Positions 1 to 64,000 of a DNA stretch of 64,000 nt are shown here, piece by piece; within the stretch, counting starts at the first letter, position 1, and each line of letters begins with the position of its first letter. Source of the DNA: Candidatus Nomurabacteria bacterium (GTDB lineage: Bacteria > Patescibacteriota > Saccharimonadia > Saccharimonadales > HK-STAS-PATE-42). The stretch lies in assembly GCA_023898665.1 (NCBI GenBank), contig CP060233.1, positions 420,368-484,367 on the forward strand. Reading direction: 5' to 3'. Position numbers and translations under genes: made by a program. Below the pieces are notes generated by a model. It worked only from the letters and a program-made list of their open reading frames with translations. It ran no database searches and had not been told where the DNA came from.

Positions 1-142
1 CCGCTTTTTTAGAGCTTTCTAAATCAGTTCCGATGCATATGAACTTAATTACACCTAAGTCTTTCCCAGCCTTTATGACAGTTGGTGCATCTGGGTAGCC
101 ATCTTCATGTATATGACAGTGGGTGTCTATAATTTCTAGCAT
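1..142 (-). CDS. TatD-family metal-dependent hydrolase, N-terminal part (gene runs off the window start)
   Basis: Reverse translation from the ATG at 142..140 gives MLEIIDTHCHIHEDGYPDAPTVIKAG. DTHCH is the typical TatD N-terminal metal-binding motif. Confidence 0.6.
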   Translation of the reverse strand, partial: MLEIIDTHCHIHEDGYPDAPTVIKAGKDLGVIKFICIGTDLESSKKA

Positions 143-246
143 TTTTAAACTGTAGTTTTGAGATTACTTATTATACATCCTTATATATCATATTACTTTT
201 TATCTGATATAATTGTGCTTAAGTTTAGGTATTATTTTATAATTTT

Positions 247-1572
247 ATGTTTGGTGGGAAGAAAAAAGATTCGCTAGATATTATTGCTGAATCTCATAGG
301 CTAAATGATCAAATGATAAATGGAGATCCTGAGAAAAAACCCAACAACAAAGATAGTTTAAAAAGGGTTTTTTATATTTTCGTAGGCTTGTTTATAGCTA
401 GCTTGTTAGCTACTTTGGTATACATTATTTTGTTAAAACCTGAGCCAGCCAAACCAGCTCCTACTCCAGAGCCTAAACCTTTAATATCTTTGTTAAAGAT
501 TGAAGGTGATGAAGAACTAAAGAACTTAGTTTATGGTAGCGATTACTCCGTCAGTACTTCTGGTAAGAATTACCTAGTATCAGTAAATAAGGTACCAAAA
601 AGATTAATTTATAACGGCAAAGAGGTGTATAGAGGTGATGATTTAGTTAATTCTAATCTAAGTAAGGATGGAAAGCACTGGGCGCTAGAAACCGTGAGAG
701 ATGAGGTTAGATCAAAAAGAGATGAGAATACTAAGATAGTTCAAAATACTAATGTAAGAGTTAGCACTATATATATTAACGGCCAGAAATGGGGAGAGAA
801 AGATGACTCCAGACTACTTGCAGTTACAAATAGTGGCGCTCCAGTAATTTTATCTAAGACTGGAAAACAAACTCCAAGCCAGTATGGTGAAGCACTTAGC
901 GAAGAGATAATCTACTTCGGAGCTACAGAAAAGTTTAAGACTAGCTATGGAGTAGTTAACTTCTTAATGAACAGTGATGGGAGTAATTGGTTAGTTACAA
1001 CTGCTAATCCAAGTACTAAAGAAGCCGTCGATTTATTTGTTAATAATACAAAAAAAGAATCATTGGATGCTCGAATTCTAAAAAGACTAAGCATAGATGA
1101 CCAAGGGAACTATTTAGTTGGTTTTTGTAAAGATAATGTGAATAGTACAGGTGTTGGAGTTATTGGTAAGGACTGTCAGGTAAGCGTAAATGGTAAAACA
1201 AGGACTTCTATATCGGGTACCGTGTATCTTGCTCAAACTTTAGGATCTTTAGAAACTTATGCTGGAGTAGATCGTGAACTTAAGCAAAGTTTTATTAAAA
1301 ACATAAGAACTGATTTGGCCTTAGAGCATAGAAAAGATATTGATGATGATCCTGAGACTATGCTTGGTGTCTACTTGAACGGTCGAGGTGACAAGTTCGC
1401 TGTTACGAGTACTCGTGTAATCAATAACAGAATTAAAGTGAGCATAAGTATTAATGGTGAAATAATTGAGAATAAGATATTTTCAGCTAGTCTATTTGGT
1501 TTTGGCGTAGATGAAAATGAAGCAACATTATTTATATACGAGTTACCAAATAAATCTTTGCAAACAGATTAA
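247..1572 (+). CDS. hypothetical membrane-anchored protein (N-terminal TM helix, large extracytoplasmic domain)
   Basis: 441-aa ORF with hydrophobic segment VFYIFVGLFIASLLATLVYIILL followed by a Pro-rich linker. No family recognised. Confidence 0.5.
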   Translation: MFGGKKKDSLDIIAESHRLNDQMINGDPEKKPNNKDSLKRVFYIFVGLFIASLLATLVYIILLKPEPAKPAPTPEPKPLISLLKIEGDEELKNLVYGSDYSVSTSGKNYLVSVNKVPKRLIYNGKEVYRGDDLVNSNLSKDGKHWALETVRDEVRSKRDENTKIVQNTNVRVSTIYINGQKWGEKDDSRLLAVTNSGAPVILSKTGKQTPSQYGEALSEEIIYFGATEKFKTSYGVVNFLMNSDGSNWLVTTANPSTKEAVDLFVNNTKKESLDARILKRLSIDDQGNYLVGFCKDNVNSTGVGVIGKDCQVSVNGKTRTSISGTVYLAQTLGSLETYAGVDRELKQSFIKNIRTDLALEHRKDIDDDPETMLGVYLNGRGDKFAVTSTRVINNRIKVSISINGEIIENKIFSASLFGFGVDENEATLFIYELPNKSLQTD

Positions 1573-1607
1573 TTTAATATTTAATAGTAAATAATTAAGT
1601 TTAGAGA

Positions 1608-2231
1608 TTAGGATGACCTGGATGATATTGTTTTTAGCTTCTTTGATTCTTCTTCTACTTCTTCTGCAAGCTCCGGAGCACCTATCTGTCTGTAGGCATG
1701 CGCTAGTTGTGCAGAAGCAGTACCTCCTGGACTAAGCCTATGAGCTTTTTCTAGCTCTTTTATGGCAGCCTTTGGTTCATCCATCTTCTCTAATGTTTTT
1801 GCTAGGATTATTCTTCTTCCGGGGTTTTCAGGATCTTTATCAATTGATTGTTCAAAGGCCCTTGCTGCTTTTTCGTATTGTCCATCATTAAAATATATTA
1901 AACCTAAGTTATGTAGACTGCTGGCATTTTGGTTAATCCCGCTGCTTATTTCGAAACACTCTATTGCCTCTTTTTTTAAGCCTTGTTGGGCATATATAAT
2001 CCCTAGTTTGTTGTAGGCACCATAATTTTTACTATCAAGTTTTAGTAAAGCGAGAAGTGATCTTTCTGCTCTACTCTTATCATTTTTTACTAAGTTTTGG
2101 TGTGCATCTTGCCACAATCTTCTTAGTTGACCCTGCATAAGATTGGTGTTGTAGTTTTCTACTACATGCTGTCTGGCAAGTAGCCAAAGGCTAAGTGCAA
2201 AAATTGCTATGTATGTAAATAGTTCGTTCAC
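1608..2231 (-). CDS. TPR-repeat protein with N-terminal TM anchor
   Basis: 207-aa ORF with a GTG start. Repeated A..YN.LG..Y...G....A...F..A / LG.IYF..G.YEKA patterns are typical of TPR units. Confidence 0.7.
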   Translation of the reverse strand: MNELFTYIAIFALSLWLLARQHVVENYNTNLMQGQLRRLWQDAHQNLVKNDKSRAERSLLALLKLDSKNYGAYNKLGIIYAQQGLKKEAIECFEISSGINQNASSLHNLGLIYFNDGQYEKAARAFEQSIDKDPENPGRRIILAKTLEKMDEPKAAIKELEKAHRLSPGGTASAQLAHAYRQIGAPELAEEVEEESKKLKTISSRSS

Positions 2232-2276
2232 TTTTTAGTCTTATTAATAAACTAGGTATTATGATTAAGTTTAGGC

Positions 2277-2302
2277 TAAAATGAGCTGATTGTACAGCTC
2301 AT
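2277..2302 (-). terminator. hairpin terminator downstream of tRNA-His
   Basis: Perfect 8-bp inverted repeat ATGAGCTG / CAGCTCAT (2281-2288 / 2295-2302) with a 6-nt loop. A U4 run follows on the minus-strand transcript. Confidence 0.55.
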
Positions 2303-2332
2303 TTATAATAACCCTCTTTAAATTACTCTATC

Positions 2333-2410
2333 TGGGGCGAGCTATGGGGATCGAACCCACGACCTTCGGAACCACAACCCGACGCTCTAACCAACTGAGC
2401 TAAGCTCGCC
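2333..2410 (-). tRNA. tRNA-His (anticodon GTG), encoded G-1 and CCA
   Basis: Reverse complement folds by hand into a cloverleaf. Acceptor is GCGAGCT/AGCTCGC with an extra 5' G opposite C73. Anticodon loop is TTGTGGT, T-loop is TTCGATC, and CCA is encoded. Confidence 0.9.
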
Positions 2411-2424
2411 ATTCTTAATAACTC

Positions 2425-2433
2425 ATTATAACA
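2425..2433 (-). promoter_or_regulatory. extended -10 promoter TGTTATAAT for tRNA-His
   Basis: Minus strand reads CTGTTATAAT 14 nt upstream of the mature tRNA 5' end. The same 10-mer precedes tRNA-Pro and tRNA-Trp. Confidence 0.6.
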
Positions 2434-2500
2434 GAGATAAACATTAAATTTAACGCTTAAGCTTGCTTAAGCTTAGTAAAAGAGTATATTAAATATTAAT

Positions 2501-2815
2501 ATGGTAAAAGTAAATTTTGAAGTAGTAGGATCAACACTTGCAGTTGCAGTGATAGGTGTAATAATCAGCGCTATTGGATATGGCGCTATAGAGATTGCTT
2601 CTAGGGACGAAATTACTTTAGACTCAATTTTAATTCATTCAGACGATTGCAGTGAAAGTGATGAGGTTGGTGATTTGGCTTTTGGAGATGTAGATTATGC
2701 TCAAGAATATGCTGATGAGCATGGAGGGCCTCAATCAGTGTGCTATGTTGTGAGTGAAGAATATACTGTTGGCGGTACGACAACAGAAGGTAAGATTTGG
2801 TATTCTGTCAGGTAG
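2501..2815 (+). CDS. small hypothetical protein (N-terminal TM helix, acidic C-terminal part)
   Basis: 104-aa ORF with hydrophobic stretch LAVAVIGVIISAIGYGAI. No family recognised. Confidence 0.45.
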   Translation: MVKVNFEVVGSTLAVAVIGVIISAIGYGAIEIASRDEITLDSILIHSDDCSESDEVGDLAFGDVDYAQEYADEHGGPQSVCYVVSEEYTVGGTTTEGKIWYSVR

Positions 2816-2988
2816 GCAATGAGTTGATAGAACTTAATGTCGTATGAAAGAGTGGTTTATTGGTGAAAGAAAGATAAAAGAGCTTCCTATAAATGTTTCG
2901 AATGAAGATATAGGTAAGTACTTTTGTTATGTCGGAAGAATGGAATCAGGCCAGGAGGCTGAGCTTAACCCAGATGATAGGGTAGAGC

Positions 2989-3951
2989 TTAGGTTGAGGG
3001 ATTAGTTGCTTTGGTTAGCTGGAGGGCTTTTCTAACTATATTTGTACTCGTTATTCCGTAGTGTCTGAACAGCTCTTCTGGAGTGCCACTTTGGCCAAAT
3101 TTATCGTCAATCCCTATTCTGACAACAGGAATTGGATAGCTTTCTGATATCACTTCAGCTATTAACGAGCCAAATCCTCCGCTAACTTGATGATCTTCAA
3201 CAGTGATAAATCTTCTAGTTTTTTTGGCTGACTGAATAATTAGATCTCTATCAATCGGCTTTATGGTCGGAAAATGCAGGACTTCGGCATCTATACCGTG
3301 TTCTCTAAGTTTAATTCCGGCCTCAAGTGCATGCCAGGTTGCTGTTCCGCTGGAAAGTATAGTGATCTGATGTCCGTCTTTAAGCTTAACCCCTTCTCCT
3401 ATTTTAAATTTAGTGTCTGGGTGAGTAAAAACAGGTACATCTTGGCGGGATAATCTTAAATAACTTGGAGATTTTGTCTTAGCAATAGCTAAAGTAATCT
3501 TTTCTGCCTCAATTGAGTCGGCTGGAGCAAAAACCTGCATGTTTGGTAGGACTCTCATAAGGGCGATGTCTTCAAGCATCTGATGAGTTGCGCCGTCATG
3601 GCCTACTCCTAGCCCGGCGTGTGAGCCGACTATTTTAACGTTTTGATTATTTAAACAAATAGTTGTTCTTATTTGCTCCCAACATCTCCCAGGGCAAAAA
3701 GCAGCATAACTACTGGCAAATGGTATTTTGCCTATTTTGGCCATTCCACTTGCAACGGTTACTAAGTTTTGCTCAGCTACTCCAACTTCAATTAACCTTT
3801 CTGGGAATTCGTCTCTAAGTTTACCCATTCCGGTACTTTCAACTAAATCTGCGCTTAAGCCCACAACCTGTTGATCTTTTTGTGCAGCTTTTAGCAAGCC
3901 CCTACCAAAACCGACTTTAATGGGTTCCATTCTAATGCTTAAATTAATCAT
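2989..3951 (-). CDS. transketolase, C-terminal (pyrimidine-binding/C-terminal domain) subunit
   Basis: 320 aa. Motifs EVGVAEQNLV, GSHAGLGVGHDGATHQ and TVEDH match the transketolase/DXS Pyr and C-terminal domains. It overlaps the N-terminal subunit gene by 8 nt. Confidence 0.9.
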   Translation of the reverse strand: MINLSIRMEPIKVGFGRGLLKAAQKDQQVVGLSADLVESTGMGKLRDEFPERLIEVGVAEQNLVTVASGMAKIGKIPFASSYAAFCPGRCWEQIRTTICLNNQNVKIVGSHAGLGVGHDGATHQMLEDIALMRVLPNMQVFAPADSIEAEKITLAIAKTKSPSYLRLSRQDVPVFTHPDTKFKIGEGVKLKDGHQITILSSGTATWHALEAGIKLREHGIDAEVLHFPTIKPIDRDLIIQSAKKTRRFITVEDHQVSGGFGSLIAEVISESYPIPVVRIGIDDKFGQSGTPEELFRHYGITSTNIVRKALQLTKATNPST

Positions 3952-4792
3952 AGACGACCTTTCCTTTTAGAGACCTAAGATCATGGATAGCCTCTCTGGC
4001 TTGTTTGTGGCTAGGGGCTTCGCTGTGCCAATGGAAGTCTCCTTCCATAAAATGTACCCCTTTACCCGGTATTGTGTGGGCAATGATAATGCTTGGTCTT
4101 TCAGAAACAGCTCTTGCCATCGCGCAGGCATCAATAATCGCTTCGATGTTGTGCCCGTCAACTTCTTGGATATGCCAGCCAAAAGATTCCCATTTATCTT
4201 TTAGGTTTTCAAGTGGCATCACTTTCTCTGTTGGACCATCTATCTGGATATTGTTTCTGTCGAGAATTGCAGTTAAGTTATCTAACTGATATTTGGCACT
4301 AAACATAGCTGCTTCCCAAATATTGCCTTCATTAAGCTCGCCATCGCTTAAGGTTAGATATATATGTCTGTGGGGACTTTTATCAAGTTTAAGGGCTAGA
4401 GCCATTCCTGCAGCTTGAGATAAACCAGATCCTAGTGGTCCAGATGTATTCTCTAAGCCAGGAAGACTACTTCTTTCTGGGTGGCCTTGCAATCTTGACC
4501 CGAATTCTCTCAAAGTAAGTAATTCTTTTTTAGGAAAGTAACCTGAATGAGCCATCGCGGCATATTGGACTGGGGCACAATGACCGTTACTCATTAAAAA
4601 GATATCTCTTTCGCTCCACTCAGGATCTTTTGGATCATGTCTTAAGACTCTAAAGTATAGGGCTGTAATGATATCTGCCATTCCAAGAGGTCCAGCAGCA
4701 TGACCTGAGCCTGCTTTTTCTAGCATTTCTATAATGCTTTCTCTAATTTTTTCAGCCTGATCCTCGAGCTGCTTAATAGTTTTATCTTTCAT
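3944..4792 (-). CDS. transketolase, N-terminal (TPP-binding) subunit
   Basis: 282 aa. Motifs SGHAAGPLGMADI, MSNGHCAP and LSDGELNEGNIWEA (TPP-binding GDG-like motif). Split two-gene transketolase arrangement. Confidence 0.9.
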   Translation of the reverse strand: MKDKTIKQLEDQAEKIRESIIEMLEKAGSGHAAGPLGMADIITALYFRVLRHDPKDPEWSERDIFLMSNGHCAPVQYAAMAHSGYFPKKELLTLREFGSRLQGHPERSSLPGLENTSGPLGSGLSQAAGMALALKLDKSPHRHIYLTLSDGELNEGNIWEAAMFSAKYQLDNLTAILDRNNIQIDGPTEKVMPLENLKDKWESFGWHIQEVDGHNIEAIIDACAMARAVSERPSIIIAHTIPGKGVHFMEGDFHWHSEAPSHKQAREAIHDLRSLKGKVVYD

Positions 4793-4878
4793 TATTCTTG
4801 TACTGCTTTCTCAATTAGTTTGATATTTTGTTGCATTTTTTTCCAGGCGTCTAGTTTTAGAATCTCTTCTTTTTTTAT

Positions 4879-6336
4879 CTATCTGATGTTTCTGCCTTTC
4901 CAATCTACCTTGCCGAATTCGTACTTATACATTGATGTTAAGTTCAGGTAAACCTCTACCACTATCATTATTGGTAGATTAAATATGGCTAAGAACCAGC
5001 CACTCGGGTTTACTCGTGTCACTAACATTAGATGAGATAACCACCAAAAGATTGTTGCAATAACTCCTAAAATAACACTTAGGGTATATTGCTGAGTTGT
5101 AATTGCCTCGTATAGCCCAAGAGCTGGAGCGACTAAAGCTGCTAAGATTAATAAAATCATGTAGCATACTAGTGCTGGATTTCTGCCAATATGAGGGTAG
5201 TAGCTTCTAACTGAAGAATCCCATAAGCTCGATAGCTTTTTTCTTGTTATGACTCCATCATCTGCATTAGCAAAGGCATAAAAATAAGAGTCAGTTGAGT
5301 AAAGTTTAGTAGCTAAGTTTTTTTCTGGGTTTACTACATCAGGTATTTCTGTAAAAGTCTTTAAGTCAAGTAGAGCTGATTTCTCGACCATCCATAGGCT
5401 ACTAGAGACTGGGGGACGCTTTAGTAAATTTCTAAATGTAGTCTGCCATAGTAATCTTAGGGGCTGAAGAAGCTGGGGCCAGAAATCTAGATGTAATAGC
5501 ATTGGCTGGAGAGAAATCATCTTATATGTATAGAATTTTGAGAATTGGATCATCCTACTGATTGTTCTGGGTGATATTTTTGTATCGACTCCTAAGAATA
5601 AAATGTAATCACCACTTGCTTCTTGTGTTAATCTCTCGAAAGCCCAGTTTTGTCCTAGCCAGCCAAGTGGAGGCTCTTGGCCCGAGATGAATCTAACTCC
5701 ATTGTTAGCGTAAAAGCTCATTAGGCTTCCGGTTCCGTCTGTACTGCAGTCATCAAGTACTATAACCTCCATCTTTTCGTAATCGGAGCTTAATACAGCA
5801 TTTAAACAGTCGGCTAAAGCTTTATCCTCGTTTCTGGCGGCGATAGCGACAGTTACAGTTGGTTGCTGGGCTTTACTAAGCTTTGGTGTTTTATAAAGTC
5901 TAGACTTACTGATAGTTCTTATAACATTAAATAAAGCCGTAACTGACCCCACAAAGCTTATGCCTATTACAGAATCTACAAACAAGCTAAAGTTTAGGGA
6001 TTGGGTGAGTTGAATCTCAAGAGAAAATATTAGGCAGAGTCCTAATAGTAAGAATGCAGTGTTTGTCCAGATAGAAGCTGACATACTTTTGTTATCTATT
6101 CTGTCTGAGCCGTATCTTAAGAAGTTGAAACTTAAAAATAGAATTAAAGTAGCCATAACATAAATGCTGATATCAAAGCCATATTGGTAGAGCCAGAATA
6201 ATGAAGTTAAGTTTAGAGCGGATATAACTTGATTTAGAGATTTAGTTATAAGATTTGGTTTTAAAAAGCATATAATAGACGATAATAAGCTAGTTATAGC
6301 TGCTGTCTCTACTGCGTATATTAGGTAGATGTTCAT
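4879..6336 (-). CDS. polytopic membrane glycosyltransferase, family 2
   Basis: 485 aa. The GT2 core VTVAIAARNEDKAL...VIVLDDCSTDGT is flanked by multiple N- and C-terminal TM helices. Confidence 0.75.
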   Translation of the reverse strand: MNIYLIYAVETAAITSLLSSIICFLKPNLITKSLNQVISALNLTSLFWLYQYGFDISIYVMATLILFLSFNFLRYGSDRIDNKSMSASIWTNTAFLLLGLCLIFSLEIQLTQSLNFSLFVDSVIGISFVGSVTALFNVIRTISKSRLYKTPKLSKAQQPTVTVAIAARNEDKALADCLNAVLSSDYEKMEVIVLDDCSTDGTGSLMSFYANNGVRFISGQEPPLGWLGQNWAFERLTQEASGDYILFLGVDTKISPRTISRMIQFSKFYTYKMISLQPMLLHLDFWPQLLQPLRLLWQTTFRNLLKRPPVSSSLWMVEKSALLDLKTFTEIPDVVNPEKNLATKLYSTDSYFYAFANADDGVITRKKLSSLWDSSVRSYYPHIGRNPALVCYMILLILAALVAPALGLYEAITTQQYTLSVILGVIATIFWWLSHLMLVTRVNPSGWFLAIFNLPIMIVVEVYLNLTSMYKYEFGKVDWKGRNIR

Positions 6337-6369
6337 TTTTCTCCAACCATCTATTTATTCTCCATTATA

Positions 6370-7521
6370 TTGCTTATGATTTTATCAAATAATAATGATA
6401 AACTTAAGCTATATATGAGTGGAGATATTATCGCGATTTTAGTTGTGCTACTGTTTGGCTTTATTGGTCTAGGTTCTTTGTTAGTTAACAAGCTAGGAGA
6501 TCTACAGAGTAATGAGGATAATTCAAAAGAAAATGAAGTTCTTAGACAAGATATACAGTTTTTAGAGCAAAAGCTGGCTACGTTAAATGAGACAATGCGA
6601 GATCAGATGAACACTCGTCTTGATAAGAATCATGAGTTAATGAGCTCAACTTTTCAGAAACAGTTTAAGCAGTCTCAAGATATTATTGCTGATGTTAATA
6701 CTCGTCTCGCTAGACTTGATGAAGCTAATAAGAAGGTAGTTGATGTGACTAGTGAGTTAAAAACTCTTCAGAATGTTTTGCAAAATCCTAAACAACGAGG
6801 AGTTTTGGGTGAGTATCATTTAGAAACGGTTTTAGCTAATGTTTTACCGCCTGGTAGATTTGAACTGCAGTATAAGTTTAAAAATGGAGAAGCTGTGGAT
6901 GCAGTGGTTTTTCTGCAAGATGGTAAAGTACTTCCGGTAGATTCTAAGTTTAGTTTAGAGAATTACAATCGTTTAGTTGATGCTAATGACAAAGATCGTC
7001 GAGAGGCTCTTGCTAATCTATTTAAATCTGATTTAAAAAAGAGAATTGATGAGACAGCTAAATATATTAAGCCTAGTGAGAACACTATGGATTTTGCTTT
7101 TATGTTTATCCCAAGTGAGGCTATTTATTATGATCTTTTAGTGAACAAGGTTGGCGCGAGTGGTGTCCAGGCCCGAGATTTATTGGAGTACGCCTTCCAA
7201 GATAAAAAAGTTATTATTGTCAGCCCAACCAGCTTTATGGCGTATCTACAAACTGTTCTGCAAGGGCTTAGAAGTTTGCATATCGAAGAGCAGGCAAAGG
7301 AGATTCAAAAAAGAGTTGGAGACTTAGCCAGGCATATTGGTAGCTATGAGAGCTTTATGCAAAGTCTCGGTAAATCTCTTGGTACAACTGTAAATCATTA
7401 TAATAAAGCCCATAAAGAGCTTGGGAAAATTGATAAAGATGTCATGAAGATCGCAGGTAAAGAAGCTAAATTAGATGCTTCTGTAGATCCAATACTACTA
7501 GACAAGCCAATCGAAGAATAG
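6370..7521 (+). CDS. rmuC: DNA recombination protein RmuC
   Basis: N-terminal TM helix, coiled coil, then RGVLGEYHLETVL...PVDSKFSLENY...FMFIPSE, characteristic of the RmuC family. The true start may be the ATG at 6415. Confidence 0.85.
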   Translation: MLMILSNNNDKLKLYMSGDIIAILVVLLFGFIGLGSLLVNKLGDLQSNEDNSKENEVLRQDIQFLEQKLATLNETMRDQMNTRLDKNHELMSSTFQKQFKQSQDIIADVNTRLARLDEANKKVVDVTSELKTLQNVLQNPKQRGVLGEYHLETVLANVLPPGRFELQYKFKNGEAVDAVVFLQDGKVLPVDSKFSLENYNRLVDANDKDRREALANLFKSDLKKRIDETAKYIKPSENTMDFAFMFIPSEAIYYDLLVNKVGASGVQARDLLEYAFQDKKVIIVSPTSFMAYLQTVLQGLRSLHIEEQAKEIQKRVGDLARHIGSYESFMQSLGKSLGTTVNHYNKAHKELGKIDKDVMKIAGKEAKLDASVDPILLDKPIEE

Positions 7522-7524
7522 AAT

Positions 7525-8595
7525 TTATTTATTTAGTCCTGATTTTACGGTTTTCCAGATGCTTGGGTCACCGTTTTGGAGGTGCCAATACCACCACTCT
7601 GCTCCCCAAAAATAAACCTCTTTTATGCCGGTCTTTTTGGCAAAGTTAATGTTCCTTTTGACGTCTTCAACGCTCATGGTTTTGTTCTGTTCTTCTAGAC
7701 TAGTGTTTTTGGTATCTCCTGAAATTGTCCATGGTTCGAGTTGGAACTCGTGAATAATACTTGGCTTGCCAGTTAGGCTCTTTTGACCTTGAGCTAAAAA
7801 GGCATAGTACCAAGCTGGGAATGGGTATGTTACATAACCTAGAGTTTTGTTATGCACTTTTCTGTAAACACTTATTCCATAAATGTCTGCTTCTGGTTTA
7901 CCCAAGGCAAAACCACCGTAGTTATTTGATCTCGTTAAAATTATTGGTGTTTTTGGATCAAGATTTTTAACTAAGTTGAATTCATCTACTAACCTTTCTC
8001 TTGAATAGTCTGGACAGATTCCAAAGTCTTTTAGAAAATACTCATTCTCTAGTTGATAACTTTCTAAAGCTGGGTTATTCTTATATCTCTTAACAACTTC
8101 GGACAAGTATATCTTGAGGCTCGGATACCATTCTTCTTTAGGTAGATTTTTAGACCATTCTGGCTGATGACATTCTGGCCATCTAGGCTGTCTTAATCCT
8201 ATAGAAAGTGAGATCTTAACTCCTTTTTTTTCAGCTTCGGCAAATTGCCAGTCTAGATCCGAGAAGTCATATTTGCCCTTTTCTTTTTCTCCTTCAGACC
8301 AGTAGCTAACTAATCTTATTTTTCTTAAGTTTAGATCATCTAATATTGCACTATAGGTTTGTTTAGGATCAAGACCATAATGCTCAGCATGACTCGATAC
8401 AAAAGTTGTGCCAAACTCGTAACCTTTATTCTTCTCTGAAAGTTGATATTTAAATGACACCAACCTCATTACAAGGATGATTAGTATTATAGTTAAGGCA
8501 AGGCTGAATAGTATTTTTTGAAGTTTACTAAAAGAGCCCCAAATACTTTTTAGGTATTTTGGGGTCTCCTTGAGTTTAGATAATCTGGTATTCAT
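7525..8595 (-). CDS. membrane-anchored TIM-barrel glycoside hydrolase (clan GH-A-like)
   Basis: 356 aa. N-terminal TM helix, a QLENEY acid/base-type motif and a later HEFQLEPW motif, as in GH5/GH42-like clan A enzymes. Family assignment is tentative. Confidence 0.5.
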   Translation of the reverse strand: MNTRLSKLKETPKYLKSIWGSFSKLQKILFSLALTIILIILVMRLVSFKYQLSEKNKGYEFGTTFVSSHAEHYGLDPKQTYSAILDDLNLRKIRLVSYWSEGEKEKGKYDFSDLDWQFAEAEKKGVKISLSIGLRQPRWPECHQPEWSKNLPKEEWYPSLKIYLSEVVKRYKNNPALESYQLENEYFLKDFGICPDYSRERLVDEFNLVKNLDPKTPIILTRSNNYGGFALGKPEADIYGISVYRKVHNKTLGYVTYPFPAWYYAFLAQGQKSLTGKPSIIHEFQLEPWTISGDTKNTSLEEQNKTMSVEDVKRNINFAKKTGIKEVYFWGAEWWYWHLQNGDPSIWKTVKSGLNK

Positions 8596-8616
8596 CTTCT
8601 ATAGTGACAATCCTTC

Positions 8617-8692
8617 TGGTCGGGGTGATAGGACTTGAACCTACGACCTCACGGTCCCAAACCGCGCGCGCTACCAACTGCGCCACACCCCG
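8617..8692 (-). tRNA. tRNA-Pro (anticodon TGG), CCA encoded
   Basis: Reverse complement is CGGGGTG..GCGC AGTTGGT AGCGC..CGCGG TTTGGGA CCGTG..GTAGG TTCAAGT CCTAT CACCCCG A CCA. Cloverleaf folded by hand. Confidence 0.9.
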
Positions 8693-8721
8693 TATAAAAA
8701 TGAGCCATCTTGTGTCTCTTA

Positions 8722-8730
8722 ATTATAACA
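8722..8730 (-). promoter_or_regulatory. extended -10 promoter TGTTATAAT for tRNA-Pro
   Basis: Minus strand reads CTGTTATAAT about 29 nt upstream of the tRNA-Pro 5' end. Confidence 0.55.
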
Positions 8731-8744
8731 GATTACCCTGTAAT

Positions 8745-9215
8745 TTATCTAAATAGCAATCCTACTGCTACGCCAAATCCACATGCTGCTCCACCTATAA
8801 GTAGTGTTTTTAGGGCGTATTTTATTTTATCGCCACCTAAGATATATCCTCTCCATAAGCCTAGAAAGAATAGGCTTAAGAACGTGAAGCTAATTATTAA
8901 CGTATTGTTGAGAGATCCAAATATCAGTAGTGGTAGCATAACCCAAAGTCCTGCCAAAAAGTAAGAGACAAGCATTGCAATCCCTTTTTTTAGTGCAGCC
9001 TCTTCTTTTTCGGGGTTATCGTCGTTGGAGATGAATTCTCCGGCCCCCATGCTGGTGGCTTCTACTACTATTGTAATGAGCCCGGCAGCAAGTACAGTCT
9101 CTTTATTTGTACCGGCTGCTATGAGACCTACTATCACTCCTGTAGTAGATACAAAACTGTCTTCTACACCAAAAACTACAGTCCTTAAGTTTTCTTTAAT
9201 GTTTTTCATATACAT
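8745..9215 (-). CDS. VIT1/CCC1-family (iron/manganese) transporter-like membrane protein
   Basis: 156 aa with several TM helices. The N-terminal VFGVEDSFVSTTGVIVGL resembles the VIT-family signature. Confidence 0.55.
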   Translation of the reverse strand: MYMKNIKENLRTVVFGVEDSFVSTTGVIVGLIAAGTNKETVLAAGLITIVVEATSMGAGEFISNDDNPEKEEAALKKGIAMLVSYFLAGLWVMLPLLIFGSLNNTLIISFTFLSLFFLGLWRGYILGGDKIKYALKTLLIGGAACGFGVAVGLLFR

Positions 9216-9242
9216 ATTTAGTATATCTTATTTATTTAAAGC

Positions 9243-10496
9243 CTAAGCTCTTTTTAAGAGTAGTTCAAAATATTTTGTACTACCGAAAGGTATTTTTTGC
9301 TTAACTAAACTTTTACCAGGTAAAGAATTGGCCGAACAGATCGTAAAATTACCAAACTTGTCATTTATTTCATCAACAGCTTGTGTTAACCACTCGGCTT
9401 TATTAACTTCTTCGAATATCCCAACCTGATTTCTGTTTGATGGCTCTAGCTTATAGCAAGTGATAGACATCTGCTTGATTTCTTCATTCTTTGGTCTTTG
9501 ATTTATTAAATATAGAGCTCTTCTATAAACTTCTTGGTCGGTATAAAAGCTTGACTTATACATTTTACGTTTAACCCAGTATTCTCCACTTTGTAAATGT
9601 AAGGCAACCATAACTCCTCGGGCGCACTTATTGTTATAGCGTAGTTTTTGCGCGGTTGTCTCACATAAATAATGGAAACACGGTAAAATGTATTTTTCTT
9701 CTTTTGAAGTTTGTCCTAGAACCCATTGTCTCCCTACTTGCCCGAGTTTAGTTGGTTTATCGTCTACTTCATAACCTTTTAGACGTTTGTACCAGTACTC
9801 TCCTACGATGCTATGGAAGACTTGCCTTCTTAAAAAGTCTGGACCTGCTCTGTAAAAATCTAAAACGGTAAATATGCCAACGGCATTAAGTCTAGCCTGA
9901 TAATGCAGGGCTATACCAGTTAAGTCAGTTAGTTCTATTTGTTTGTAGTAGTTAATAAGATTGTCGTGATTTAAGATATCTAGCCCGTCTGGTTTGTGCC
10001 ACCCGGCAGCTTGTTTGGCTAAAAATCTGTTTGTGCCAATTCCAATATTAATTTTCATCCAGCAACCAAGCTCTTTTTTAACTTGTTCTTTAATCTCTAG
10101 ACCTATCTCTTCTAGGGATCTAGTGTTAACTCCTCTGGTGCCGTTAAAGTCGATAATGCCTTCATCGATGCTCTTCATCTCGACATTAGGAGAGTAGCTT
10201 TTCATGATTTTAATTAACTTTTGGTAGACGAAGTTATATTTGGGTGGATCAGTTTCTAGGATAATAAAGTCGGGGTAAATCGCTCTTGCATCTGTTAAGC
10301 TCATACCTACTTTGATGCCAAGAGCTTTGGCCTCGTAAGAGCAGGCTATAACGCAGCAGTGTTTAGATATTCTGTTTGTCACACCCATTGGTTTGCCACG
10401 TAGGCTTGGTCTAGCCTGCTGCTCAGTGGTGGCAAAGGCACTATTGAGATCAATATGCATGATCTGTGGTTCATCTTGATTAATTGATAATTGCAT
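9243..10496 (-). CDS. dinB: Y-family DNA polymerase (DinB/Pol IV-like)
   Basis: 417 aa. MHIDLNSAFATTEQQARPSLRGKPMGV corresponds to the DxDxFYAS.E catalytic N-terminus. SIDEG and palm/finger/little-finger-length architecture are present. Confidence 0.8.
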   Translation of the reverse strand: MQLSINQDEPQIMHIDLNSAFATTEQQARPSLRGKPMGVTNRISKHCCVIACSYEAKALGIKVGMSLTDARAIYPDFIILETDPPKYNFVYQKLIKIMKSYSPNVEMKSIDEGIIDFNGTRGVNTRSLEEIGLEIKEQVKKELGCWMKINIGIGTNRFLAKQAAGWHKPDGLDILNHDNLINYYKQIELTDLTGIALHYQARLNAVGIFTVLDFYRAGPDFLRRQVFHSIVGEYWYKRLKGYEVDDKPTKLGQVGRQWVLGQTSKEEKYILPCFHYLCETTAQKLRYNNKCARGVMVALHLQSGEYWVKRKMYKSSFYTDQEVYRRALYLINQRPKNEEIKQMSITCYKLEPSNRNQVGIFEEVNKAEWLTQAVDEINDKFGNFTICSANSLPGKSLVKQKIPFGSTKYFELLLKRA

Positions 10497-10519
10497 ATAA
10501 CATTTTTATTAGTTAATAT

Positions 10520-10861
10520 TTGCTTATGATTAGGGATGTACTAGTTAATATATTTGAGGTTAAGCCTTTGCCTATAAACTCTACTATCTTCCCCGCTGAC
10601 TTTGAACTTGCGAAAAAGCGGCGGAATTATCTTAGTGCTATATCAGTGGCCTTGGGAGCTGCTAGCTTACTCTGGGCAAATAGGTATGGCCTTGGTGATG
10701 GTTTAGATATCCTTGCTTCTGAGATGTCTTTTGCTGCTAGTATGGCTAATGCAGTTAATTCTCATGCGGTAGCTAAATATGGCAGGTATCTAAAGGCTGA
10801 GGACTTCTACGAGGGTCCAGGTCAATCCTCCAGCGTCGAACTCGAGCCGGTAGTCGTTTAA
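10520..10861 (+). CDS. hypothetical protein (uncertain; its 3' end overlaps the convergent gene by 72 nt)
   Basis: 113-aa ORF with one hydrophobic segment. The last ~24 codons are antisense to the conserved C-terminus of the 88-aa gene. Confidence 0.3.
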   Translation: MLMIRDVLVNIFEVKPLPINSTIFPADFELAKKRRNYLSAISVALGAASLLWANRYGLGDGLDILASEMSFAASMANAVNSHAVAKYGRYLKAEDFYEGPGQSSSVELEPVVV

Positions 10862-11056
10862 GCCATCTGACATATCAAAGACATGGATCATTCTTTGGCC
10901 TTTTGAGGTTGGATGTCTTAAGCCTAGCTCTTTAAAGACTACTTCTTTTTCTTTCCACCGCATTTTGTGCGGAAAACATAATGTTTGTATATCTCCCTTT
11001 GCTCTAAATGAGCAGATTACATCGACTCGTTGATCAACTTTCTGTATTGTTTTCAT
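10790..11056 (-). CDS. small conserved hypothetical protein, paralog A (88 aa)
   Basis: Colinear with ORF 14651..14920, about 27% identity by hand alignment with one gap. Shared positions: M.T.QK....V.V...F.........C.P..M......V.F......VFD..D....YRL.F....L.W.L..V. A GGAGG SD lies 10 nt before the ATG. Confidence 0.65.
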   Translation of the reverse strand: MKTIQKVDQRVDVICSFRAKGDIQTLCFPHKMRWKEKEVVFKELGLRHPTSKGQRMIHVFDMSDGLNDYRLEFDAGGLTWTLVEVLSL

Positions 11057-11123
11057 ACTGTTAAGGCCTCCATTGGTTAAAGAGTTAATTTTAAGACGAA
11101 CGTGTGGCGTTTTTTGCCGATCT

Positions 11124-11142
11124 GGAGGTGATAACAGTGACC
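11124..11142 (-). promoter_or_regulatory. conserved leader box GGTCACTGTTATCACCTCC (anti-SD candidate) upstream of paralog A
   Basis: The same box (GGTCACTGTTAATCCTCCC) occurs in the leader of paralog B. Here ACTGTTA..CCTCC is complementary to GGAGG..TAACAGT, which abuts the ATG (11057-11071). Confidence 0.5.
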
Positions 11143-11343
11143 TAGGTGTGTATCCCTAAAATAAAAATCTTATAAAGGCTACTAACTAAACCTTAAGTAA
11201 AAAATAGGAGTGCTAGTATGTCTCAATGTTTAGTATAGCAAAAGTTAGGTAACTATATGAGCAATGCTAGTAAAATATCGACTGAGTGATTTTAAGTGGC
11301 TCATACTTTGAATATTAAGTAAGTTTATTGTGCTATTGAAGTA

Positions 11344-12291
11344 CTAGTTCCCTATTAAGACCAGTGAGTTACTTAACCCTTTATATGTTTTATAGTGTCG
11401 ATTTGATAAGAGTGAGTTAGATATAACTTTTTTGATTAGTTCATCTGTAAATCGTCTTGACCTTAGTAGTAATATTTCTGAACCAGATTCAATTATTGTA
11501 TCTTTATTATTGTGGTGTATCCTAAGGGTTTGTTTAGTCTTTGCTTTTATTTCCACCTCTTGATTCTTCTCGTTCCAGCTAACACTTGGGTCTGATAGGC
11601 GAATGCCTATTCTTTTAGCTGTTGAACATACAAGTTTAAGCTCTTCTTTTAAGGAGTAGGATATTAAGAGAGAATCTTTGATGTCTGGTTGATAATTAGC
11701 TAAACCAATGAGGATTAAATCTGACTTGCTAGCCAGTTGCATCACATTGTTAAGTATTTTGCTAGGATCTTTGTAGTTACCAAGTGAGTTCCCTAGAATC
11801 ATTACCAAATTGATGTAGTAAGGCTTCAACCCTTCTCTGAGCTTAGTTAGATCGTCTTTTTCAAAGTCCATAATATATACTTCAGTACTTATAGCTTTTA
11901 TTTTTTTATCTATATTATTTTTGGCCAGAGATGCCATCTCTTTGCTTATATCAACTGCAGTGTATGTAACCTGAACATTCTGTTCAAGTATTTCTTGTAA
12001 TATATCCTTCGCTGTTAATCCATTACCACATCCTATATCTATGATATTAATTCCTTTAACGCCCCGCTGAATCACGGACGCTATAGCGTTGTCTAAATTC
12101 TTCTTGATAAGAGTGTTCTCATCTGATGTATTGATATTTAACATCGACCATTTTTTACTTAGTGCATCCCAGTACTTAGCACCTTCCCCTAAATAAGAGT
12201 ACTTACTCAGGATTTCCGATTCTTTAGACAGTGAGTTGTATAGATCTTCTTCACTTATGACGACGTTCTTCATAGCTCTAGAGTATAGCAA
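11344..12291 (-). CDS. class I SAM-dependent methyltransferase (EgtD/Methyltransf_33-like layout)
   Basis: 315 aa. SAM motif I is IIDIGCGNG, followed by VDIS, ILGNSLGNY and a long C-terminal substrate domain, as in histidine-specific methyltransferase-type enzymes. The subfamily is inference. Confidence 0.6.
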   Translation of the reverse strand: MLYSRAMKNVVISEEDLYNSLSKESEILSKYSYLGEGAKYWDALSKKWSMLNINTSDENTLIKKNLDNAIASVIQRGVKGINIIDIGCGNGLTAKDILQEILEQNVQVTYTAVDISKEMASLAKNNIDKKIKAISTEVYIMDFEKDDLTKLREGLKPYYINLVMILGNSLGNYKDPSKILNNVMQLASKSDLILIGLANYQPDIKDSLLISYSLKEELKLVCSTAKRIGIRLSDPSVSWNEKNQEVEIKAKTKQTLRIHHNNKDTIIESGSEILLLRSRRFTDELIKKVISNSLLSNRHYKTYKGLSNSLVLIGN

Positions 12292-12475
12292 AACTCCTAC
12301 TTTAACAGATGTTGATTAAATACTTATGCTTGGCAGAGACTCACGTACCCTATCCAAACTTTTTGAGGAGGTGGTTGAGTTGCCTGATGAGTGCAATCAG
12401 ACACTGGTTAAGACTAAAGATATAATAGTTAATCCACAAAAGAAGTTTATCGTGGGGTTGAGGTACTAGCTTTTG

Positions 12476-13177
12476 CTATGAATGGCTTCTAAAAACTAGG
12501 GCGTGTTGGTCATAACCATCGCTAGAACTAGCTTTCAATACACCTTTTACTTTGGGATTTCTACTTAATTCTTTACCTATTCTAGTTATCTCAGGATTAT
12601 CGTAAACATCAGCCAGTAAGTACGGAATTTGCAGAAAGGCTACTCCTCCTGGCTTTAACAAGTCTACTATGACCTGGGCTGCTCCAGAGTAAAATCTCGT
12701 AGGTAAGTACTGTAGACCGCCCACTGGCCTATGTAGAATTAAATCAAAGCCTCCGTTGGTATTTAAACTTGCCCATTCTATTATTTTTTGCCAGGTATCC
12801 CGATGCACTAAGTTTCCAGCAATATGATCTACAAGTGGGTTATACCTTGAAGCGGGGCATCTTCGGTCCTCGTAGTTTGTCAGCAGGCCCTTTCCTATGG
12901 CACCAATATCAATTAAGTCTTGTAGGGCAGCTCCGTTGCTCCCTCCTGCAAGATCCATCGCAGTATTAGAAGTGTCTTTGCCAATTATTTTTGTGACTAC
13001 TCCAGGCCCTCGTCCTAAGCCAGGGAAATGAACATTAAAGAAGTAGCTGGATAGTCCAGAATCATTTACTGTCCACTCTCCATCTCCGCATTCATCTAAG
13101 AACTCTGCTTCCAAGGGCGTTTGTTTTATTCCGTCTAGAAAGGAAAGAGATGGGGCGGAGTGTTGATCAGAGGGCAT
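12476..13177 (-). CDS. hypothetical protein, possible class I methyltransferase fold (GC-elevated)
   Basis: 233 aa. MDLAGGSNGAALQDL (motif I-like), FDLILHRP and LLKPGGVAFLQ (motif III-like). Hand count of 12841-12900 gives 53% GC. Confidence 0.4.
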   Translation of the reverse strand: MPSDQHSAPSLSFLDGIKQTPLEAEFLDECGDGEWTVNDSGLSSYFFNVHFPGLGRGPGVVTKIIGKDTSNTAMDLAGGSNGAALQDLIDIGAIGKGLLTNYEDRRCPASRYNPLVDHIAGNLVHRDTWQKIIEWASLNTNGGFDLILHRPVGGLQYLPTRFYSGAAQVIVDLLKPGGVAFLQIPYLLADVYDNPEITRIGKELSRNPKVKGVLKASSSDGYDQHALVFRSHS

Positions 13178-13197
13178 AGGACACTTCTTAAGGCTGA

Positions 13198-13827
13198 CTA
13201 CCCTTCTTTTGGCTTGATGGTCACAGGCCCAACTGGTCCGAGTACTACGCCTGACGGTAGAGCTCTCCTGAGACGGTCAATTACTGCTTGGTCAAAAAGT
13301 TCTAGGTCTCCAGCGAAAGCTGCAAACTTTAGTTTTTGGTAAGGGTGAGATTGCCTAAAGGTTGTGGGCAACCCTAGCATATCGCGTATGGCGGTCTTCT
13401 CCCCTTCCATAAGATGTCCAGCTGGGTACATTGATGTCTCTATGTCTCTAAGTTTAATGTCCATACGTATCTTTCCAGTATCTGGGTGTGTAAAGAAGCT
13501 TAAAGATGCGTCAGAAGGATCTATGTAGCCAGTCGATGCTATACCTCCTAGCTTGCCTGTATTGGTTAGATGATCTAAGACTGCTTGAGTGCTAGCCTTA
13601 AATAGTTCCCCCCTCTCTTCGTCTGTGGTATCTGGCAGATGTGGGGCTAGATCTTTGTCTGGCACATATCTTACCGCTGGAGCATCAATTAAGGCTATGT
13701 GTAGGCCAGAAGGGAGCTCTTGAGTGAATCTTCCTATGGCTTCGGCACACCACACATCTCGACCTACTCGACCGATAGCGTATTGATTCTGGAAGGTACT
13801 CACCGTTTCTAAATCTGTCATAATCAT
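13198..13827 (-). CDS. hypothetical protein (GC-elevated, no recognised family)
   Basis: The long ORF 13198..13872 probably starts at an ATG at 13827 or 13821, just after a TGTTATTAT extended -10 box. Hand count of 13201-13260 gives 57% GC. Confidence 0.45.
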   Translation of the reverse strand: MIMTDLETVSTFQNQYAIGRVGRDVWCAEAIGRFTQELPSGLHIALIDAPAVRYVPDKDLAPHLPDTTDEERGELFKASTQAVLDHLTNTGKLGGIASTGYIDPSDASLSFFTHPDTGKIRMDIKLRDIETSMYPAGHLMEGEKTAIRDMLGLPTTFRQSHPYQKLKFAAFAGDLELFDQAVIDRLRRALPSGVVLGPVGPVTIKPKEG

Positions 13828-14101
13828 CCTATATAATAACATCTTTAGGATAAAAGAGCAAACGTATACCATAGGCTGTGAGCCGAAGAATTATGGTTGT
13901 GTGACGTACCTCAACAGAGTAGCTCTACTTTTGAGTATCACTAAAAGTTGTCAAGGGTTAGGATGATCTTGTCCCACCGCGATTATTCTTCTCGAACTTT
14001 TCTGTATTAGCTCCTGTTTAAGGCAATAAACATGGGTCGAGAGTAACCTTAGAACTGAAAAAACACTGGTCTGGGTTCGTAAAAAATAATGAATTCCTCT
14101 C

Positions 14102-14178
14102 TGGCAGGGGTGATAGGACTCGAACCTACGACACCCGGTTTTGGAGACCGGTGCTCTAGCCAACTGAGCTACACCCCT
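14102..14178 (-). tRNA. tRNA-Trp (anticodon CCA), CCA end encoded
   Basis: Reverse complement is AGGGGTG..GCTC AGTTGGCTA GAGC..CCGGT CTCCAAA ACCGG..GTAGG TTCGAGT CCTAT CACCCCT G CCA. Confidence 0.9.
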
Positions 14179-14192
14179 CTACCTAAGAACTA

Positions 14193-14201
14193 ATTATAAC
14201 A
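14193..14201 (-). promoter_or_regulatory. extended -10 promoter TGTTATAAT for tRNA-Trp
   Basis: Minus strand reads CTGTTATAAT 14 nt upstream of the tRNA 5' end. Confidence 0.6.
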
Positions 14202-14212
14202 GTTAAAAGAAT

Positions 14213-14593
14213 TTACTGAACAGTTACTCCTGTAAATTTGTATTTTTGGAAGATTAAGATCTTACCATTTTTAACCGCTGAGGCTTTAAGATTAACTGCT
14301 TCGTCTTTTACGTTAAAGCATCTTAAGTTAGCTTCTTTCCCAGTTTCTGTACTTATAATTCCTCCTTTTAACTCACAGTCTCTAAGCCCATTAAGCTTAG
14401 CGGCAGTCTCGGCATTTTCGGTTTGGCCAGATTCTTTTAAGCCTTTATTTACAGCAGAAGTTATCCAGCTATTTTGTGCCCATGATTTTCCAAATACTAC
14501 CCCAAAAACAAATATTAAGATGATAATGGCTAAGATAATTAGTTTCTTCATGAATTTGAACATTGTTTGATTGATTAAGCTTAAGTCTAACAT
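14213..14593 (-). CDS. small exported/membrane-anchored hypothetical protein
   Basis: 126-aa ORF with signal-anchor MKKLIILAIIILIFVFGVVFG. The antisense ORF 14238..14570 looks like noise. Confidence 0.5.
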   Translation of the reverse strand: MLDLSLINQTMFKFMKKLIILAIIILIFVFGVVFGKSWAQNSWITSAVNKGLKESGQTENAETAAKLNGLRDCELKGGIISTETGKEANLRCFNVKDEAVNLKASAVKNGKILIFQKYKFTGVTVQ

Positions 14594-14650
14594 AAAAAAC
14601 CTCTTTTTTGAGGAGGTTTAGTTATGTAAGCATAAGATTATTGATTAATT

Positions 14651-14920
14651 TTATGTACTTTTTAGCCCAACTGAGTCTAGTAACCAGCTTAGGTTGTCTA
14701 TATTAAAAATTAATCGGTATCTTCTTGTTTGGTCAAATAGGTCAAAGACTCTTCTTTCGCTGTCAGATTGGTCGGCATAGTTTATTCTAAATTTGTTGAA
14801 GGTGACCTGGTTCCCGCGGAACTCCATCTCTACCGGTTCGCAGATGAATCCTCCAGCATCCTCGTCTTCGAAGCGAGCTTTTACTTTTACTTGTTCGTTG
14901 ATTTTTTGTGCTGTGCTCAT
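14651..14920 (-). CDS. small conserved hypothetical protein, paralog B (89 aa)
   Basis: Paralog of 10790..11056 (see that entry). It is preceded by a 387-nt non-coding leader. Confidence 0.65.
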   Translation of the reverse strand: MSTAQKINEQVKVKARFEDEDAGGFICEPVEMEFRGNQVTFNKFRINYADQSDSERRVFDLFDQTRRYRLIFNIDNLSWLLDSVGLKST

Positions 14921-15130
14921 AGTATCTTACCTTTCGTAAATTAAATTTGTTAAGTAATTTGATTCCTAAACTTGAACTTATCTATTGTTGGGAAAGGAGA
15001 TGGCTTATTAATTAGAGAAGTTTTTTAGAAAGCAAAAACAGCCTGACGGTTATTTATCAAACTTTTAATTTTGCGCTTCTTGGCTCCTAAAAGCTTAGGC
15101 TGCTTCTCCGAGCACTAGAGAAACTCTTTC

Positions 15131-15149
15131 GGGAGGATTAACAGTGACC
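15131..15149 (-). promoter_or_regulatory. conserved leader box GGTCACTGTTAATCCTCCC upstream of paralog B
   Basis: About 16-17 of 19 positions are shared with the box at 11124..11142 (one-base indel), same orientation relative to the paralogous genes. Confidence 0.45.
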
Positions 15150-15307
15150 GTAAACTTACTGTAAGTTTTGGTATATTTCCTCTATCTCTTTTTGTTAATA
15201 AGCCTACAAGCTAAAAGTTTAACTAGTGCTTGTATCGCTAGATATAATTATAGACCTCAAAGAGCTTATGTTTCTAGTAGGTTTTGTTGTCTTTTGTGCT
15301 ACAATGT

Positions 15308-15904
15308 TTAGTCGTTCTTTACTAGTCCAACATGCTGAGCATAGCAGGCTCCGCAAAGAGACTCGTAGGCTATATCCATTGAAGACCCATCGATAGCAAC
15401 TTGGTCTCCCTCGAGCACAAACTCTCCATTGATTTTACGCCCATTAAATATTGCGTTGCTACCACAGCGACAAACAGTCCTTATCTCTTTAATTACGTGA
15501 GCTATTTCAAGTAGTCGTGTTGATCCTGGAAACCCCCGGGTTCTAAAGTCCCCCCTTAAGCCGTAGGACATAACTGGTATACCTGGATCTAAGGTTAGGG
15601 CAAAGAGTTGGTCTATTTGGTCAGGACTAAAGAATTGAGCTTCATCGGCAAATATACAGCCTATAGGTTCTCCTCCTACATGTTCTGGAATAGCTTGCCA
15701 AAGATCCATGTCTGGCGTAGCTACAAGATCTACCATCCTATCTATACCGACTCTGGAGGTTACCTTGTTTTCTCCCTTAGTGTCTGTACCAGGTTTGACT
15801 AGAAAGGGTTTCATTCCAATCTCTTCATAATTGTGTGCTGCCCTAAGTAGTTCTATGGTTTTGCCGCTGTTCATTGCCCCGTAGTGAAAGTATAGTTTAG
15901 CCAT
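15308..15904 (-). CDS. tdk: thymidine kinase
   Basis: P-loop YGAMNSGKT, FADEAQFF, and C-terminal zinc ribbon CRCG...CGAC. The start is taken at ATG 15904 (MAKLYFHYG), preceded by TGCTAAACT plus 7 nt. Confidence 0.9.
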   Translation of the reverse strand: MAKLYFHYGAMNSGKTIELLRAAHNYEEIGMKPFLVKPGTDTKGENKVTSRVGIDRMVDLVATPDMDLWQAIPEHVGGEPIGCIFADEAQFFSPDQIDQLFALTLDPGIPVMSYGLRGDFRTRGFPGSTRLLEIAHVIKEIRTVCRCGSNAIFNGRKINGEFVLEGDQVAIDGSSMDIAYESLCGACYAQHVGLVKND

Positions 15905-15929
15905 ATGTTTAAGTTTAGCAAAAAAAACT

Positions 15930-16436
15930 CTAGTTTTCTGGTTGCATACCATAGGCCTTTTCGTAATCTGTGATGCCGCTATCTAAGCATTTTGAAAAGT
16001 TTCTGAGAATACCGATATTACCACCTCTTTTATTCTCAGCCTTTGAATCTTCAATAACTTTAATCTGTGTTTTTAGCTCGTTTTTGTCACCTTTAAGAAA
16101 TGCAATTGTTCCGTTTACGTAGGCGTTCCAGCATTCCTTTTCATTTTCATAGCTTTTCTGAAAGCATTCAATGGCATCTTTGTAAAATTTAGTTCCGGCG
16201 TATCCAAAAGATTGGCCAGCGTGAAAGTAGAGTAAGTCAATTGGAAGGACTTCGCCACCAACTTTTCCTTTATTGTATTCATCAATTTTATTACCGCTAA
16301 GCTTAATGTATTGGAGAATTAGCTCAGCAATGTGTTCTTCACTTACTTCTCCAACTAATGATCTCCAGCCGTTAACAGCTTGATCAAATTCAACAGGATC
16401 CATCTCTAGGAACTTGCAATATCTTTTTTCTAACAT
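15930..16436 (-). CDS. hypothetical protein (helical, TPR-like?)
   Basis: 168-aa ORF with no recognised family. Confidence 0.45.
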   Translation of the reverse strand: MLEKRYCKFLEMDPVEFDQAVNGWRSLVGEVSEEHIAELILQYIKLSGNKIDEYNKGKVGGEVLPIDLLYFHAGQSFGYAGTKFYKDAIECFQKSYENEKECWNAYVNGTIAFLKGDKNELKTQIKVIEDSKAENKRGGNIGILRNFSKCLDSGITDYEKAYGMQPEN

Positions 16437-16461
16437 GATGTTATTAAGTTTAGCTCAGGTC

Positions 16462-16492
16462 TGTAAAAGAATACAAAGCCACTAATGTGGCT
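16462..16492 (-). terminator. hairpin terminator downstream of tmRNA
   Basis: AGCCAC-ATTA-GTGGCT hairpin (16477..16492), followed on the minus strand by the U-rich UUGUAUUCUUUU. Confidence 0.5.
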
Positions 16493-16505
16493 ATAAAATC
16501 CCTTA

Positions 16506-16945
16506 TGGTGGAGCTGGCGGGAACTGCCCCCGCGTCCGATTAGTTAACTGATTGAATACTTTTCAACATGCTTATTTTTTCTTATTTTTTACGTTTAAAG
16601 AAGCTAAAGAAAAAAGAAAAATCTAAAATAAACGACGCTTTTCAAAGTTTAAATCTTAATGTAAGAAGCGTTACTCTTCGATCAAGATCGAGCCAGAAAT
16701 AATATGACATCTTAAACTCTCGAAAGCCTGGCAAAAGAGAATAAGATGGCAAGCCTAAAATTTAGGCTGCTAGTGCGTAATCAGCTTTAAGAATTGCGAT
16801 ATTCTCGCGGATTCTTGCAGCGACTTCGCTAACTTTACTGTTTGCAGTTAAGTTGTCTTGCCCTGTAACGGTGAGCACACCCGACATGCATACACTCAAT
16901 CTGTTAAAGTTCTATCCGTCTAGATGCTAAAAATGCTTCAGCCCC
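16506..16945 (-). ncRNA. ssrA: tmRNA (SsrA)
   Basis: 5' GGGGCTG pairs with 3' CAGCTCC-A-CCA, including the G3:U70 alanine identity pair. T-arm is GCGGG/CCCGC. An internal ORF starting GCAAAC ends in ...KADYALAA-TAA. The 5' TAGACGGA resembles the conserved TTCGACGGG. Confidence 0.85.
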
Positions 16946-16955
16946 ATCTATACAG

Positions 16956-16964
16956 ATATTAACA
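16956..16964 (-). promoter_or_regulatory. extended -10 promoter TGTTAATAT for tmRNA
   Basis: Minus strand reads TGTTAATAT 10 nt upstream of the tmRNA 5' GGGG. Confidence 0.45.
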
Positions 16965-17075
16965 TAAACCTTATCTGTTTGTAAATGCTGGGCTTATGCT
17001 AATATAGTTTTTAAATATAGTCTTTGAACTTATCTCCTTAATAAATACCTAAACAATCCAAAAAGAAATAATACT

Positions 17076-17639
17076 ATGACTATTTCTCAAAAAAAGAAAC
17101 TTGCCAAGTCTGTCACCACTTTAATACTCATAGTTATCGGAGGATTTTATCAGCTTAAAACTAAAAACAATAACTTAGATACGAGTCAAGTTGGATATTA
17201 TGATGTGGTTAGTATTGCCGATGGGGACACTATAACTGTAGATATGGAAGGCAAGAAAGAGAAGGTTAGGTTTATTGGAGTTGATACACCGGAGATATAC
17301 CATGGTGGAGATACCTCTCCATCTGAATGTTATGGAGAAAAAGCCAAAGCTTATATTGAGGCCGCAATAGACAATAAAAGAGTTAAACTTGTGGCAGATG
17401 AAAAAGGATCTAATCGTGATAAATACGGAAGATTATTAAGATATGTTTATAATTATCAAAACTTAAGTTTAGATGAAACTCTGGTCTCTGAAGGATATGG
17501 CTTTGCTGTTGATGGGTTTGCGTATTCAAAGAAGCAAGAATATTTAAGCTTAATGAATGATGCTGAGAATAATAAAAAAGGTTTGTGGGCGATTTGTAAA
17601 ATTGATAGGTCTAAAGGTTACCCGGAGGTAGCTAACTGA
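17076..17639 (+). CDS. nuc: thermonuclease (staphylococcal nuclease homolog), membrane-anchored
   Basis: 187 aa. N-terminal TM helix, then GDTITV...[10 protein letters not shown]...YGRLLRYV, the SNase-fold signature. Confidence 0.8.
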
Positions 17640-18678
17640 TAATTATTTTTTTAGCTTTAGGGGTGACTTTGCGGCCACGTGGGGTTCTTTCTATTAAGCC
17701 TAGCCGCATTAGGTAGGGTTCGTAATAATCCTCTATTGTTCCCTTTTCTTCGGCAGAGGCGTGAGAGAGTGTGTCTAGGCCAACTGGGCCTCCGTTAAAC
17801 TTTTCTATCATTATCTTTAATATCCTTCTATCACTTGCATCTAGGCCATGCTCGTCAATCTCTAGCATATTGAGTGAATCTAACGCAGTTTTTAAGTCTA
17901 CATCATTTGGGTTACCATGTACTTGGGCGTAATCCCTTACTCGTTTTAATATTCTATTAGCAATTCGAGGTGTTAGTCGAGATCTTTTTGCGATTTCTGT
18001 AGCTGCATCATCGCTAAGTTTGAGATCCAATACCTTCGCACTTCTTTTTAAGATATCCGCAATCTCATCCTCTTTATAAAAGTCTAATTGATGCACAAGT
18101 CCAAAACGATCTCTTAGCGGCGCTGCTAAAGATCCAGTCTTGGTCGTCGCCCCGATAAGTGTAAATTTAGGCAGATCAATTCTAAGAGATTTAGCACTTG
18201 GACCCTTACCTAAAACTATATCTAAACCAAAATCTTCCATAGCAGAATATAGTACCTCTTCTATAGCTGAGCTAAGGCGATGGATTTCATCAATAAATAA
18301 AATGTCACCTGGCTGAAGTTTTGTAAGCATACTTGCTAAGTCCCCGCCTCGCTCAATAGCAGGGCCGGCTGTTATATGTAGATTTGCTCCTAATTCTTTA
18401 GCAACAACTCCAGCCATAGTGGTTTTACCTAAACCAGGAGGACCGTAAAGGAGCAGATGGTCAATAGTCTCTCCTCTACTCTTAGCTGCTTTTATGGCTA
18501 ATTCTAAGTTTTGTTTGAGTTTTTGTTGACCGATATATTCTTTAAAAGATTTAGGTCTAAGATTTAGTTCATTTTTTATGTCAATAATTGTCATGTCATT
18601 AGACGTATTAACGTCAGACTTAGTTGAATCATCAATGTTATTAATGTCTTCGGGATCAAGTAGTCTATCAATTGCCAT
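17632..18678 (-). CDS. ruvB: Holliday junction branch migration ATPase RuvB
   Basis: [12 protein letters not shown], Walker [10 protein letters not shown], Walker B FIDEIHRL, and C-terminal winged helix LIERTPRGR. Confidence 0.95.
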
Positions 18679-18688
18679 TTGTTTTTAA

Positions 18689-19207
18689 CTAATTCTCGAG
18701 TATGTCCTGATTTTGTTTGAGTTCTTCTGAGGCCTGCTTTAAATACTCTCCTTCTCTACCAGGTTGAATACCAAACTTTATAAACTGATCACCGTTACTC
18801 AATTCAAGAGCAATAGTAACTTTTGTGCAAGGATCTTCAAAAGTGGCAGCACACTCTTCCGGCTCAGCTATGTAGCTTATTAATTTTTGTTTATCTTTTG
18901 GATCACTTAAAAAATCCTGTCCGTTCTCACTCAAATATTGATTGAATAATTCTTTACGCTTTTCTTCATTTTGGAATTGCTCATCATTAGGGAATGTTCC
19001 ATTTCTATCCACTAAAATCATTAAATTCTCTTTTAGCGCCGTTACTCTGGCTATTCTTTGCTCATCGTAAACTTTGTTTTGCATTGATGCTCGTGTACTA
19101 AGGGCCCATAAAATTGAACACAATACTACAGATACTATGAGTAACAACTCAAAGACTGTTAAGCCTCTAAAATTATTGTTTTTTACTTTTTTTTGATTCT
19201 CATCCAT
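18689..19207 (-). CDS. prepilin-type N-terminal domain protein (type IV pilin/pseudopilin-like)
   Basis: NNFRG/LTVFELLLIVSVVL resembles the G/FTLIE prepilin cleavage-methylation motif. ATG 19207 is preceded by TGTTATACT plus 8 nt. Confidence 0.5.
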   Translation of the reverse strand: MDENQKKVKNNNFRGLTVFELLLIVSVVLCSILWALSTRASMQNKVYDEQRIARVTALKENLMILVDRNGTFPNDEQFQNEEKRKELFNQYLSENGQDFLSDPKDKQKLISYIAEPEECAATFEDPCTKVTIALELSNGDQFIKFGIQPGREGEYLKQASEELKQNQDILEN

Positions 19208-19283
19208 TAAACTTAAGTATAACAAAAATTTTAAGTTTACAGCCTGGCAATTAGTACCTCTAAGCTGTTAGAATTTAGTTAGT

Positions 19284-20132
19284 ATGACAACAGATAAGCT
19301 ACCTGATACTAATAATACTGATTTTGAAAAAAAAGATGTTAATCCTCCTCAACATAGTTCATCGGAGCAAGTTATAAAAGATTCTAGTATAGAATCACGG
19401 TCTCATGGTTTTAAAAAGCTCAAGTTTATTCCTGAAAGTAACAGTACCAAAGTAATTTATTTGGTAGCAGGATTTGTTGGACTGATATTAATACTTCTGT
19501 TAATTCTTATGCTAAGCGGTGGTGGGTCATCCAATAAAAAAGTTAATCAGAAATCAGATCCTGTAGTTATTAAAGATCTCGAAGCAAATAATAACAGTGA
19601 AGGATACGTTGATTCGGCTCCAGCAAACTTTGGCGAATTTAGCCTTAATCTCAACTTTTCTCAGCCAGAACTAATAAAGTCGCAATTATCTGAAGTAAAC
19701 TTAGGTCAACAGGTATCTTGGCAAGATGGTTTTGCCATTCTAGCTGCTTCCGTCGACCGTGATTATCGCCCTGCTTCTGAGTACGATTATAAAAAGGTTG
19801 CTGAAGCAGGAGATGAATTCGTAAGAGTAAATTTTTTGGTTGGTAACGCCTCCTATAATAATATGAATATCGGATATGATGACTTGGCGTTATATGCTGA
19901 AGGAGCTGGTTTAAAGAAAACCGAACCGGAACGGATGTCTGACGATACTTATTCACCTAGAGATGGGCAAATTTTAGGAGGTAAACAAACTCAGAAAATA
20001 TCGTTACATTTCAGGGTGAAGAGAGGGCAATCTTTTTATATAACAAAGTCAAAATCTTTTACTCAAAATAACGCTAAAGTTAAGAATGGTGAGGAGAAAA
20101 AACCTATATTAACTTTAAGGATAAATCTATAA
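19284..20132 (+). CDS. membrane-anchored hypothetical protein (DUF4352-like Ig-fold C-terminal domain?)
   Basis: 282 aa with TM helix VIYLVAGFVGLILILLLILML. The C-terminal beta-rich domain pattern is reminiscent of DUF4352; the assignment is tentative. Confidence 0.4.
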   Translation: MTTDKLPDTNNTDFEKKDVNPPQHSSSEQVIKDSSIESRSHGFKKLKFIPESNSTKVIYLVAGFVGLILILLLILMLSGGGSSNKKVNQKSDPVVIKDLEANNNSEGYVDSAPANFGEFSLNLNFSQPELIKSQLSEVNLGQQVSWQDGFAILAASVDRDYRPASEYDYKKVAEAGDEFVRVNFLVGNASYNNMNIGYDDLALYAEGAGLKKTEPERMSDDTYSPRDGQILGGKQTQKISLHFRVKRGQSFYITKSKSFTQNNAKVKNGEEKKPILTLRINL

Positions 20133-20141
20133 TTATTAATA

Positions 20142-20675
20142 ATGGTTAAAATTAAGCTAAATTCTAAACTACTTTCGATCCCTGTACTATTAGGACTTCT
20201 TTCTATGTCTCCATATTTTGTAAATAGATCTTACGCTTTTAATGAAGATAATATTTATAATCAAGAAATTGGGAGCAAAATAGTATCTAGATGCGATATT
20301 ATTAAAGAATATCTATCAAAGACTGTTAGGATAAGTGAGCTTGCTGCTAGGCAAAATAGAGTTAGGGGCTGGGAATATATATTACGAAGACTGGACAACC
20401 TTGAAGAAGGATATATTAGGTTTAACGTTGATCATAGCGAGCTTGCTTCTGCTCTGGTCTCTTTAAGACAGCAATTAGAGCAGTTTAAAGTTGATTTTGA
20501 AGCATACGATGGTGAATTCCAAAGATTATTATCTGTAAGTTGTAAGTTAGATCCACAAAACTTTTGGAAGCAGTTAGAAACGTTAAGAAGCTTTAGGTCT
20601 GGAATTGCTCTTTCTGCCGAAAATTATACAAATAATTTGAATAGTGCGATTTCTGTGGAGGATAAAAAATGGTAA
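20142..20675 (+). CDS. exported hypothetical protein
   Basis: 177-aa ORF with a signal-like N-terminus, then helical. It lies 9 nt after the previous gene and overlaps the next by 7 nt, so it looks like an operon. Confidence 0.4.
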   Translation: MVKIKLNSKLLSIPVLLGLLSMSPYFVNRSYAFNEDNIYNQEIGSKIVSRCDIIKEYLSKTVRISELAARQNRVRGWEYILRRLDNLEEGYIRFNVDHSELASALVSLRQQLEQFKVDFEAYDGEFQRLLSVSCKLDPQNFWKQLETLRSFRSGIALSAENYTNNLNSAISVEDKKW

Positions 20676-21067
20676 AAAAGATTAAAAAGATATTGCACAA
20701 GTTGGCAAAGTCTACAGGTATTAAGCGTCATCCACATGAGCATCATTCCTTTACGCTTAGAAGATTAATTTTATCTGCCTGCTTGTTTAGTTTAGTTATT
20801 GTCAGTATTTCTAGTTGGTTGTTTTATAAGGATCCACGGAGCAAGTACGATCTCGTAAGACCTGGTAGGCGTGAGTTACCAAACTCATTTAAGGCAGAAG
20901 AAGACTCTAGTATTAAATTTGAGTCAAAAGATGACATTAAGGTTGAGATCCAACATATTCAGAGTCAATTAAAGAGTTTAGATACTTATGGTAATTTTAC
21001 TAATGATGCTTTAAGCAATGATAAAGTTTTGCAGAATTATTTGGATCAGCCAGTTTTAGAACAATAA
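20669..21067 (+). CDS. membrane hypothetical protein
   Basis: 132-aa ORF with one TM helix, LILSACLFSLVIVSISSWLF. Confidence 0.4.
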   Translation: MVKKIKKILHKLAKSTGIKRHPHEHHSFTLRRLILSACLFSLVIVSISSWLFYKDPRSKYDLVRPGRRELPNSFKAEEDSSIKFESKDDIKVEIQHIQSQLKSLDTYGNFTNDALSNDKVLQNYLDQPVLEQ

Positions 21068-21216
21068 CTCCGTAAAGGTTCTGCTATAATTATTTTTTAA
21101 GATGTTAACTTTAAATCACAATTTTTTGTAGTTTCATAATTATTACCCCTTGCGGGGTTAATACTTTACTGCTTAATGTAGAGCTTATAAATAGAAGCAA
21201 AAATTTAGTTTTAATA

Positions 21217-22440
21217 ATGAATAACAAAATGACACTCTCAGAAGAACTAACTTGGCGAGGATTTGTTCACCAAACTACATTTAAAGATATAAAAGAACTA
21301 GACAAACAAAAACGAACCTTTTACCATGGTTTTGACGCTTCAGCAGACTCACAAACGGTGGGTAATTTGGCGGCTATGATGTTCGATGGAATTCTGATGA
21401 AACACGGGTTTAAGGCTATTTTACTAGCAGGAGGGGCAACTTCTTTAGTAGGCGATCCTGGTGGAAGGACTTCAGAGAGGCAGATGCAGGCGGAAGAAAG
21501 AATAAAAAATAATGTTGAACGAGCCCAAGAGGAGCTGAAGCGAATACATAGAGGAAAAGATTTTACTTTAGTAAATAATATTGATTGGACTAAAGACTTA
21601 AAAGTCCTAGACTTTTTAAGAGACATTGGAAAGAACTTTGGCGTTGGTGATTTAATTAAGAAAGATTTCATTGCCAGTAGACTTGGAGAAGGGTCTGATG
21701 GAATAAGTTATGCTGAGTTTAGCTACACTCTCTTGCAAGGTATGGATTACCTTCATTTATTTGATAACTACGGTGTAACTCTACAGATAGGTGGTTCTGA
21801 TCAGTGGGGTAATTGTATCTCTGGAGTTGATCTGATTAGAAAAACTAGAGGGAAAGAAGCTCATGTTTTATCACACATCTTAGTTGTTAATAAATCGACT
21901 GGTAAAAAGTTTGGTAAAAGTGAAGAGGGTGCGGTTTGGTTAGACCCTAATAAAACTAGTGTGTTTAAGTTTTACCAGTTCTGGTTGAATATGGATGACG
22001 AAGGAGTTGGTGATTACCTAAAGATCTATACAGAGATTACGCCGAATAAGTTCAATAAGCTGATGGCAGACTTTAAAATAGATCCTGCTATGCGTTTAGC
22101 GCAGAAGTTTTTGGCATATGAGGTCACTAAGACTGTTCATAGTGAAGAAGCGGCAAATAGAGCTAAGAAGATGACTGAAGTTATATTCGATGGAAGAAAT
22201 GTTGCTGAACTTAGTGATACTGAGTTTAAAGAACTTGCTGAAGAACTACCCAACTCTAATAAAGAGGATTTACTAGAGTTCTTGGTAGATACTAAACTTG
22301 CAGAGAGTAAAAGTGCTGCCAGAAGACTTGTTGAGCAAGGATCTATTCAAATTAACGGTATTAAGGCTAATCTAGATACTAAGTTTAGTACTGAATCATT
22401 AGTTAAAAAAGGTAAGAACAGCTTTGCTGTTAAACTTTAG
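21217..22440 (+). CDS. tyrS: tyrosine--tRNA ligase (atypical HIGH motif)
   Basis: GFDASADS, LLAGGATSLVGDP, YTLLQGMDY, LQIGGSDQWGN, KFGKS (KMSKS) and a C-terminal S4 domain. The HIGH position reads TVGN. Confidence 0.9.
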   Translation: MNNKMTLSEELTWRGFVHQTTFKDIKELDKQKRTFYHGFDASADSQTVGNLAAMMFDGILMKHGFKAILLAGGATSLVGDPGGRTSERQMQAEERIKNNVERAQEELKRIHRGKDFTLVNNIDWTKDLKVLDFLRDIGKNFGVGDLIKKDFIASRLGEGSDGISYAEFSYTLLQGMDYLHLFDNYGVTLQIGGSDQWGNCISGVDLIRKTRGKEAHVLSHILVVNKSTGKKFGKSEEGAVWLDPNKTSVFKFYQFWLNMDDEGVGDYLKIYTEITPNKFNKLMADFKIDPAMRLAQKFLAYEVTKTVHSEEAANRAKKMTEVIFDGRNVAELSDTEFKELAEELPNSNKEDLLEFLVDTKLAESKSAARRLVEQGSIQINGIKANLDTKFSTESLVKKGKNSFAVKL

Positions 22441-22457
22441 CGACTAAGCTTAACTGG

Positions 22458-23807
22458 TTATAAGGCTTGTGATTCTAGAAGTAACGATTTGGCTTGCTCT
22501 AGAGCGTCCTGCTGGAAAGAATATAGACTTGCTACATTAACTTTGTAGTTTTCTTGGATATTGACTGATGTGTTACCAAATGACTCTAGGTATAATTTTG
22601 CTTTTTCTTGATCTTCAGCTGATAAAACTCCTGTTTTTCCAGTTAAAAGTACAATTATCCCATCTTCTAATGAGTCCATTGATTCAGTACATATTGTAGT
22701 TAAAGCCTTACTTAAATCATCAGAACTTTGACTTAAATCTCCTGGCTTTTCTACTTCTTTTAATAACTTTATAGAAGAATTGCATTCTGTAAGTAATGTA
22801 TTAAGGTCGGTATTTAATTTTTCTGCGGCAATTGTTGTTAGATCTGTCTGCGCTAGTTCATCTAGTTTCGCTACTACATCAAATGAAGTCGATAAGACCG
22901 CTATGTATTCAGGATAGTCTGAATACTTTTCTTGATAAGCTTTAATCTTTTCTTTTAAGTCTAAGGTGGATTTATTTGCTTGTTTTGCCTTTTTATAATT
23001 TGGGTTTATATCTCCTAAGAATACTGTACCAAGACTACTGGAGTTACCCTGAGCTACTTTTAATTTATTGAAACCGGATGTTAGTTCTGCGCTATTAATG
23101 GGTTGCTCACTCAACGCTGATTGAATTTGAGATAGTGCCTCGTTAAATCCTGAATTTAAATAAGCATTTTTATAGCTTTGGGCAGCCTTGTTTCCAAAAA
23201 AGAATATATATACTCCCAATGCAATTAATGATAATACTATAAAAATAGCTAAATATATTAATATTTTTTTTAATTTAGCGTGTCTGTTTCTTTTTTTTGT
23301 GGCAGGTTCTTCTTGAAAAAGTCTATCTGCTTGCTGGTCTGACATTTGATTTTCAGTGTTTGTACTTGGAGATTGGTTAGTGCCAACTACTTCTTTTATC
23401 TCTTTTGCAACAGGGCTGACAAATCCATCCATTTTACCAGATGCCGATGTTTTAGAGGGCTCTGTTTGAGCAAGTGTAGATTGACCCATATCAACTGCAT
23501 CCGTAACCTCATTACCAATGCTTTGGGCAATTTCAGGAGTATGTTCTGAAATGTTAACTGGAGCTGGTGGGCTTGGGTTTGCAAGTTCTTCTGCGGCTGG
23601 ACTCCCTGCTGGAGGCCATGCTTCTACAGGGCGCTCTGGAGTGGGGGCTATATTCTGTGCGACTGGTTCAGGTCTACCAGTTGCTACGGGTTGGTTACTG
23701 TTATTTTGTTGAGCTTGTGGTTGGGGAGAAACTGGGTTTGGATTAGGAGGAATTATTGGAGGTTGTTGTGGGTTTGGTTGTGCTGGTTTATTGGCTAAAG
23801 GGTCCAT
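22458..23807 (-). CDS. hypothetical membrane protein with Pro/Gln-rich N-terminal region
   Basis: 449 aa. Low-complexity P/Q-rich N-terminus, one TM helix (ILIYLAIFIVLSLIALGVYIFFF) and a helical C-terminal domain. Confidence 0.5.
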   Translation of the reverse strand: MDPLANKPAQPNPQQPPIIPPNPNPVSPQPQAQQNNSNQPVATGRPEPVAQNIAPTPERPVEAWPPAGSPAAEELANPSPPAPVNISEHTPEIAQSIGNEVTDAVDMGQSTLAQTEPSKTSASGKMDGFVSPVAKEIKEVVGTNQSPSTNTENQMSDQQADRLFQEEPATKKRNRHAKLKKILIYLAIFIVLSLIALGVYIFFFGNKAAQSYKNAYLNSGFNEALSQIQSALSEQPINSAELTSGFNKLKVAQGNSSSLGTVFLGDINPNYKKAKQANKSTLDLKEKIKAYQEKYSDYPEYIAVLSTSFDVVAKLDELAQTDLTTIAAEKLNTDLNTLLTECNSSIKLLKEVEKPGDLSQSSDDLSKALTTICTESMDSLEDGIIVLLTGKTGVLSAEDQEKAKLYLESFGNTSVNIQENYKVNVASLYSFQQDALEQAKSLLLESQAL

Positions 23808-23921
23808 ATTTATTTAATCCAATTTAATGTCATTTATTAAGCTTAAGTTTATAATACTTGTTTAACAGTTATCAAGCTATAATTAAGCAATATAGAAAAT
23901 TATGTAATAATTAAGTTTAGT

Positions 23922-24497
23922 ATGTTTGAGGATTATAAAACTAAAGATTCTGTAGTGATTGTTTACACTGGGGATAGTAAAGGTAAGACTTCTGCCTCTC
24001 TGGGTTTGATGTTAAGGGCTCTCGGAGCTGATATGAGAGTTGCCTATGTACAGTTTATTAAGTACTGGGAGGTTTCTGAGCACAAGGCTATTACTGAACT
24101 AGAAAAAGTCTATAAATCTAAACTTAAGTTTATTAAAGGTGGCAAGGGTTTTTATAACGCGGGTGATTTAAGTGCTAAAAATGTATCTGAGGATGAGCAT
24201 AAATATGCAGCCATAGATACATATAAAAAGGCATTAGAATTTGCCAGAAGCGATGAATTTGATTTAGTTATTTGTGATGAAATTAATAATGCGGTTAACG
24301 ATGGATTGTTAAATAAGAAAGATTTATTAAGTCTAATCCAATCAAGATCTAAAAATTGCTCATTGTGCTTAACCGGACGTAATTTTCCGAGTGAATATTT
24401 AAAATACACAGATATTGCTACAGAGATGACTAAGCGTAAGCATTATTTTGATGATAAGTTTAAATACAGGGATATTGGATCAATTGTTATTGATTAG
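23922..24497 (+). CDS. cob(I)yrinic acid a,c-diamide adenosyltransferase (CobA/CobO/BtuR type)
   Basis: VIVYTGDSKGKTSASLGLMLRALGADMRVAYVQFIK matches the CobA-type P-loop N-terminus, and DLVICDEI is a Walker B-like motif. Confidence 0.7.
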   Translation: MFEDYKTKDSVVIVYTGDSKGKTSASLGLMLRALGADMRVAYVQFIKYWEVSEHKAITELEKVYKSKLKFIKGGKGFYNAGDLSAKNVSEDEHKYAAIDTYKKALEFARSDEFDLVICDEINNAVNDGLLNKKDLLSLIQSRSKNCSLCLTGRNFPSEYLKYTDIATEMTKRKHYFDDKFKYRDIGSIVID

Positions 24498-24898
24498 TCT
24501 TCCTTTGGTTCTAAGGCCCCTGGCTCAATAAACTCTTTATCGTAGCCGCAAGCTCCTCTATTTCTATTGGGCAGGTTCAAATTAAATACCTCAATTTTTA
24601 ATTTGTCGTCAGTCTTCATATCTTGCTGAGCATCTTTCTCTGTTCGTACTTTATCTTCTTGACTACATACATATTCAAAAATAGAAACCTCTAGTGTTGC
24701 ACGATTAACCCTCGTGCGGTATGCAGTACCGTCTGGTCTATAAAAAACATTATTTTTACCCTCTAACACTCCATCTTCTTTCTCTATGAGTGTATGTCCA
24801 TTAACTTCAGTTGTTTGCGTACATGCTGCACCTAAAAGTGATACAACTAAAAGAACTGGTCCAGCTATATACTTATTTTTTTTATTTAAGTTTTTCAT
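24494..24898 (-). CDS. lipoprotein (hypothetical)
   Basis: Start taken at MKNLNKKNKYIAGPVLLVVSLLGAAC, which has the lipobox LLGA/C. Confidence 0.5.
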   Translation of the reverse strand: MKNLNKKNKYIAGPVLLVVSLLGAACTQTTEVNGHTLIEKEDGVLEGKNNVFYRPDGTAYRTRVNRATLEVSIFEYVCSQEDKVRTEKDAQQDMKTDDKLKIEVFNLNLPNRNRGACGYDKEFIEPGALEPKED

Positions 24899-24973
24899 AT
24901 ATTTATATTGTAACATTAATTCTATCTTAATGCAAGTTAATATATACCTCAAGAAAAAATTTAGGAGCATAAT

Positions 24974-27787
24974 GTGAATGATATGAGTGAAGAGATTGTT
25001 GTTAAGGGTGCTCGGGAAAATAACTTAAAAAATATCGATATTACTATACCTAAGAACAAGTTAGTTGTTATTACTGGCTTAAGTGGTAGTGGGAAGAGTT
25101 CTTTAGCTTTTGATACTATCTTTGCCGAAGGTCAGCGACGTTACGTTGAGAGCCTAAGTTCTTATGCCCGACAGTTTTTGGGTATGGTCGAAAAGCCAGA
25201 CGTTGATAACATTACTGGATTATCGCCGGCAATTAGTATTGATCAAAAAACTACGAGTAGAAATCCAAGATCTACCGTGGCTACAGTTACTGAAATTTAT
25301 GATTATTTAAGGTTGCTTTATGCAAGAATTGGGGTTCCGCACTGCCCAGTATGCGGTAAAGAGATTACTCAGTTAACTCAGCAAGATATTGTTAATGAAA
25401 TACTCAAATTGAAAATGGGCATGAAAGCTTTAGTGTTGGCTCCTGTTGTTCTTGCTAAAAAAGGAGAGTTTCAACATATTCCTGAAGAGTTTTTAAAAAA
25501 AGGTTTTGCAAGGGTAAGAGTTGATGGGGTTGTTTATGCACTCGACGAGTTCCCTCTTTTAGAAAAGCAGAAGAAGCACACCATTGAAGTTGTAGTAGAT
25601 AGATTGATTATTAACGAAGAAAACAGAAATAGAATTAGCCAAAGCGTGGAAGCCGCATTAAACTTAACATCTTCTTTAGTAAGTGTTTTGGATTCTGATA
25701 CAGATGAGGTACACAGTTTTTCTAAGGCTTTTGCTTGCCTGGATCACCCGGAAGCTGGACTAAAGGAGTTGGAGCCTCGAGTTTTTTCTTTTAACTCACC
25801 ACAAGGAGCCTGCCCTGAGTGTACTGGGCTTGGCAATAGGCTTGAGGTTGACCCAGAATTACTGATGCCAAATCCAAGACTTAGTATTACAGAAGGTGCG
25901 ATTCGACCTTTACAGAGAATGGGAGCTGATGCTTGGACAATGAAGCAGATTCTAGCGACATGTGAGGCTCATGGAATTGATGCCAGAAAGCCGGTCGGTG
26001 AACTAACTGAAGACGAGAAGAAAGTGATCTTAGAAGGCAGTGATAGAAAAGTCAAAGTAAGTTTTGGACGCGGGAGCTACGAAGTTAAGTTTGAAGGGGT
26101 TGCTAAGAATATTAGACGCAGGTGGCAAGAGACAGACTCAGAGAATATGCGTCGAGAGCTCGAAAAATATATGCGTGAACAACCTTGTAACACTTGCCAT
26201 GGTAAAAGACTTAAGCCTGAGGTTCTTGCTGTAAAGATTGATAAATATTCTATTATGGATATTTGTGAAATGGATATTGAGTTTGCAGTTGATGTTTTTG
26301 ACAAGATTAAGTTTAGTGATAAAGAACAAGCGATTGGACGTCTAGTTTTAAAAGAGATTAAATCTAGGTTAAGTTTTTTAAATAACGTAGGTTTAAGTTA
26401 CTTAAACTTGGCCCGTTCTGCTGCAACTTTAAGTGGAGGTGAAGCCCAAAGAATCAGGCTTGCTACGCAGATTGGTTCTGGCCTAGAGGGAGTTTTATAT
26501 GTTTTAGATGAGCCAAGCATTGGCTTGCATCAAAGAGATAATACAAAATTACTTGCTACTTTGAAGCATCTTAAGGAGTTAGGTAATACAGTAATTGTTG
26601 TAGAACACGATGAAGAAACTATTATGGAGGCAGACTACTTGGTGGATGTGGGTCCTAAAGCTGGTGTGCATGGTGGAGAAATAGTAGCTGCGGGAACTCC
26701 GAAAGAAGTGGCAAAGAATAAGGATAGTATAACTGGAGCATATCTCGCAGGGCGCGAAAAAATAGAGGCAAATAAAAAAATACGAAAAGGCAATGGTTTA
26801 AGCTTAGAGATCATTGGTGCTAAAGAAAATAACTTAAAGGATGTCAGTGTTAAGATCCCTCTTGGAAAGATGGTCGTTGTTTCTGGAGTTTCTGGCTCTG
26901 GAAAATCTACACTTATTAATGATATTCTTGCTAAAGAATTACACGCTCAGCTGCTAAGAGCTCAAGAGCCAAGTGGTAGACATGAACGAATTGATGGAAT
27001 TGAGAACTTAGATAAAATTGTTATTATTGATCAATCACCTATTGGTAGGACTCCAAGGAGCAACCCTGCAACTTATACTGGATTATTTGGCCCTCTTAGA
27101 GATCTGTTTACTGCTCTTCCAGAAGCAAAAGTAAGAGGATATAAAGCTGGTAGATTCAGTTTTAATGTAGCCGGTGGGCGTTGTGAGACTTGCCAAGGTG
27201 ACGGGGTTATTAAGATAGAAATGCACTTTTTACCTGATGTTTATGTACCTTGCGAAGTGTGTCATGGTAAACGCTATAAAGCTGAAGTCTTGGAGGTAAA
27301 GTTTAATGGTAAAAGTATTGCTGATGTTTTAGAGATGACAGTTGAGGACGCTGTTGAGTTCTTTAAATCTCAGCCTGCGATAAACAAACGCTTAAGTATG
27401 CTTAACGATGTAGGTTTAGGATATATAACTTTAGGCCAAAGTGCGACTACTTTGAGTGGAGGCGAGGCTCAAAGGGTTAAGCTTGCAACTGAGCTAAGCA
27501 AGCGCCCAACAGGTAAGACTTTATACGTTTTAGATGAACCGACAACAGGATTGCACATGCACGATGTTAAAAAGTTATTAGAGGTTTTAAATACTTTGGT
27601 AGATTCTGGAAATAGCATGGTTATTATCGAGCACAACTTAGATGTAATTAAATCTGCTGATCATATTATTGATATGGGTCCAGAAGGCGGCCAAAAAGGT
27701 GGCCTTGTTGTTGCGGAAGGAACACCGAATGACGTATCTAAAGTAAAAGGTAGCTATACTGGATGGTATTTACAAAAAAATCTTTAG
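24974..27787 (+). CDS. uvrA: excinuclease ABC subunit UvrA
   Basis: 937 aa with two ABC modules (GLSGSGKSS, GVSGSGKST, two LSGGE signatures) and zinc modules (CPVCG, CPECTG, CNTCHG, CETCQG...CEVCHG). Confidence 0.95.
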   Translation: MNDMSEEIVVKGARENNLKNIDITIPKNKLVVITGLSGSGKSSLAFDTIFAEGQRRYVESLSSYARQFLGMVEKPDVDNITGLSPAISIDQKTTSRNPRSTVATVTEIYDYLRLLYARIGVPHCPVCGKEITQLTQQDIVNEILKLKMGMKALVLAPVVLAKKGEFQHIPEEFLKKGFARVRVDGVVYALDEFPLLEKQKKHTIEVVVDRLIINEENRNRISQSVEAALNLTSSLVSVLDSDTDEVHSFSKAFACLDHPEAGLKELEPRVFSFNSPQGACPECTGLGNRLEVDPELLMPNPRLSITEGAIRPLQRMGADAWTMKQILATCEAHGIDARKPVGELTEDEKKVILEGSDRKVKVSFGRGSYEVKFEGVAKNIRRRWQETDSENMRRELEKYMREQPCNTCHGKRLKPEVLAVKIDKYSIMDICEMDIEFAVDVFDKIKFSDKEQAIGRLVLKEIKSRLSFLNNVGLSYLNLARSAATLSGGEAQRIRLATQIGSGLEGVLYVLDEPSIGLHQRDNTKLLATLKHLKELGNTVIVVEHDEETIMEADYLVDVGPKAGVHGGEIVAAGTPKEVAKNKDSITGAYLAGREKIEANKKIRKGNGLSLEIIGAKENNLKDVSVKIPLGKMVVVSGVSGSGKSTLINDILAKELHAQLLRAQEPSGRHERIDGIENLDKIVIIDQSPIGRTPRSNPATYTGLFGPLRDLFTALPEAKVRGYKAGRFSFNVAGGRCETCQGDGVIKIEMHFLPDVYVPCEVCHGKRYKAEVLEVKFNGKSIADVLEMTVEDAVEFFKSQPAINKRLSMLNDVGLGYITLGQSATTLSGGEAQRVKLATELSKRPTGKTLYVLDEPTTGLHMHDVKKLLEVLNTLVDSGNSMVIIEHNLDVIKSADHIIDMGPEGGQKGGLVVAEGTPNDVSKVKGSYTGWYLQKNL

Positions 27788-27853
27788 CTATATTTTTTAG
27801 GTAATTTAGAAAAATATATGTGACCTAAACGTAAATTTCTATAATATTTGCTA

Positions 27854-27883
27854 TTGACTTATAGAACATATGTATAGTATAAT
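27854..27883 (+). promoter_or_regulatory. consensus sigma70-type promoter TTGACT-18-TATAAT, 7 nt before ATG 27891
   Basis: TTGACT is at 27854-27859 and TATAAT at 27878-27883, followed by CTTATTT and the ATG. This implies a leaderless transcript. Confidence 0.6.
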
Positions 27884-27890
27884 CTTATTT

Positions 27891-28142
27891 ATGACTGATG
27901 AGAGAAGATTTGAGGGAGAAAGAGCCAGTGGAGATGATGAAGAGGTAATTAAAAGCTCTTTTGATAGATTGGTTGAGCTTACATCTAAAGACCTTGTTAA
28001 GCCCAGTGTTGAGACACTTAATCACAAAGTAGAAGAACGACAGAAAGCTAAAGATGACCTTAGAAAAAGATTGTTAGTTACTGCTGCTATTTCTACTACT
28101 TTAATTACATATTCTCAATATAGATTTGGTCTGCCATTTTAA
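27891..28142 (+). CDS. small hypothetical protein with C-terminal TM helix
   Basis: The ORF track starts at 27870, but that codon lies inside the promoter spacer. ATG 27891 (MTDERRF...) fits leaderless initiation. Confidence 0.4.
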   Translation: MTDERRFEGERASGDDEEVIKSSFDRLVELTSKDLVKPSVETLNHKVEERQKAKDDLRKRLLVTAAISTTLITYSQYRFGLPF

Positions 28143-28173
28143 ATTGCAAGTAATAATAAAGCCGTGGCTTGTA

Positions 28174-28202
28174 TTGACAATTATTACTAACTATGATATG
28201 AT
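28174..28202 (+). promoter_or_regulatory. sigma70-type promoter TTGACA-17-TATGAT, 9 nt before ATG 28212
   Basis: TTGACA is at 28174-28179 and TATGAT at 28197-28202. Confidence 0.55.
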
Positions 28203-28211
28203 CTTTTATAT

Positions 28212-28721
28212 ATGAATGAGTTTTTTAAGAAAAAGGTTGCACCATTAGCCATATCAGTCTGTGCTACGTTAGGTATTAGCGCCTGCTCTCTCTCAACGGA
28301 GTCTGGAGAAGCGCACAGGACTACTGAGTTAGCAAATGAATTTACTAATAATGCATTTGAGAGAGTTACTGAAACAGATTTCAGTGGGTCATATTGTCGT
28401 GTTAGTGGAAATGATAATGTATTAGTGGTTATGAAGCCAGACTATGACGAAGAATTCTCTGAACTTCGTTCGTTAAAGGTTGAGCGTGATGAAGATTCAT
28501 CTAGTGTAATAATTGACGGTAAGGATTCAGATGGTAACTTAAGTTTTAGACATGTAGTAACTACTGAGTCGCGGACTAATTCTGCATTAATTATAAATGA
28601 TCCATTAGATACTTCAATAGGGACAAGAGGCGATTCTATCAATGTAAGAGGAGTAGCTTCTATCGATGAAATGCTTAGAGATACTGATGAAGTAGTTGAT
28701 GAGTTTTTAGCGAGTTGCTAG
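28212..28721 (+). CDS. lipoprotein (hypothetical, acidic)
   Basis: 169 aa with signal peptide and lipobox LGISA/CS. Confidence 0.5.
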   Translation: MNEFFKKKVAPLAISVCATLGISACSLSTESGEAHRTTELANEFTNNAFERVTETDFSGSYCRVSGNDNVLVVMKPDYDEEFSELRSLKVERDEDSSSVIIDGKDSDGNLSFRHVVTTESRTNSALIINDPLDTSIGTRGDSINVRGVASIDEMLRDTDEVVDEFLASC

Positions 28722-30778
28722 TTTAAGTATTCTAAATCTTGGTGTTTAGCAATGTTAGCTCTGAGCTCGGTACTCAGGGCTAACTTGTCTTTTACAATAC
28801 TGATGGCCGCTTCTCTTGCTTGGTTAATTAATTTTGTGTCGTTTATGTCAATTAACCTTAAGTCTAGGGCTCCTGATTGTAGCTTACCGTATACCTGGCC
28901 AGGACCCCGCATCTCGAGGTCGTATTGTGCTAACTTAAAGCCATCTGAATTATCTGTAAAATATCTAAGCCTAGCAGGTATGCCATCGTTTTTAGCTGGC
29001 ACTAAATAGCAATAACTTGGCAGATTTGACCTTCCTACTCTACCTCTAAGCTGATGTAGTTGAGCAAGACCAAAATATTCCGCTCCTTCAATAACTATTA
29101 AGGTGGCTCTTGGGATATCTATACCGACCTCTATTACAGTTGTAGAGACTAAAGTATTAATTTTACCCGATGCAAAATCTAACATTATTTGGTCTTTATC
29201 ATCTGACTTTAGTTTTCCGTGAAGAAGACCTAAACCATGTTTTTTTATCCAAGCTTTTCTTGAGAGTTCTTCATAAACTTTAGCTGTTGATACTCTTGCA
29301 GAGTTCTCAGTATCTGTAATGTTTGGGCAGACGAAGATTGCGGCATGGTTTAAACTTAGTTCTTCTTTTAGTTTGTCCCAAACTTTTTGTTTAGAGGCAC
29401 CCGGAATTAGTTCTGTTTGTATTTCTATTCTGCCTAGTGGTTTAGTTCTAATCATACTCTGCTCCAGTTCTCCATAAAGCATAAGAGCTAATGAACGGGG
29501 GATTGGTGTTGCCGTCATTGTCAGTAAATGAGGAAATTTGCCTTCCCCTACTCTTTTTTGGAGTTCTTTACGCTGGTTAACACCAAACCTATGTTGTTCA
29601 TCTACAATAACGAAGGAAAGATCCTTAAACTTAACCTTTTGTTGAATTAAAGCATGAGTTCCTACTATAAACTTGGTTGAGCCATCTTCAATTTTATTTA
29701 AAAGTTCGGTTTTTTGTTTTGGTTTAAGTGAGCCAACTAGTAGGTCAACTTTTTGGTTAAAGTTAGAAAGTAAAGTAGTAAAGCTTTTTGCGTGTTGAGT
29801 GGCAAGGACTTCTGTAGGTGCTAAAACTGTCACTTGTTTCCCTGCTTTAATTGCCTGCAGTGATGCTATTGCGGCTATGACGGTTTTTCCGGAGCCTACA
29901 TCACCCATTAGCATTCTATTCATTGGCTCGTCTTTTTCTAGATCCTTTAGAATTTGCCAGGCTGCAGCTCTTTGTTCATCTGTAAGTTTAAACTTAAGTG
30001 ACTTTACAAGTTCTTTTGTGTCTTCTAGATTGAACTTAATTTTTGGAGATGTAAGTTTTTGGATAAACTCTTTGTTTTTTTGAACAGCTAGTTGGAGAGT
30101 CAAAACCTCTTCAAAAGCTAATCGTTTTTTTGCAAGATTGAGAGACTCCATAGATTGTGGCATATGGAGTTGCCACAAAGCCTCATTTTTTGGGATTAAT
30201 TTATACTCATCTAATATCTCTTGCGGTAATACTTCTTTTATTTCTTTTGCTACTTGCTCAATCTGTATCAATAAACTTCTTATTAAGCTTGAGCTTAGAT
30301 TACTTTTTTCAGGGTAAACTGGGATTATTCTTGCTGTATTTGATTGGTTCTTGTCTGATTTTACTGGCTCTACAGAAGGATTAGTTAAGTTTAACCTACC
30401 CGAGCTAACTTTAAAATCTCCTGATATATAATACTTCTCATCAGTTTTAAAACTATTTAATCTATATGGCTGATTGAACCAAACTACAGGCATTCTATCA
30501 CCTTTATCATCTTCTACAACTGCTTCTGTGAGATGCATTGCACGACCTCTAGCCCAACGACCCTTGATATTTATTATTGATACTTTTAAGGTCACTAAAC
30601 CGGGTTTAATTTTTTTTATATAGCCTATATTTGAGTAATCTACGTAGCGTCTTGGCCAATAGTCCAGTAGGTCCGCAATAGTATTTAGGTCAACATCTTG
30701 TAGTTGTTTATATTTAGCTGGACCTACCCCATTTAGCTCATCCAATCTAGAGCTTATACTTAACTTTTTTTTACTCAT
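28718..30778 (-). CDS. recG: ATP-dependent DNA helicase RecG
   Basis: 686 aa. Wedge/OB N-terminal domain, helicase motifs GDVGSGKT, DEQHRFGV, MTATPIPR and QLRGRVGR. Confidence 0.9.
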   Translation of the reverse strand: MSKKKLSISSRLDELNGVGPAKYKQLQDVDLNTIADLLDYWPRRYVDYSNIGYIKKIKPGLVTLKVSIINIKGRWARGRAMHLTEAVVEDDKGDRMPVVWFNQPYRLNSFKTDEKYYISGDFKVSSGRLNLTNPSVEPVKSDKNQSNTARIIPVYPEKSNLSSSLIRSLLIQIEQVAKEIKEVLPQEILDEYKLIPKNEALWQLHMPQSMESLNLAKKRLAFEEVLTLQLAVQKNKEFIQKLTSPKIKFNLEDTKELVKSLKFKLTDEQRAAAWQILKDLEKDEPMNRMLMGDVGSGKTVIAAIASLQAIKAGKQVTVLAPTEVLATQHAKSFTTLLSNFNQKVDLLVGSLKPKQKTELLNKIEDGSTKFIVGTHALIQQKVKFKDLSFVIVDEQHRFGVNQRKELQKRVGEGKFPHLLTMTATPIPRSLALMLYGELEQSMIRTKPLGRIEIQTELIPGASKQKVWDKLKEELSLNHAAIFVCPNITDTENSARVSTAKVYEELSRKAWIKKHGLGLLHGKLKSDDKDQIMLDFASGKINTLVSTTVIEVGIDIPRATLIVIEGAEYFGLAQLHQLRGRVGRSNLPSYCYLVPAKNDGIPARLRYFTDNSDGFKLAQYDLEMRGPGQVYGKLQSGALDLRLIDINDTKLINQAREAAISIVKDKLALSTELRANIAKHQDLEYLN

Positions 30779-30785
30779 TAATTAA

Positions 30786-30794
30786 AGTATAACA
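30786..30794 (-). promoter_or_regulatory. extended -10 promoter TGTTATACT, 7 nt before the recG ATG (leaderless)
   Basis: Minus strand reads GCTGTTATACT-TTAATTA-ATG. Confidence 0.55.
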
Positions 30795-30806
30795 GCTTAA
30801 TAACAA

Positions 30807-30835
30807 TTGACTTTATTTATTTCATGTTATATAAT
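30807..30835 (+). promoter_or_regulatory. consensus promoter TTGACT-17-TATAAT, 7 nt before ATG 30843
   Basis: TTGACT is at 30807-30812 and TATAAT at 30830-30835, followed by CATATAA and the ATG. Confidence 0.6.
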
Positions 30836-30842
30836 CATATAA

Positions 30843-31406
30843 ATGAATGAAAAACTAAATAAAAAAAGAAGTAAAGCTCCAATTATTGCTGCTGTTATGG
30901 CCGTCCTAGCAACTGCTACATTTAGCGCCTCTCAGTATTTTGACTTTAATAAACAAAGTGAAGATATGAATGAGCAAGAGCTAGAAATAGCCAATACCCT
31001 CGAAAAGATTAATCAAGAGGCTTTAGGCACTGATGAGGAAGTAGTGGTTGATTGTGGAATATCTTGGATAGAGGATAAAGTGATTGGCTCGAATAGGGGT
31101 TGGACACTAAAGATTCCTGGAGTTGAATCTAATGTAATGCATCTAAGAAAAGAATTCTGTGATGATTTTGAGGGTAAAAGTCCTTATGTTATTGCGAGAT
31201 CTTTACTTGCATTTAACTATACAGTTTATGGGCTTAGAGAGAGTGATCCATGCAATATGAGGTTAGCTGATGAAATGCATCAAAGTACTGTGAAGACAGT
31301 TTATGGTGACGATGTCAAATCTGGAGAAGATTTTACTTTAATTTTAGCTGCTTATGTCACAGATGAAGATAGGTGTATGCAAGCTATAGATTCACTTACA
31401 GAGTAA
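30843..31406 (+). CDS. exported hypothetical protein
   Basis: 187-aa ORF with a signal-like N-terminus (APIIAAVMAVLATATFSAS) and several Cys residues. Confidence 0.45.
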   Translation: MNEKLNKKRSKAPIIAAVMAVLATATFSASQYFDFNKQSEDMNEQELEIANTLEKINQEALGTDEEVVVDCGISWIEDKVIGSNRGWTLKIPGVESNVMHLRKEFCDDFEGKSPYVIARSLLAFNYTVYGLRESDPCNMRLADEMHQSTVKTVYGDDVKSGEDFTLILAAYVTDEDRCMQAIDSLTE

Positions 31407-31414
31407 TTTTATTG

Positions 31415-31819
31415 ATGGAAATTGTCGTTATATCTGATTCAAATCTTAGCTCTAATGAGTTAGATGAGTATGCTAAGCGGATTAATAAACGTGTTAAGTT
31501 TAGTCTTTTACAATCTGATTATAAAAAAGTAGTTAAGAACACTGATTATCTAGTAGTCTTGGATCAATATGGTGAGAAGTTTGATAATTTAAGTTTTGCA
31601 AAAAAGTTTGAGCAGGTCATTAGCTCAGGCAACTTTAAAAGAGTAGTTTTTATAGTAGGTGATGCATATGGTTTAAATGATGAAATTAAAGAAAAAGCTA
31701 ACTTAATTTGGAGTTTTTCTGATCAAGTATTTCCTCATAGGTTATTTGGATTAATGCTTACTGAGCAGATATATAGAACTATAGAGATAATTAGTAACTC
31801 CCCATATCATCATCAATGA
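31415..31819 (+). CDS. rlmH: 23S rRNA (pseudouridine1915-N3)-methyltransferase RlmH
   Basis: SPOUT-family layout. The C-terminus LTEQIYRTIEIISNSPYHHQ parallels E. coli ...LYRAWSITTNHPYHRE. Start taken at MEIVVI. Confidence 0.8.
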   Translation: MEIVVISDSNLSSNELDEYAKRINKRVKFSLLQSDYKKVVKNTDYLVVLDQYGEKFDNLSFAKKFEQVISSGNFKRVVFIVGDAYGLNDEIKEKANLIWSFSDQVFPHRLFGLMLTEQIYRTIEIISNSPYHHQ

Positions 31820-31825
31820 ATTTAA

Positions 31826-31998
31826 GGCGCAGAAAAACCTCTAGAGGCTACTAGTGGCTAAAGAGTTCTCGCAAAGAGCATTTAAAACTGGTCACTATGT
31901 TTTTATAATTTTTAGTTTGGAGCGCGAACTTTAACTAATTGTAAAAACCCAGATTTAAATTTACTCTCTAGTTTAGTTTCTAGAGGTGGTTTTCCGCC
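31826..31998. other. 173-nt intergenic element closed by an imperfect ~20-nt terminal inverted repeat (candidate structured ncRNA or MITE-like relic)
   Basis: GGCGCAGAAAAACCTCTAGA (31826-31845) pairs with TCTAGAGGTGGTTTTCCGCC (31979-31998), giving 16 bp in three blocks. Further inner pairing (CTAAA/TTTAG, GAGT/ACTC) extends the rod. Confidence 0.3.
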
Positions 31999-32118
31999 AC
32001 ATAAAGCTCACTTTTTATTAAATTAAATAAGCTAAATAGGCTTACCGGATAATACTCCTTCTCTAAGAACTTATTAGTGATAAATTCTAAAAGTAAGATC
32101 CAATAAATACTATACTAA

Positions 32119-32553
32119 TTAATCTTCTAAGTCTGCAAGTTCTTGACGAGTATTTTTGACAAAATCAGACTCTTTTGTTGGTTCTTCCTCTGTTAAAGCC
32201 TGATCCTCTGACTGAGAGTTTTCCACTATTTTTGTTCTTCTGGAGGCATACTGACTATAATCTTGTTCTTGGACTTCTTCTCTTGTTGAGTTTGAGCCTC
32301 CATCTGTATCAGCAATTTTTAAGTTATAGTGAGCACTATTTTTAATCCCTAATGATCTTAAAAGTGTTCTTATACTTTCGGCAATGGCTCCTCGTTTGCC
32401 AATAACTCTGCCTAAGTCTGCTGGATTTACGTAAAGGGTTAATAATACTCCTCTCTCATCCACTACGCGCTCTACTTTAACGTCAGCCTCATTATCTACT
32501 AAGCTTTTTGCTATGTATTCTACAAATTGTTGGTCGATTGTAATTTCACTCAT
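32119..32553 (-). CDS. KH-domain RNA-binding protein (YlqC/UPF0109-like) with acidic C-terminal extension
   Basis: VGRVIGKRGAIAESIRTLL is a KH GXXG motif. The gene lies directly downstream of rpsP, as in many bacteria. There is an extra tail of about 60 aa. Confidence 0.75.
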   Translation of the reverse strand: MSEITIDQQFVEYIAKSLVDNEADVKVERVVDERGVLLTLYVNPADLGRVIGKRGAIAESIRTLLRSLGIKNSAHYNLKIADTDGGSNSTREEVQEQDYSQYASRRTKIVENSQSEDQALTEEEPTKESDFVKNTRQELADLED

Positions 32554-32617
32554 ATGGTCTCTTGCTGTCTTTTTGGGACTCTTTAAGGTTTACTCTAGAG
32601 TTTAGTTTAGCCTATTT

Positions 32618-33064
32618 TTAGGCTTCTGTGGAAGTCTCTTCTGTATCTTGATTAGATTCTGGAGCATCTTGAGCTGTTGCTTCACTTGATTCTTCACTCA
32701 CTTCAGGTGTTTCTTTTGACTCTGTAGGAGCTTCATCGGAAATCTCCTCTTTTTGTTGATTTTTTCTTAATTTTTCAACGTTACGAGTTTTACCTTCTTT
32801 TTTAGTTGCATCAGCAACCCATTTTGGTAGTTTAACTTTTTCTTTTTTTAACAACTGAGCAACTCTTTCTGATGGCTGAGCACCATTATCTACAAATTTT
32901 TGTGCTAGATCTTTATCTATCACTAATTCTTTTGTATGTGGATTATAGTTGCCTAATCGAGCTACTACTTTTTCTTTTGTTGGGTGAGTTCTTTTATCCT
33001 GAACTACTATTCTGTATTGAGCTAAGCCTTTACGGCCTCTTCTTTGCAGTCTAATTACTAACAT
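32618..33064 (-). CDS. rpsP: 30S ribosomal protein S16 with long C-terminal extension
   Basis: MLVIRLQRRGRKGLAQYRIVVQD matches the S16 N-terminus. The protein is 148 aa versus about 80-90 aa typical, and the tail is K/E-rich. Confidence 0.9.
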   Translation of the reverse strand: MLVIRLQRRGRKGLAQYRIVVQDKRTHPTKEKVVARLGNYNPHTKELVIDKDLAQKFVDNGAQPSERVAQLLKKEKVKLPKWVADATKKEGKTRNVEKLRKNQQKEEISDEAPTESKETPEVSEESSEATAQDAPESNQDTEETSTEA

Positions 33065-33213
33065 TAATTATTGATGTGCTTAAATTTACTTGTTTCTATA
33101 TCCCATGGCTTTTATGAGAAACCATTATTGCAGGATGAGGATTAATGTTGATTATACATTACACACCCCCTCCCCGTAAAGTGTGTTAAAATCTATCCAG
33201 AGGATGTAGAAGT

Positions 33214-33717
33214 ATGAGAGAAATAGATTATTTATCTTTAGGAGCTGTACTAGGTGGATCTTTTTATATTGGGAATAATAACGAAAAACATTCTATATAT
33301 GAATTAGTAGCTTCAATGTTCGGTGAGGAATATGAAAAAATATTTAATCTTACATATTCACCTGTAACATATAAAAGACCAGAGGGCGATAATAGTACAG
33401 TACCTAATGGGATCATTCTTTTAGGGGCTAAAGAACAATTAGAAAGTGGACTCGAAAAAATTGTGAGATTTGAGATAGGCTGGCATGCGAATGGAATGAT
33501 TGTTGAACAAGAGGGCGTCACCCAAAATGAGATCAATGTAGAGGATGGGTTAGGAAAAGGAATAAAAATAGAAAAAACCAAGATAGTTACTGAAATTGAA
33601 TTTCCACCCACAAACTCAGGTGCAGCAGAATATCTAGGTAAACTAGCCCAAGTATTTTTTGATACATACGCTCACTGGGTAAACGATGGTGATTCGTGGT
33701 CTCCTAGAAATAGCTAA
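33214..33717 (+). CDS. hypothetical protein
   Basis: 167-aa ORF with no family recognised. It is longer than the antisense ORF 33264..33611. Confidence 0.4.
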   Translation: MREIDYLSLGAVLGGSFYIGNNNEKHSIYELVASMFGEEYEKIFNLTYSPVTYKRPEGDNSTVPNGIILLGAKEQLESGLEKIVRFEIGWHANGMIVEQEGVTQNEINVEDGLGKGIKIEKTKIVTEIEFPPTNSGAAEYLGKLAQVFFDTYAHWVNDGDSWSPRNS

Positions 33718-33969
33718 ATTTTTGTATGAGTAGACCCAATTAGAAATTTAGTGAAAAATAGAATTATTATAAGATCCCATACTTGAGCTTTTTTAAGAAA
33801 CATTTGAGCCGGATTTTTTTAGACTTAGGCTTTACTGGATGTATTATTCCTCATGAAAATGACTATACTTGGATTAATGAGCTTCGTATCATGAGATAAC
33901 GGGATTCAAATAGTCTCATGTGTATAAAAAGATTGACACTAGGACGGTCTTTAGTCGCTACAGAGGTTT

Positions 33970-35108
33970 CTAATTATCTCTTGGTGTATTTGATATAAAA
34001 TCTTGAATTTGTTTGATAAATTCTTCTTTACTAAACTTCTGGGCTTGAGCTCTGACTCGTTCTGGTTTAAACTTAAATTCTCCTGCTTCAAATCGTTCTA
34101 ATGCGGCCACAAGAGCTTCCGCAGATTGTTCTTTAAAGAAGACCCCTGACTCTGATGAGATGTAATCTCTTGCTCCTCCTTTTTTTAGCGCAATAACTGG
34201 AGTTCCTGCAGCCATACATTCAATAGCAGATATTCCATAATCTTCTTCTTGCGGGAAGATCATGGCTTTAAATGTTCCTAACAGCTCATTTTTTTCTGTA
34301 TCATCAACGTCTGTTCTAAATTTAATTTTTTCATGTCCTGCGGCTAATTCTTGAAGTTTTGAATGCTCAGATCCGTTACCAATAAGGGTAAGCTCTAAAT
34401 TAAGCTTAATACAGGCTTTAATAGCTAAATCTGCACGTTTATATGCTACTTGAGCCCCAAATACAACGTAGCCTGCTCTATTTTTAGTTTCAGGATTTAA
34501 TTTAATCAAGTGTGTATCTGTTGGCGGATAAATGACAGTCGACTCTCTTTTGTAGTATTTTTCTATTCTTTGTTGGACTTTTTTTGATATAGCTATGAAT
34601 TCAGTAACTTTTTGTGCACCTAAATAATCAAACTTTTTCATTATCCATACAAATGGCGGAATTATTGGTTTGATTAGAATATTTAATTTTCCGAAGCCGG
34701 GGTCTTTTTTATAGTCTTTATAATGTGACCAGTAGTATCTAGTTGGGGTAAAACAGTAGCAAATGTGCCTTGTGTCTTCTCCTCCTCTGACCTGTTTGGC
34801 ATCCGAGCTGGTGTCAGAAATTATTATGTCATATTTTTTTTAAGTTCAGTGATCTAAATGCAAAAACTCTAATCACTGGGAATAGTTGATGAAAGTTCCT
34901 AAGCTTTTTTGGTAATTTTTGGAGCCAAGTAGTTTTAATCTGTTTTTTGTATTTATCAAATTCTGGGAGTTTATCTTGTTCAAACACAGACGTATAGATA
35001 TCTGCTTGAGGAAAAGCCTCTTTCAGCAAGGAGAACTCTTTCACCTCCTCTCATGTTGGTTAGCCAGTCATGAACTAGAGCAATTTTAGGTTCTTTTTTT
35101 GTTTGCAT
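33970..35108 (-). pseudogene. GT4-family glycosyltransferase, disrupted by two +1 frameshifts
   Basis: From ATG 35108 the reading MQTKKEPKIALVHDWLTNMRGGERVL shifts frame near 35025-35035 into ...LLKEAFPQADIYTSVF... It shifts again in a T8 run (34834-34841) into ...YDIIISDTSS...MKKFDYLGAQ and the C-terminal GT1-fold domain (ORF 33970..34641). Confidence 0.65.
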
Positions 35109-35350
35109 ATAGTTTAAGTTTAGCAAACTATTTATTGTCCATGAGCTATAGCAGAATCAAGACTTTCTCTTAGGTATTTTTTATAGTATGTCTAGCAGGT
35201 GATTCATTTTCGTCATGTTTAACCCAGACCCAGTCACCATTTTCAGCTTTTATCCTTATATCAGTTTTAGTAACTCCAGAGTGACATATTAGAAGTTCTG
35301 AGTGTGAAGTTGTTGTTGCTAAGCCTATAAAAGTTAATAATTATCCCGTA

Positions 35351-36859
35351 TTACTCGCCAGATCTTTTTAAAACTACGCCAATTGTTTTAAATAGAATTT
35401 TTATGTCTAGCCAAATACTCCAGTTCTGAATGTAGTAAACGTCAAGTTTTACTCTATCCTCATAACTTAAGTTGCTGCGTCCTGATACTTGCCACAAACC
35501 TGTAATGCCAGGCTTTACGCTCAAGAACTTATCTCGAGAGGTTTTGTATCTAGTTAGCTCCTCCTTAGTTATGGCGCGTGGACCTATTAAGCTTAATTTG
35601 CCTTGCAGGACATTTATGAGTTGTGGGAGCTCATCCAAACTAGTTCTTCTAAGGAACTTACCGAGCGGAGTTATCCTTGGGTCATCTTTAAGTTTTTGGG
35701 TTGTTTCCCATTCGTGGAGTAAGTCTTCTCTGCCCATCTCTTTAAATACCTGTTCATTTGTCTTTTTACCTCCCGTACAGTACTTCCAATACATACTCCT
35801 AAATTTGTAGATATAGAAAGATTTACCAAAACGAGTTACTCTAGCATGTTTATAAAATACTGGACCTCTAAAATCGCTAAGCTTAACTAATAGTGCTAAG
35901 AAAAGCACTGGGAGGAACGTAATTATGAGGAGGGCTAGGCTTAAGAACATATCAAATAAGCGCTTTAAAACTGTGTTCCAGCCAACAAGTGGGGTTATAT
36001 GGACATCAAGGCTTGGCACTCCAAAGAAGAGGTCTGTAGTAGTCTTGACTCCGTATAAAGATGAGTTTGAAGGAATCAGTTTATAGCGAGCATGGGCGGA
36101 TTCTACTGCTGATGTTAGTAGGTAATTTTTTTCATCATCTAGGACTTCGGTTTGTACAATTAAATCTACGTGGCGACCAGATATTCTACCTAATGCATTA
36201 TTAAAGTTTTTTATTAAATATTTTTTGTCTGGCGTAAATTCTCTTATTTGGCCGTGTCTTAATTCAGGCATCCAAATTCCTTCAAGCCTATACTCATTGT
36301 TTTTTTTGCTGGTTAAATTTTCATAAATTTTTGGAGCGATGTCACCATTACCTATTATTAAGACCCTAGTTAAGCCTTTACCTGATTTTGCAGCAATAAA
36401 CTTGATAAATCTTAATATTAATCTTCCTAGCCACAACAAACTTAAGCTTAAGCCAAAGGCATATACCGGAACTAGGCGAGCTGGGAATATTGGGCGATCA
36501 AGGGCGAAATCTAGTGTTATTAAAGCCATTATACCTATTGCGGACGTAAGGATTAAGCCTGCAAATTCTTTAAGGAGTTTGTGGTAAAAACTTCTTTTAT
36601 AAAGGCCTATGAGCGCCATTAGACCTAACCAAAAAGGTAATATTGAAACGTAAATTAATGCATAGCTTTTTGCTGAAATTGGTGTAACTATTGGCCTTGG
36701 ATCGATTTGTACCCTTAAGATATACGCCACTGTAAAAGCAGCTAGAATTGCTAGAGCATCACTCAAGATTAAACTTAGGTTATATAAAAGTTGGAATTTT
36801 TGGCGCATATGCCTATTTACTGCACTTTGCTCCCGGATCAAGTCCGGAAATGCGAACAC
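35351..36859 (-). CDS. polyprenyl-phosphate sugar phosphotransferase (WbaP/bacterial sugar transferase family)
   Basis: 502 aa. Multi-TM N-terminus, Rossmann-like linker, and C-terminal KFRSM...DELPQLINVLQGKLSLIGPR...PGITGLWQVSGR. Confidence 0.85.
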   Translation of the reverse strand: MFAFPDLIREQSAVNRHMRQKFQLLYNLSLILSDALAILAAFTVAYILRVQIDPRPIVTPISAKSYALIYVSILPFWLGLMALIGLYKRSFYHKLLKEFAGLILTSAIGIMALITLDFALDRPIFPARLVPVYAFGLSLSLLWLGRLILRFIKFIAAKSGKGLTRVLIIGNGDIAPKIYENLTSKKNNEYRLEGIWMPELRHGQIREFTPDKKYLIKNFNNALGRISGRHVDLIVQTEVLDDEKNYLLTSAVESAHARYKLIPSNSSLYGVKTTTDLFFGVPSLDVHITPLVGWNTVLKRLFDMFLSLALLIITFLPVLFLALLVKLSDFRGPVFYKHARVTRFGKSFYIYKFRSMYWKYCTGGKKTNEQVFKEMGREDLLHEWETTQKLKDDPRITPLGKFLRRTSLDELPQLINVLQGKLSLIGPRAITKEELTRYKTSRDKFLSVKPGITGLWQVSGRSNLSYEDRVKLDVYYIQNWSIWLDIKILFKTIGVVLKRSGE

Positions 36860-36953
36860 TTCATGTTCTTGATTGTACCATTTTTAAACCGCTTATGATA
36901 TTGCTTTTTGACTACATTAGTGTTATATTAAGCTTAGATTAAAGAAGAAATAT

Positions 36954-37748
36954 ATGAGTGAGTTCTACTCTGCTGTAGCAAAAATTACTGGTGATACATT
37001 TGTTTTAGGAGATCCATCAGAACCCGCAAGACTAGCACAAGAGCTAATTGAGTTAAAGAATGAATTACTAGGTCCTCTCGTAGTGTGTGTCGGTGGTGGT
37101 GCCGGCAATAGAGGTAGGGATGTCACTCCATACGGTATAGAGAGACTTAAAGCAGACGAGGATGGGATGGTTGCTTCCGTATTAAACGCCTCAACATTAA
37201 TGGATGCACTTGGCGAAAGAGCGCTAGGATTTACAGGTGTTCCACAGTATGTTTTAGAGCAACATGTAAAGAGTGAAAAAGATTCAGCTAGAAAAGCTGC
37301 CATAGCTTTAGCTATTGTAAATCTTATTCATGAAACAGAATTAAGGGCTCTAGAAAAGATAATAGACCGCAATGTGCCTCAGGATATATTAGTAGCAGGC
37401 GGAGGTATTGGTAGAGGACATGTCTCCACCGACTTTGGTGCTGCCCTTTTTGCTAGAGATCTGGTAGCACCTGATAAACCAACAGCTTTGCTTAAAGGAT
37501 CTGGTATAGATGGCGTTTACTCTGGTGACCCAAGAACAGATAGCTCTGCTACATTTTTACCCCATGTCAGCTATGATGATGCAATGCAGAAAGGTTTTAA
37601 AGTTGTTGATCTATCCGCTTGGCCAATTTTAAAAGATGGTAATGTGACCACAGTAGTATACAGAGATGCTCCTGGAAACATGCCTAGAGCCTTAAGAAGA
37701 GAAATCGGAAGTAGAGTAGATAATACACCAACAAAATTATCAGCCTAG
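36954..37748 (+). CDS. amino-acid-kinase-fold protein, divergent UMP kinase (PyrH)-like
   Basis: AKITGDTF, VVCVGGGAGNRGRD, VAGGGIGRGHVSTDFGAAL and GIDGVYSGDPR parallel the PyrH motifs (LKLSGE, VVGGGN..RG, GGTGNP..TTD.AA, VDGVY..DP). There is an insertion of about 40 aa. GC is elevated (53% in 37081-37140). Confidence 0.5.
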   Translation: MSEFYSAVAKITGDTFVLGDPSEPARLAQELIELKNELLGPLVVCVGGGAGNRGRDVTPYGIERLKADEDGMVASVLNASTLMDALGERALGFTGVPQYVLEQHVKSEKDSARKAAIALAIVNLIHETELRALEKIIDRNVPQDILVAGGGIGRGHVSTDFGAALFARDLVAPDKPTALLKGSGIDGVYSGDPRTDSSATFLPHVSYDDAMQKGFKVVDLSAWPILKDGNVTTVVYRDAPGNMPRALRREIGSRVDNTPTKLSA

Positions 37749-37773
37749 CCAATTCTGCTAAACTTAAGCTTAG

Positions 37774-39075
37774 ATGCTTAAGAGATATTTATATAAGTTT
37801 AAGGAGCTAGAACTTCGAGAGAAGATTCTAGTTCTTTTTGTTTTTAGTATTCCTTTTGAAAGAATCCCAAGTTTAGATGTTGGTGGGATAACCTTAAAGT
37901 TAAGTTTATTTCTAGGTACTGCATTAATTTTTATTAACTTAAAAGATATAAAGCTTAATTCTAATAAATTGCTTGAAAAGAAGTTATTGATTCTGCCTGC
38001 TCTACTTCTTGTGTATTCTTTACTTTCAATTTTATGGGCTCAGGATAGCCCTGCTTGGTTAAAGGCTAACTTGAACTTAGGTTTTGTTGTTGCAATATTT
38101 TATAGCTTAAGCTTAAGTTCTAAAAAGAATTTACAATTAATCTTAAACACTATTTTTGCCTCTACTTTAGTTGTAATCGGTTTTGGATTCTTCCAATGGT
38201 TTGGTGATTTGGTTGGTTTGCCTGCTGACCTAACTGGAATTAGAGAGCAATATGATGCAATCCGACTTGGTTTGCCAAGGATGCACTCTGTTTTGTTAGA
38301 GCCACTTTATTTTAGTTTGTTTTTACTGTTGCCTCTTGGATTGAGCTTAGCTGACAGAAAGAATGATTTGTTTAAAAGTTTTTATTTTAGGCTTGGGTTT
38401 ACCTCTTTAATTTACTTATCAATTTTATTAAGCTTAGCCCGAGGAGCAATTGTCGCAAGCGCAGTAATGGGTCTGGTCGCATTCTTTTATAATTTCTCAG
38501 AGCTTAAGAAGCTGTTTAATGTGGATATAATTACTAGATTATGTGCGGCGGCTTTAGTTATCATCTTAGTTTTTATTGGAGCAGTGAGTTTACTTGGCAA
38601 AAAAGGTATTGATGAGGACAATAACTATTCTAAAGGAATTGGGACTATTACAGGACATCTAAAATCAATCAGGCCATGGGGAAATGAAAAAGATGCAAAA
38701 GATGAGAACTCCTTAAACTCGCGCGACGAGGCAAGGAGTGAGGCTTTAAACTTAATAAAGCGAGATTTAAGAACGGATTTATTTGGAGTTGGCGCTGGGC
38801 AATATGGTGCTAATTTGGATCCCAAACAGGATTCTAATGCCACAAGTAATTTTGTAGGTTTAGATGTTTGGGTTCAATTTGGTTTAGTGGGTTTAGCAAT
38901 TCTAACTTTTTTTGGTTTAAGTTTAGTGTTTGGAGCTAAGCTTAATAAACCCATATCTATCGGATTAGTTTTGTATCTTATTGGATTTGCAATCCAGAGT
39001 ATTACTTTTGGCCAGCTAGCAATATTACACTTATGGGTTGGGATGGCGCTGCTGACTTTAGTTAATAACGATTAA
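37774..39075 (+). CDS. O-antigen ligase/polymerase-like (Wzy_C family) polytopic membrane protein
   Basis: 433 aa with about 10 TM helices. SLARGAIVAS is followed by an extracytoplasmic loop, typical of the Wzy_C/O-antigen ligase family. Confidence 0.6.
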   Translation: MLKRYLYKFKELELREKILVLFVFSIPFERIPSLDVGGITLKLSLFLGTALIFINLKDIKLNSNKLLEKKLLILPALLLVYSLLSILWAQDSPAWLKANLNLGFVVAIFYSLSLSSKKNLQLILNTIFASTLVVIGFGFFQWFGDLVGLPADLTGIREQYDAIRLGLPRMHSVLLEPLYFSLFLLLPLGLSLADRKNDLFKSFYFRLGFTSLIYLSILLSLARGAIVASAVMGLVAFFYNFSELKKLFNVDIITRLCAAALVIILVFIGAVSLLGKKGIDEDNNYSKGIGTITGHLKSIRPWGNEKDAKDENSLNSRDEARSEALNLIKRDLRTDLFGVGAGQYGANLDPKQDSNATSNFVGLDVWVQFGLVGLAILTFFGLSLVFGAKLNKPISIGLVLYLIGFAIQSITFGQLAILHLWVGMALLTLVNND

Positions 39076-40907
39076 TTTAGGTAGCCTTCGGCTTGCTTGT
39101 TAAACATCTCAGCATAAAGCTTAGACTTCTTCATTAACTCTTTGTGAGTTCCTTGTTCTAAGATTTTGCCTTTTTCTAAAACTACAATTCTTTGGGCTCT
39201 TTTTACTGTTGAGAAGCGATGTGAGATGATTAGTGCAGTTTTATTACCGTAGTGAGCAAAGATGTTATTAAAGATCTCATACTCAGCATTGGCATCAACT
39301 GCCGCCGTTGGTTCATCAAGAATTAAGATGTTAGAGTTTCTGTAGAATGCTCTGGCTAGTGCTACACGTTGCCACTGACCTCCACTCGGCTCGACCCCTT
39401 CTTCAAATGAATTATCTAAAATTGTGTTAATTCCTTTTGGTAATTTCTTTAGAATTGGCTTGAGGTCTGCGAGTTCTACAGCCCTATCAAGCTCTTGTTT
39501 TGTTGGCTTTTTATTGACTCGACCCAGTTCTATATTAGTTTGGATATCAAATGGGTATCTATTGAAATCTTGGAATAGAACTCCAATTTGACGCCAGTAG
39601 CTGTCAAGATCTACATCTTTGATATTTACTCCATTGACTAAGATCTCCCCTTCAGTTACATCATAAAGCCTAAGTAGGAGCTTAATGATGGTCGTCTTCC
39701 CTGCTCCGTTTTCACCCACAAGTGCAATGTGCTCACCTGGATTAATGGTTAAGTTTAGGTTATCAAGAATCTTTTCTTTTAGGTTCGATCGATATGCAAA
39801 TGAAACGTTTTTAAACTCTATCAGTGGTATATTATCTTTATTAAGCTTAACTGAATCTGATTTAGTTTCAATTTGGGGCTTAGAATCATAAATTGCGTAA
39901 AAGTCTCTAGCGTAAAGAACTAACTCACCAGATCTAGAAATGATAGAGGAGAGATTTCGCATCGATGAGCTGAATTGATTAAGAATTCCTGTGTAGAATG
40001 TAAAGTTTGCGATGCTTATTATTCCTGATACAGTTTTTGAAATTAGATAAATTGTTAAGCCCAGGAATGTTCCTTCATAAACTAGATGTGAGAAAGATTC
40101 TATACCTAAAGTGGACTTTGAGGCTTTAGCCTGTGCTTTGCCAAATTCTTCAATATTTTTTGCAGCAACTCCGTGTAATAGTCTATTCTTTAAACCATAT
40201 AATTTTATCTCTATAAGGTTCTTCTCATTATAAAATAGACCTACTGTTTTTTGGTGCCTATGGAATGCATCACCCTTAACTGCCCAGATCCCCCACTCTA
40301 GCTTAGATCTCTTGAGTTCTGTATACATTCTTGGGATGCTTGCGAGTGCAATTACTAGCGCCATCCAGGGGCCTGCAGAAAAGATCGCTCCAACAATTAG
40401 CGCCATTTTTAGAAGGTTGTAGTACGTATATACAAATTGGTCACCTATATCTCCCAATGCCCAACCCCCTTTTCTATTAACTTTGTTCAATAGTTTTTGG
40501 TTATCTCTATCTTCAAAAAAGTCAGTGTCTAGATTTGCTTTAGCTTCATTAAAGCTAATGGTGAACCATTGGTCCCATTTAATAAATACAATCCGGTCTA
40601 AAAGATTTTGCAAACCTGCGGCTATATTCACAACTAAAAGAAAAAGGGCAGAAATAATCGCATAACTGTAGAGATTGGATGTTGCACCTCCAGCACTGAC
40701 GGATTTTACAACTTCACCTACTACAAGAGATCCGTAATAGGTTGCAAGAACTGTTGAAGCTACCTCGATTGTTGAGAAGAACAAACGACCAATAAGGTTC
40801 CATTTGTCAATCTGCCAATTGGTTTTAACAACTCGGCCCACTATCTTGAAGTAGGTCTTTAAATCAAGTTCTCTTTCTTTTTTTAATTTAGATATTATTT
40901 TTTTCAT
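39072..40907 (-). CDS. ABC transporter, fused permease/ATP-binding protein (MsbA-like exporter)
   Basis: 611 aa. Six-TM exporter domain plus Walker A GENGAGKTT, signature SGGQWQR and Walker B ILILDEPT. Confidence 0.85.
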   Translation of the reverse strand: MKKIISKLKKERELDLKTYFKIVGRVVKTNWQIDKWNLIGRLFFSTIEVASTVLATYYGSLVVGEVVKSVSAGGATSNLYSYAIISALFLLVVNIAAGLQNLLDRIVFIKWDQWFTISFNEAKANLDTDFFEDRDNQKLLNKVNRKGGWALGDIGDQFVYTYYNLLKMALIVGAIFSAGPWMALVIALASIPRMYTELKRSKLEWGIWAVKGDAFHRHQKTVGLFYNEKNLIEIKLYGLKNRLLHGVAAKNIEEFGKAQAKASKSTLGIESFSHLVYEGTFLGLTIYLISKTVSGIISIANFTFYTGILNQFSSSMRNLSSIISRSGELVLYARDFYAIYDSKPQIETKSDSVKLNKDNIPLIEFKNVSFAYRSNLKEKILDNLNLTINPGEHIALVGENGAGKTTIIKLLLRLYDVTEGEILVNGVNIKDVDLDSYWRQIGVLFQDFNRYPFDIQTNIELGRVNKKPTKQELDRAVELADLKPILKKLPKGINTILDNSFEEGVEPSGGQWQRVALARAFYRNSNILILDEPTAAVDANAEYEIFNNIFAHYGNKTALIISHRFSTVKRAQRIVVLEKGKILEQGTHKELMKKSKLYAEMFNKQAEGYLN

Positions 40908-41086
40908 AATGTATTGTTTATGCTTATTAAGTTTAGTTTTTATTTAGCTGAATAGCTAGTTCTTGTGGTAGAATACTAAGTACTAAATAGTTAATAGTCC
41001 CAGTGTATTCTGGGGTTTTTACTCAAAATGGAGTAATATACTTTAACTAACTAAAATTGGCAAAATCATATTATATTTAAGCTTTA

Positions 41087-41813
41087 ATGCAATCTGATCA
41101 TATTATAGCATATAATATACCCCGACATGTAGGATTAATCTTAGATGGTAACCGCAGATGGGCTAAAGAAAACGGTTTTAGCAGTACTCTGCAGGGTCAT
41201 AAGGCCGGTTATGATAATCTAAAAAACTTAGCAGATTATGCTTTTAGCAGGGTATTAGAAATGTATCTGCATATGTTTTTAGTACTGAAAACTGGAACAG
41301 AAGTAAAGAAGAGAGGTTGATTATTTGATGAAGTTACTTCTCAGAATGATGAAACGCGATATCAAGGAGCTTCATAGCAAAGGAATTAAAGTTCTATGGT
41401 TAGGTACTAAAGTGGGTCTAAAGCCTGATATTATTGAGGCGATTGAGGGTGCAATTAGGAAGACTGAGAAGAATATTAAAGGAACTCTTGCTTTTTGCTT
41501 AAATTATGGGGGCCACCAAGAGCTTGCCGACGCTACAGCAAAGATTATTTCTGAAGGGTATAAAGCAGAGGATATTACTCCTGAGCTAATTGAAAAGCAT
41601 TTATATGCACCGGAGCTTGGTCCGGTAGATTTAATGATCAGAACAAGTGGCGAGCAACGCTTAAGCGGTTTCAACTTATGGAGATGTAGTTACTCTGAGC
41701 TAATCTTTACAGATAAAAAATGGCCAGCTTTTACTAACGAAGACTTAGATTTAGCATTAGCAGAGTTTGCCAAAAGAAGTCGTAGATTTGGTGGAGATGA
41801 ACAACCCGCTTAA
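41087..41813 (+). pseudogene. uppS: undecaprenyl-diphosphate synthase (UppS), split over three reading frames
   Basis: Frame 1 reads PRHVGLILDGNRRWA...GHKAGYDNLKNLADYAFS. Frame 2 reads GIRNVSAYVFSTENWNRSKEE. Frame 3 reads VDYLMKLL...YGG...IRTSGEQRLSGFNLW...RRFGG. The breaks are at the GGG run 41250-41252 and at GAGAG 41311-41315. Confidence 0.8.
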
Positions 41814-41850
41814 GCTTAGCTTGACCTTGAGCTTTTGATATACTATAAGT

Positions 41851-42102
41851 ATGACAAAAGAAGTTATACATCAAGGTAAAGCAGAGGTTATTAGACCCGA
41901 TGAAAACGGAATTCCTGAAAGAAAAGAAGTCCCAATAGGAGCTGTTATAAAAGTAGGCAACAAAATTGTTTCAGCAACAAAGAGAAGAGAGCTTGGTGCT
42001 GTTGATCAAGATCCTGAGCCAGACATTACAATAACAAGAACTCCATCCACCAGATGGGGGTTACCTGAAGATCCTCCAGGTAGAGCAAGATTATTGGGCT
42101 AG
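41851..42102 (+). CDS. small hypothetical protein
   Basis: 83-aa ORF with no family recognised. Confidence 0.35.
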   Translation: MTKEVIHQGKAEVIRPDENGIPERKEVPIGAVIKVGNKIVSATKRRELGAVDQDPEPDITITRTPSTRWGLPEDPPGRARLLG

Positions 42103-42163
42103 AAAAAGCTAAGCTTAAACTGTTAAACTTAAGAGTACAAATTAAGGAGATTTTTGATTATTT

Positions 42164-42448
42164 ATGTTAGACCAAGCAAAACTTGCCCTACAGGCAAAAA
42201 AGATACAAAAAGAGCTTACTAAAACAGTTATTGAGGTAAACAGCCAAGACGAAATGGTTTCTATCAGAATGACTGGTGAGCAAAAACTAAAGAGCATCCA
42301 GATTAGCGAAGAAAAAGTTGATGGAGATTTTAGATCCTTAGAGAGAAACTTAGAAGATACCATGCGGGAGGCTATCCAAAAAGCCCAAGAGGTTGCTCAA
42401 GAGAAACTTAAACCAATTATGGGTCAACTTGGAGGCTTAGGTTTATAA
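42164..42448 (+). CDS. ybaB: nucleoid-associated protein YbaB/EbfC
   Basis: 94 aa. Conserved ybaB-recR gene pair, an AAGGAG SD upstream, and a helical pattern plus LGGLGL tail typical of the family. Confidence 0.8.
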   Translation: MLDQAKLALQAKKIQKELTKTVIEVNSQDEMVSIRMTGEQKLKSIQISEEKVDGDFRSLERNLEDTMREAIQKAQEVAQEKLKPIMGQLGGLGL

Positions 42449-42463
42449 GTAAACTTAAATAAA

Positions 42464-42495
42464 ACCCCTAACCTAGCCTCTCCCAAGGGAGAGGG
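42464..42495 (+). repeat. intergenic GC-rich hairpin repeat, copy 1 (ACCCCT..CCTCTCC-CAAG-GGAGAGG)
   Basis: 7-bp stem CCTCTCC/GGAGAGG with loop CAAG. About 80% identical over ~32 nt to 55547..55578. Confidence 0.45.
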
Positions 42496-42506
42496 AAATA
42501 ATAATT

Positions 42507-43112
42507 ATGTTACCTAAAGCACTTGACGACTTAATTGAGGCTCTTGGCTCGCTACCAGGAGTTGGACCTAGAACTGCTGAAAGATATGCCTGGTCTTTAT
42601 TCAAGCGTCCTGAGTCTAAGCTTAAGGATCTCACAGAGTCTATATCATCTTTACACGAGCGAGTTAAGCTTTGCCCTAAAACTTTTGCGCTCATTTCTGA
42701 GGATGAAGATCTTAGTGAGCTATATTCTGATAATCGGAGAGATAAGAAAGTAGTTATGGTTGTTGAACAACCATTTGACATTATTCCGCTTGAGAAGACC
42801 TCTAAGTTTAATGGGACTTATCATGTTTTAGGTGGTGCGATCAGCCCAATTGACGGTATTAATGCTAGTGATCTTAAAATTGCAGAGTTAATCCAAAGAG
42901 TTAAAGATGACGAAGTTGAAGAATTAATCTTAGCTACTAATGCAAATATTGAAGGTGAAAGTACTGCACTTTATATCCAAAAGATACTAGAAGAAGCTGG
43001 AGAAAAAGTTAAAATGACTCGTTTGGCTAGGGGTCTACCAACTGGAGTTGACCTAGCTTACGCAGATCAAATTACTCTATCTCACGCTTTTGATGGTAGA
43101 AAAGAGTTTTAG
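42507..43112 (+). CDS. recR: recombination protein RecR (zinc-finger cysteines missing)
   Basis: HhH motif LPGVGPRTAERYAW, and Toprim VVEQPFDI...TNANIEGESTALYI. Only one Cys remains where the C4 finger normally sits. Confidence 0.85.
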   Translation: MLPKALDDLIEALGSLPGVGPRTAERYAWSLFKRPESKLKDLTESISSLHERVKLCPKTFALISEDEDLSELYSDNRRDKKVVMVVEQPFDIIPLEKTSKFNGTYHVLGGAISPIDGINASDLKIAELIQRVKDDEVEELILATNANIEGESTALYIQKILEEAGEKVKMTRLARGLPTGVDLAYADQITLSHAFDGRKEF

Positions 43113-43115
43113 TAT

Positions 43116-43766
43116 ATGAAAATTTGTTATATCTCGCTATTCCCAGAAGTTATTGAAGCTTACAACAATGTTGGGATGATGCGTAAAGCTCAAGAAATGG
43201 GCTCAGTTGAGTTTATCTACTTAAATCTTAGAGACTTTGGGCTTGGACCTCGTAAACAGGTTGATGACACTCCATACGGTGGAGGGGATGGCATGGTCTT
43301 AAAACCAGAGCCGATTGCAGAAGCAATTGCTAAAGCAAAAGAGTTAGTAGGAGATAATGCTATGGTCATTCTACCTACCCCAAGAGGAGTAGAGTTTACT
43401 CAAAATGATTCTAATAATTTGGCTGAACTTAATGAGAACTTGATTATATTTTGCTCAAGATACGAGGGCTATGATGAAAGGATTACTAAATTAGTTGATA
43501 GACAGTTCTTTATTGGTAGATATGTTTTAACAGGTGGAGAAATACCGGCAATGGTAATTTCTGATAGCATTATAAGATTACTTGATGGAGTCTTGGGTGG
43601 GGAGGAATCCGCAGTAAAAGAAAGCTTTCAGACAGATTTAAGTTTAATTGAGCATCCGCAATATACTAGACCAGAGATTTTTGAAGGGGAGAGTATCCCA
43701 GAAGTATTAAAAGGTGGGAATCATGCTGAGATTGAAAAATGGCGTCAAGAAAATTATATAACTTAG
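43116..43766 (+). CDS. trmD: tRNA (guanine37-N1)-methyltransferase TrmD
   Basis: DDTPYGGGDGMVLKPEP, CSRYEGYDERI, IGRYVLTGGE and NHAEIEKWR are TrmD signatures. Confidence 0.9.
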   Translation: MKICYISLFPEVIEAYNNVGMMRKAQEMGSVEFIYLNLRDFGLGPRKQVDDTPYGGGDGMVLKPEPIAEAIAKAKELVGDNAMVILPTPRGVEFTQNDSNNLAELNENLIIFCSRYEGYDERITKLVDRQFFIGRYVLTGGEIPAMVISDSIIRLLDGVLGGEESAVKESFQTDLSLIEHPQYTRPEIFEGESIPEVLKGGNHAEIEKWRQENYIT

Positions 43767-43767
43767 A

Positions 43768-44325
43768 TTAAGTTTTTTTTCTATTTTCAAGCTCAACTGC
43801 TGCCTCTACAATTAAGTCCCCGCATTCTTTGCGTTGTGCGTTGTCACAGATGTATGTTACCGTTGTTGTTGGTTTTTGTTTAGAAAGCTCAACTTCTTCT
43901 TCGGCCCTCATGCTACACGACAGACCACCAAAGCTATCAATACACTTTTGTCTCTGTGATGTTAGAACCCGGGTATGTGAACTAACAACAATCCCATTAA
44001 ATGTCGTTTTTGTACTCAGACATTCATATGTATTTGCAATCTAATTTTCTAGAATATCTCTTAGTCTAACTGCGCTTTCAGTTAGTCTCCCGCATCCTCG
44101 AGCACAAAATAATCCTGGAGAGACTGTCCTCTCATTTAGACTAACCTGCACCCAAGGCATTAAACTACATTCTTCACTGCTGCAATCACGTTTTTCATCC
44201 TCCACAAAAGCGCCAATACCAGCAACAGTTTCAGAACCAGACGGAGACGGGTAGTGGAATCTATTTCCACTTAACCCGTTTAATTGGCCAAGGATAGTTC
44301 TCCTGGTCGTTATTAAATTTGCCAT
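43768..44325 (-). pseudogene. Cys-rich hypothetical ORF interrupted by a single in-frame TAG (44041..44043)
   Basis: The 94-aa ORF 44041..44325 ends in TAG. The same frame stays open for another 90 codons (IANTYECLSTK...ELENRKKT) down to TAA at 43768..43770, with no usable start codon near its beginning. Confidence 0.45.
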
Positions 44326-44335
44326 AATGAGGCAA

Positions 44336-46576
44336 TTATACTAGACTTAACGGGGCATATTCAAGGTGGAGCTGTTTTGGTCCTGAGCTAAAGACTATTG
44401 TGGCCATCGGTTCACTAATATCCACTACTGTTCCAATACCGAATTTTGGATGAGAAACTTTTGAACCTTCTTTTAAGCTATTATTCGTCTCTGATTTTAC
44501 TTCTTGCTTATCAACAAAATTAGATGCCGAAAGTGTGTTGTTTACTGCTTCCGCTTCTTTAAAGATGTTATTTGCTCCATAACCCTGACCCTCTCCCAAG
44601 GTAGAGGAAGATCCAAATAAAATACTTGTTGGGGTTAAAGAGAAACCAGGAGCGACTTTAATAACTTGTTCATCTAAAAGTTCCGTTACAAAGCGTGAGG
44701 GTGGGTTGTTTTGGGGATTTCCGTATATGATGCGTCTTGTGGCATAAACGAGGTATAGAGCCTCTCTAGCGCGCGTCATAGCGACATACGCGAGTCTTCG
44801 CTCTTCTTCAAGTTCTTCTTGGTTTGTAGCAGATCTAGAGTGCGGGAACACGCCCTCTTCTAACCCGGCTATAAAGACCACAGGGAATTCCAGCCCTTTT
44901 GAGCCGTGAATAGTCATAAGAGTGACGCTATCGCCTGTTGAGCTTAATGAATCCAGATCTGAAACTAATGCGATGTCTTCTAAGAATGCTCCGAGATCAT
45001 TTGCACCTTGGGATGTGGCCACAGAGGCAAGTTCTCTTAAATTCTCCAAGCGCTCAATGCCTTGTGGGGTATTATCGTTGTAGAATTCATCAAGGTTGAA
45101 AAGAGAAATTACAGTCTGGATGATCTCTGCAACGCTAAACTTAAGCAAATCAGCACGTAGTTTTTCAATCTTAGAGTAAAAGTTTTTAGTAGCACTTAAA
45201 GCTTTAGAGCTTAACCCAGGGCATTCATCAATTAAGCATAGAGCGTGAGATAGTGAGCCTTGTTGAATTGCGAAGTTCTGTATTGCAAGAAGTGATTTTG
45301 CGCCGATTCCTCTGGCCGGGACGTTGATGATTCTATCAAAAGAGACTGAATCGTTTGGGTTATAGATTAATCTTAGGTAACTAATTAGATCTTTTACTTC
45401 TTTACGTTCATAGAATCTGATGCCTCCTACAATTTGGTAAGGTGTTCCTGTGCGCATAAATGCCTCCTCAAAAGTACGGGACTGAGCATTTGTGCGATAT
45501 AACACTACAAAATCCTTCCATTTACGGTCTTCATCCGCCATAAGGTCACGCATCTTGGTGATGATTATTTCAGCTTCATGATTTTCGGAACTAGCTTGCA
45601 GAAGTTCGACATCTTTGCCTGGGCCTTCATCCGTAAATAGCTCTTTAGAAGAGCGGGATGAGTTTTTAGTGATGATTTTATGGGCGGCATCTAGAATATT
45701 CTGGGTTGAGCGGTAGTTCTGCTCAAGCTTAATAACTTGTGCTCCTGGGAAGTCTTGCTCAAAGTTTAGAATTATCCGGTAGTCTGCGCCGCGCCAACTG
45801 TAAATACTTTGCCAATCATCTCCAACAACAAAGATATTACTCTTTTCATCTGTTAGGCATTTAAGGAGCTTATACTGGATTGGGTTTGTATCCTGGTATT
45901 CATCAACCAAAATGTGTTTAAAACGCGATTTGTAGGCTTCTCTGACCTCTTCTGAGTCAGTAAAGAGCTCTGCGGTCTTTAAGATTAAGTCATCGAAATC
46001 TAGAGCTCCAAGATCGGCCATTCTTTTTTTATAGATTGGCCAAGCTTCTGCTGTTAATCTTTCGGTTGGAGTTTTAGCGCTAAAGTCTAAATCATCTTGA
46101 GTTAAGCCATCGTTCTTCATTTTAGATATTAAGCTTAAGACTGGACGAGCTTGCTTGATGTCTTGTACTTTAAGATCATTTTTTAAGATCTGTTTAATTA
46201 GCTGCATGCGATCACCATCATCATAAATTACAAAATTAGATGGGATTCCGATGTGCTCGCCATCTCTGCGCAAGATTCTTACACAGATACTATGAAAAGT
46301 TCCTAAGTATGGGAGGGTGAAGTCTGTATTTTTTTCACCGTCTAAGCTCAAGTGAAGACTTTGCACGCGCTCGCGCATCTCTTTGGCGGCTTTGTTAGTA
46401 AAAGTAACCGCAAGTATTTGTGATGGATAAATTCCAGATCTAAGCAAATGCGCTATCCTATAGACTAATGTTTTGGTCTTACCCGAACCCGCTCCAGCAA
46501 GAACCAGCACTGGTCCATCCAGAGCTGTAGCTGCCTTATACTGAGCCGCATTAAGCTCTTGTAAAAAATCTGTCAT
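44336..46576 (-). CDS. uvrD: ATP-dependent DNA helicase UvrD/PcrA
   Basis: 746 aa. AGAGSGKT, VDEYQDTN, GDDWQSIYSWRGA, NYRST, VMTIHGSKGLEF-type (LMTIHGSKGLEF) and YVAMTRA. Confidence 0.9.
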   Translation of the reverse strand: MTDFLQELNAAQYKAATALDGPVLVLAGAGSGKTKTLVYRIAHLLRSGIYPSQILAVTFTNKAAKEMRERVQSLHLSLDGEKNTDFTLPYLGTFHSICVRILRRDGEHIGIPSNFVIYDDGDRMQLIKQILKNDLKVQDIKQARPVLSLISKMKNDGLTQDDLDFSAKTPTERLTAEAWPIYKKRMADLGALDFDDLILKTAELFTDSEEVREAYKSRFKHILVDEYQDTNPIQYKLLKCLTDEKSNIFVVGDDWQSIYSWRGADYRIILNFEQDFPGAQVIKLEQNYRSTQNILDAAHKIITKNSSRSSKELFTDEGPGKDVELLQASSENHEAEIIITKMRDLMADEDRKWKDFVVLYRTNAQSRTFEEAFMRTGTPYQIVGGIRFYERKEVKDLISYLRLIYNPNDSVSFDRIINVPARGIGAKSLLAIQNFAIQQGSLSHALCLIDECPGLSSKALSATKNFYSKIEKLRADLLKFSVAEIIQTVISLFNLDEFYNDNTPQGIERLENLRELASVATSQGANDLGAFLEDIALVSDLDSLSSTGDSVTLMTIHGSKGLEFPVVFIAGLEEGVFPHSRSATNQEELEEERRLAYVAMTRAREALYLVYATRRIIYGNPQNNPPSRFVTELLDEQVIKVAPGFSLTPTSILFGSSSTLGEGQGYGANNIFKEAEAVNNTLSASNFVDKQEVKSETNNSLKEGSKVSHPKFGIGTVVDISEPMATIVFSSGPKQLHLEYAPLSLV

Positions 46577-46681
46577 TTTATATCAGTAGAGAATTTGTTT
46601 TTATTATGATTAATTGTACCAGATAATATCCCGACAATTAATCTGGATATTTTTCTGGTAATTAAGTTCAAGCTTGTGGTA

Positions 46682-47065
46682 TTAGACTTTCTCTAAGATG
46701 ACTTGTATTTTTTCTACTACCTGTTTTGGGGTGCAATCAGCCTTGATTAAGAAGTCTACTATTAAGTCTGGAGTTCTAATTCTCTTCATTGCTTCTTCTT
46801 TACCTAGGTTAGTTAATATAACCACTGGAACTTTGACGCCCGCAGATTTAAACTGATCTAGGGTCTCTGGTCCATCTTGTACAGGCATCATAAGATCCAT
46901 CAAAACTATATCTGGTCCAAATTCTTTGACCATTTTAAAGCCGACAGCACCGTTCTCTGCAACCTCTACCTGATATCCTTCAGATTCAAATTTAAATCTG
47001 TACATCTCCGCGATCTCTTCTTGATCTTCGATAATTGCTACTTTTGTATCTTCTGGCTTTTTCAT
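46682..47065 (-). CDS. stand-alone response-regulator receiver domain (CheY-like)
   Basis: 127 aa. IIEDQ, phospho-acceptor LMDLMMP, ILTN and conserved K (FLIKA). There is no output domain and no kinase gene in the window. Confidence 0.8.
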   Translation of the reverse strand: MKKPEDTKVAIIEDQEEIAEMYRFKFESEGYQVEVAENGAVGFKMVKEFGPDIVLMDLMMPVQDGPETLDQFKSAGVKVPVVILTNLGKEEAMKRIRTPDLIVDFLIKADCTPKQVVEKIQVILEKV

Positions 47066-47130
47066 TTTGCTTGAACTTAAATTTTTATTTATAAAGATAA
47101 GCTTAACTGTTTAGTGACTACAAATCAAGT

Positions 47131-48405
47131 CTACCACCATCGTTTTGCCAACCAGAAACTGTAAGCACCAGCCCAACCGCCATATCTTGCGTTTGCATAA
47201 CTATTGCACCATCTTAATTGTGTAACTGGATTAGTTTGCCAATCTGAACCTGCAGAGGCCATCTTTGAGCCTGGTAAAGCTTGGCATAGTCCATACGCTC
47301 CTGAGCTTCGATTTCGTGCGGTGTAATTCCAGCCGCTTTCTTTTGAGATAATATGATCTACATAGCCCCACTGACTCTCTGGTATACTAGCAGCAGCTAA
47401 CCAGTCTCTGGATGATCCACTTACTTTAGAGGTTACAACCTTTCTTGCTCCGACTATTGTGGTTTGTTTAAGAGCTGGCTTAATAACTTCTTCATTTACA
47501 ACTGTTCTAGAAATCTCTTTGCCATTTATTTTTTTGATTTCATAAGTAACTCTTTTTTGACCAGTGTAACCAGCAGATTGTACTTGTCTATAACCTGTAT
47601 CTTTATTTACATCTTTAATTAGATCTTCTGGCATAGGAATTTCCTCATCGGAGACTAGAACTTCTCTGCTATCATTTTTTATTTCTACAGTAATCCCGTC
47701 AGTAATTGCCTGATCAGGACTTTGCAATAATATATCTCCCTCTTGTAGACTTAATGACTTTTCCTCTAAAAACTCTTTTACTGTCTTACTTTGAGTTCTT
47801 TGTTCGGTTACAGCGCCGTATAGATTAAGATTAACTTTATCTGCGCGGTCAACCTTTAATGTAAGGCCAGGTTTTAGATCTCCTGCAGATATGTCAGAAG
47901 GGACTATTTCGTGATTATCCTCAGGATTAAGCATAATGCCAGCCTCTTTTGTTATGCCTTCAGCAGTTTTTTGCGCAGTTTCGATTTCGACTTGAGCGCC
48001 CTTATCTTTAATTGTTACTGGAACCGATCTATACACATTAATTTTATAACCATCACTTATTTCAGTTTCAAGACCAGGCTCAACAATATCTTTATCACTT
48101 AGTTTAACTCCTGCTGCGTCAATGACTTCTTTAACAGTTTTTGAATTCCTGGCAATATTTAAGATCTGTCCGTCAACATATAATTGAGCCGTCGTATCAA
48201 AACCAGTTGCAAAAACTTTTCTACTTCCTAATGGTAGGGCCACTGCAAGGAGTAATAATACTAAGTATGATGTTCGTCTTATTGGGTGTTGTTTAACTTT
48301 TGTCTGATGATTATGGATACTAAAAATGCTCGTCATAAGGTGTTTTTGCACCAACTTCTTTAGTCTTGCTACCAAACTTATTGAGTTTAGAAATTCTTTA
48401 TACAC
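47131..48405 (-). CDS. cell-wall hydrolase: DUF348 repeats + G5 domain + C-terminal lysozyme/transglycosylase-like domain (RpfB/YabE-like architecture)
   Basis: 424 aa. N-terminal TM helix, repeated TV.E.L......L...D domains, G5-like GQKRVTYEIKKINGKE, and C-terminal ESGWN..A.N.SSGAYGLCQALPGSKM...W. Confidence 0.65.
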   Translation of the reverse strand: MYKEFLNSISLVARLKKLVQKHLMTSIFSIHNHQTKVKQHPIRRTSYLVLLLLAVALPLGSRKVFATGFDTTAQLYVDGQILNIARNSKTVKEVIDAAGVKLSDKDIVEPGLETEISDGYKINVYRSVPVTIKDKGAQVEIETAQKTAEGITKEAGIMLNPEDNHEIVPSDISAGDLKPGLTLKVDRADKVNLNLYGAVTEQRTQSKTVKEFLEEKSLSLQEGDILLQSPDQAITDGITVEIKNDSREVLVSDEEIPMPEDLIKDVNKDTGYRQVQSAGYTGQKRVTYEIKKINGKEISRTVVNEEVIKPALKQTTIVGARKVVTSKVSGSSRDWLAAASIPESQWGYVDHIISKESGWNYTARNRSSGAYGLCQALPGSKMASAGSDWQTNPVTQLRWCNSYANARYGGWAGAYSFWLAKRWW

Positions 48406-48870
48406 TCTAGTTTACTACCCTAATCTGCTAGATCTGATAGTAGTTAAGTATATCATTAAAGAAATTTCTCTCAAAAGTGGCAGTTTTACCTAAATAGGCC
48501 AAATTATTGGTCTAATACACACAGGTAACTATCAAAATCTTTGGTGTCTAACTTTCAGTTTAAGTATTCAACTTCAGCTTCTGCTTTTATTTGGCTATCT
48601 TCCTCCTGATATTAAAAAGCGAACGTTGTTAGTATATTTGGTCCTCGAACAAATCAAGGGCTAAATTGGATACTTAAGCTTAATCTAATAAAAGCGTTTC
48701 TCTCACAAAACCTTCACATAGATGCCTGAACAAAAATTATAATTTTCATTATAATTTGTTGGTTGCTTGATAATTTATACACGAATATATATTAAAAAAG
48801 CAAACTATTTTCCTTAAAATGATGCATAATTTACACGCCTTATACTGGTGCTACAATGTAAACAATTTGC

Positions 48871-51600
48871 TTAGCTGTTAATACTGTTATCCTCGAGATA
48901 TTTTAATGCATTAGGTAACTCTTTTTTGTGCCATGATATGCGTGATCTTGCTATATCAAGTGACTCATTTAGAGCTTTTTCAATTTGGTTATTATTTAGG
49001 GCTACAAAAAATTTTTTAAGTTTAGCTAGATCTTTATTGTTAAACGCTGTAGAGATTATTATTTTTACTGCACTCGATTTGTCGAACGGACTTAAGTTTG
49101 TTTCAAGCCAATTCCATCCATTATCGTTTAGGATCCAATTCAGTACATATTTAATAGATGCCAAGTCAGAACTCAATAATTGTGATAGCCATGAAAGTAT
49201 GTCCTGATCTTTTACTAGAGTACCGTCTAACATGGTCATTAAATTTCTTTTAACAAAGTGCTCCCCCTCAAACACGCATAGTCCATATGTAAGATCATCT
49301 CTGATAGTTGGGTTATTCATATTATTAATGTAAGAGGAGAGGAGTGTATTGTAATCTTTTTTCTTACCATTCTTTGCGACTATATATAAAACTAATAGTC
49401 TCTTTTCTGATTCAATTTCTTCTATACACCCTTTTGAATCAACAAATAATTGGTAGAGTTGATCCGATATTTTTTTATTTTGAGAGAGACTGGCTAGTGA
49501 TAAAAGCTCAAATCTAACTGATATTGTATTGGGGCTATCATTTTCAGAAGATCTAAACTTAACATCTTCAATTTGCTTACTAATCAGTTTATCTATGTAA
49601 GTATTTAATAAGCTGGTTCTTCCTATTTGTTTTAAGTGATGATGGAGAGATGCAATGAATCCACCAGAAAGACTCCAGAAATGAGTGTTAAGAGTGCTGC
49701 CCTTTATTGCGCTAATAGTTGACAAGATAGCACCAGTTCCAGGTTTAAACTGCTGGGCTTTATTTAATGCAATAATATCGCTTAAGATATTGAGCATTTC
49801 AAATTCATTAAGTTTACCTTTTTCAGCAGACTTAGTGATTGGTGCTAGAAATTCTATAGGGTAACTTGTGATATAAAATGATTCTCCTCGCTTGTTTAGT
49901 TTAATTGGAAGTTTCCTATATTTTGGAAATTGAATTGTATGGATATAATTTTGCATAACAAAATCATCTTGACTTTTATTTAGGTCCGAATAGACAAAGC
50001 TAATTGGTATATACCATAACTTTTGATTGGGTTTATTAAAATCGTTTGATAAATTGTTTAGATAGTATTCTTTATGCTTCTTTTTAATATTAGGCTTAAG
50101 CTTAAGAGCGTCATTCTGTATTTTTTTTAAACTATCTTTTTTTTCATCCTCTGATAAAAATTGGGACTGTCTAAGAACAATTTGTTTACTGTTCTTGCCG
50201 ACTGAGAGATCTACTTTTGGTAGACCAGGCTCTACTAACCATTTTTCTGTAAACTTAATTAAGTCAACACTTGTATACCTTTGCCAACATAATAATAAAT
50301 CTTTTGATGTAGCTGAACTAAATTTATATTTTTCAAAATAATCTTTAAGACCTTTCAAAAAATTTTCCTCTCTTAATATACTGAATAGCATTCTGATCAC
50401 ACTCCCTGACTTTTCATATGCTATTGAGTCAAAAGCATCGACAGCATGGTGCGGTGCTTTGACTTTATTAACTATTGGACGTGAGCTAAGTAAAGAGTCC
50501 ATTCTAATTGCATAATTCTTTTCTGTAATTAAATATTGTTCTAAGATATTCCATTCTGGATATAAATTATCGACAGTGTAGTATTCAATAAAGTTTGCAA
50601 AGCCTTCCTTTAACCATAATTCGTCCCACCACTTCATTGTTACTAAATTGCCGAACCATTGATGAGCAACTTCATGAGCTATTATAAGGGCTATCATTTG
50701 TTTATCAGCAAGCGTGGAGCTATCTTTATCAAATAGTAGTAAGTCTTCTCTAAATGTCAACAAACCCCAGTTTTCCATACCTCCTGCATCAAAGTCAGGA
50801 ACAGCAACAAGATCTAATTTTTCTAATGGATATGACATACCAAATTTTTCTTCTAAAAATTTTAAACTTTTAGAGGCAAATTCAAGTGCGAAATCTACTG
50901 AACTAACCTTATCTGGAGTAGTAAAAACTCTTACTAAAGTATTATCAACTTTATTCTCTTTTGACTTAAGTTCTCCAACAATTAAGGCGAGCAAATACGT
51001 GCTCATTTTAGGTGTAGTATTAAACCTAACAGTTCTTAGTCCATTGTTATGACTAGAGCTTTTAATTGGTGTATTAAATAGAGTGACCTCATTAGTTGAA
51101 GAGTTTATTAAGTTTAACTGAAGGTTAAAAAATGCTTTAGCTTCGGGCTCATCAATACATGGGAGAAGTTGCCTTGCATAGTGTGGTTCAAACTGAGTGG
51201 TTAATATTTCTTTCTGATTACTCTTTTTATCAAGCCAAGAACTTGTATAAAAACCGTTAGTCCCTTTTGTACTAACTTTGCCAGAGTATTCTAATTCAAT
51301 GGCATATTTACCCGATTTAACTTGTTCTTTTGTGTGTAGTCTTAATTCCTGTAATTTTTTATGGTGAACAATTCTAGTTACTTCAATTTCTTTTTTTATT
51401 TTCTTGTCATTAAAAACTATTCTAGCAGAAGTAACTTTCAGGCCTAGTTGATTAAAGGTAAACCTATACGAAGGCTTATGCTTTTTATAGCCATTAATAA
51501 TAAGTTTGCCTGAAAATCTTTTATTTTTCTTGTCTAAGTCTAATTCTAAGTGGTAGTTATCAGGATTAAACTGAGATATTAATCTTTTACTACTGGGCAT
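48871..51600 (-). CDS. pepN: M1-family aminopeptidase N
   Basis: 909 aa. GGMENWG (GAMEN) exopeptidase motif, zinc site HEVAHQWFGN...(18)...WLKEGFA, and a long ERAP1-like helical C-terminal domain. Confidence 0.9.
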   Translation of the reverse strand: MPSSKRLISQFNPDNYHLELDLDKKNKRFSGKLIINGYKKHKPSYRFTFNQLGLKVTSARIVFNDKKIKKEIEVTRIVHHKKLQELRLHTKEQVKSGKYAIELEYSGKVSTKGTNGFYTSSWLDKKSNQKEILTTQFEPHYARQLLPCIDEPEAKAFFNLQLNLINSSTNEVTLFNTPIKSSSHNNGLRTVRFNTTPKMSTYLLALIVGELKSKENKVDNTLVRVFTTPDKVSSVDFALEFASKSLKFLEEKFGMSYPLEKLDLVAVPDFDAGGMENWGLLTFREDLLLFDKDSSTLADKQMIALIIAHEVAHQWFGNLVTMKWWDELWLKEGFANFIEYYTVDNLYPEWNILEQYLITEKNYAIRMDSLLSSRPIVNKVKAPHHAVDAFDSIAYEKSGSVIRMLFSILREENFLKGLKDYFEKYKFSSATSKDLLLCWQRYTSVDLIKFTEKWLVEPGLPKVDLSVGKNSKQIVLRQSQFLSEDEKKDSLKKIQNDALKLKPNIKKKHKEYYLNNLSNDFNKPNQKLWYIPISFVYSDLNKSQDDFVMQNYIHTIQFPKYRKLPIKLNKRGESFYITSYPIEFLAPITKSAEKGKLNEFEMLNILSDIIALNKAQQFKPGTGAILSTISAIKGSTLNTHFWSLSGGFIASLHHHLKQIGRTSLLNTYIDKLISKQIEDVKFRSSENDSPNTISVRFELLSLASLSQNKKISDQLYQLFVDSKGCIEEIESEKRLLVLYIVAKNGKKKDYNTLLSSYINNMNNPTIRDDLTYGLCVFEGEHFVKRNLMTMLDGTLVKDQDILSWLSQLLSSDLASIKYVLNWILNDNGWNWLETNLSPFDKSSAVKIIISTAFNNKDLAKLKKFFVALNNNQIEKALNESLDIARSRISWHKKELPNALKYLEDNSINS

Positions 51601-51648
51601 GGATGATCTTTAAAGGTTCTTTGAATAGTAGACTTTAATCGCTGCTTA

Positions 51649-52299
51649 TTAATTAGCGAGCTCTTCGTCTAGCAATTGTCGAATCTTAGCCTTTCCTTCT
51701 GTAACACCACCTGGTTCGATTATTTTACCATTTAGTAAAAACGTAGGGGTTCCTTGAGCTCCGATCTTAGAAGCTGATAATAGATCACTGTTTATTCTGT
51801 CAGCAACACCTTCAGATTCATAGCTTGATTTGAACTTAGCCATATCTAGCCCTAGTTCATCAGCATAGTTTTCAAATTTACCTTGAGCGCTTTTATTATC
51901 GCCTCTCCATTCACTCCATCGTGCATACAATAAGTCATGCATGTCCCAGAACTTACCCTGAAGGGATGCAGCCTCAGCCGCCCTTGCTGCTGCAAATGCG
52001 TTAATGTGCTTATCTGTAAGAGGGAAATTTCTGAATATAAAAGCCACCCGGTCGTTATATTCTTCTTTTATTTTTAATAGCTCAGGTTCCCATGCGTTAC
52101 ATGCAGGACACTCATAATCTCCATAGGTTATTAGGTATACCTTGGAATCTGTCTTGCCCCTTACATGATCATCCGGTTGTACTAAAGATGGGTCTGCGAT
52201 TTTTCTTGTGGTGCTATCATTTTTTTTGCTGGAGTAAATTGCATATCCAAAAACTGCTAATACTAAAACTACAAATATTATCCAAAATTTTTTATTCAT
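51649..52299 (-). CDS. DsbA-family thiol:disulfide oxidoreductase, membrane-anchored
   Basis: 216 aa. N-terminal TM helix, thioredoxin-fold active site CPAC, and a GTPTF cis-Pro loop region. Confidence 0.8.
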   Translation of the reverse strand: MNKKFWIIFVVLVLAVFGYAIYSSKKNDSTTRKIADPSLVQPDDHVRGKTDSKVYLITYGDYECPACNAWEPELLKIKEEYNDRVAFIFRNFPLTDKHINAFAAARAAEAASLQGKFWDMHDLLYARWSEWRGDNKSAQGKFENYADELGLDMAKFKSSYESEGVADRINSDLLSASKIGAQGTPTFLLNGKIIEPGGVTEGKAKIRQLLDEELAN

Positions 52300-52348
52300 A
52301 TTTATAGTTTAACACAAGAAATAAACCAGTCTGTTACTGGTTATTTCT

Positions 52349-53422
52349 TTAGTTTTGCTCAGGACTCTTTTCAGTATTTTCTGGTTTGATGATATCAATC
52401 TCGTATCCTGTAAGCTCTCCGGCTAACCTGACGTTAGCTCCTCCTCGACCGATTGCTATTCTAACTTCTTCTTCAGAAACATAAACTTGAGCAGTTTTGT
52501 TTGATTCATCTAGCTCTATTCTGTCAATTTTTGCAGGAGAAAGGGCTCTTATTATATATTCTGAAGGATCTTCAGCCCACTCGACTATATCTAAGCGTTC
52601 GTTATCTCCAATTTCTGCATTAACTGCTTTAACACGAACTCCATGACCGCCTATCAAAGTACCTGCTGCGTCAACTCCTGGAATATCTGTAAAGACAGCT
52701 ACTTTTGTTCTTAAACCAGCAGCACGAGCAATTCCTTTAATCTGAACCGCCCCATCAGATATTTCTGGAACCTCTTGTTTAAATAATTCAATTACAAGTT
52801 CAGGGCATGCACGAGATACGATCATAGTTGGGATTCTGCCCTCATCATCGATTTCTTTAATATAAAACTTGAGTCTTTCACCCATGTTATATCGTTCACC
52901 AGGAACTTGTTCCTCTTTTGGCATTAGAGCGCTGGCTCGGCCTAAGTCTACTCTTACAAAACGAGATTCAACTCTTTGAATACTTGCCGCGATTACAGTA
53001 CCAACTCGGTCTTTATATTCATCAACCATTATTTTACTCTCTGACTCTTTCAAGCTCTGTATAATCGCTTGTTTGGCAGTTTGAGCGGCTATTCTTCCGA
53101 AGTCTTCTGGAACTTCTTGAGCTTCTTTTACGCTACTTCCTATAGATGCATTTTTATCTACCTTTTTAGCACCTTCAAGAGTAAGCTGAGTTAACTCATC
53201 CTCTACTTCATCAACGACTTCATAATTAACAAAGATTTCAAGTTCACCATTATTGATGTTAAATTTTGCGGATACGTTTTGACCGCGCTCTCCTTTATCT
53301 CTTCTCCAAGCTGCCGCAAAAGCGTTTTCTACAGCTGTAAATACTGTTTCTTCTGGCACGTTGCGCTCTTGAGCTAAAGACTTAATAGCCTCAGATAGCT
53401 GGTCTAATTTTAAGCTTTTCAT
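52349..53422 (-). CDS. nusA: transcription termination/antitermination factor NusA
   Basis: N-terminal domain, S1 domain (GTVIAASIQRV..RFVRVDLG) and two KH domains (IGGHGVRVKAV, IGRGGANVRLA). Start taken at MKSLKLDQLSEAIK. Confidence 0.9.
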   Translation of the reverse strand: MKSLKLDQLSEAIKSLAQERNVPEETVFTAVENAFAAAWRRDKGERGQNVSAKFNINNGELEIFVNYEVVDEVEDELTQLTLEGAKKVDKNASIGSSVKEAQEVPEDFGRIAAQTAKQAIIQSLKESESKIMVDEYKDRVGTVIAASIQRVESRFVRVDLGRASALMPKEEQVPGERYNMGERLKFYIKEIDDEGRIPTMIVSRACPELVIELFKQEVPEISDGAVQIKGIARAAGLRTKVAVFTDIPGVDAAGTLIGGHGVRVKAVNAEIGDNERLDIVEWAEDPSEYIIRALSPAKIDRIELDESNKTAQVYVSEEEVRIAIGRGGANVRLAGELTGYEIDIIKPENTEKSPEQN

Positions 53423-53515
53423 ATTAATTTTTATTCCTTTCTTTAGAAATGAAAATGCCGGGCTCAACTAGCTCGGCAAGACTTCTGTTAATTATAGATT
53501 ATAGCAAATCTAAGT

Positions 53516-54082
53516 TTACTTATCAAACTTATGAACAGGAGTTTCAGTTCTAGTGAAAACATCTTCTTGCATATGTAAAATATCATCATCTTCAAAATCT
53601 TCATGCCACCAGTAACCAAGAATTTCTCTTTTTTCATTACTCGGTGAATCAATTGGATGCTTATCAATAATATGCGAACCATTAGAGCCATTAGATACGG
53701 CTTCCTTATCATTTATGATAATACCCACATGCTTAGTCGCCCATGCTCTATGAAGCTTGTTTTCACCATAAATTACTAATGCACCTGGTCTTGGCTCAGC
53801 GATTTCTCTCCAGCCGTTTTGAGGTAGTTTCGTAACTAAAGAGTTTACATTTGCTACCGCTTCATTCTTCCAGAGCTCACACATCTTAAGCGTAGTAGAT
53901 ATATGATATGCGCAGGAGAGATTACCGTCCTCGTATAGGTCATGAACATTGCCGTCAGAATCTAAAATAAAAGACTTTGACCACATCTTGCTCCCAACTG
54001 AGTTGTTTGCAATATATATTAAGGTTCGTCTTCTTAGCCAACGAACAATGTGAGTTTCTTGATTCTTATCCCATTTCTGCAT
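53516..54082 (-). CDS. papain-like (NlpC/P60-superfamily-like) putative Cys/His hydrolase, paralog 2
   Basis: 188 aa. It shares DGNLSCAYHIS...GW.E...PG.V......H.G....K.AVSN with the upstream paralog. The Cys...His spacing resembles NlpC/P60-type enzymes. The fold assignment is inference. Confidence 0.4.
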   Translation of the reverse strand: MQKWDKNQETHIVRWLRRRTLIYIANNSVGSKMWSKSFILDSDGNVHDLYEDGNLSCAYHISTTLKMCELWKNEAVANVNSLVTKLPQNGWREIAEPRPGALVIYGENKLHRAWATKHVGIIINDKEAVSNGSNGSHIIDKHPIDSPSNEKREILGYWWHEDFEDDDILHMQEDVFTRTETPVHKFDK

Positions 54083-54121
54083 ATGTTTGTTTTGGATTTT
54101 GTTTAATATTAATAATTAAGT

Positions 54122-54598
54122 TTAGCTTGGTTGAGGGAGTTTGGCAAATTGCTCCTGCCCTCTGTATACTATCTCTATTTTTCTATTATCACTCATAACA
54201 GAGTGTTCCTGAGGGAAACCTAATTTATAGTTAATACTAACAGCCTTGTTGTCACCAACATAAAAGCCTATGTGCGGGTGTAATATACCAGGTTCTTCAT
54301 CAAACTCTATTGCCTCCCAAATGATTACATCGCCGCTTAATATCTTTGATTTATCATCCACTTCTTTCCATCCATGGTTTACGATATCTTTTATTGTAGA
54401 GGAAACTGTAGCATGAGGTTTTTCTTGCTGACCAAATAATAGAAGTATTGAAGAGACATAATAAGCACAGCTAAGCTCTCCGTCATTAAAGATATCCCTC
54501 TCTACCCCATCTTCTTCTACAAAAAATGATCTGAACAAGTTTGAGTTAATAGAGTTGCTGATTACTTCTAAATAGGATTTGAACCAAAGTCTTTTCAT
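54122..54598 (-). CDS. papain-like (NlpC/P60-superfamily-like) putative Cys/His hydrolase, paralog 1
   Basis: 158 aa. DGELSCAYYVSS...HGWKEV...GDVIIWE...HPHIGFYVG.NKAVS. Confidence 0.4.
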   Translation of the reverse strand: MKRLWFKSYLEVISNSINSNLFRSFFVEEDGVERDIFNDGELSCAYYVSSILLLFGQQEKPHATVSSTIKDIVNHGWKEVDDKSKILSGDVIIWEAIEFDEEPGILHPHIGFYVGDNKAVSINYKLGFPQEHSVMSDNRKIEIVYRGQEQFAKLPQPS

Positions 54599-54608
54599 AT
54601 ATTATATA

Positions 54609-55541
54609 TTACCAGCTGGAGCCTCCACCACCTCCTCCGAAGCCTCCTCCACCCGAGAATCCCCCGCCACTAAATCCGCCTCCTCCACCGAAACCAGAAC
54701 CTCCTGAACCTCCTCCACCGAAATACCAAGGCATAATATAGTTAGAATCTTTCTTTTTTCTCTCAGCATGTTTTTTATAGTTTTTTGATAAAAAATAATC
54801 TGTTATTAAACCTAGTGGAATTAGTACAAAGCTTAAGATTATTAGGATTAAGAGTGAAGTGGTGATTGCAGCGACGATAGAAGAGAATATTAAGCCTAAG
54901 ATCCCACCTAACCACCAACTCTTGGAGCTAGCCATAATACTGGCAAGAAACTGAATAATAACTAGGACAATAATGATTCCAAAGATGATAAGGTCCGGAT
55001 TCTGTTTTTTTGGCTGCTCTTTGGCTTGATATTCTCCTTTAGTTGCCTGAGATATTGCTGAAACTCCTGCCGTTAAACCTTCAAAGAACTTATTTTCTTT
55101 AAACTTAGGCGCAATTTCGTCTCTTGAGATTTGGCCTGTCAAAGCATCTGGTAAAGCACCTTCAAGACCAGTTCCTGTTCCGATAAATATTTTTTTAGGA
55201 TTTGTTAGTGAAACGATGATTATTACTCCGTTATTATACTTTTTAGTGCCTATTCCCCAAGCTCTACCAACTTCTACGGAAAATTGTGCAGGATCTTCAC
55301 CTTCTAAATCTGAAGAGGTAAAAATACCAATTTCATTTGAACTTTCATTTTTCAAAGTTTGAATTTGGTTATTTAAGCTTAATTCCTCTTCGTCGGATAG
55401 GATATTCGCTGCATCTAAAATATACCCCGAACTTGGAGCTTTTGGAACCTCAAGTGCAAAGGTTCTATTCACAAAACCTAAGAAGACAAAAACAATAGCT
55501 AAGACTACAACTTTTAATGAGTTAAGCTTAAATCTATTCAT
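54609..55541 (-). CDS. TPM-domain protein (YgcG-like) with TM helices and Gly-rich tail
   Basis: 310 aa. Signal peptide, TPM domain (ILDAANILS...EIGIFT...WGIG...NNGVIIIV...GTGLEG), two TM helices and the tail GGGGSGGSGFGGGGGFSGGGFSGGGGFGGGGGGSSW. Confidence 0.8.
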   Translation of the reverse strand: MNRFKLNSLKVVVLAIVFVFLGFVNRTFALEVPKAPSSGYILDAANILSDEEELSLNNQIQTLKNESSNEIGIFTSSDLEGEDPAQFSVEVGRAWGIGTKKYNNGVIIIVSLTNPKKIFIGTGTGLEGALPDALTGQISRDEIAPKFKENKFFEGLTAGVSAISQATKGEYQAKEQPKKQNPDLIIFGIIIVLVIIQFLASIMASSKSWWLGGILGLIFSSIVAAITTSLLILIILSFVLIPLGLITDYFLSKNYKKHAERKKKDSNYIMPWYFGGGGSGGSGFGGGGGFSGGGFSGGGGFGGGGGGSSW

Positions 55542-55546
55542 AATTT

Positions 55547-55578
55547 ACCCCTCACCCAACCTCTCCCAAGAGAGAGAT
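55547..55578 (+). repeat. intergenic hairpin repeat, copy 2 (degenerate)
   Basis: ACCCCTCACCCAACCTCTCCCAAGAGAGAGAT lies between lemA and the TPM gene. The stem is reduced to 5 bp. Confidence 0.4.
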
Positions 55579-55586
55579 TTGGTTTA

Positions 55587-56201
55587 TTAGAACTCCACAA
55601 CAGGAGTGTTCTCTGCTCCATTAGCTGCCTCAAAGTATGGCTTTTGATCAAAGTTAAAGACTCCAGCAAGAATTACAGTTGGGAATCTCTTAACCTTAGT
55701 GTTATAGGCTCTCAGGGTATTGTTGTAATCAACGCGGGCAGTTTGGATTCTATTTTCAGTTCCTTCGAGCTGAACTTGAAGATCTTGGAAGCTCTTTGTT
55801 GCTGTTAATTGCGGGTAACTTTCAGCTACTGCAAGGAGTCTTCCGAGGGCTTGGCTTAATTCTCCTTGAGCGTTTTGATAGTCTTGAAGTTGCTGTGGAG
55901 TGGCTTTTGTTGGGTCAATTGTAATTTGAGTTGCTTTAGAGCGTGCTTCAACAACTTTTGTTAAAGTCTCCTGCTCAAAATCTGCTGCACCTTTTACTGT
56001 GTTGACAAGATTTGGAATTAGATCAGCCCTTCTTTGATACTGAGTGTCTACTGTAGAAAAACTGCTTTCTACTTTTTGATCTGCACTAACTAAGCTGTTA
56101 TATCCTGCTACAACCCATAGCAGTATAACCACTAAGACTAATGCTATTATTCCCCATGTCGTTTGTTTCTTATTAAGTTCTTTTCCTTTAACTTTAACCA
56201 T
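55587..56201 (-). CDS. lemA: LemA-family protein
   Basis: 204 aa. N-terminal TM helix, YNSLV...V...SFSTVDTQYQRRADLIPNLV...E...L.G.ENRI..AR..YN, and the classic LemA-TPM gene pair. An AGGAG SD is present. Confidence 0.85.
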   Translation of the reverse strand: MVKVKGKELNKKQTTWGIIALVLVVILLWVVAGYNSLVSADQKVESSFSTVDTQYQRRADLIPNLVNTVKGAADFEQETLTKVVEARSKATQITIDPTKATPQQLQDYQNAQGELSQALGRLLAVAESYPQLTATKSFQDLQVQLEGTENRIQTARVDYNNTLRAYNTKVKRFPTVILAGVFNFDQKPYFEAANGAENTPVVEF

Positions 56202-56256
56202 AAAAACTCTCCTAATAAAATTAAGCTTAATTTTAATATTAGTATATACAATTAAC

Positions 56257-57690
56257 TTATATTTTGTCGCTCTGAGCTAATTTTGCCCATTCTTTAAGAT
56301 CATCAATAAGTTGCAGTTTTTTCTTGGATAGTTTGGACTTTGATAATCTATCTAAATTATTTAAATACACTTCTAAAGATGGTGTCCCTGCAGATCCATT
56401 AATTAATTTGTTATTTTTGTACTCTATATACTCAAGCTTCTCAGCTTCACTAAGCGAGTCGGGAAAATTACGTGCTTTATACAAGGTAAATAATTTTGAT
56501 AACCTTGGATCCTGGAAAGCAAAGTTAGAAGATTTTAAATCTTTTTCTCGAGCTGACCTTACTGCTGATATTTGGTTTCTATCAACATCTGGTAAAAATC
56601 CGTCATAAAGTTGTAGATCAGGATCTTCTTTTGGTGGGAATTTACCATCTTCTGGTTTATATGCCTGATACACTTTTTGGGCAAAAGCTGGGAGACCCTT
56701 TTTTAATTTTTTTAAATTATCATTAATTTGCTGTTGAGATAAGTTAATTCTTTTTTGAGCAGGAGGAGTTAATACTTCTAGTGGAGCAATAGCAGGGCAT
56801 TTGTTAAATTGAACCATTTTTACAGGCAATCTAGCTTCTTCATATTGTCCTAAGTTATTCCGCTTTGTATAGGTAAGTCTTTTTAATTGGGCTGGTGAGA
56901 GGTTTAAAAACTCTGTTGGATCATGACGAAGATCATAGACTAAGACTCCACCTGCTCTACCTGGAGTTGGACATAAAGGATAAATTACACTAGTTTGCAA
57001 ATTCTCGCTTGGAAATCGAGAAGTTGTGTGCACTATTGGTTTGGGAGCCTCAAGGTCTAAATAACTTTCAACTATTTTTTTATCTTTTAAGTTGAGCAAA
57101 AAATCAAACAATTTAGGGGCTTTCTGTTTTATTAATCTAGCAATATCCAAAGTTACCTCGACGTCGCTTAAGGCATCATGAGCATTTATATGAGCTAAAT
57201 TGTTAACTTTTGCAACTTCTCCAAGAACATTTGTTGGTGTACCATCAACCTTAAATGGCCAATTTATACCCTCTGGCCTCAAAGCTCTAGTCATTCTTAC
57301 TAGTGTAATAACGTCCCATCTTGAACGTCCATCTTTCCATTGCCACTCGTATGGATCATAAAAGTTCCTCCACAAGGTATACCTCATGACCTCATCATCA
57401 AAAACTATAGTATTATAACCAGTAACTACGGTATCTGGTAGTAACAACTCTTCATGTAACTTTTTTAAAAATTCTGGTTCGCTCAGTCCACTTTGAGTGG
57501 ACTGCGGGCTTATACCAGTAACTAAAGTTGCTTCCGGAAGAGGTAAGATTTCGGGACTTAACTTAATTATCCAGTTTACTCTTTTTATCTCTTTTAGATT
57601 TTGGTCTGTAAGTACAGCTGCAAATTGTAGTGGGCGATGGGCTCCGTGGTGCAATCCAGAAGTCTCAAGGTCATAAAACAGAAAATTCAT
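56257..57690 (-). CDS. sbcB: exodeoxyribonuclease I
   Basis: 477 aa. DEDDh exonuclease motifs FYDLETSG, YNTIVFDDEV and NAHDALSDV, plus an SH3-like and helical C-terminal domain. Confidence 0.85.
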   Translation of the reverse strand: MNFLFYDLETSGLHHGAHRPLQFAAVLTDQNLKEIKRVNWIIKLSPEILPLPEATLVTGISPQSTQSGLSEPEFLKKLHEELLLPDTVVTGYNTIVFDDEVMRYTLWRNFYDPYEWQWKDGRSRWDVITLVRMTRALRPEGINWPFKVDGTPTNVLGEVAKVNNLAHINAHDALSDVEVTLDIARLIKQKAPKLFDFLLNLKDKKIVESYLDLEAPKPIVHTTSRFPSENLQTSVIYPLCPTPGRAGGVLVYDLRHDPTEFLNLSPAQLKRLTYTKRNNLGQYEEARLPVKMVQFNKCPAIAPLEVLTPPAQKRINLSQQQINDNLKKLKKGLPAFAQKVYQAYKPEDGKFPPKEDPDLQLYDGFLPDVDRNQISAVRSAREKDLKSSNFAFQDPRLSKLFTLYKARNFPDSLSEAEKLEYIEYKNNKLINGSAGTPSLEVYLNNLDRLSKSKLSKKKLQLIDDLKEWAKLAQSDKI

Positions 57691-57752
57691 ATATAAATAC
57701 TATACCATTTGATTTGATAATTTGATTAAACATAGGTATTATAATATTCTTG

Positions 57753-58154
57753 ATGAAAGATAAAAAAATTAGGAGTAAGGCAAGCGAGGCACCCAAAGTA
57801 AAAAAGTTCTTAACATATTCTTTCTCTCTTCTTGCGGGGTTGACTTCCGTTTATAATGGATCAATAGGATGGAGTGTACTTAATGATCAGAATTCTACAG
57901 AAATCGCAAGTGTAAGACCTGATTCTGCTCTAGCGTGGGGGATAGAACATCACCGTACTTTTACAGCTATAGCTTTTTTTGGATTGAGTGCTTGTTGTGC
58001 GTATACTACACTTAAAATGATAGAAAATACTCTAGATCATAAAAGAAAAGGTGGTGAAGAGGATGTGTATATGTATTCAGTTTTAAGACCTGAAGTATTT
58101 GATAACCCAGCAATTAATTACGAGCCTGAAGCTACAGTTCAAGTAGAGAATTAA
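57753..58154 (+). CDS. membrane hypothetical protein
   Basis: TATAAT at 57740-57745 is followed by 7 nt and ATG 57753 (leaderless). Two predicted TM helices. Confidence 0.4.
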   Translation: MKDKKIRSKASEAPKVKKFLTYSFSLLAGLTSVYNGSIGWSVLNDQNSTEIASVRPDSALAWGIEHHRTFTAIAFFGLSACCAYTTLKMIENTLDHKRKGGEEDVYMYSVLRPEVFDNPAINYEPEATVQVEN

Positions 58155-59056
58155 ACTGCTTTGCCGGCTGAGCCGAAAGCTTTGATTTTTTCTTCTACTA
58201 CTTTCTGAGTTGCTTCTTCTACTGATTTCATCAACTTCATGACAGAATATTCATCTGGATGATTCTTCAGTGCTTCTTCTAAGGCTCGCCTGTGAGCAAC
58301 TCTTATATCCGTATTGATGTTTATTTTAGAAACTCCAATTTTCGCAGCTTCTTCAAAGTAAAATAGAGGTGTACCAGAGCCCCCATGCAGGCTAACTGAG
58401 CAGGGTACAGCATTGCATATAGATTCTAGAAGTTTTAAGTCTAACTGTTTTGGTACTTTATAACTTCCATGCAAATTTCCTACTGATGCGGCAAATATAT
58501 CAATATCAGTATTATGAACAAATTCCAAAGAAGTTTTCGGATCAGAGAATGTCTTTTTTACTTCTTCATAATCCACATCTTCATCATGGAGATTTGAACT
58601 TCCTGCAAAATAATGCATTTCGCTTTCGACAATTGCTCCAGTAAAGCGAGCATACTCGGTGACTTGTTTTGTTTTTTGAATTATTTCATCAAGTGAAGCT
58701 CCATGATCGGACTGAGAAATGTCTATGTGTACAAACTCGAAGCCTAAATCTATTGCTTCTTTAGCAAGTTTGACAGACGGGCCATGATCTAAATTTAAGT
58801 ATGCTTCAACTCCCCATTCTTCTTTGTAGTTATCAACTAAGTCCCGGGCATTTTGTAAGCCAATCTCTTCAGCTTCTGACTCACTTAAGTTGATGATAAC
58901 AGGTGCCTTAAGCTCCTTGGCTGCACGAAGAATTGCAACTAGAATATCTTGAGAGTCGATGTTAAAAGCTCCTACAGCAAACCTTTGCTGATGAGCACGG
59001 AGTAATAATTGGCGTGCTTTTGAAGTTGATTCTCTAATTTCTTTAATGCTTGCCAC
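58151..59056 (-). CDS. fba: class II fructose-bisphosphate aldolase (ketose-bisphosphate aldolase family)
   Basis: 301 aa. AVGAFNI, LNLDHG, HIDIS, GNLHG, SLHGGSG and INTD motifs of class II aldolases. Confidence 0.85.
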   Translation of the reverse strand: MASIKEIRESTSKARQLLLRAHQQRFAVGAFNIDSQDILVAILRAAKELKAPVIINLSESEAEEIGLQNARDLVDNYKEEWGVEAYLNLDHGPSVKLAKEAIDLGFEFVHIDISQSDHGASLDEIIQKTKQVTEYARFTGAIVESEMHYFAGSSNLHDEDVDYEEVKKTFSDPKTSLEFVHNTDIDIFAASVGNLHGSYKVPKQLDLKLLESICNAVPCSVSLHGGSGTPLFYFEEAAKIGVSKININTDIRVAHRRALEEALKNHPDEYSVMKLMKSVEEATQKVVEEKIKAFGSAGKAV

Positions 59057-59258
59057 GGGTTAAAAATCTTTACCACTATCAGATTTAATTTATATGCTTA
59101 AGTTTAACAGATAAGCCTTAAAAATCTCCAATTTTTTAAGCTAGTATAGTTACTCGGTGCAAACTTTTACGAAATTATAGATTCATGACGTAGGTAAGCT
59201 TTATTAAGTGTTGTGGCAAGCTTTTCTCATCCATATTAATATTTTAGTCTTGTTCATG

Positions 59259-59516
59259 CTATGGATCTAACAGAACTTTATCCTTTATTGTTATATTTAT
59301 TGTCTTATTTTGATAGTATTCTTTCTGTGATATCCACCAACAGATTAATTTTTTAAAGTGTATTTGATCGTTGATATGTGCAATAATTTCAATGACTACG
59401 GCATTACTATTTGTTGATATTTTTACATTAACACTTTGATCAAAAAAGCCCACAAGATTTTTAACGAATCTTATGAGCTCATATTGAACTATATAAGCAG
59501 GTTCTTCTGCTTTCAT
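59259..59516 (-). CDS. small hypothetical protein
   Basis: 85-aa ORF with no family recognised. Confidence 0.3.
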   Translation of the reverse strand: MKAEEPAYIVQYELIRFVKNLVGFFDQSVNVKISTNSNAVVIEIIAHINDQIHFKKLICWWISQKEYYQNKTINITIKDKVLLDP

Positions 59517-59586
59517 TGTTTAAGATTTGTGCCGCCTTTCGGAAAAAATGATAGGAAATCAGAAGTTTCGCTTTAAGTAATTATAG

Positions 59587-60519
59587 TTACTTCTTTTTAT
59601 TTTTACTAGACTTCTTTCTTGAAGGTGCTTTCTTTTTTGGTTTAGTATTTTTTTGAGCCCTCTGAAGCTTATTAGATTTTTGTTTTTTAACTTCTTCTGC
59701 ATTAGTTGTTACTTTGATGACTGGTTTTTTTGACTCCTCAAGAATAGCCTCTTTTTTCTCTATGTCCATTAAATAATACTGCTGGAAGATTGCAACTAAA
59801 GCTCCTGCGCCTAGATAAAAGCTAATTGCTCCCGCAACGCTTAAAGAAATCCAACCAAACAAAACAACCATAATGTATGGTGTGGCATTTGCAAGTTTTT
59901 CATTTGGATCTTCAATGTTATTCTTCTTATTTTTTGGCATAGTCTGTTTAACTTGGAAATACTGTAAAACTATTGAAACCAAGGCTATTATTAAAACTGG
60001 AACATAGACTTTGTTATTTGCAAAAGGCTTTAAAGCTAAATCTGCCCAATCTGCAAAAGTTGTAACCGCTTTTGAGCTCCCATTCAATACATCTTCCACA
60101 TAAGATAGATTTTTGACAGAAGAATAAAGCATATTGGACAAGTTAGCGGAGCCTTCAAACGCAACTTTGACAGCCGAATAAATTGCTATAAATAGAGGAA
60201 GCTGAATAACTAGGGTACCGATTGATGAGAACGGACTTATACCATGCTTTTTATACACAGCCATAGTTTCTTTATTGACTCTTTCGATTGTTGCTCTATC
60301 TTTTGAACCTTTAGCTTTTTTTCTAATTGCATTAATCTCTGGGGTAACTTTTTGCATTATTCTTGTTTGATGTATTTGCTTTTTAATAAGTGGCCACATC
60401 AATATTCTTACTAAAATAGTAAAGACCAGAATAGCCAAGCCTAAGTCATTGCCAGGCATAAAGCTTTGTATTAGAATCAGTAGGTTGAGAACAGGCTCAA
60501 CAAAAAGTGTATTCCACAT
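59587..60519 (-). CDS. yidC: membrane protein insertase YidC (short form) with Lys-rich tail
   Basis: 310 aa. GLAILVFTILVRILMWPL, MQKVTPEI..IRKK, five TM segments, and a highly basic C-terminal tail (ribosome-binding type). Confidence 0.85.
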   Translation of the reverse strand: MWNTLFVEPVLNLLILIQSFMPGNDLGLAILVFTILVRILMWPLIKKQIHQTRIMQKVTPEINAIRKKAKGSKDRATIERVNKETMAVYKKHGISPFSSIGTLVIQLPLFIAIYSAVKVAFEGSANLSNMLYSSVKNLSYVEDVLNGSSKAVTTFADWADLALKPFANNKVYVPVLIIALVSIVLQYFQVKQTMPKNKKNNIEDPNEKLANATPYIMVVLFGWISLSVAGAISFYLGAGALVAIFQQYYLMDIEKKEAILEESKKPVIKVTTNAEEVKKQKSNKLQRAQKNTKPKKKAPSRKKSSKNKKK

Positions 60520-60579
60520 ATTTATTTAAAGAGAATTATACCAAAAAAATGTTCTTTATAAAAATGTTAAAGTTAAGTT

Positions 60580-61077
60580 ATGAAGATTTTAGGGATTGAT
60601 CCAGGGACTGGTATTGTAGGCTTTGGAGTAATAGAGGTTAAGCCCGGGAATAAATATCACCTACTTGATGCTGGTGTTATAAAAACTCCAGTTAATCAAG
60701 AATTGCCAGAGAGGTTAGAAACAATTTATAAAGAATTGATTGACATTATTAAGCTTAATAATCCTGAACAGATTAGTGTGGAAAAACTATTTTTTTCTCA
60801 AAATGTAAAAACTGCAATTAGTGTTAGTCACGCCAGAGGTGTTGTACTTTTAGTTGCTCAACAACATAATCTTATAATTGCAGAATACACACCTCAGCAG
60901 ATTAAACAAGCATTAACAGGTTATGGTAAGGCAAAAAAAGATCAGGTACAGGCAATGGTCCAAACAATACTTCAGTTAAAAAATCCTATTAAGCAAGACG
61001 ACTGTGCTGATGCTATAGCTGCAGCGATTTGCCATGCGATGAGTATAGACAACTTAAATGTGGCAAGTTCTTTATAA
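60580..61077 (+). CDS. ruvC: crossover junction endodeoxyribonuclease RuvC
   Basis: MKILGIDPGTGIVGFGVI, SVEKLFF, GYGKAKKDQV and DCADAIAAAICH are RuvC catalytic motifs. Confidence 0.9.
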   Translation: MKILGIDPGTGIVGFGVIEVKPGNKYHLLDAGVIKTPVNQELPERLETIYKELIDIIKLNNPEQISVEKLFFSQNVKTAISVSHARGVVLLVAQQHNLIIAEYTPQQIKQALTGYGKAKKDQVQAMVQTILQLKNPIKQDDCADAIAAAICHAMSIDNLNVASSL

Positions 61078-61100
61078 ACGAGCTAGACTATTAGCTATAT

Positions 61101-61649
61101 ATGGCAACATCATCAACTCAAAATCATGAGAGAAATAACCTTAGAGGAATATCTGGCCAAAAACAGTCAGCACAAAAAGTCGCAAGTAAGAGAAAGACTC
61201 CTACAAGGTCAGAGCATCAAGTTTTAACTTTTATAGCTCAATTCATTAATCAGCATGGTTATGGGCCTAGCTATCGAGAAATTATGGCAGGATGTGGCTA
61301 CTCTACTCTTTCTGCTGTGAGCTTACATGTTGATGCCTTGGTTCATCTAGGTTATTTACAAAAAAAAGAAAGGGGAGCTCGAAGCTTAAGTCTTACAGAA
61401 AAAGCTAAAGCCCCTAAAGCTGTTATAGAAATAGAAAAGCAAAAAGCAGCTAGTTTAAAAACTTATGAAAAATGGCTAGTAGAAGAAGTAGAAAAAAAAT
61501 TTATGTCAGTAGAAGACGAACTCGATAATGTAGCCTTGGATAATCTCTACGTTTTAACTGGAGCTTTAAAAATACTTGGTTACGATGCTGCTGCCCTCTC
61601 GTTTAAGTCTAGGCTAAACGAAATTGTAGAAAAAATGAGAAAGATGTAG
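61101..61649 (+). CDS. LexA-type winged-helix DNA-binding domain protein without S24 peptidase domain
   Basis: HQVLTFIAQFINQHGYGPSYREIMAGCGYSTLSAVSLHVDALVHLGYLQKKERGARSL aligns with the LexA N-terminal domain. The C-terminal ~90 aa are helical and lack the Ser/Lys dyad motifs. Confidence 0.6.
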   Translation: MATSSTQNHERNNLRGISGQKQSAQKVASKRKTPTRSEHQVLTFIAQFINQHGYGPSYREIMAGCGYSTLSAVSLHVDALVHLGYLQKKERGARSLSLTEKAKAPKAVIEIEKQKAASLKTYEKWLVEEVEKKFMSVEDELDNVALDNLYVLTGALKILGYDAAALSFKSRLNEIVEKMRKM

Positions 61650-61653
61650 TTGG

Positions 61654-62460
61654 TTAAGAAAAATTTGAATTAATGATTGCTCCAAAACCAGCATTAAACT
61701 TTTTTAGCATAGATGCTCTGTCAGCTTTAGTTGTCATGGGGTGAGTAAGATATTTAAAGCTCATACCTAACGCCGTAACTAGATAAGTTGATCGTTCTAC
61801 TAAGCTTAGCTTTCTGTGTCCCGACTTCAAGTCTTCTTTGTAATCCATTACTGCGTCCATTAAGTTACCCGCAGACATTTGTAGCGACAGCCAATCTACA
61901 AAAAATGGAACACAATATTCTTTTTCGTCTTCAATCAGAATTGAACAGAGTAAATCAGCCATACATACAGCTTCTAAAACTCTTGTGCCAATAATGTCTG
62001 ATATATTAGCTCCCAAAGTCACAGCAGATCTCTGCTCGTACATAGAGTGGAGCATTGCATCCCAGCAAAACCTCAGTCTCTCTCTTTGCTCACCTCCGAT
62101 TGATTCTATGTCATCGCAGAGCACTTCCACTAAGTCATTTGGAAGCGTAGACCAAAATCCAGTGCCATCTGTGCCAAATAGAGGAAGTCCGTCAAATAAT
62201 ATTGGTCTGAATGTGTCCCAATGAGGACGATCCTTGTCGGCCTCTGTCGCATGGTCTATATAAACTGCACTTACTAATGTACTTAAAAGTAAAGAAAATG
62301 TAGTATCGGTAACTGAAACTACAGTTTTTGCCTCGCATTGGGCTTTTAAGAAATTCGAAGCTCCAGCATACTGGATGATTTTAGTATAGTTAGCATCCGA
62401 AGGACCAATTCCTCTTCTGGAAAGCTCAGTTTCAATACTGATTTGTGATAACTCTTCCAT
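61654..62460 (-). CDS. hypothetical protein (all-helical, Asp-rich motifs)
   Basis: 268-aa ORF with no family recognised. It contains LCDDIES and MDAVMDYKED motifs. Confidence 0.4.
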   Translation of the reverse strand: MEELSQISIETELSRRGIGPSDANYTKIIQYAGASNFLKAQCEAKTVVSVTDTTFSLLLSTLVSAVYIDHATEADKDRPHWDTFRPILFDGLPLFGTDGTGFWSTLPNDLVEVLCDDIESIGGEQRERLRFCWDAMLHSMYEQRSAVTLGANISDIIGTRVLEAVCMADLLCSILIEDEKEYCVPFFVDWLSLQMSAGNLMDAVMDYKEDLKSGHRKLSLVERSTYLVTALGMSFKYLTHPMTTKADRASMLKKFNAGFGAIINSNFS

Positions 62461-62489
62461 AGAATCGGTCCCACCCGATTAAATATGGA

Positions 62490-63449
62490 TTATTTTTCAA
62501 GTTTAACTCCAGGGCCCATGGTTGGGGCTAAAGTAACAGTTTGAATGTATTCACCCTTGATTCCAGCAGGCTTAGATTCTTTTACGGCTTTTATAACCGT
62601 TTGGGCATTTTCAACAAGTTTTTCAGAAGTGAAACTTAATTTACCAACTCCTAAATGCACAATCCCTTGTTTATCTACACGGTATTCTACCTTACCGGCC
62701 TTAGCTTCTTTAACAGCTTTAGAAACGTCAGAAGCAACTGTTCCAGTTTTTGGGTTTGGCATTAGACCTTTTGGGCCAAGCAGACGTGCGTATTTGCTTA
62801 ATTTTGCCATTAATTGTGGAGTTGAGATAAGAACTTCAAAATTTACAGTTTCTTTATCTAATTGTTCAAGAAGTGTTTCCTCTCCAACTATATCTGCACC
62901 GGCATCTTTGGCTGCTTTATGTAAATCTGCTGGAGCGAATACAGCAATAGTTTTTGTTTTTCCTGTGCCATGTGGCAGAATCACTGTTCCTCTGATATTT
63001 TGGTCAGCATGCTTTGGATCTACCCCAAGCTTAATATGTAACTCAGCAGATCCTTCAAATTTAGAAGTACTTAGTTTTGGTAAAAGCCCAACAGCATCTT
63101 TAACTGTGTAGTTTTTATCAGGATCTATTAATTTTTGTACTTCTTTATATTTGTTAGATCGTCTTTCTAGTTTAGATCGTGTAATTGGTTTTGGACCTTT
63201 TTTTAAAACTACTTCTTCTCCAGAAGCGATTTTTTCTTTTCTTTCATCTTTAGCAGCTTTTTCTTCAGCTTCTTTTATAGCTTTGGCGGAACGCTTACCT
63301 GCTTTTGCTACTTTTTGCTCAGATTTTTCTTCTGCGCTAAACTCTTGGGCACTTTTTATTGCATCTTCTATCTCTGCAACTGTGTTTTTTTCTATTACTT
63401 CTAGCCCAAGCTTTCTTGCCTGTTCTATTAGTTCTGACTTCTTAGCCAT
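62490..63449 (-). CDS. rplA: 50S ribosomal protein L1 with ~88-aa N-terminal extension
   Basis: The core from ~aa 90 (KYKEVQKLID..YTVKDAVGLL...HIKLGVDPKHADQNIRGTVILPHGTGK) aligns with L1. The N-terminus SELIEQARKLGLEV resembles an HeH/Rho_N-like motif followed by a K/E-rich linker. Confidence 0.9.
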   Translation of the reverse strand: MAKKSELIEQARKLGLEVIEKNTVAEIEDAIKSAQEFSAEEKSEQKVAKAGKRSAKAIKEAEEKAAKDERKEKIASGEEVVLKKGPKPITRSKLERRSNKYKEVQKLIDPDKNYTVKDAVGLLPKLSTSKFEGSAELHIKLGVDPKHADQNIRGTVILPHGTGKTKTIAVFAPADLHKAAKDAGADIVGEETLLEQLDKETVNFEVLISTPQLMAKLSKYARLLGPKGLMPNPKTGTVASDVSKAVKEAKAGKVEYRVDKQGIVHLGVGKLSFTSEKLVENAQTVIKAVKESKPAGIKGEYIQTVTLAPTMGPGVKLEK

Positions 63450-63534
63450 AATTCCTTAGATGTTCCTTTCAGTGGTGCAAACGATTAGATATAATCTCTA
63501 ATCTCCCACATATTTAAGTTAATTTGTATCCGTT

Positions 63535-63543
63535 ATTATAGCA
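63535..63543 (-). promoter_or_regulatory. extended -10 promoter TGCTATAAT for rplA
   Basis: Minus strand reads TGCTATAAT 5 nt after the stop of ORF 63548..63826. It is followed by an ~85-nt leader with a GATTAGA/TCTAATC hairpin nested in a GTGG/CCAC helix. Confidence 0.5.
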
Positions 63544-63547
63544 GATA

Positions 63548-63826
63548 CTACTTGCTTTTTGTATCTGTAGATTCAAGCTGCTTTGTAGCCAGTGAGAATC
63601 CCCAGCAAGCACAAAAGACAGCAGTCCTAACCAATGCTTGAGCAGGAGTAACGGCTTCGCCGAATATTGATATTGTAAGAAAGTCGTTCTCTTTTATCCT
63701 AGAAACAGTATCGCCTACACTGCGTATAAGCTCATCAGGCAATGTTTGCGCAAGATCTACTGGCCCCCTAAGAGCTCTTTCAGCGTTACTGCTAAGGGAG
63801 CCAAGCGCACTTTTTATGTCTTCCAT
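63548..63826 (-). CDS. hypothetical protein inserted between rplK and rplA (GC-elevated)
   Basis: 92-aa ORF whose ATG lies 7 nt after the rplK stop, with a C-terminal hydrophobic segment. Hand count of 63601-63660 gives 53% GC. Confidence 0.4.
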   Translation of the reverse strand: MEDIKSALGSLSSNAERALRGPVDLAQTLPDELIRSVGDTVSRIKENDFLTISIFGEAVTPAQALVRTAVFCACWGFSLATKQLESTDTKSK

Positions 63827-63832
63827 GGAGCT

Positions 63833-64000
63833 CTAGTCTTCTACTTCGACGCCCATTGAGCGAGCAGTCCCGGCAACTTGCTTTTTAACCGCTTCAACAT
63901 CGTTTCCGTTTGTAAACTTAAGTTTAGCTTCGGCAATTTCTGTTAGTTGAGCTTGGGTTAGCTTTCCTACTTTTTCCATGTGTGGCTTTCCTGAACCTTT
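63833..64000 (-). CDS. rplK: 50S ribosomal protein L11, C-terminal part (gene runs off the window end)
   Basis: Reverse translation gives ...[52 protein letters not shown], matching the L11 C-terminal domain. Confidence 0.85.

What the first reader, a model, noticed from the sequence alone, without database searches (positions are those of the whole stretch)
10790..15307. GC-elevated gene island beside tRNA-Trp, bracketed by two paralogous small genes in direct orientation
Immediately downstream of the 3' end of tRNA-Trp (14102) lie two minus-strand genes whose hand-counted GC is far above the local background. I counted 57% in 13201-13260 and 53% in 12841-12900, against 32% in 14221-14280. 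One product (233 aa) has class I methyltransferase-like motifs; the other (224 aa) matches nothing I recognise. They are followed by an unannotated 47-codon plus-strand ORF (12326..12469) and an EgtD-like SAM methyltransferase. The block is flanked on both sides by paralogous 88/89-aa genes (10790..11056 and 14651..14920), both on the minus strand, each with a long leader carrying the same 19-nt box. A tRNA 3' end next to a compositionally foreign cassette is the classic footprint of horizontal acquisition. No integrase survives. If this is an episymbiotic CPR organism, a high-GC (for example actinobacterial) host would be a plausible donor.
Basis: partly seen in the sequence, partly recalled or inferred. 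Interest (0 to 1): 0.6.

Follow-up and report, generated by a model that had tools for sequence, protein, structure and literature searches.

The report
Integrase-less gene cassette at tRNA-Trp
A 1.8-kb two-gene cassette was inserted at the very 3' end of the tRNA-Trp gene of a small Patescibacteria (CPR) genome; it ends in a conserved 47-codon element that copies the tRNA terminus, and the same element separates arrays of swappable cassettes in a few related genomes, with no integrase in sight.

Summary

The foreign unit is window 12331-14101 (1771 bp), not 10790-15307. It has 43.8% GC against 36.5 ± 2.2%, and it is the strongest GC and tetranucleotide outlier in the 64 kb.

It starts at the CCA end of tRNA-Trp. 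It ends at a 40-nt core (...GAGTCTCTGCCA) inside the 5' end of the 47-codon ORF.

In related Patescibacteria contigs this ORF and core recur in co-oriented arrays of 2-4 copies between variable genes, twice at the same locus. Sequences to the left and right of CTGCCA swap between true tRNA-Trp ends and element cores. That is an attL/attR-type signature of site-specific recombination.

The cargo is a class I methyltransferase-fold protein (233 aa) and an orphan protein (207 aa). Both have very few homologues, all on 40-43% GC contigs; one syntenic relative carries the pair beside tmRNA. An actinobacterial donor is not supported.

The paralogs are not borders. One is a syntenic core gene. The other is the partner of the neighbouring DinB polymerase.

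No recombinase was identified.

The parts
14102..14178 (-). tRNA-Trp (CCA). Its 3' terminus ...CACCCCTGCCA (14102-14112) is the left border of the cassette and the proposed attachment site.
   Evidence: ARAGORN and Rfam at 69 bits. 98.8% identical to the tRNA-Trp of L007. Junction sequences.
12331..14101 (-). The inserted cassette as delimited here (1771 bp): right-flank module, a 250-nt leader, the 207-aa gene, the 233-aa gene, the 47-codon ORF (antisense) and the att-like core.
   Evidence: GC 43.8% vs 36.5 ± 2.2% for same-size windows (maximum 42.3%), z = 3.4. Tetranucleotide distance z = 4.5, the largest of 294 windows. Borders come from the junction comparison. This material is absent from this site in L007.
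14073..14101 (-). 'Type C' right flank, GAGAGGAATTCATTATTTTTTACGAACCC, directly after the tRNA CCA.
   Evidence: The same flank (24 of 29 nt) follows an element core, not a tRNA, in L021 at 5350-5394.
13198..13821 (-). Orphan 207-aa protein (the longest ORF gives 224 aa from 13872). Cargo gene 1, function unknown.
   Evidence: Only 2 homologue clusters among 5.8 billion proteins. 80% identical to the L007 copy, which lies after tmRNA. No Pfam or NCBIfam hit. The AF2 model is unusable, pLDDT 31. Its synonymous codon usage is the most L007-like of 60 window genes, z = -2.8.
12476..13177 (-). 233-aa protein with a class I (Rossmann) SAM-methyltransferase-like fold. Cargo gene 2.
   Evidence: 7 homologue clusters among 5.8 billion proteins. 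AF2 pLDDT 82.6. Foldseek against PDB and BFVD returns only class I methyltransferases and spermidine synthases, E about 1e-6, TM 0.4-0.56. Invariant DLAGGSxG and DLILHRPxG motifs. No Pfam hit.
12326..12469 (+). 47-codon ORF, convergent with the 233-aa gene. It belongs to a small-protein family whose members are all 47 aa. Its ATG and the next 2 nt lie outside the cassette, in the type A flank.
   Evidence: 10 protein clusters, all 47 aa. No indels across 14 DNA copies. pN/pS = 0.47 in this frame against about 1 in the other same-strand frames. No Pfam or PDB relatives.
12331..12370 (-). att-like core, CTCCTCAAAAAGTTTGGATAGGGTACGTGAGTCTCTGCCA (read on the minus strand). It ends in a 7/8 copy of the tRNA-Trp terminus and forms the right border of the cassette.
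   Evidence: Nearly invariant in 16 copies from about 8 contigs. Synonymous differences 0.14 here vs 0.45 in the rest of the ORF. It is the only copy in the window. The only two CYCTGCCA sites in 8000-17500 are this one and the tRNA end.
12289..12330 (-). 'Type A' flank, AGCATAAGTATTTAATC, plus a weak hairpin and a T-run. It lies outside the cassette and supplies the ATG of the 47-codon ORF on the other strand.
   Evidence: Consensus AGCATAAGCGTTTTA + hairpin + TTTTG at 11 of 17 element junctions, with stems that vary in a compensatory way (CCTCT/AGAGG, CCCCT/AGGGG).
9216..12288 (-). The rest of the variable interval between tRNA-Trp and VIT1. It holds the Methyltransf_33 methyltransferase (11344-12291), the 88-aa gene (10790-11056) and the DinB-type polymerase (9243-10496). 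GC is at background level.
   Evidence: GC 36.6%. Pfam hits. Absent from the same interval in L007 and L021. The 88-aa/DinB pair is conserved in L063 and L064.
14651..14920 (-). 89-aa paralog. A core gene outside the cassette, not a border.
   Evidence: 74% identical orthologue at the same position (TK - 89 aa - ... - 126 aa - tRNA-Trp) in L007.
11124..11142 (-). It is complementary to the ribosome-binding region at 11057-11072.
   Evidence: ACUGUUA-UCA-CCUCCA pairs with UGGAGG-CCU-UAACAGU just before the AUG. The helix is present in the MFE fold (sequence).
15132..15149 (-).
   Evidence: Exact 11-mer shared with 11132-11142. Not conserved in L007. The leader folds well, z = -3.9.
8617..9215 (-). 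VIT1-family gene (8745-9215) and tRNA-Pro (8617-8692). Together they form the conserved far border of the variable interval.
   Evidence: Collinear with L007 and L021.

Best explanation
Window 12331-14101 is one small integrative gene cassette. It was inserted by site-specific recombination at the extreme 3' end of tRNA-Trp (crossover at or beside C-Y-CTGCCA). It belongs to a lineage-restricted family of integrase-less mini-elements that pile up in tandem at this tRNA in a few Patescibacteria.

Each unit has three parts: a short right-flank module with a terminator-like hairpin; one to three cargo genes; and a 144-nt module that encodes a 47-aa protein on the opposite strand. The first 40 nt or so of that module are the conserved recombination core, which ends in CTCTGCCA, a copy of the tRNA terminus.

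A new unit that enters at the tRNA junction restores the tRNA end and pushes older units away. The unit nearest the tRNA should therefore be the newest, and here it is the compositionally foreign one.

The recombinase is not in the cassette or in the window and must act in trans (inferred). The cargo is a 233-aa class I methyltransferase-fold enzyme and a 207-aa orphan partner. They probably came from another low-GC (about 42-43%) organism of the same group.

Shown: the borders, the composition, the arrays, the junction swapping, the rarity and context of the homologues, and the fold of the 233-aa protein. Inferred: the recombination mechanism, the direction of transfer, the trans-acting recombinase, and any activity of the cargo or of the 47-aa protein.
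For: 1. Junction swapping exactly at CTGCCA.
   - The window's tRNA-Trp is followed by GAGAGGAATTCATTATTTTTTACGAACCC. In L021 the same flank (24 of 29 nt) follows an element core.
   - L007's tRNA-Trp is followed by AAACGCTTATGTTT. That flank is identical over 14 nt to the one after the core of copy L016d, and close to the one after L021b.
   - Left of CTGCCA, the tRNA and the core share no similarity.
2. Arrays. There are 4 co-oriented copies in 6.5 kb (L009 = L016) and 4 in 5.4 kb (L021). L021's array runs up to the same VIT1/tRNA-Pro border as in the window. L007 has 2 copies directly after its tRNA-Trp, and L001 has 2.
3. The composition anomaly matches the junction-defined unit: GC z = 3.4 and tetranucleotide z = 4.5, with the rest of the variable interval at background.
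4. No adjustment to the host genome. GC3 of the pair is 0.39/0.35 in the window and 0.375/0.348 in L007. The eight shared core genes compared have GC3 6-15 points lower in the window.
5. Mobility of the cargo.
   - The pair sits in a clean 2.9-kb insertion after the tmRNA terminator in L007.
   - The 233-aa protein is 75% identical in L001. The only other gene of the 16 tested that L001 shares, a nuclease, is 38% identical.
   - Cargo genes recur in different combinations at about 75% identity.
6. The core is constrained at the nucleotide level, beyond what coding requires. Synonymous differences are 0.14 in the core vs 0.45 in the rest; pS is 0.18 vs 0.65.
7. The ORF's ATG lies across the crossover point. 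It is present at 10 of 11 type A junctions and at 0 of 6 others.
Against: - No recombinase was found in the window or in the array contigs. Only L001 has recombinases: two large serine recombinases several kb from its elements.
- Only two independent tRNA-Trp junctions and one tRNA-flank-type junction are available.
- The repeat shared by the tRNA and the core is only 7/8 nt, and means nothing without the cross-genome comparison.
- No empty site and no circular junction has been seen. All same-species contigs carry the cassette.
- The cargo is about as diverged from L007's copies (73-80% aa) as core genes are (61-95%). The transfer is therefore not recent, and vertical descent with relocation is not excluded.
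- Codon usage of the 233-aa gene is not unusual (z = -0.96). Part of the GC excess lies at codon positions 1 and 2, that is, in amino-acid composition.
- In L007 the same gene pair lies at tmRNA without any 47-codon element.
Confidence: 0.6

Rival explanations
1. The island spans 10790-15307, is bracketed by the paralogous 88/89-aa genes acting as border repeats, and came from a high-GC host such as an actinobacterium.
For: The GC rise next to a tRNA 3' end is real. The paralogs are real and in direct orientation. They share an 11-mer in their leaders.
Against: - The 89-aa gene is syntenic in L007, on the other side of the tRNA.
- The 88-aa gene is part of a conserved pair with DinB.
- The stretch 9216-12330 has background GC.
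- GC3 of 0.35-0.39 is far from actinobacterial values (the actinobacterial range is general knowledge).
- All homologues lie on contigs of 40-43% GC.
- The box is absent from the L007 leader.
Confidence: 0.03
2. No horizontal transfer. The pair is an old resident gene pair that moved within the locus by ordinary rearrangement. Its higher GC reflects amino-acid composition. The 47-codon ORF is simply a small gene that happens to be duplicated in a variable region.
For: - Amino-acid identity to L007 (73-80%) falls within the range of core genes (61-95%).
- Codon usage of the 233-aa gene is within the distribution.
- GC1 and GC2 are raised as well as GC3.
- The arrangement is fixed within the species.
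Against: - The segment is the top tetranucleotide and GC outlier, and the anomaly stops at the junction-defined borders.
- GC3 of the pair has not followed the 6-15-point drop seen in the shared core genes.
- The 233-aa protein is 75% identical in L001 and 77% in L012, whose other shared genes are only 38-40% identical.
- The flank swapping at CTGCCA is not explained.
Confidence: 0.15
3. Cassettes are exchanged by homologous recombination, not by a site-specific recombinase. DNA taken up from relatives recombines through the conserved anchors: the tRNA genes, the 40-75-nt element core and the flank modules. The 47-aa protein is unrelated to mobility, for example a small regulator or insulator at cassette ends.
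For: - No recombinase was found.
- Individual cargo genes are reshuffled at a finer scale than the element-bounded units.
- Element DNA is more conserved between genomes (82-84% nt) than the flanking genes (66-77%).
- Published work finds that most gene transfer in Patescibacteria is within the phylum (PMC12455944).
Against: The swap point between the tRNA and the core is sharp, and the two share only 7/8 nt there. That is too short for RecA-type exchange (general knowledge of minimal homology lengths). Strict co-orientation and the tRNA-terminus mimicry are what a site-specific system predicts.
Confidence: 0.2

Closest known systems
Genomic islands and integrative elements inserted at the 3' end of tRNA or tmRNA genes (tyrosine-integrase type)
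   Same: Insertion exactly at the tRNA 3' terminus with the tRNA kept intact. A short copy of the tRNA end sits at the far border. Composition is atypical. The site varies between relatives, and a related insertion lies beside tmRNA in L007.
   Different: There is no integrase in the element. The unit is only 1.8 kb with two cargo genes. The repeat of the tRNA end is only 7/8 nt. The far border is a conserved 40-nt core with no similarity to the tRNA, embedded in a small ORF.
CIMEs (cis-mobilizable elements) and tandem accretion at att sites, as described for streptococcal ICE/IME families (review PMC5704250)
   Same: Integrase-less units that keep their att sites and are stacked in tandem at a tRNA gene. 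Internal junctions look like attP-type hybrids. Mobilisation would need an integrase supplied in trans.
   Different: CIMEs are decayed remnants of larger elements, usually many kb long. Here the units are 0.6-1.8 kb. They share a conserved, apparently functional 47-aa gene, and no parental ICE, IME or prophage is known. Conjugation machinery was not looked for.
Integron gene-cassette arrays (IntI, attI, attC), especially chromosomal arrays with conserved repeats of about 120-130 nt
   Same: Arrays of one- or two-gene cassettes separated by a co-oriented repeat of about 150 nt. On the model proposed here the newest cassette lies next to the anchoring site, as next to attI in integrons. The cargo is diverse and mostly of unknown function.
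   Different: No IntI, attI or Pc next to the array. The repeat has no conserved hairpin (0 conserved pairs), so it is not attC-like. The anchor is a tRNA terminus. The repeat encodes a protein.
Class I SAM-dependent methyltransferases (for the 233-aa cargo protein)
   Same: Rossmann-type fold with a glycine-rich loop (DLAGGSxG), an acidic residue after strand 2, and a DLILHRPxG segment where amino-methyltransferases carry DLILxNPPY (the motif comparison is from general knowledge, not tested).
   Different: No Pfam or NCBIfam model matches. Motif I is shifted and motif IV is HRPV, so catalytic activity and substrate are unknown. TM-scores to solved structures are only 0.40-0.48.

Membership tests
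tRNA-targeted integrative genomic island | Lies directly at the 3' end of an intact tRNA gene | tested here: met
   The cassette starts at 14101, one base after the CCA of tRNA-Trp.
tRNA-targeted integrative genomic island | Flanked by direct repeats that copy the 3' part of the tRNA (attL/attR) | tested here: inconclusive
   Only a 7/8-nt repeat, CCCTGCCA / CTCTGCCA. No longer repeat lies in 9000-14100. Support comes instead from the cross-genome swap of left and right halves at this octamer.
tRNA-targeted integrative genomic island | Encodes its own integrase | tested here: not met
   No recombinase domain in the cassette, in the scanned ORFs of window 6.4-18.7 kb, or in 20 larger ORFs scanned elsewhere in the window. 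The L001 serine recombinase has no match in the window.
tRNA-targeted integrative genomic island | Atypical composition, and presence/absence among relatives | tested here: met
   GC z = 3.4 and tetranucleotide z = 4.5. The cassette is absent from this site in L007, which has other cassettes there. It is fixed within the species.
CIME / tandem accretion array | Integrase-less units bounded by att sites and stacked at one attachment site | tested here: met
   Arrays of 2-4 co-oriented units. tRNA|flank, core|flank and core|tRNA-type-flank junctions were observed.
CIME / tandem accretion array | A related autonomous element (ICE, IME or prophage) whose integrase acts on the same att site | not testable with these tools
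   The rest of the 692-kb genome and the genomes of the relatives are not available here. The phage, plasmid and IMG/VR searches found nothing.
Integron | IntI integrase with attI and Pc next to the array | tested here: not met
   In the window the variable interval is bounded by tRNA-Trp and by VIT1/tRNA-Pro; L007 has both borders and L021 the VIT1/tRNA-Pro border. No integrase is present.
Integron | attC sites: imperfect palindromes that fold as single strands | tested here: not met
   RNAalifold on 14 copies gave 0 conserved pairs. This used RNA energy parameters; ssDNA folding of single copies was not run.
Class I SAM-dependent methyltransferase (233-aa protein) | Rossmann-like seven-strand fold | tested here: met
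   AF2 pLDDT 82.6. The listed top Foldseek hits against PDB, and most named ones against BFVD, are class I methyltransferases or spermidine synthases.
Class I SAM-dependent methyltransferase (233-aa protein) | Match to a curated family model, and canonical SAM-binding and catalytic motifs | tested here: not met
   No Pfam or NCBIfam hit. Motif I is DLAGGSNG and the motif IV position reads HRPV.
EgtD (L-histidine N-alpha-methyltransferase), for the 315-aa neighbour | Score above the equivalog cut-off over the full length | tested here: not met
   TIGR03438 scores 61.8 bits against a cut-off of 290.9, and only residues 10-193 align. The Pfam Methyltransf_33 domain is met.

The most novel reading that the evidence does not exclude
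The 47-codon module is the heart of a previously undescribed cassette-capture system in Patescibacteria, anchored at tRNA-Trp. Its 40-nt core is a recombination site that copies the tRNA terminus. The 47-aa protein, which has no known relatives, would be a recombination accessory or directionality factor. Its start codon is supplied only by one kind of neighbouring flank (type A), so expression would depend on which junction recombination has created. The system would work with a recombinase encoded elsewhere, or of an unrecognised kind, and would give these tiny genomes an integron-like way to sample accessory genes.
Probability: 0.15. Interest if true: 0.8.

Novelty: new variant of a known kind. 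Interest (0 to 1): 0.5.

Why it matters
Mobile elements and routes of gene exchange in CPR/Patescibacteria are poorly known, and these organisms lack genetic tools. This locus offers three things: a compact, sequence-defined attachment site at tRNA-Trp; a family of 0.6-1.8-kb cassettes that move between related genomes; and a conserved 47-aa protein with no known relatives.

If a matching recombinase can be found, the system would be a concrete, testable mechanism for accessory-gene turnover in these reduced genomes, and a possible integration tool.

For the original finding the practical result is more modest. The island is real but smaller than proposed. It was exchanged among low-GC organisms of the same group, not taken from a high-GC host. 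It is not bracketed by the paralogs.

Tried and rejected
- **Known RNA families.** Rfam over the window (gathering thresholds) and over 10400-15500 (E up to 5) found only the three tRNAs and tmRNA. Nothing matched in the leaders or in the 47-codon element.
- **A structured RNA or tRNA-like element on the cassette strand.** Rejected: 0 conserved pairs in 14 copies, and ARAGORN finds nothing there.
- **A sigma-70-type promoter (TTAACA-17-TATGCT) in front of the 47-codon ORF**. Dropped: the TAACAG motif is the loop of the conserved flank hairpin, and promoter-like hits in the region are no more frequent than in shuffles.
- **A long direct repeat of the tRNA-Trp 3' end inside the island.** None found. 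The only long match is the T-arm of tRNA-Pro, 25 of 26 nt.
- **att-like repeats around L007's tmRNA-side insertion.** None.
- **The paralogs as island borders.** Rejected.
- **An actinobacterial donor.** Rejected on GC3 and on the contigs that carry the homologues.
- **Structure of the 207-aa protein.** Failed, pLDDT 31, because only two sequences were available.
- **Collection scans with the core pattern.**
  - All 23 JGI metagenome hits and all 5 IMG/VR hits were chance matches with no 47-aa ORF.
  - Of 16 genome hits, only three loci, from two MAGs, were real.
- **Phage and plasmid collections.** No match to the 233-aa protein or to the cassette.
- **Pfam and PDB profile searches with the 47-aa family.** Nothing meaningful.
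- **A search for a 47-element or core remnant elsewhere in the window.** Only one copy exists.

Full report
**Source and setting**

The window is a low-GC (36.7%) Patescibacteria genome. The exact 233-aa protein is recorded on a 692-kb contig of a MAG that NCBI names Candidatus Nomurabacteria bacterium.

Read on the minus strand, the gene order is as follows:
- RuvB, SNase (on the opposite strand), tmRNA (16506-16920), a 168-aa gene and thymidine kinase;
- the 89-aa gene, a 126-aa gene and tRNA-Trp (14102-14178);
- the 207/224-aa gene, the 233-aa gene and the 47-codon ORF (on the opposite strand);
- a Methyltransf_33 methyltransferase, the 88-aa gene and a DinB-type polymerase;
- VIT1, tRNA-Pro, a 356-aa gene and RmuC (on the opposite strand).

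**Checking the observation**

- The three hand-counted GC values are exact.
- The two genes have the highest gene-level GC in the window: 43.6% and 45.6% against a mean of 37.4%, sd 3.5. Their GC3 is 0.35 and 0.39 against 0.29, sd 0.05. The excess is real but moderate, and part of it lies at codon positions 1 and 2.
- The 88-aa and 89-aa proteins are paralogs (30% identity, E = 1e-11).
- The shared 'box' is an exact 11-mer followed by TC..CCTCC with an indel.
- No recombinase domain was found in the region or in 20 further large ORFs of the window.

**What relatives show**

The 233-aa protein has 7 homologue clusters among 5.8 billion proteins. The 207-aa protein has 2.

Contig L007 (42.9% GC) is collinear with the window from RuvB to the 383-aa RmuC gene, at 61-95% amino-acid identity. 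It differs in two places.
- L007 carries the homologues of the two genes, with three extra genes, in a clean 2936-bp insertion just after the tmRNA terminator. In the window the tmRNA flank is uninterrupted at that point (16454). No repeats flank the insertion.
- The interval from tRNA-Trp to VIT1 holds entirely different genes in the two genomes.

Same-species contigs from several samples keep the window's order.

The 233-aa protein is also 75-77% identical on contigs whose other shared genes are only 38-40% identical (L001, L012). It is 47% identical on L004, which carries a ParB-methylase, a sigma factor and a helicase.

GC3 of the pair is the same in the window (0.39, 0.35) and in L007 (0.375, 0.348). 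The eight shared core genes compared have GC3 6-15 points lower in the window. Synonymous codon usage of the 207-aa gene is the most L007-like of 60 window genes (z = -2.8). The 233-aa gene is unremarkable (z = -0.96).

All homologue-bearing contigs have 40-43% GC. A donor resembling these contigs fits. An actinobacterial one does not.

**The 47-codon ORF is the key**

It is not a chance ORF.
- It defines a family of 10 protein clusters, all exactly 47 aa.
- Fourteen aligned DNA copies have no indel across the 144 nt.
- pN/pS is 0.47 in its frame, against about 1 in the other same-strand frames.
- Stop codons TAG, TAA and TGA alternate at the same position.

The copies occur in co-oriented arrays between variable genes.
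- L009 (= L016) has four copies in 6.5 kb.
- L021, a 'Patescibacteria group' MAG, has four in 5.4 kb. Its array runs up to a VIT1/tRNA-Pro border 76-77% identical to the window's.
- L007 has two copies right after its tRNA-Trp, and L001 has two.

Cargo genes between the copies are diverse: peptidase S51, DUF218, sugar transferase, NUDIX, a kinase-like protein, a PadR-like protein and a cupin. Several recur in different combinations at about 75% identity.

Codons 3-14 of the ORF are almost invariant at the nucleotide level. Synonymous differences are 0.14 there against 0.45 in the rest; pS is 0.18 against 0.65. A DNA-level constraint therefore overlaps the coding sequence.

**Junction anatomy**

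Read on the strand of the cargo genes, each element ends ...CTCAAAAAGTTTGGATAGGGTACGTGAGTCTCTGCCA. A short flank module and a hairpin with a T-run follow. The tRNA-Trp gene ends ...TCCTATCACCCCTGCCA.

The sequences to the right of CTGCCA fall into types, and each type is found after either kind of left half.
- **Type A** (AGCATAAGCGTTTTA...) follows 11 of 17 element cores.
- **Type B** (AAACGCTTATGTTT) follows the cores of L016d and L021b, and also the true tRNA-Trp of L007, where it is identical over 14 nt.
- **Type C** (GA.A.GAATTC.T.ATTTT.TACGAACCC) follows the true tRNA-Trp of the window, and also the last core of the L021 array (24 of 29 nt).

Left of CTGCCA, the tRNA and the core are unrelated. 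Such reciprocal combinations, joined at one octamer, are what attL, attR and attP-type junctions look like after site-specific integration and tandem accretion (definitions in PMC5704250).

The only two CYCTGCCA sites in window 8000-17500 are the tRNA end and the core at 12331-12338. They delimit a unit, 12331-14101.

This unit is the strongest GC outlier (43.8%, z = 3.4) and the strongest tetranucleotide outlier (z = 4.5, largest of 294 windows) in the 64 kb. The remainder of the variable interval has 36.6% GC. The agreement between junction-defined and composition-defined borders is the main reason I accept the cassette model.

One further detail concerns the ORF's start. The ATG of the 47-codon ORF lies across the crossover, in the type A flank. 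It is present at 10 of 11 type A junctions and at none of the 6 others.

**What the element is not**

- RNAalifold finds no conserved pairing in 14 copies, so it is neither an attC-like hairpin nor a structured RNA.
- Rfam, Pfam and PDB profile searches give nothing for it.
- Pattern hits in IMG/VR, in JGI metagenomes and in most genomes were chance matches.
- Nothing matches in the phage or plasmid collections.

**Cargo**

The 233-aa protein gives a confident model (pLDDT 82.6). It matches only class I methyltransferase-fold proteins: spermidine synthases, Rv0187, Trm4, TrmI, M.TaqI, TrmN and viral FtsJ-like enzymes. TM-scores are modest, 0.40-0.56.

The invariant motifs DLAGGSxG and DLILHRPxG are visible in the alignment. 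No curated family model matches. I infer a SAM-dependent transferase of unknown substrate, with about even odds that it is catalytically active.

The 207-aa partner is an orphan whose structure could not be predicted. In L001 and L007 a 108-aa gene precedes the methyltransferase-like gene. That gene is missing from the window.

**The paralogs and their leaders**

- The 89-aa gene is core: it has a syntenic orthologue in L007 at 74% identity.
- The 88-aa gene has homologues (50-61%). In L063 and L064 the homologue overlaps by 4 nt the start of a DinB homologue (59-60% identity). The 88-aa gene and DinB therefore form a conserved module.
That helix would hide the ribosome-binding site.
- In the 89-aa leader the box has no such partner and is not conserved in L007, although the leader as a whole folds well (z = -3.9).

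**Verdict**

The best explanation is an integrase-less mini-cassette inserted at the tRNA-Trp terminus, one member of a small family that forms arrays in a few Patescibacteria (confidence 0.6).

The main gaps are these:
- the missing recombinase;
- the small number of independent junctions;
- the lack of an empty site or a circular junction.

Published surveys already report many genomic islands in Patescibacteria, with transfer mostly within the phylum (PMC12455944). The island as such is therefore ordinary. The element that bounds it appears to be undescribed.

Noticed in passing
window 9243-11056 (-); L063 6001-7520; L064 1563-3049: The 88-aa gene and the DinB-type Y-family polymerase form a conserved pair. 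In two other contigs a 91-aa homologue (50% identity) overlaps by 4 nt the start of a DinB homologue (59-60% identity). The small protein may be an accessory subunit of the polymerase, as UmuD and YolD are for their polymerases (analogy from general knowledge, not tested).
   Followed up: partly
window 11124-11142 and 11057-11072 (-): In the 88-aa gene's leader, the 'box' ACUGUUA-UCA-CCUCCA is complementary (7 + 6 bp) to UGGAGG-CCU-UAACAGU, which covers the Shine-Dalgarno sequence and ends at the AUG. This looks like a translation-blocking helix. The whole leader is not unusually stable (z = -1.4).
   Followed up: partly
window 14921-15307 (-): The 387-nt spacer between thymidine kinase and the 89-aa gene holds a promoter-like site (TAGAAA-18-TATAAT, 15276-15247). 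Nucleotide similarity to L007 continues about 125 nt past the thymidine kinase stop. The predicted 320-nt leader folds much better than shuffles (z = -3.9, 0 of 100). No Rfam family matches.
   Followed up: partly
L007 7789-10724 (window equivalent: between 16454 and 16455): A clean 2.9-kb insertion just after the tmRNA terminator in the relative. It carries 121-aa, 217-aa, 207-aa, 108-aa and 229-aa genes, including the homologues of the window's two cargo genes. It has no flanking repeats and no 47-codon element.
   Followed up: yes
window 8622-8647 and 14107-14132 (-): tRNA-Trp and tRNA-Pro, which bound the variable interval in direct orientation, share 25 of 26 nt across the T-arm and the start of the acceptor stem. 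The same holds in L007 and L021. This may be ordinary tRNA similarity, or it may be a substrate for deletion.
   Followed up: no
element junctions, e.g. L016 6103-6193, L021 1981-2071, L007 13692-13705: Flank type B (AAAACGCTTATG) is the exact reverse complement of the CATAAGCGTTTT segment of flank type A. The two types therefore differ by a 12-nt inversion next to the crossover point.
   Followed up: no
L001 1242-2513 and 17991-19243: Two paralogous large serine recombinases (49% identical) flank a 15-kb stretch. That stretch holds the 233-aa homologue, its 108-aa partner and two 47-codon elements. They are the only recombinases seen near any copy of the element.
   Followed up: partly
L004 1313-3684: Three adjacent genes with 51-60% GC (GC3 up to 0.67) sit in a contig of 42.6% GC that also carries the distant 233-aa homologue, a ParB-methylase, a 660-aa sigma-70-like protein and a helicase. 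This may be a separate foreign insert in a plasmid- or phage-like element.
   Followed up: no
window 10520-10861 (+): A 113-aa ORF (44% GC, hydrophobic stretches) lies antisense between DinB and the 88-aa gene and overlaps the latter's 3' end by 72 nt. It was called as a 111-aa gene in same-species contigs. Whether it is real is unknown.
   Followed up: no
window 13873-14072 (-): The untranslated stretch between the type C flank and the 207-aa gene contains TTGAGGTACGTCAC. This resembles the GGGTACGTGAG segment of the element core and could be a second binding site. It may also be chance.
   Followed up: no

What the first reader, a model, noticed from the sequence alone, without database searches (positions are those of the whole stretch)
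11057..11343. Leader of small paralog A contains a 19-nt conserved box that can sequester its SD and start codon
On the minus-strand transcript, the box GGUCACUGUUAUCACCUCC (11142..11124) contains ACUGUUA...CCUCC. The 15 nt immediately 5' of the AUG read GGAGGCCUUAACAGU (11071..11057). The two segments pair as 7 bp + 3x3 internal loop + 5 bp. This buries one of the few strong SD sequences in the window (GGAGG) right up to the start codon. The ~52-nt loop contains a small GGC-A7-GCC-type hairpin. That is the architecture of a translational riboswitch expression platform, an RNA thermometer or a protein-titrated operator. It matches no riboswitch class I can recall; I compared it by eye with preQ1, fluoride, ZTP, guanidine and SAM-II.
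Basis: seen in the sequence. Interest (0 to 1): 0.6.

Follow-up and report, generated by a model that had tools for sequence, protein, structure and literature searches.

The report
Structured RNA leader gating repair-polymerase operon
The 19-nt "box" is one strand of a conserved hairpin in a large, previously undescribed folded RNA leader that, in Saccharibacteria-type bacteria, precedes a small-protein plus error-prone DNA polymerase operon and can lock away its ribosome-binding site, which points to RNA-level control of a mutagenic polymerase.

Summary
The box (11142..11124, minus strand) pairs with the 15 nt before the AUG (7 bp + 3x3 loop + 5-6 bp), and this dominates the predicted fold of the whole leader.

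The box is not an isolated element. It is the apical 3' side plus the 3' strand of a conserved hairpin (H1) in a multi-domain 5' leader:
- promoter -10 box
- 5' hairpin
- H1
- in most lineages, a pseudoknotted H2/H3 domain
- the translation start

Covariance models find the leader upstream of the 88-aa gene in 71 of 80 orthologous Saccharimonadia loci and in 5 of 5 paralog-B loci. A model built without the window's clade finds both window copies. 16 of 19 and 16 of 18 modelled pairs show compensatory changes. Rfam 15 has no match.

The strand at or just 3' of H1 is complementary to the SD/AUG region, with different sequences in at least 12 lineages (0 of 5000 permutations reach the observed energy).

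The gene is followed by a Y-family DNA polymerase in 77 of 78 loci.

I read it as an effector-gated, default-OFF translational leader. The effector is unknown. A thermometer and a DNA operator are disfavoured.

The 7-bp arm is window-specific, and paralog B's box does not pair with its own SD.

The parts
11232..11240 (-). Putative extended -10 promoter element (TGCTATACT). The transcript is inferred to start about 6-8 nt downstream.
   Evidence: A TATAAT-like hexamer sits at the same distance upstream of the 5' hairpin in 42 orthologous loci whatever the upstream gene. It is inferred, not mapped. The generic promoter scan did not list it.
11175..11224 (-). 5' hairpin domain of the leader (AGAC-A-UACUAGC ... 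GUUAGUA-GCCU), followed by UUUAU.
   Evidence: Part of the R2 model hit 11126-11225, 26.0 bits, E 1.5e-4, from a model built without this clade. All 10 modelled pairs show compensatory changes across 72 sequences. It is present in the predicted minimum-energy fold.
11127..11156 (-). Hairpin H1: lower stem GG/CC + GAU(A)/(U)AUC, middle ACA/UGU, asymmetric internal loop (C on the 5' side, CAC on the 3' side), apical mini-hairpin AC[CUAG]GU.
   Evidence: Both stem parts covary across the family. Within the window's clade one pair runs A-U / G.U / G-C. In other loci the apical loop is UNCG-type or is replaced by a longer hairpin. On its own it is weak, -4.1 kcal/mol.
11124..11142 (-). AUCACCUCC is anti-SD-like.
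11123..11138 (-). Anti-TIR strand (ACUGUUA UCA CCUCCA). It overlaps the H1 3' strand.
   Evidence: Pairs with 11072..11057 at probability 0.8-1.0. Duplex z = -6.1. The CACCUC(C) arm is conserved in L081, L082, L084 and L087. The ACUGUUA arm is window-specific.
11106..11118 (-). Small hairpin GGC-AAAAAAC-GCC inside the 52-nt loop, probably a remnant of hairpin H3 of the full-length leader.
   Evidence: The CGGC...GCCA stem is kept with variable loops in L081, L082 and L084. In the canonical leaders H3 carries GAACGG in its loop. Homology is inferred. R1 scores this region only weakly: 13.6 bits, E 0.93.
11097..11104 (-). CACGUUCG, a possible remnant of the pseudoknot 3' strand (canonical AAAUCCGUUC).
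   Evidence: By position and similarity only. L082 has CCCGUUA here. Weak.
11054..11072 (-). Translation-initiation region (TIR): U GGAGG CCU UAACAGU AUG.
10790..11056 (-). Small gene A: 88-aa all-beta protein with no known family.
   Evidence: At least 727 homologs. Model pLDDT 87.8. No hit in Pfam, NCBIfam, PHROGs, PDB sequences or Foldseek-PDB.
9243..10496 (-). Y-family DNA polymerase (IMS domains, closest to Pol IV/DinB models), the conserved downstream partner of gene A.
   Evidence: Pfam PF00817 and PF11799. NCBIfam Pol IV models, below trusted cut-offs. Present downstream on the same strand in 77 of 78 loci.
15133..15241 (-). Leader of paralog B: 5' hairpin (ACAAGC/GCUUGU) + GGCUUAUUAAC + an H1 with a long 5' bulge. 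The -10 TATAAT is at 15252..15247.
   Evidence: R2 hit of 30.3 bits, E 9e-6. Sequence. Five B-type loci elsewhere also hit R2.
15131..15149 (-). Box of paralog B (GGUCACUGUUAAUCCUCCC). UCCUC pairs with the upstream GAGGA (15182..15178), not with B's SD.
   Evidence: (duplex with B's start region -5.2 kcal/mol, z -0.45).
15002..15012 (-). AUUAAUAAGCC, the downstream complement of GGCUUAUUAAC (15204..15194). This long-range pairing is conserved in B-type leaders.
   Evidence: GCUUAUUAACAAA / UUUGUUAAUAAGC is present in all six B leaders. The sequences are invariant, so no covariation is available.
14651..14920 (-). Small gene B: 89-aa paralog, 30% identical to A.

Best explanation
The box belongs to a cis-acting, multi-domain 5' leader RNA. 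The leader controls translation initiation of a conserved operon, a small all-beta protein plus a Y-family translesion DNA polymerase.

Shown:
- The leader runs from a conserved -10 box to the start codon. It comprises a 5' hairpin, hairpin H1 (whose apical 3' side and 3' strand are the box) and, in most lineages, a pseudoknotted H2/H3 domain.
- All of these helices covary.
- The strand at the base of H1, or immediately 3' of it, is complementary to the SD/AUG region.
- In the window copy this sequestering helix is the predicted ground state.

Inferred:
- The default state is OFF, with the start site locked away. This suits a mutagenic polymerase.
- An effector that stabilises the conserved sensor fold (H1 with its invariant internal loop and the adjoining strand, plus the pseudoknot domain where present) withdraws the anti-TIR strand and lets ribosomes load. 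That makes it an ON switch.
- In the window copy the competition is direct, because the anti-TIR strand is the H1 3' strand. About 6 kcal/mol must be supplied.
- The effector is unknown. I lean towards a small molecule or a cellular factor reporting DNA damage or nucleotide-pool stress (riboswitch-like), over an operon-encoded protein. Only the ON reading fits both the lineages where the anti-TIR strand overlaps H1 and those where it abuts H1.
For: Structure
- Model R1 finds the element in 63 of 80 loci, always on the coding strand upstream of the gene.
- Model R2, built without the window's clade, finds 65 of the 80 orthologous loci plus both window copies (E 1.5e-4 and 9e-6) and their relatives.
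- The union is 71 of 80 loci.
- Covariation: 93.5% of cells paired versus 77.6% shuffled and at most 46% slid, with 16 of 19 pairs compensatory. The pseudoknot was not in the model and is 94% paired. For the 5' hairpin plus H1: 88.3% versus 74.1% and at most 42%, with 16 of 18 pairs compensatory.

TIR sequestration
- Cross-locus permutation: 0 of 5000 reach the observed mean. Helices of 10 bp or more occur in 19 of 62 loci versus 4% in the control.
- In 28 of 57 loci a contiguous helix of 8 bp or more covers the SD zone, and 12 of these reach the AUG. The strand starts 0-15 nt (mostly 0-6) after H1 in 22 and overlaps H1 in 6.
- The best partner of the start region lies at this position in 15 of 57 loci (binomial p = 8e-5).
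- The sequences differ by lineage: L075 CUGAUCCUAAC, L016 AUCUAAACAACC, L034 CAUAUACAAACC, L067 CAUAUUCAAACAC, window clade CACCUCC.

Window copy
- Minimum-energy fold -32.7 kcal/mol with the sequestering helix, versus -27.0 with H1 enforced.

Context
- A polymerase follows in 77 of 78 loci, with a median gap of 1.5 nt.
- The upstream genes differ between loci.
- TLS polymerases are normally tightly regulated (PMC8565304).
Against: - No effector is identified and nothing here shows switching.
- Only about half of the loci show a sequestering helix of 8 bp or more. Start codons were assigned by homology and may be wrong where the leader is long.
- In the window model with H1 enforced, the SD re-pairs with another segment and is not freed.
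- ViennaRNA does not predict H1 as the ground state, even in transcription intermediates.
- In 22 of 28 loci the anti-TIR strand abuts H1 and does not overlap it. There, release by H1 stabilisation requires an unproven tertiary capture of the linker.
- The element is modular. The pseudoknot domain or the H1 apex is missing in some lineages, and most B-type leaders lack the GUCMCUG core. That is more plasticity than typical small-molecule aptamers show.
- The association with a single protein family is what autogenous operators look like.
- Alignments fitted to a model lean towards its structure, and related sequences inflate shuffle tests.
Confidence: 0.5

Rival explanations
1. Autogenous translational operator. 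The 88-aa protein, or the polymerase, binds the conserved H1 internal loop next to the sequestering helix and represses, or tunes, translation of its own operon. Ribosomal-protein leaders and the phage T4 gp43 DNA-polymerase operator work this way.
For: - The leader is found only with this protein family: 71 of 80 A-type loci and 5 of 5 B-type loci, including loci with no polymerase next to B.
- Leader variants track the protein subfamily. B-type leaders have their own conserved features.
- Domains are highly plastic.
- In 22 of 28 loci H1 abuts the sequestering helix, where a bound protein could clamp it.
- The protein has conserved basic residues (R10, K31, R47, H48, R55, H58, R70).
Against: - No RNA-binding fold or family is recognisable.
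- In the window clade, L006 and L075, H1 and the sequestering helix are mutually exclusive. A protein bound to H1 would then activate, giving positive feedback, which is unusual.
- A distant relative of the protein sits next to the same polymerase without any such leader.
Confidence: 0.25
2. Constitutive structural leader. The folds stabilise the mRNA (5'-terminal hairpin) and keep translation of a mutagenic polymerase operon permanently low, with no effector and no switching.
For: - The 5' hairpin begins within a few nt of the inferred transcript start, as in known 5' stabilisers.
- The sequestered state is the predicted ground state.
- No effector is known.
Against: Simple attenuation does not need an invariant internal loop, a UNCG-capped apex, conserved junction nucleotides and a six-pair pseudoknot maintained by compensatory changes.
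Confidence: 0.12
3. RNA thermometer. The SD helix melts at higher temperature.
For: The SD and the region up to the AUG are base-paired, with an internal loop in the helix.
Against: - The modelled SD is unpaired with probability 0.001 at 20, 30, 37 and 45 C.
- Sequestering helices of 10-14 contiguous pairs occur in 19 of 62 loci.
- The leader has large conserved sensor-like domains that thermometers do not need.
Confidence: 0.03
4. DNA-level operator. The box and its complement are binding sites for a repressor such as LexA controlling an SOS gene.
For: The regulated gene class (TLS polymerase) is classically LexA-controlled. ACTGTTA...TAACAGT is an inverted repeat containing CTGT/ACAG.
Against: - The arms are 52 nt apart, and the TAACAGT arm is absent from orthologs.
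- The motif is strictly strand-specific, lies downstream of the -10 box, and its stems change by compensatory substitutions without conserving sequence.
- There is no GAAC-N4-GTTC in the window.
Confidence: 0.02

Closest known systems
Translational ON riboswitches with an anti-SD strand shared between aptamer and expression platform (for example the Vibrio vulnificus add adenine riboswitch; from my own knowledge)
   Same: A conserved, covarying sensor structure sits in the 5' UTR. A strand belonging to or abutting a sensor helix is complementary to the SD/AUG. The sequestered state is the ground state. The two pairings are mutually exclusive in the window copy.
   Different: No ligand is known. 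The architecture (5' hairpin, H1 with a UNCG cap and CMC bulge, H2/H3 pseudoknot) matches none of the 4227 Rfam 15 families. Domains are lost or replaced in some lineages. The regulated genes are a polymerase operon, not metabolism or transport.
Autogenous translational operators (phage T4/RB69 gp43 DNA-polymerase operator; ribosomal-protein leaders such as S15 and L20; from my own knowledge)
   Same: An RNA hairpin with a conserved loop lies near the start site of the mRNA for a nucleic-acid enzyme. The association is strictly with one operon. The structure varies between lineages.
   Different: This leader is 150-250 nt with several domains and a pseudoknot. H1 lies 50-150 nt from the start codon. 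No binding is shown, and the small protein has no recognisable RNA-binding fold.
LexA/SOS transcriptional control of dinB/umuDC (PMC8565304)
   Same: The same class of gene is kept off by default.
   Different: Control here is in the RNA (compensatory base-pair changes, strand specificity, position downstream of the promoter), not at a palindromic DNA operator.
RNA thermometers (ROSE, fourU; from my own knowledge)
   Same: SD pairing.
   Different: Helices are too long and stable. The leader has extensive conserved domains upstream.
lysM-TM7 motif (Weinberg et al. 2017, PMC5737381)
   Same: It is the only catalogued cis-regulatory RNA candidate specific to TM7/Saccharibacteria.
   Different: Its gene context is lysM. 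It is an Rfam family and was not matched in the window or in 13 orthologous loci.

Membership tests
Any Rfam 15 family | Score at or near the family's covariance-model threshold | tested here: not met
   Gathering scan of the whole window found only 3 tRNAs and tmRNA. An E<=10 scan of 10700-15400 found nothing credible in either leader. An E<=1 scan of 13 orthologous loci found nothing in the leaders.
Riboswitch (as a kind) | Conserved structured aptamer supported by covariation | tested here: met
   16 of 19 and 16 of 18 pairs have compensatory changes. The pseudoknot is 94% paired although it was not in the model.
Riboswitch (as a kind) | Expression platform with pairing alternative to, or coupled with, the aptamer | tested here: met
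   The anti-TIR strand overlaps the H1 3' strand in the window clade, L006, L075, L018 and L068, and abuts H1 elsewhere. In the window the ddG between the two states is 5.7 kcal/mol.
Riboswitch (as a kind) | Direct, selective binding of a small-molecule or ion ligand | not testable with these tools
   Needs in-line probing or ITC with candidate ligands.
Riboswitch (as a kind) | Association with genes whose function relates to the ligand, usually several gene families | tested here: inconclusive
   Only one protein family (A/B paralogs) with or without a Y-family polymerase. The metagenome scan for other contexts was swamped by chance hits.
Autogenous protein-binding leader | Leader restricted to the operon that encodes the binding protein | tested here: met
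   71 of 80 A-type and 5 of 5 B-type loci. The core occurs nowhere else in the window.
Autogenous protein-binding leader | Operon product binds the leader RNA | not testable with these tools
   No RNA-binding domain is detectable, which is not decisive.
RNA thermometer | SD helix that opens within the physiological temperature range | tested here: not met
   Modelled P(SD unpaired) is 0.001 at 20-45 C. This is a model only.
LexA/SOS operator | Sequence-conserved palindromic DNA site at the promoter, independent of strand | tested here: not met
   The motif is only on the coding strand, lies downstream of the -10 box, and its stems covary. There is no GAAC-N4-GTTC in the window.
Transcription attenuator (intrinsic terminator in the leader) | GC-rich hairpin followed by a U-tract between sensor and ORF | tested here: not met
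   No terminator-like site lies between 11343 and 11057. A few orthologs (L006, L002) have a hairpin plus U-run after the pseudoknot; I did not pursue this.

The most novel reading that the evidence does not exclude
The leader is an orphan riboswitch class, confined to Saccharimonadia. It senses a small molecule linked to DNA damage or nucleotide-pool imbalance (for example a damaged base or nucleoside, a dNTP-related metabolite or an alarmone) and switches ON translation of a translesion polymerase and its partner protein. That would be an RNA-based, LexA-independent damage response in ultrasmall episymbiotic bacteria.
Probability: 0.25. Interest if true: 0.9.

Novelty: new variant of a known kind. 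Interest (0 to 1): 0.7.

Why it matters
Error-prone translesion polymerases are mutagenic, and in the bacteria studied so far they are held in check mainly by LexA-type transcriptional repression.

Here a conserved, pseudoknotted, 150-250-nt RNA leader that can lock away the ribosome-binding site sits in front of such an operon. It has dozens of confirmed representatives and no Rfam family. That would add a post-transcriptional layer of control.

It would also give a defined, testable regulatory RNA in Patescibacteria, a group in which almost nothing is known about gene regulation.

It flags an uncharacterised 88-aa all-beta protein family as the constant partner of a Y-family polymerase. The family has at least 727 members, plus 325 representatives in a sensitive profile search, and the pairing also holds in the one distant relative I examined, which has no leader.

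If the effector is a metabolite, this is a new orphan riboswitch with an unusual gene association. If it is the protein, it is a new autogenous operator for a repair polymerase module.

Tried and rejected
- **Rfam at three levels**: nothing.
- **MAFFT plus RNAalifold on 23 leaders** recovered only the GAACGG:CCGUUC helix, because indels break the register. I solved this by hand-annotating a seed and realigning with covariance models.
- **First SD-pairing statistic** was anchored by a fuzzy regex that misplaced several loci. I redid it with model coordinates.
- **First two-state energy calculation** used a mis-indexed H1 5' strand. Corrected.
- **Metagenome scan with CANACTNCGGTCCCTG**: It is uninformative about other gene contexts.
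- **Third TCACTGTTA at 19592-19600**: lacks the core, lies antisense in a coding region, chance.
- **Third R2 hit at 30381-30464(+)**: lies inside a 686-aa ORF on the other strand and lacks the core, probably false.
- **LexA-box idea**: rejected on strand specificity and covariation, with no GAAC-N4-GTTC in the window.
- **H1 apex versus the sarcin-ricin loop**: the apex ACUCCGGUCC is the reverse complement of the 23S sarcin-ricin loop 3' half (from memory). The N position varies freely, so I treat this as coincidence.
- **K-turn reading of the 5'-hairpin internal loop** (CAUGAG/CCAUCG): no tandem G.A on the second strand, so I dropped it.

Full report
**1. The observation**

The coordinates and sequences are exactly as stated. 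GGTCACTGTTATCACCTCC lies at 11142..11124 on the minus strand. GGAGGCCTTAACAGT lies at 11071..11057, directly before the ATG (11056) of an 88-aa ORF, 10790..11056.

The 19-mer is unique in the window at up to 3 mismatches. RNAfold of the suggested fragment puts the proposed pairing in the minimum-energy structure: ACUGUUA:UAACAGU, a 3x3 loop, then CCUCC(A):(U)GGAGG. The fragment as a whole is not unusually stable (z = -1.16). On the full leader the helix has pair probabilities of 0.8-1.0, and the SD is unpaired with probability 0.001. The specific duplex is -18.3 kcal/mol, z = -6.1 against shuffled start regions, and it is the best partner of the start region anywhere in the leader.

The 'paralog' is the 89-aa ORF 14651..14920(-), 30% identical. 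Its leader carries GGTCACTGTTAATCCTCCC at 15149..15131. That is about 215 nt from its ATG, and it does not pair with its weak SD. Apart from the box the two leaders cannot be aligned by MAFFT.

**2. What the box is**

The 88-aa protein has at least 727 homologs, all unannotated, in Saccharimonadia. I fetched 80 genomic loci.

The sequence directly before the ATG is not conserved, and TAACAGT is absent there. The core GGTC[A/C]CTG, however, recurs on the coding strand upstream of the gene at variable distance. Its flanks change in a compensatory way, for example AGGAacGCA...UGCgaaUCCU versus AGGUgGCA...UGCCaACCU.

So the box is the 3' side of the apex plus the 3' strand of a hairpin, H1, whose 5' strand lies upstream (11156..11147 in the window). 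The apparent 12-nt loop is really a mini-hairpin AC[UNCG]GU sitting on an asymmetric internal loop, with one nt on the 5' side and C(A/C)C on the 3' side. In some loci a longer hairpin replaces the tetraloop.

**3. The whole element**

Alignments from the promoter to the ATG show, in order:
- a TATAAT-like -10 box
- a 5' hairpin that starts a few nt after the -10 box
- a short U-rich spacer
- H1
- an A-rich linker
- helix H2 (4 bp, a 1x1 mismatch, 4 bp) enclosing conserved junctions and a variable hairpin H3, whose loop holds GAACGG
- AAAUCCGUUC, which pairs with GAACGG across H2, forming a pseudoknot
- the start region

A covariance model of H1 plus H2 (R1) finds the element in 63 of 80 loci, always upstream on the coding strand. 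On the resulting alignment 93.5% of cells are paired, against 77.6% in shuffles and at most 46% with slid partners. 16 of 19 pairs have compensatory changes. The pseudoknot was not part of the model and is still 94% paired, with four pairs changed on both sides.

The window copy A scores only 13.6 bits with R1, because it lacks H2 and the pseudoknot.

A second model of the 5' hairpin plus H1 (R2) was built without any sequence from the window or its clade. It finds:
- copy B at 15133-15241 (30.3 bits, E 9e-6)
- copy A at 11126-11225 (26.0 bits, E 1.5e-4)
- their close relatives

All 10 pairs of the 5' hairpin show compensatory changes. Overall 88.3% of cells are paired, against 74.1% and at most 42%. 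By either model 71 of 80 loci carry the leader. E-values from these models are rough, and alignments fitted to a model lean towards it. The pseudoknot result and the leave-clade-out detection are the more independent pieces of evidence.

**4. Is it known?**

Rfam 15 gives nothing in the window leaders or in 13 orthologous loci. Literature searches found no structured RNA described for Y-family polymerase genes. The only TM7-specific motif found, lysM-TM7, has a different context and is an Rfam family.

**5. The SD/AUG pairing**

In the nearest relatives of copy A the 3' end of the box is always the anti-SD-like CACCUC(C/U/A), and the SD follows it. L084 has CACCUCCA:UGGAGGUG. L087 has CACCUCU:AGAGGUG, so C-to-U is matched by G-to-A. 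The 7-bp ACUGUUA:UAACAGU arm exists only in the window.

Across the family, the segment made of the H1 3' strand plus the next ~24 nt is complementary to the start region (-20..+3). The sequences differ by lineage:
- L075 CUGAUCCUAAC:GUUAGGAUCAG
- L006, 13 bp
- L016 AUCUAAACAACC:GGUUGUUUAGAU
- L034 CAUAUACAAACC:GGUUUGUAUAUG
- L067, 13 bp including the AUG
- L002, 14 bp
- L060 UUACUCCAA:UUGGAGUAA
- L018 AUCCUUAA:UUAAGGAU

Own start regions bind better than those of other loci, -11.4 versus -8.2 kcal/mol. 0 of 5000 permutations reach the observed mean. Contiguous helices of 10 bp or more occur in 19 of 62 loci, against 4% in the control.

Among the 28 loci (of 57) with a helix of 8 bp or more, all cover the SD zone and 12 reach the AUG. 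The strand starts 0-15 nt (mostly 0-6) after H1 in 22. It overlaps the H1 3' strand in 6, and also in the window clade. About half of the loci show no strong helix. Some of these have long leaders, where the start codon or the mechanism may differ.

**6. Energetics of copy A**

The sequestered state (-32.7 kcal/mol) is 5.7 kcal/mol more stable than the best structure with H1 enforced (-27.0). H1 alone is -4.1. The SD stays paired from 20 to 45 C in the model.

A caveat: with H1 enforced the model re-pairs the SD with another segment, so thermodynamic modelling alone does not show release.

**7. Context**

A Y-family DNA polymerase (IMS domains, closest to Pol IV models) follows the small gene on the same strand in 77 of 78 loci, with a median gap of 1.5 nt. 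In the window and a few close relatives the two genes are about 290 nt apart, with an antisense ORF in between. Upstream genes vary between loci.

Paralog B relatives lie among thymidine kinase, 3-methyladenine glycosylase and deoxynucleotidase genes. In L092 the order is B, then an 89-aa gene, then the polymerase. All five B-type loci examined have the leader 215-340 nt upstream of the ATG. B leaders have an extra conserved long-range complement, GCUUAUUAACAAA/UUUGUUAAUAAGC, and most lack the GUCMCUG core.

The small protein is a confidently modelled all-beta fold (pLDDT 87.8) with no hit in any library. A distant relative is also fused in an operon with the same polymerase but has no leader. 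So the protein-polymerase pairing also occurs outside the leader-bearing lineages, which suggests it predates the leader.

**8. Mechanism**

Shown:
- a conserved, covarying, multi-domain 5' leader
- a start-site-sequestering helix placed at or next to H1
- a strict association with the small-protein/polymerase module

Inferred:
- The default is OFF.
- An effector-stabilised sensor fold withdraws the anti-TIR strand, giving ON.

I favour ON because it is the only sign that fits both arrangements. Where the anti-TIR strand is the H1 3' strand, the competition is direct. Where it abuts H1, the linker would have to be captured in the folded sensor.

The effector is unknown. The ON logic, the pseudoknotted junction-rich domain and the biology of a mutagenic polymerase lean towards a riboswitch-like signal. 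The single-family association and the plastic domains keep an autogenous protein operator as a serious rival. A thermometer, a DNA operator and chance are disfavoured.

**9. Verdict**

The element is a new family of cis-regulatory RNA working through a known principle.

Noticed in passing
window 12476-13872 (GC profile 12600-13800): A GC-richer island (0.45-0.49 against 0.37 background) holds two ORFs (233 and 224 aa) with no Pfam hit. It lies next to a tRNA gene (14105-14178) and between the two leader-bearing paralogs, so it may be horizontally acquired.
   Followed up: partly
window 10520-10861 (+): A 113-aa ORF antisense to the 3' end of gene A fills the ~290-nt spacer between gene A and the polymerase. 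It has a 40%-identical relative only in L081. In 63 of 78 other loci the two genes are at most 30 nt apart, so co-transcription of A and the polymerase is less certain in this genome.
   Followed up: partly
window 14213-14593 (-): The 126-aa ORF downstream of paralog B has weak hits to Rz-like spanin and DUF2514 families (E about 2e-3 to 8e-3). Its meaning is unclear.
   Followed up: no
window 30381-30464 (+): A weak hit of the leader model R2 (20.2 bits, E 0.006) lies inside a 686-aa ORF on the opposite strand. It lacks the GGUCMCUG core and is probably a false positive.
   Followed up: partly
window 16506-16920 (-), 14105-14178 (-), 8620-8692 (-), 2336-2409 (-): A tmRNA gene and three tRNA genes detected by Rfam. 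A thymidine kinase gene (15308-15952) lies upstream of paralog B, as it does in several B-type loci elsewhere.
   Followed up: no
L089-L093 and window 15002-15204: B-type leaders carry an invariant 13-nt pair of complementary blocks (GCUUAUUAACAAA ... UUUGUUAAUAAGC) about 170 nt apart, enclosing H1. Most replace the H1 core with a different hairpin (GAGACUCUCC...GGGAGUUUC). They look like a distinct sub-class worth its own model.
   Followed up: partly
L214:284-698: A distant (profile-level) relative of the 88-aa protein overlaps the start of the same kind of Y-family polymerase (MHIDLNSCFAT...). It has only a ~115-nt upstream gap and no leader, so the protein-polymerase partnership extends beyond the leader-bearing lineages.
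   Followed up: partly
L014, L036, L040, L050, L051, L061, L072, L080 (record titles): Contigs carrying this Saccharimonadia-type operon are deposited in MAGs named after other phyla (Ectothiorhodospiraceae, Ktedonobacterales, Bacteroidales, Acidimicrobiia, Burkholderiales, Actinomycetota, Acidoferrum). These are probably mis-binned contigs.
   Followed up: no
H1 apex, e.g. L024:2364-2374; window 11147-11137: The common apex ACUCCGGUCC is the reverse complement of the 3' half of the 23S rRNA sarcin-ricin loop (GGACCGGAGU, recalled from memory). The fourth position varies freely among loci, so it is probably coincidence.
   Followed up: no

What the first reader, a model, noticed from the sequence alone, without database searches (positions are those of the whole stretch)
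41087..41813. uppS (undecaprenyl-diphosphate synthase) is split across three reading frames
The UppS sequence can be read continuously only by changing frame twice within 65 nt. One nucleotide is missing in the GGG run at 41250-41252 (AFSR|GIRN). Two extra nucleotides sit in GAGAG at 41311-41315 (SKEE|VDYLM). The shifts do not compensate, so the ORF track shows 77-aa and 162-aa pieces. Every catalytic motif is otherwise intact (DGNRRWA, ENWNR, RTSGEQRLSGF, RRFGG). UppS supplies the lipid carrier required by the intact WbaP-type transferase, the O-antigen ligase-like protein and peptidoglycan synthesis. The possibilities are assembly or basecalling error, very recent pseudogenisation in a host-dependent organism, or recoding.
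Basis: seen in the sequence. Interest (0 to 1): 0.55.

Follow-up and report, generated by a model that had tools for sequence, protein, structure and literature searches.

The report
Frameshifted uppS, probably an assembly artefact
The gene for the enzyme that makes the bacterial cell-wall lipid carrier really is broken by two small insertion/deletion changes in this published genome, but the breaks are private to this one hybrid Nanopore/Illumina assembly and are most likely consensus errors, not biology.

Summary
uppS (41087-41813, +) reads in three frames because one G is missing from a GGGG run (41250-41252) and an extra AG sits at 41310-41315. Repairing both gives a 241-aa protein that passes TIGR00055 and is 93-99% identical to intact 241-aa orthologs.

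The window comes from MAG HK-STAS-PATE-42, a 692,464-bp circular Saccharimonadales genome from Shatin activated sludge. It was built by per-bin Unicycler hybrid assembly of 86.7%-accurate PromethION reads plus Illumina reads.

Short-read contigs of near-identical strains (99.8-99.995%), including runs probably from the same project, carry intact uppS. Over about 35 kb compared, the window has only four indels. Two are in uppS and two are in a GT4 glycosyltransferase (33970-35107, -) that I found to be split in the same way. They sit in two ~1-kb patches that also hold most of the substitutions.

No other public assembly carries these alleles. Recoding and phase variation are not supported.

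One caveat: an independent MAG (HRV76405.1) has a different 1-nt deletion in uppS, seven bases downstream of the window's G run. A real loss-of-function polymorphism therefore remains possible (about one in three). Read pileups would settle it.

The parts
41087..41251 (+). uppS segment 1 (frame 0): codons 1-55, MQSD...DGNRRWA...DYAFSR
   Evidence: PF01255 positions 1-36; identical to intact orthologs except D9Y and V11I
41250..41252 (+). Lesion 1: GGG run where all relatives have GGGG (1-nt deletion, shifts to frame 2)
41251..41313 (+). uppS segment 2 (frame 2): GIRNVSAYVFSTENWNRSKEE, 21 codons that hold the conserved FSTENWxR motif; no substitution against the sister DNA
41310..41315 (+). Lesion 2: AGAGAG where relatives have AGAG (2-nt AG insertion, shifts to frame 1)
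41316..41813 (+). uppS segment 3 (frame 1): VDYLMKLL...RTSGEQRLSGF...RRFGGDEQPA plus stop; the mechanical 162-aa ORF starts at TTG 41325
   Evidence: PF01255 positions 62-219; DNA 100% identical to L001 and L002
41085..41119 (+). Cluster of four window-private substitutions at the 5' end of uppS (41085, 41111, 41117, 41119); same ~1-kb difference patch as the two indels, together with 42139
33970..35107 (-). Second broken gene: GT4 glycosyltransferase read in three frames. It has a 2-nt deletion (TG on the + strand, inside CATG) between 35025 and 35026, and a T7->T8 insertion at 34834-34841. The repaired protein is 378/379 identical to intact HRV76210.1.
35351..36808 (-). Intact WbaP/EPS-type polyprenyl-phosphate glycosylphosphotransferase (uses the UppS product). 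It carries the window-private T347S change at 35821, which belongs to the GT4 difference patch.
37774..39075 (+). Intact protein named by NCBI as O-antigen ligase family; its ortholog in L084 has a weak Wzy_C hit

Best explanation
The two uppS frameshifts are most likely consensus errors in the deposited genome, and so are the two in the nearby GT4 glycosyltransferase. Shown: the window is MAG HK-STAS-PATE-42. It was built by recruiting Nanopore reads (86.7% accurate, >=70% similarity) and Illumina reads (>=80% similarity) to a bin, then running Unicycler hybrid assembly. Inferred: in two stretches of about 1 kb the final sequence came from a long-read bridge or from mixed-strain polishing, not from the clean short-read graph. 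That left a few substitutions and small indels, three of the four in simple-repeat contexts (G4, AGAG, A7). Under this reading the organism has an ordinary functional 241-aa UppS, a cis-prenyltransferase making undecaprenyl diphosphate for lipid II and for the WbaP-initiated glycan.
For: 1. Source and method. The 692,464-bp single circular contig matches HK-STAS-PATE-42 in the supplement of Liu et al. 2021. NCBI proteins USN97230-97238 come from that contig. The methods are given, and the paper's own mock benchmark leaves 0.2-1.8 indels per 100 kb.
2. Short-read contigs of near-identical strains carry intact genes. L002 (SRR12358675) and L001 have intact uppS. L169-L174, from several assemblies of several samples, have intact GT4.
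3. L083 (SRR12358676) is identical to the window over 18,692 nt apart from one mismatch, with no indel. The assembly is therefore Illumina-accurate elsewhere. Of 41 A/T runs >=7 and 58 G/C runs >=4 in the compared 32 kb, only one of each differs.
4. All four indels and 6 of the 8 substitutions against the SRR12358675/6 contigs lie in two patches, 34834-35821 and 41085-42139.
5. Window-private alleles from the patches (77-aa UppS piece, 223-aa GT4 piece, WbaP S347) are on record only from the NCBI MAG. The flanking proteins are also found in Logan, JGI or ENA assemblies.
6. Exact look-ups of the fragments and of single-lesion intermediates found nothing else.
7. Two frameshifts in each of two genes, at about 0.02-0.2% divergence and with no intergenic indel, is a poor fit to neutral decay (inference).
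Against: 1. An independent MAG (HRV76405.1 = P0244, on an ENA contig of 2,133 nt) encodes a 79-aa UppS fragment. It is reproduced exactly by deleting one A from the AAA run at uppS nt 174-176, seven bases downstream of the window's G run. Two unrelated errors that close together would be a striking coincidence.
2. The window also carries substitutions that look natural. ATA at codon 11 is shared with another Shatin lineage, so it may be a distinct real haplotype.
3. The GT4 patch lies where all sister strains are identical, so there is no obvious reason for a graph break there.
4. The 2-nt TG deletion is not in a repeat.
5. I could not see reads. I also could not verify that SRR12358675/6 belong to PRJNA648801.
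Confidence: 0.58

Rival explanations
1. The lesions are real and very recent loss-of-function alleles. A strain or subpopulation of this Saccharimonadales species has inactivated uppS and the GT4 gene in its surface-glycan locus. It would survive because an episymbiont can take polyprenyl phosphate from its host, because a second cis-prenyltransferase exists elsewhere in the genome, or because the mutants are short-lived. The lesions are slippage-type mutations.
For: A second MAG has a different -1 frameshift in the same short stretch of uppS, seven bases downstream of the window's G run. The window is a distinct haplotype with its own substitutions, some shared with another natural lineage. 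Both broken genes belong to one Und-P-dependent glycan locus at the edge of a strain-variable, recombining island. Three of the four indels are in short repeats, where replication slippage occurs. A Pol IV gene is present in the window.
Against: No short-read assembly anywhere carries these alleles, including runs that are 99.995% identical to the window. There are two hits in each gene but no intergenic indel at 0.02-0.2% divergence. There is no substitution in the out-of-frame segments. uppS is strongly conserved across all relatives, and by established knowledge it is essential for lipid II recycling in wall-bearing bacteria. The HRV allele rests on a single contig; another contig of that MAG has coverage of about 4.8.
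Confidence: 0.33
2. The gene is a phase-variable (contingency) locus. Short repeats in uppS and GT4 expand and contract to switch surface-glycan synthesis on and off.
For: Three of the four lesions change repeat length: G4->G3, (AG)2->(AG)3 and A7->A8. Glycosyltransferases are classic phase-variable genes (established knowledge).
Against: The tracts are far shorter than known contingency repeats, with A7 as the only borderline case. All sister contigs from the other assemblies and samples have the same in-frame tract lengths. The TG deletion is not in a repeat. Two non-compensating shifts per gene cannot be reversed by one slip. uppS is a housekeeping gene.
Confidence: 0.05
3. The protein is made by programmed recoding. 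The ribosome shifts frame twice (-1 at AGG-G, then +2 or -1 at GAG-AG) to produce full-length UppS from the shifted mRNA.
For: The full protein can be read by two shifts only 65 nt apart, and every motif is intact. A tRNA-Glu could in principle re-pair from GAG to the next GAG two bases on (read directly from the sequence).
Against: Strains 99.8% identical encode the protein in one frame, as do all relatives down to 79% identity, so the shifts are not conserved. There is no X_XXY_YYZ slippery heptamer at either site. Two independent inefficient events would give negligible yield. The GT4 gene shows the same pattern with unrelated sequence contexts.
Confidence: 0.01

Closest known systems
Bacterial undecaprenyl-diphosphate synthase (UppS; cis-prenyltransferase, PF01255 / TIGR00055; solved examples E. 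coli 1JP3, M. luteus 1F75)
   Same: The repaired 241-aa protein scores 224 bits on TIGR00055 (cutoff 109.55) and matches solved UPPS chains over residues 3-238 at E about 1e-48 to 1e-57. The DGNRRWA, FSTENWxR, RTSGEQRLSxF and RRFGG motifs are all present. Gene order is the same as in relatives.
   Different: As deposited, the reading frame is broken twice. The 21 codons carrying FSTENWNR are out of frame with both flanks, so no functional enzyme is encoded unless the sequence is wrong.
Residual indel errors in long-read or hybrid metagenome-assembled genomes
   Same: The lesions are small indels, mostly in short repeats. They are private to one ONT/Illumina hybrid assembly, clustered in short patches, and contradicted by short-read contigs of the same population.
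   Different: The assembly is otherwise almost free of indels, including at 41 long A/T runs. One of the four indels is not in a repeat. An independent assembly has a different lesion seven bases downstream of the window's G run.
Nascent pseudogenes in reduced-genome symbionts
   Same: The lesions are frameshifts with no other decay, in a host-dependent small-genome lineage (Saccharimonadales, 692 kb).
   Different: The target is a normally essential gene under strong purifying selection in all relatives. There are two hits per gene at near-zero divergence, and no population support in public short-read data.

Membership tests
cis-prenyltransferase / UppS (PF01255, TIGR00055) | Sequence match to the family model above the curated cutoff | tested here: met
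   Both fragments hit PF01255 (32.4 and 152 bits, cutoff 27). The repaired protein scores 224.3 bits on TIGR00055 against a cutoff of 109.55.
cis-prenyltransferase / UppS (PF01255, TIGR00055) | Conserved catalytic and substrate-binding motifs (DGNRRWA P-loop-like motif, FSTENWxR, RTSGExRxSxF, RRFGG) | tested here: met
   All are present and invariant in the alignment with 13 orthologs once the three frames are joined. The protein aligns with solved UPPS chains.
cis-prenyltransferase / UppS (PF01255, TIGR00055) | A single uninterrupted ORF of about 230-250 aa that encodes the whole fold | tested here: not met
   In the window the gene is split into 77-aa and 162-aa ORFs, with the FSTENWNR segment in a third frame. 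It is intact (241 aa) in all sister contigs.
cis-prenyltransferase / UppS (PF01255, TIGR00055) | Product chain length C55 and in vivo activity | not testable with these tools
   This needs an enzyme assay or complementation. None of the NCBIfam chain-length-specific equivalogs reached its cutoff.
Programmed ribosomal frameshift genes (e.g. prfB, dnaX type) | The shift site is conserved in orthologs | tested here: not met
   All orthologs, from 79% to 99% identity, are in one frame.
Programmed ribosomal frameshift genes (e.g. prfB, dnaX type) | A slippery sequence at the shift site | tested here: not met
   There is no X_XXY_YYZ heptamer or prfB-like CUU_UGA site at 41246-41256 or 41305-41318 (read directly).
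Phase-variable contingency loci | A long simple-sequence tract whose length varies among closely related genomes | tested here: not met
   The tracts are G4, (AG)2 and A7. Every sister contig has the same in-frame length.
Long-read or hybrid assembly consensus error | The assembly involved error-prone long reads | tested here: met
   HK-STAS-PATE-42 was built with Flye, then Unicycler v0.4.8-beta hybrid assembly, from PromethION reads at 86.7% accuracy.
Long-read or hybrid assembly consensus error | The variant is absent from short reads of the same sample | tested here: inconclusive
   Logan short-read contigs from SRR12358675/6 carry the intact alleles and are 99.995% identical to the window elsewhere. 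They are consensus contigs, not pileups, and their link to PRJNA648801 is inferred, not shown.

The most novel reading that the evidence does not exclude
The frameshifts are real, and uppS loss of function arises repeatedly in this activated-sludge Saccharimonadales species: three independent small indels within about 70 nt in two MAGs. That would mean an episymbiotic, wall-bearing bacterium can live without its own undecaprenyl-diphosphate synthase, presumably by taking the polyprenyl-phosphate carrier from its host, and that its surface-glycan locus (GT4 plus uppS) is being dismantled in some strains.
Probability: 0.12. Interest if true: 0.6.

Novelty: not a real feature. Interest (0 to 1): 0.17.

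Why it matters
If the lesions are artefacts, the value is practical. A "complete" circular CPR genome in GenBank carries at least four frameshift errors in 35 kb of checked sequence. Two genes of cell-envelope synthesis are annotated as fragments (USN97230, USN97231 and USN97236), which would mislead metabolic reconstructions about lipid-carrier and glycan synthesis in Saccharimonadales.

If the lesions are real, losing UppS in a bacterium that still builds a wall and a WbaP-initiated glycan would point to scavenging of the lipid carrier from the host. That would be a notable extension of CPR host dependence. The independent frameshift in a second MAG is the only reason to keep this possibility open.

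Tried and rejected
1. Exact look-ups of the 77-, 162- and 161-aa UppS fragments and the 223-aa GT4 fragment in the gene-position index found nothing on record.
2. A DNA pattern spanning both uppS sites and allowing either allele gave 0 matches in JGI metagenome contigs.
3. A protein-guided metagenome scan and a scan of GTDB species genomes found no relative above 88% with the region intact, apart from a contig-edge piece (L100), and no frameshifted copy.
4. P0062, a 161-aa C-terminal UppS that looked like a third frameshift case, is only a contig-edge truncation.
5. Other short UppS N-terminal fragments on long contigs in unrelated MAGs break at residues ~85-125, not 55-60, so there is no general hot spot.
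6. Exact look-ups of eight hypothetical single-lesion or background-swapped alleles found none on record.
7. I searched papers for the SRR accessions and found no hits. Arumugam et al. 2021 (PMC7966762) was checked as a possible source and rejected, because its Saccharimonadales contig is 848 kb.
8. Pfam annotation of the first 40 ORFs found no other split gene. The transketolase N and C halves are a normal two-subunit arrangement.
9. I could not test for a second cis-prenyltransferase, because only 64 kb of the 692-kb genome is available here.

Full report
**Observation.**
- Frame 0 runs from the ATG at 41087 to ...DYAFSR.
- Frame 2 then reads GIRNVSAYVFSTENWNRSKEE.
- Frame 1 reads VDYLMKLL... 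to the stop at 41811-41813.
- The mechanical ORFs are 77 aa (41087-41320) and 162 aa (41325-41813).
- Both pieces hit PF01255, at profile positions 1-36 and 62-219.
It scores 224 bits on TIGR00055 uppS (cutoff 109.55) and matches solved UPPS structures over nearly its whole length.

**Comparison with relatives.** A search of 5.8 billion proteins found intact 241-aa orthologs at 93-99% identity and many more down to 79%. In the alignment every motif is conserved and no ortholog has an indel at either junction.

Two contigs encoding the 99% ortholog have the same gene order: L001 (Logan SRR28385528) and L002 (SRR12358675). At the DNA level the window differs from them in uppS by the following:
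- one G missing from GGGG (window 41250-41252);
- an AG inserted in GAAGAG (41310-41315);
- four substitutions at 41085-41119.

Everything from 41316 to 42138 is identical. Over the whole 7.9 kb shared with L001, these are the only indels.

**A second broken gene.** While annotating the window I noticed a 223-aa Glycos_transf_1 ORF (33970-34641, -) followed by 700 nt with no ORF. Three-frame translation shows a complete GT4 glycosyltransferase split across three frames.
- The repaired protein is 378/379 identical to an intact 379-aa protein (HRV76210.1 = P0241).
- P0241 is present on seven contigs from several assemblies of several samples.
- Against six of these contigs the window has a T7->T8 insertion (34834-34841; an A run on the coding strand) and a 2-nt deletion between 35025 and 35026.
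- Five of the six contigs otherwise differ from the window by only one or two substitutions. The sixth (L170) is as close up to about 38 kb and about 10% divergent beyond.

So two genes of the same Und-P-dependent glycan locus each carry one 1-nt and one 2-nt indel of opposite sign, with net shifts of +1 and -1. The locus order is GT4, WbaP/EPS-type phosphoglycosyl transferase, an amino-acid-kinase-family (AA_kinase) protein, an O-antigen-ligase-family protein, an MsbA-like ABC transporter, then uppS.

**How good is the rest of the assembly?** L083 (Logan SRR12358676) matches window 42909-61600 over 18,692 nt with one mismatch and no indel. L169 (SRR12358675) matches 29127-39340 with two substitutions plus the two GT4 indels.

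The compared 32 kb contains 41 A/T runs of at least 7 and 58 G/C runs of at least 4. Only one of each differs. The assembly is therefore Illumina-accurate in general.

All four indels and 6 of the 8 substitutions against the SRR12358675/6 contigs fall into two patches of about 1 kb: 34834-35821 and 41085-42139.

**Source.** The 223-aa GT4 fragment and the 77-aa UppS fragment are NCBI proteins USN97230.1 and USN97236.1. Both come from a 692,464-bp contig labelled "MAG: Candidatus Nomurabacteria bacterium".

That length identifies MAG HK-STAS-PATE-42 of Liu et al. 2021 (Microbiome 9:205, PMC8518188): one circular contig, GTDB Saccharimonadales f__UBA7683, relative abundance 0.088. The assembly method was as follows:
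- The data were 267 Gb of PromethION reads at 86.7% accuracy and 514 Gb of Illumina reads.
- Flye was run first, followed by binning.
- Long reads were recruited at >=70% similarity and short reads at >=80%, so related strains were co-recruited.
- Unicycler v0.4.8-beta hybrid assembly was then run per bin.

The paper's own mock benchmark leaves 0.2-1.8 indels per 100 kb. Related strains at 90-94% identity occur in contigs that I infer to be from the same plant (L084-L088). A strain-variable island starts at about 38.1 kb.

**Support in other data.** Proteins flanking the patches are found with exactly the window's sequence in Logan, JGI or ENA assemblies. The patch-specific alleles (WbaP S347, the UppS fragment, the GT4 fragment) are on record only from the NCBI MAG. 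The fragments, single-lesion intermediates and the repaired window haplotype are not in a 15-billion-protein collection. Two metagenome scans found no frameshifted copy.

**The complication.** The 77-aa fragment clusters with a 79-aa protein, HRV76405.1 (P0244), from an independent third-party MAG on a 2,133-nt ENA contig.
- Its sequence is reproduced exactly by deleting one A from the AAA run at uppS nt 174-176 on the L001-type background.
- That deletion lies seven bases downstream of the window's G run, and the allele has no AG insertion.
- Another contig of that MAG is a SPAdes node with coverage of about 4.8.

A random Illumina consensus error there is unlikely. So either this species really carries uppS frameshift alleles in some populations, or there is an unexplained coincidence. 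Truncated UppS calls in other MAGs break elsewhere, and P0062 was only a contig-edge case. There is no general hot spot.

**Weighing the explanations.**
- **For an artefact:** the assembly route is error-prone. The differences cluster in patches and mix substitutions with indels, at 0.3-0.7% within a patch against about 0.01% outside. No short-read assembly supports them, including runs that appear to come from the same project. There are two hits in each of two genes but no intergenic indel. The out-of-frame segments show no decay. The gene is essential by established knowledge of lipid II and Und-P biology.
- **For real lesions:** the independent HRV allele exists. The window-private substitutions look natural, with ATA at codon 11 shared with another lineage. 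Both genes sit in a recombining surface-glycan locus.
- **Recoding is rejected.** The shifts are not conserved even at 99.8% identity, there is no slippery site, and two inefficient events would be needed.
- **Phase variation is rejected.** The tracts are too short and do not vary among sister contigs.

My estimates are: artefact 0.58, real recent loss of function 0.33, phase variation 0.05, recoding 0.01.

**Verdict.** The split is most probably not a biological feature but an error in a deposited hybrid MAG. There is a genuine, testable minority possibility of real loss-of-function alleles. Read pileups at four sites would decide it.

Noticed in passing
window 33970-35107 (-): A GT4 glycosyltransferase next to the WbaP-type gene is also split into three frames. 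It has a 2-nt deletion at 35025/35026 and a T7->T8 insertion at 34834-34841. It is intact (379 aa) on seven sister contigs.
   Followed up: yes
P0244 / HRV76405.1 (ENA contig of 2,133 nt; corresponds to window ~41260-41262): An independent MAG of the same species has a different uppS frameshift: one A lost from the AAA run seven bases downstream of the window's G run, giving a 79-aa product.
   Followed up: partly
window ~38100-42050: This is a strain-variable island. L170 is identical to the window up to ~38.0 kb and then ~10% divergent across the O-antigen-ligase-family and ABC transporter genes. Strains inferred to be from the Shatin time series are 90-94% identical over 37753-41825, and 41826-42042 (the start of the 83-aa ORF) does not align.
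   Followed up: partly
window 40242-40425 (ABC transporter, -): Ten substitutions against L001 all fall on third codon positions and are synonymous. This looks like a small recombination tract under purifying selection.
   Followed up: partly
window 36954-37748 (+): An AA_kinase-family protein sits inside the glycan locus and scores well below the UMP kinase cutoff (99.8 against 243.9 bits). In the P0004-type strains the same slot holds a 299-aa protein with a cytidylate-kinase domain.
   Followed up: no
window 2989-3951 and 3944-4792 (-): Transketolase is encoded as separate N-terminal and C-terminal subunit ORFs overlapping by 8 nt. This looks like the usual two-gene arrangement, not a frameshift.
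   Followed up: no
window 9243-10496 (-); 60580-61649 (+): A DNA polymerase IV (Y-family) gene is present (below the NCBIfam cutoffs), and LexA and RuvC genes lie at the far end of the window. The organism therefore has an SOS-type error-prone polymerase, which is relevant only if the indels are real.
   Followed up: no
whole window / source record: The GenBank organism label is 'Candidatus Nomurabacteria bacterium'. The authors' GTDB placement and all close relatives are Saccharimonadales (Saccharibacteria/TM7), family UBA7683.
   Followed up: partly
window 41851-42102 (+): An 83-aa ORF between uppS and ybaB has no Pfam or NCBIfam family. It is conserved in position in the relatives (78-85 aa) but is highly divergent between strains.
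   Followed up: no
window 48148: This is the only mismatch against L083 in 18.7 kb. It is non-synonymous (AGG Arg in the window, AGC Ser in the sister) and creates a CCTGG (Dcm-type) motif in the window.
   Followed up: no
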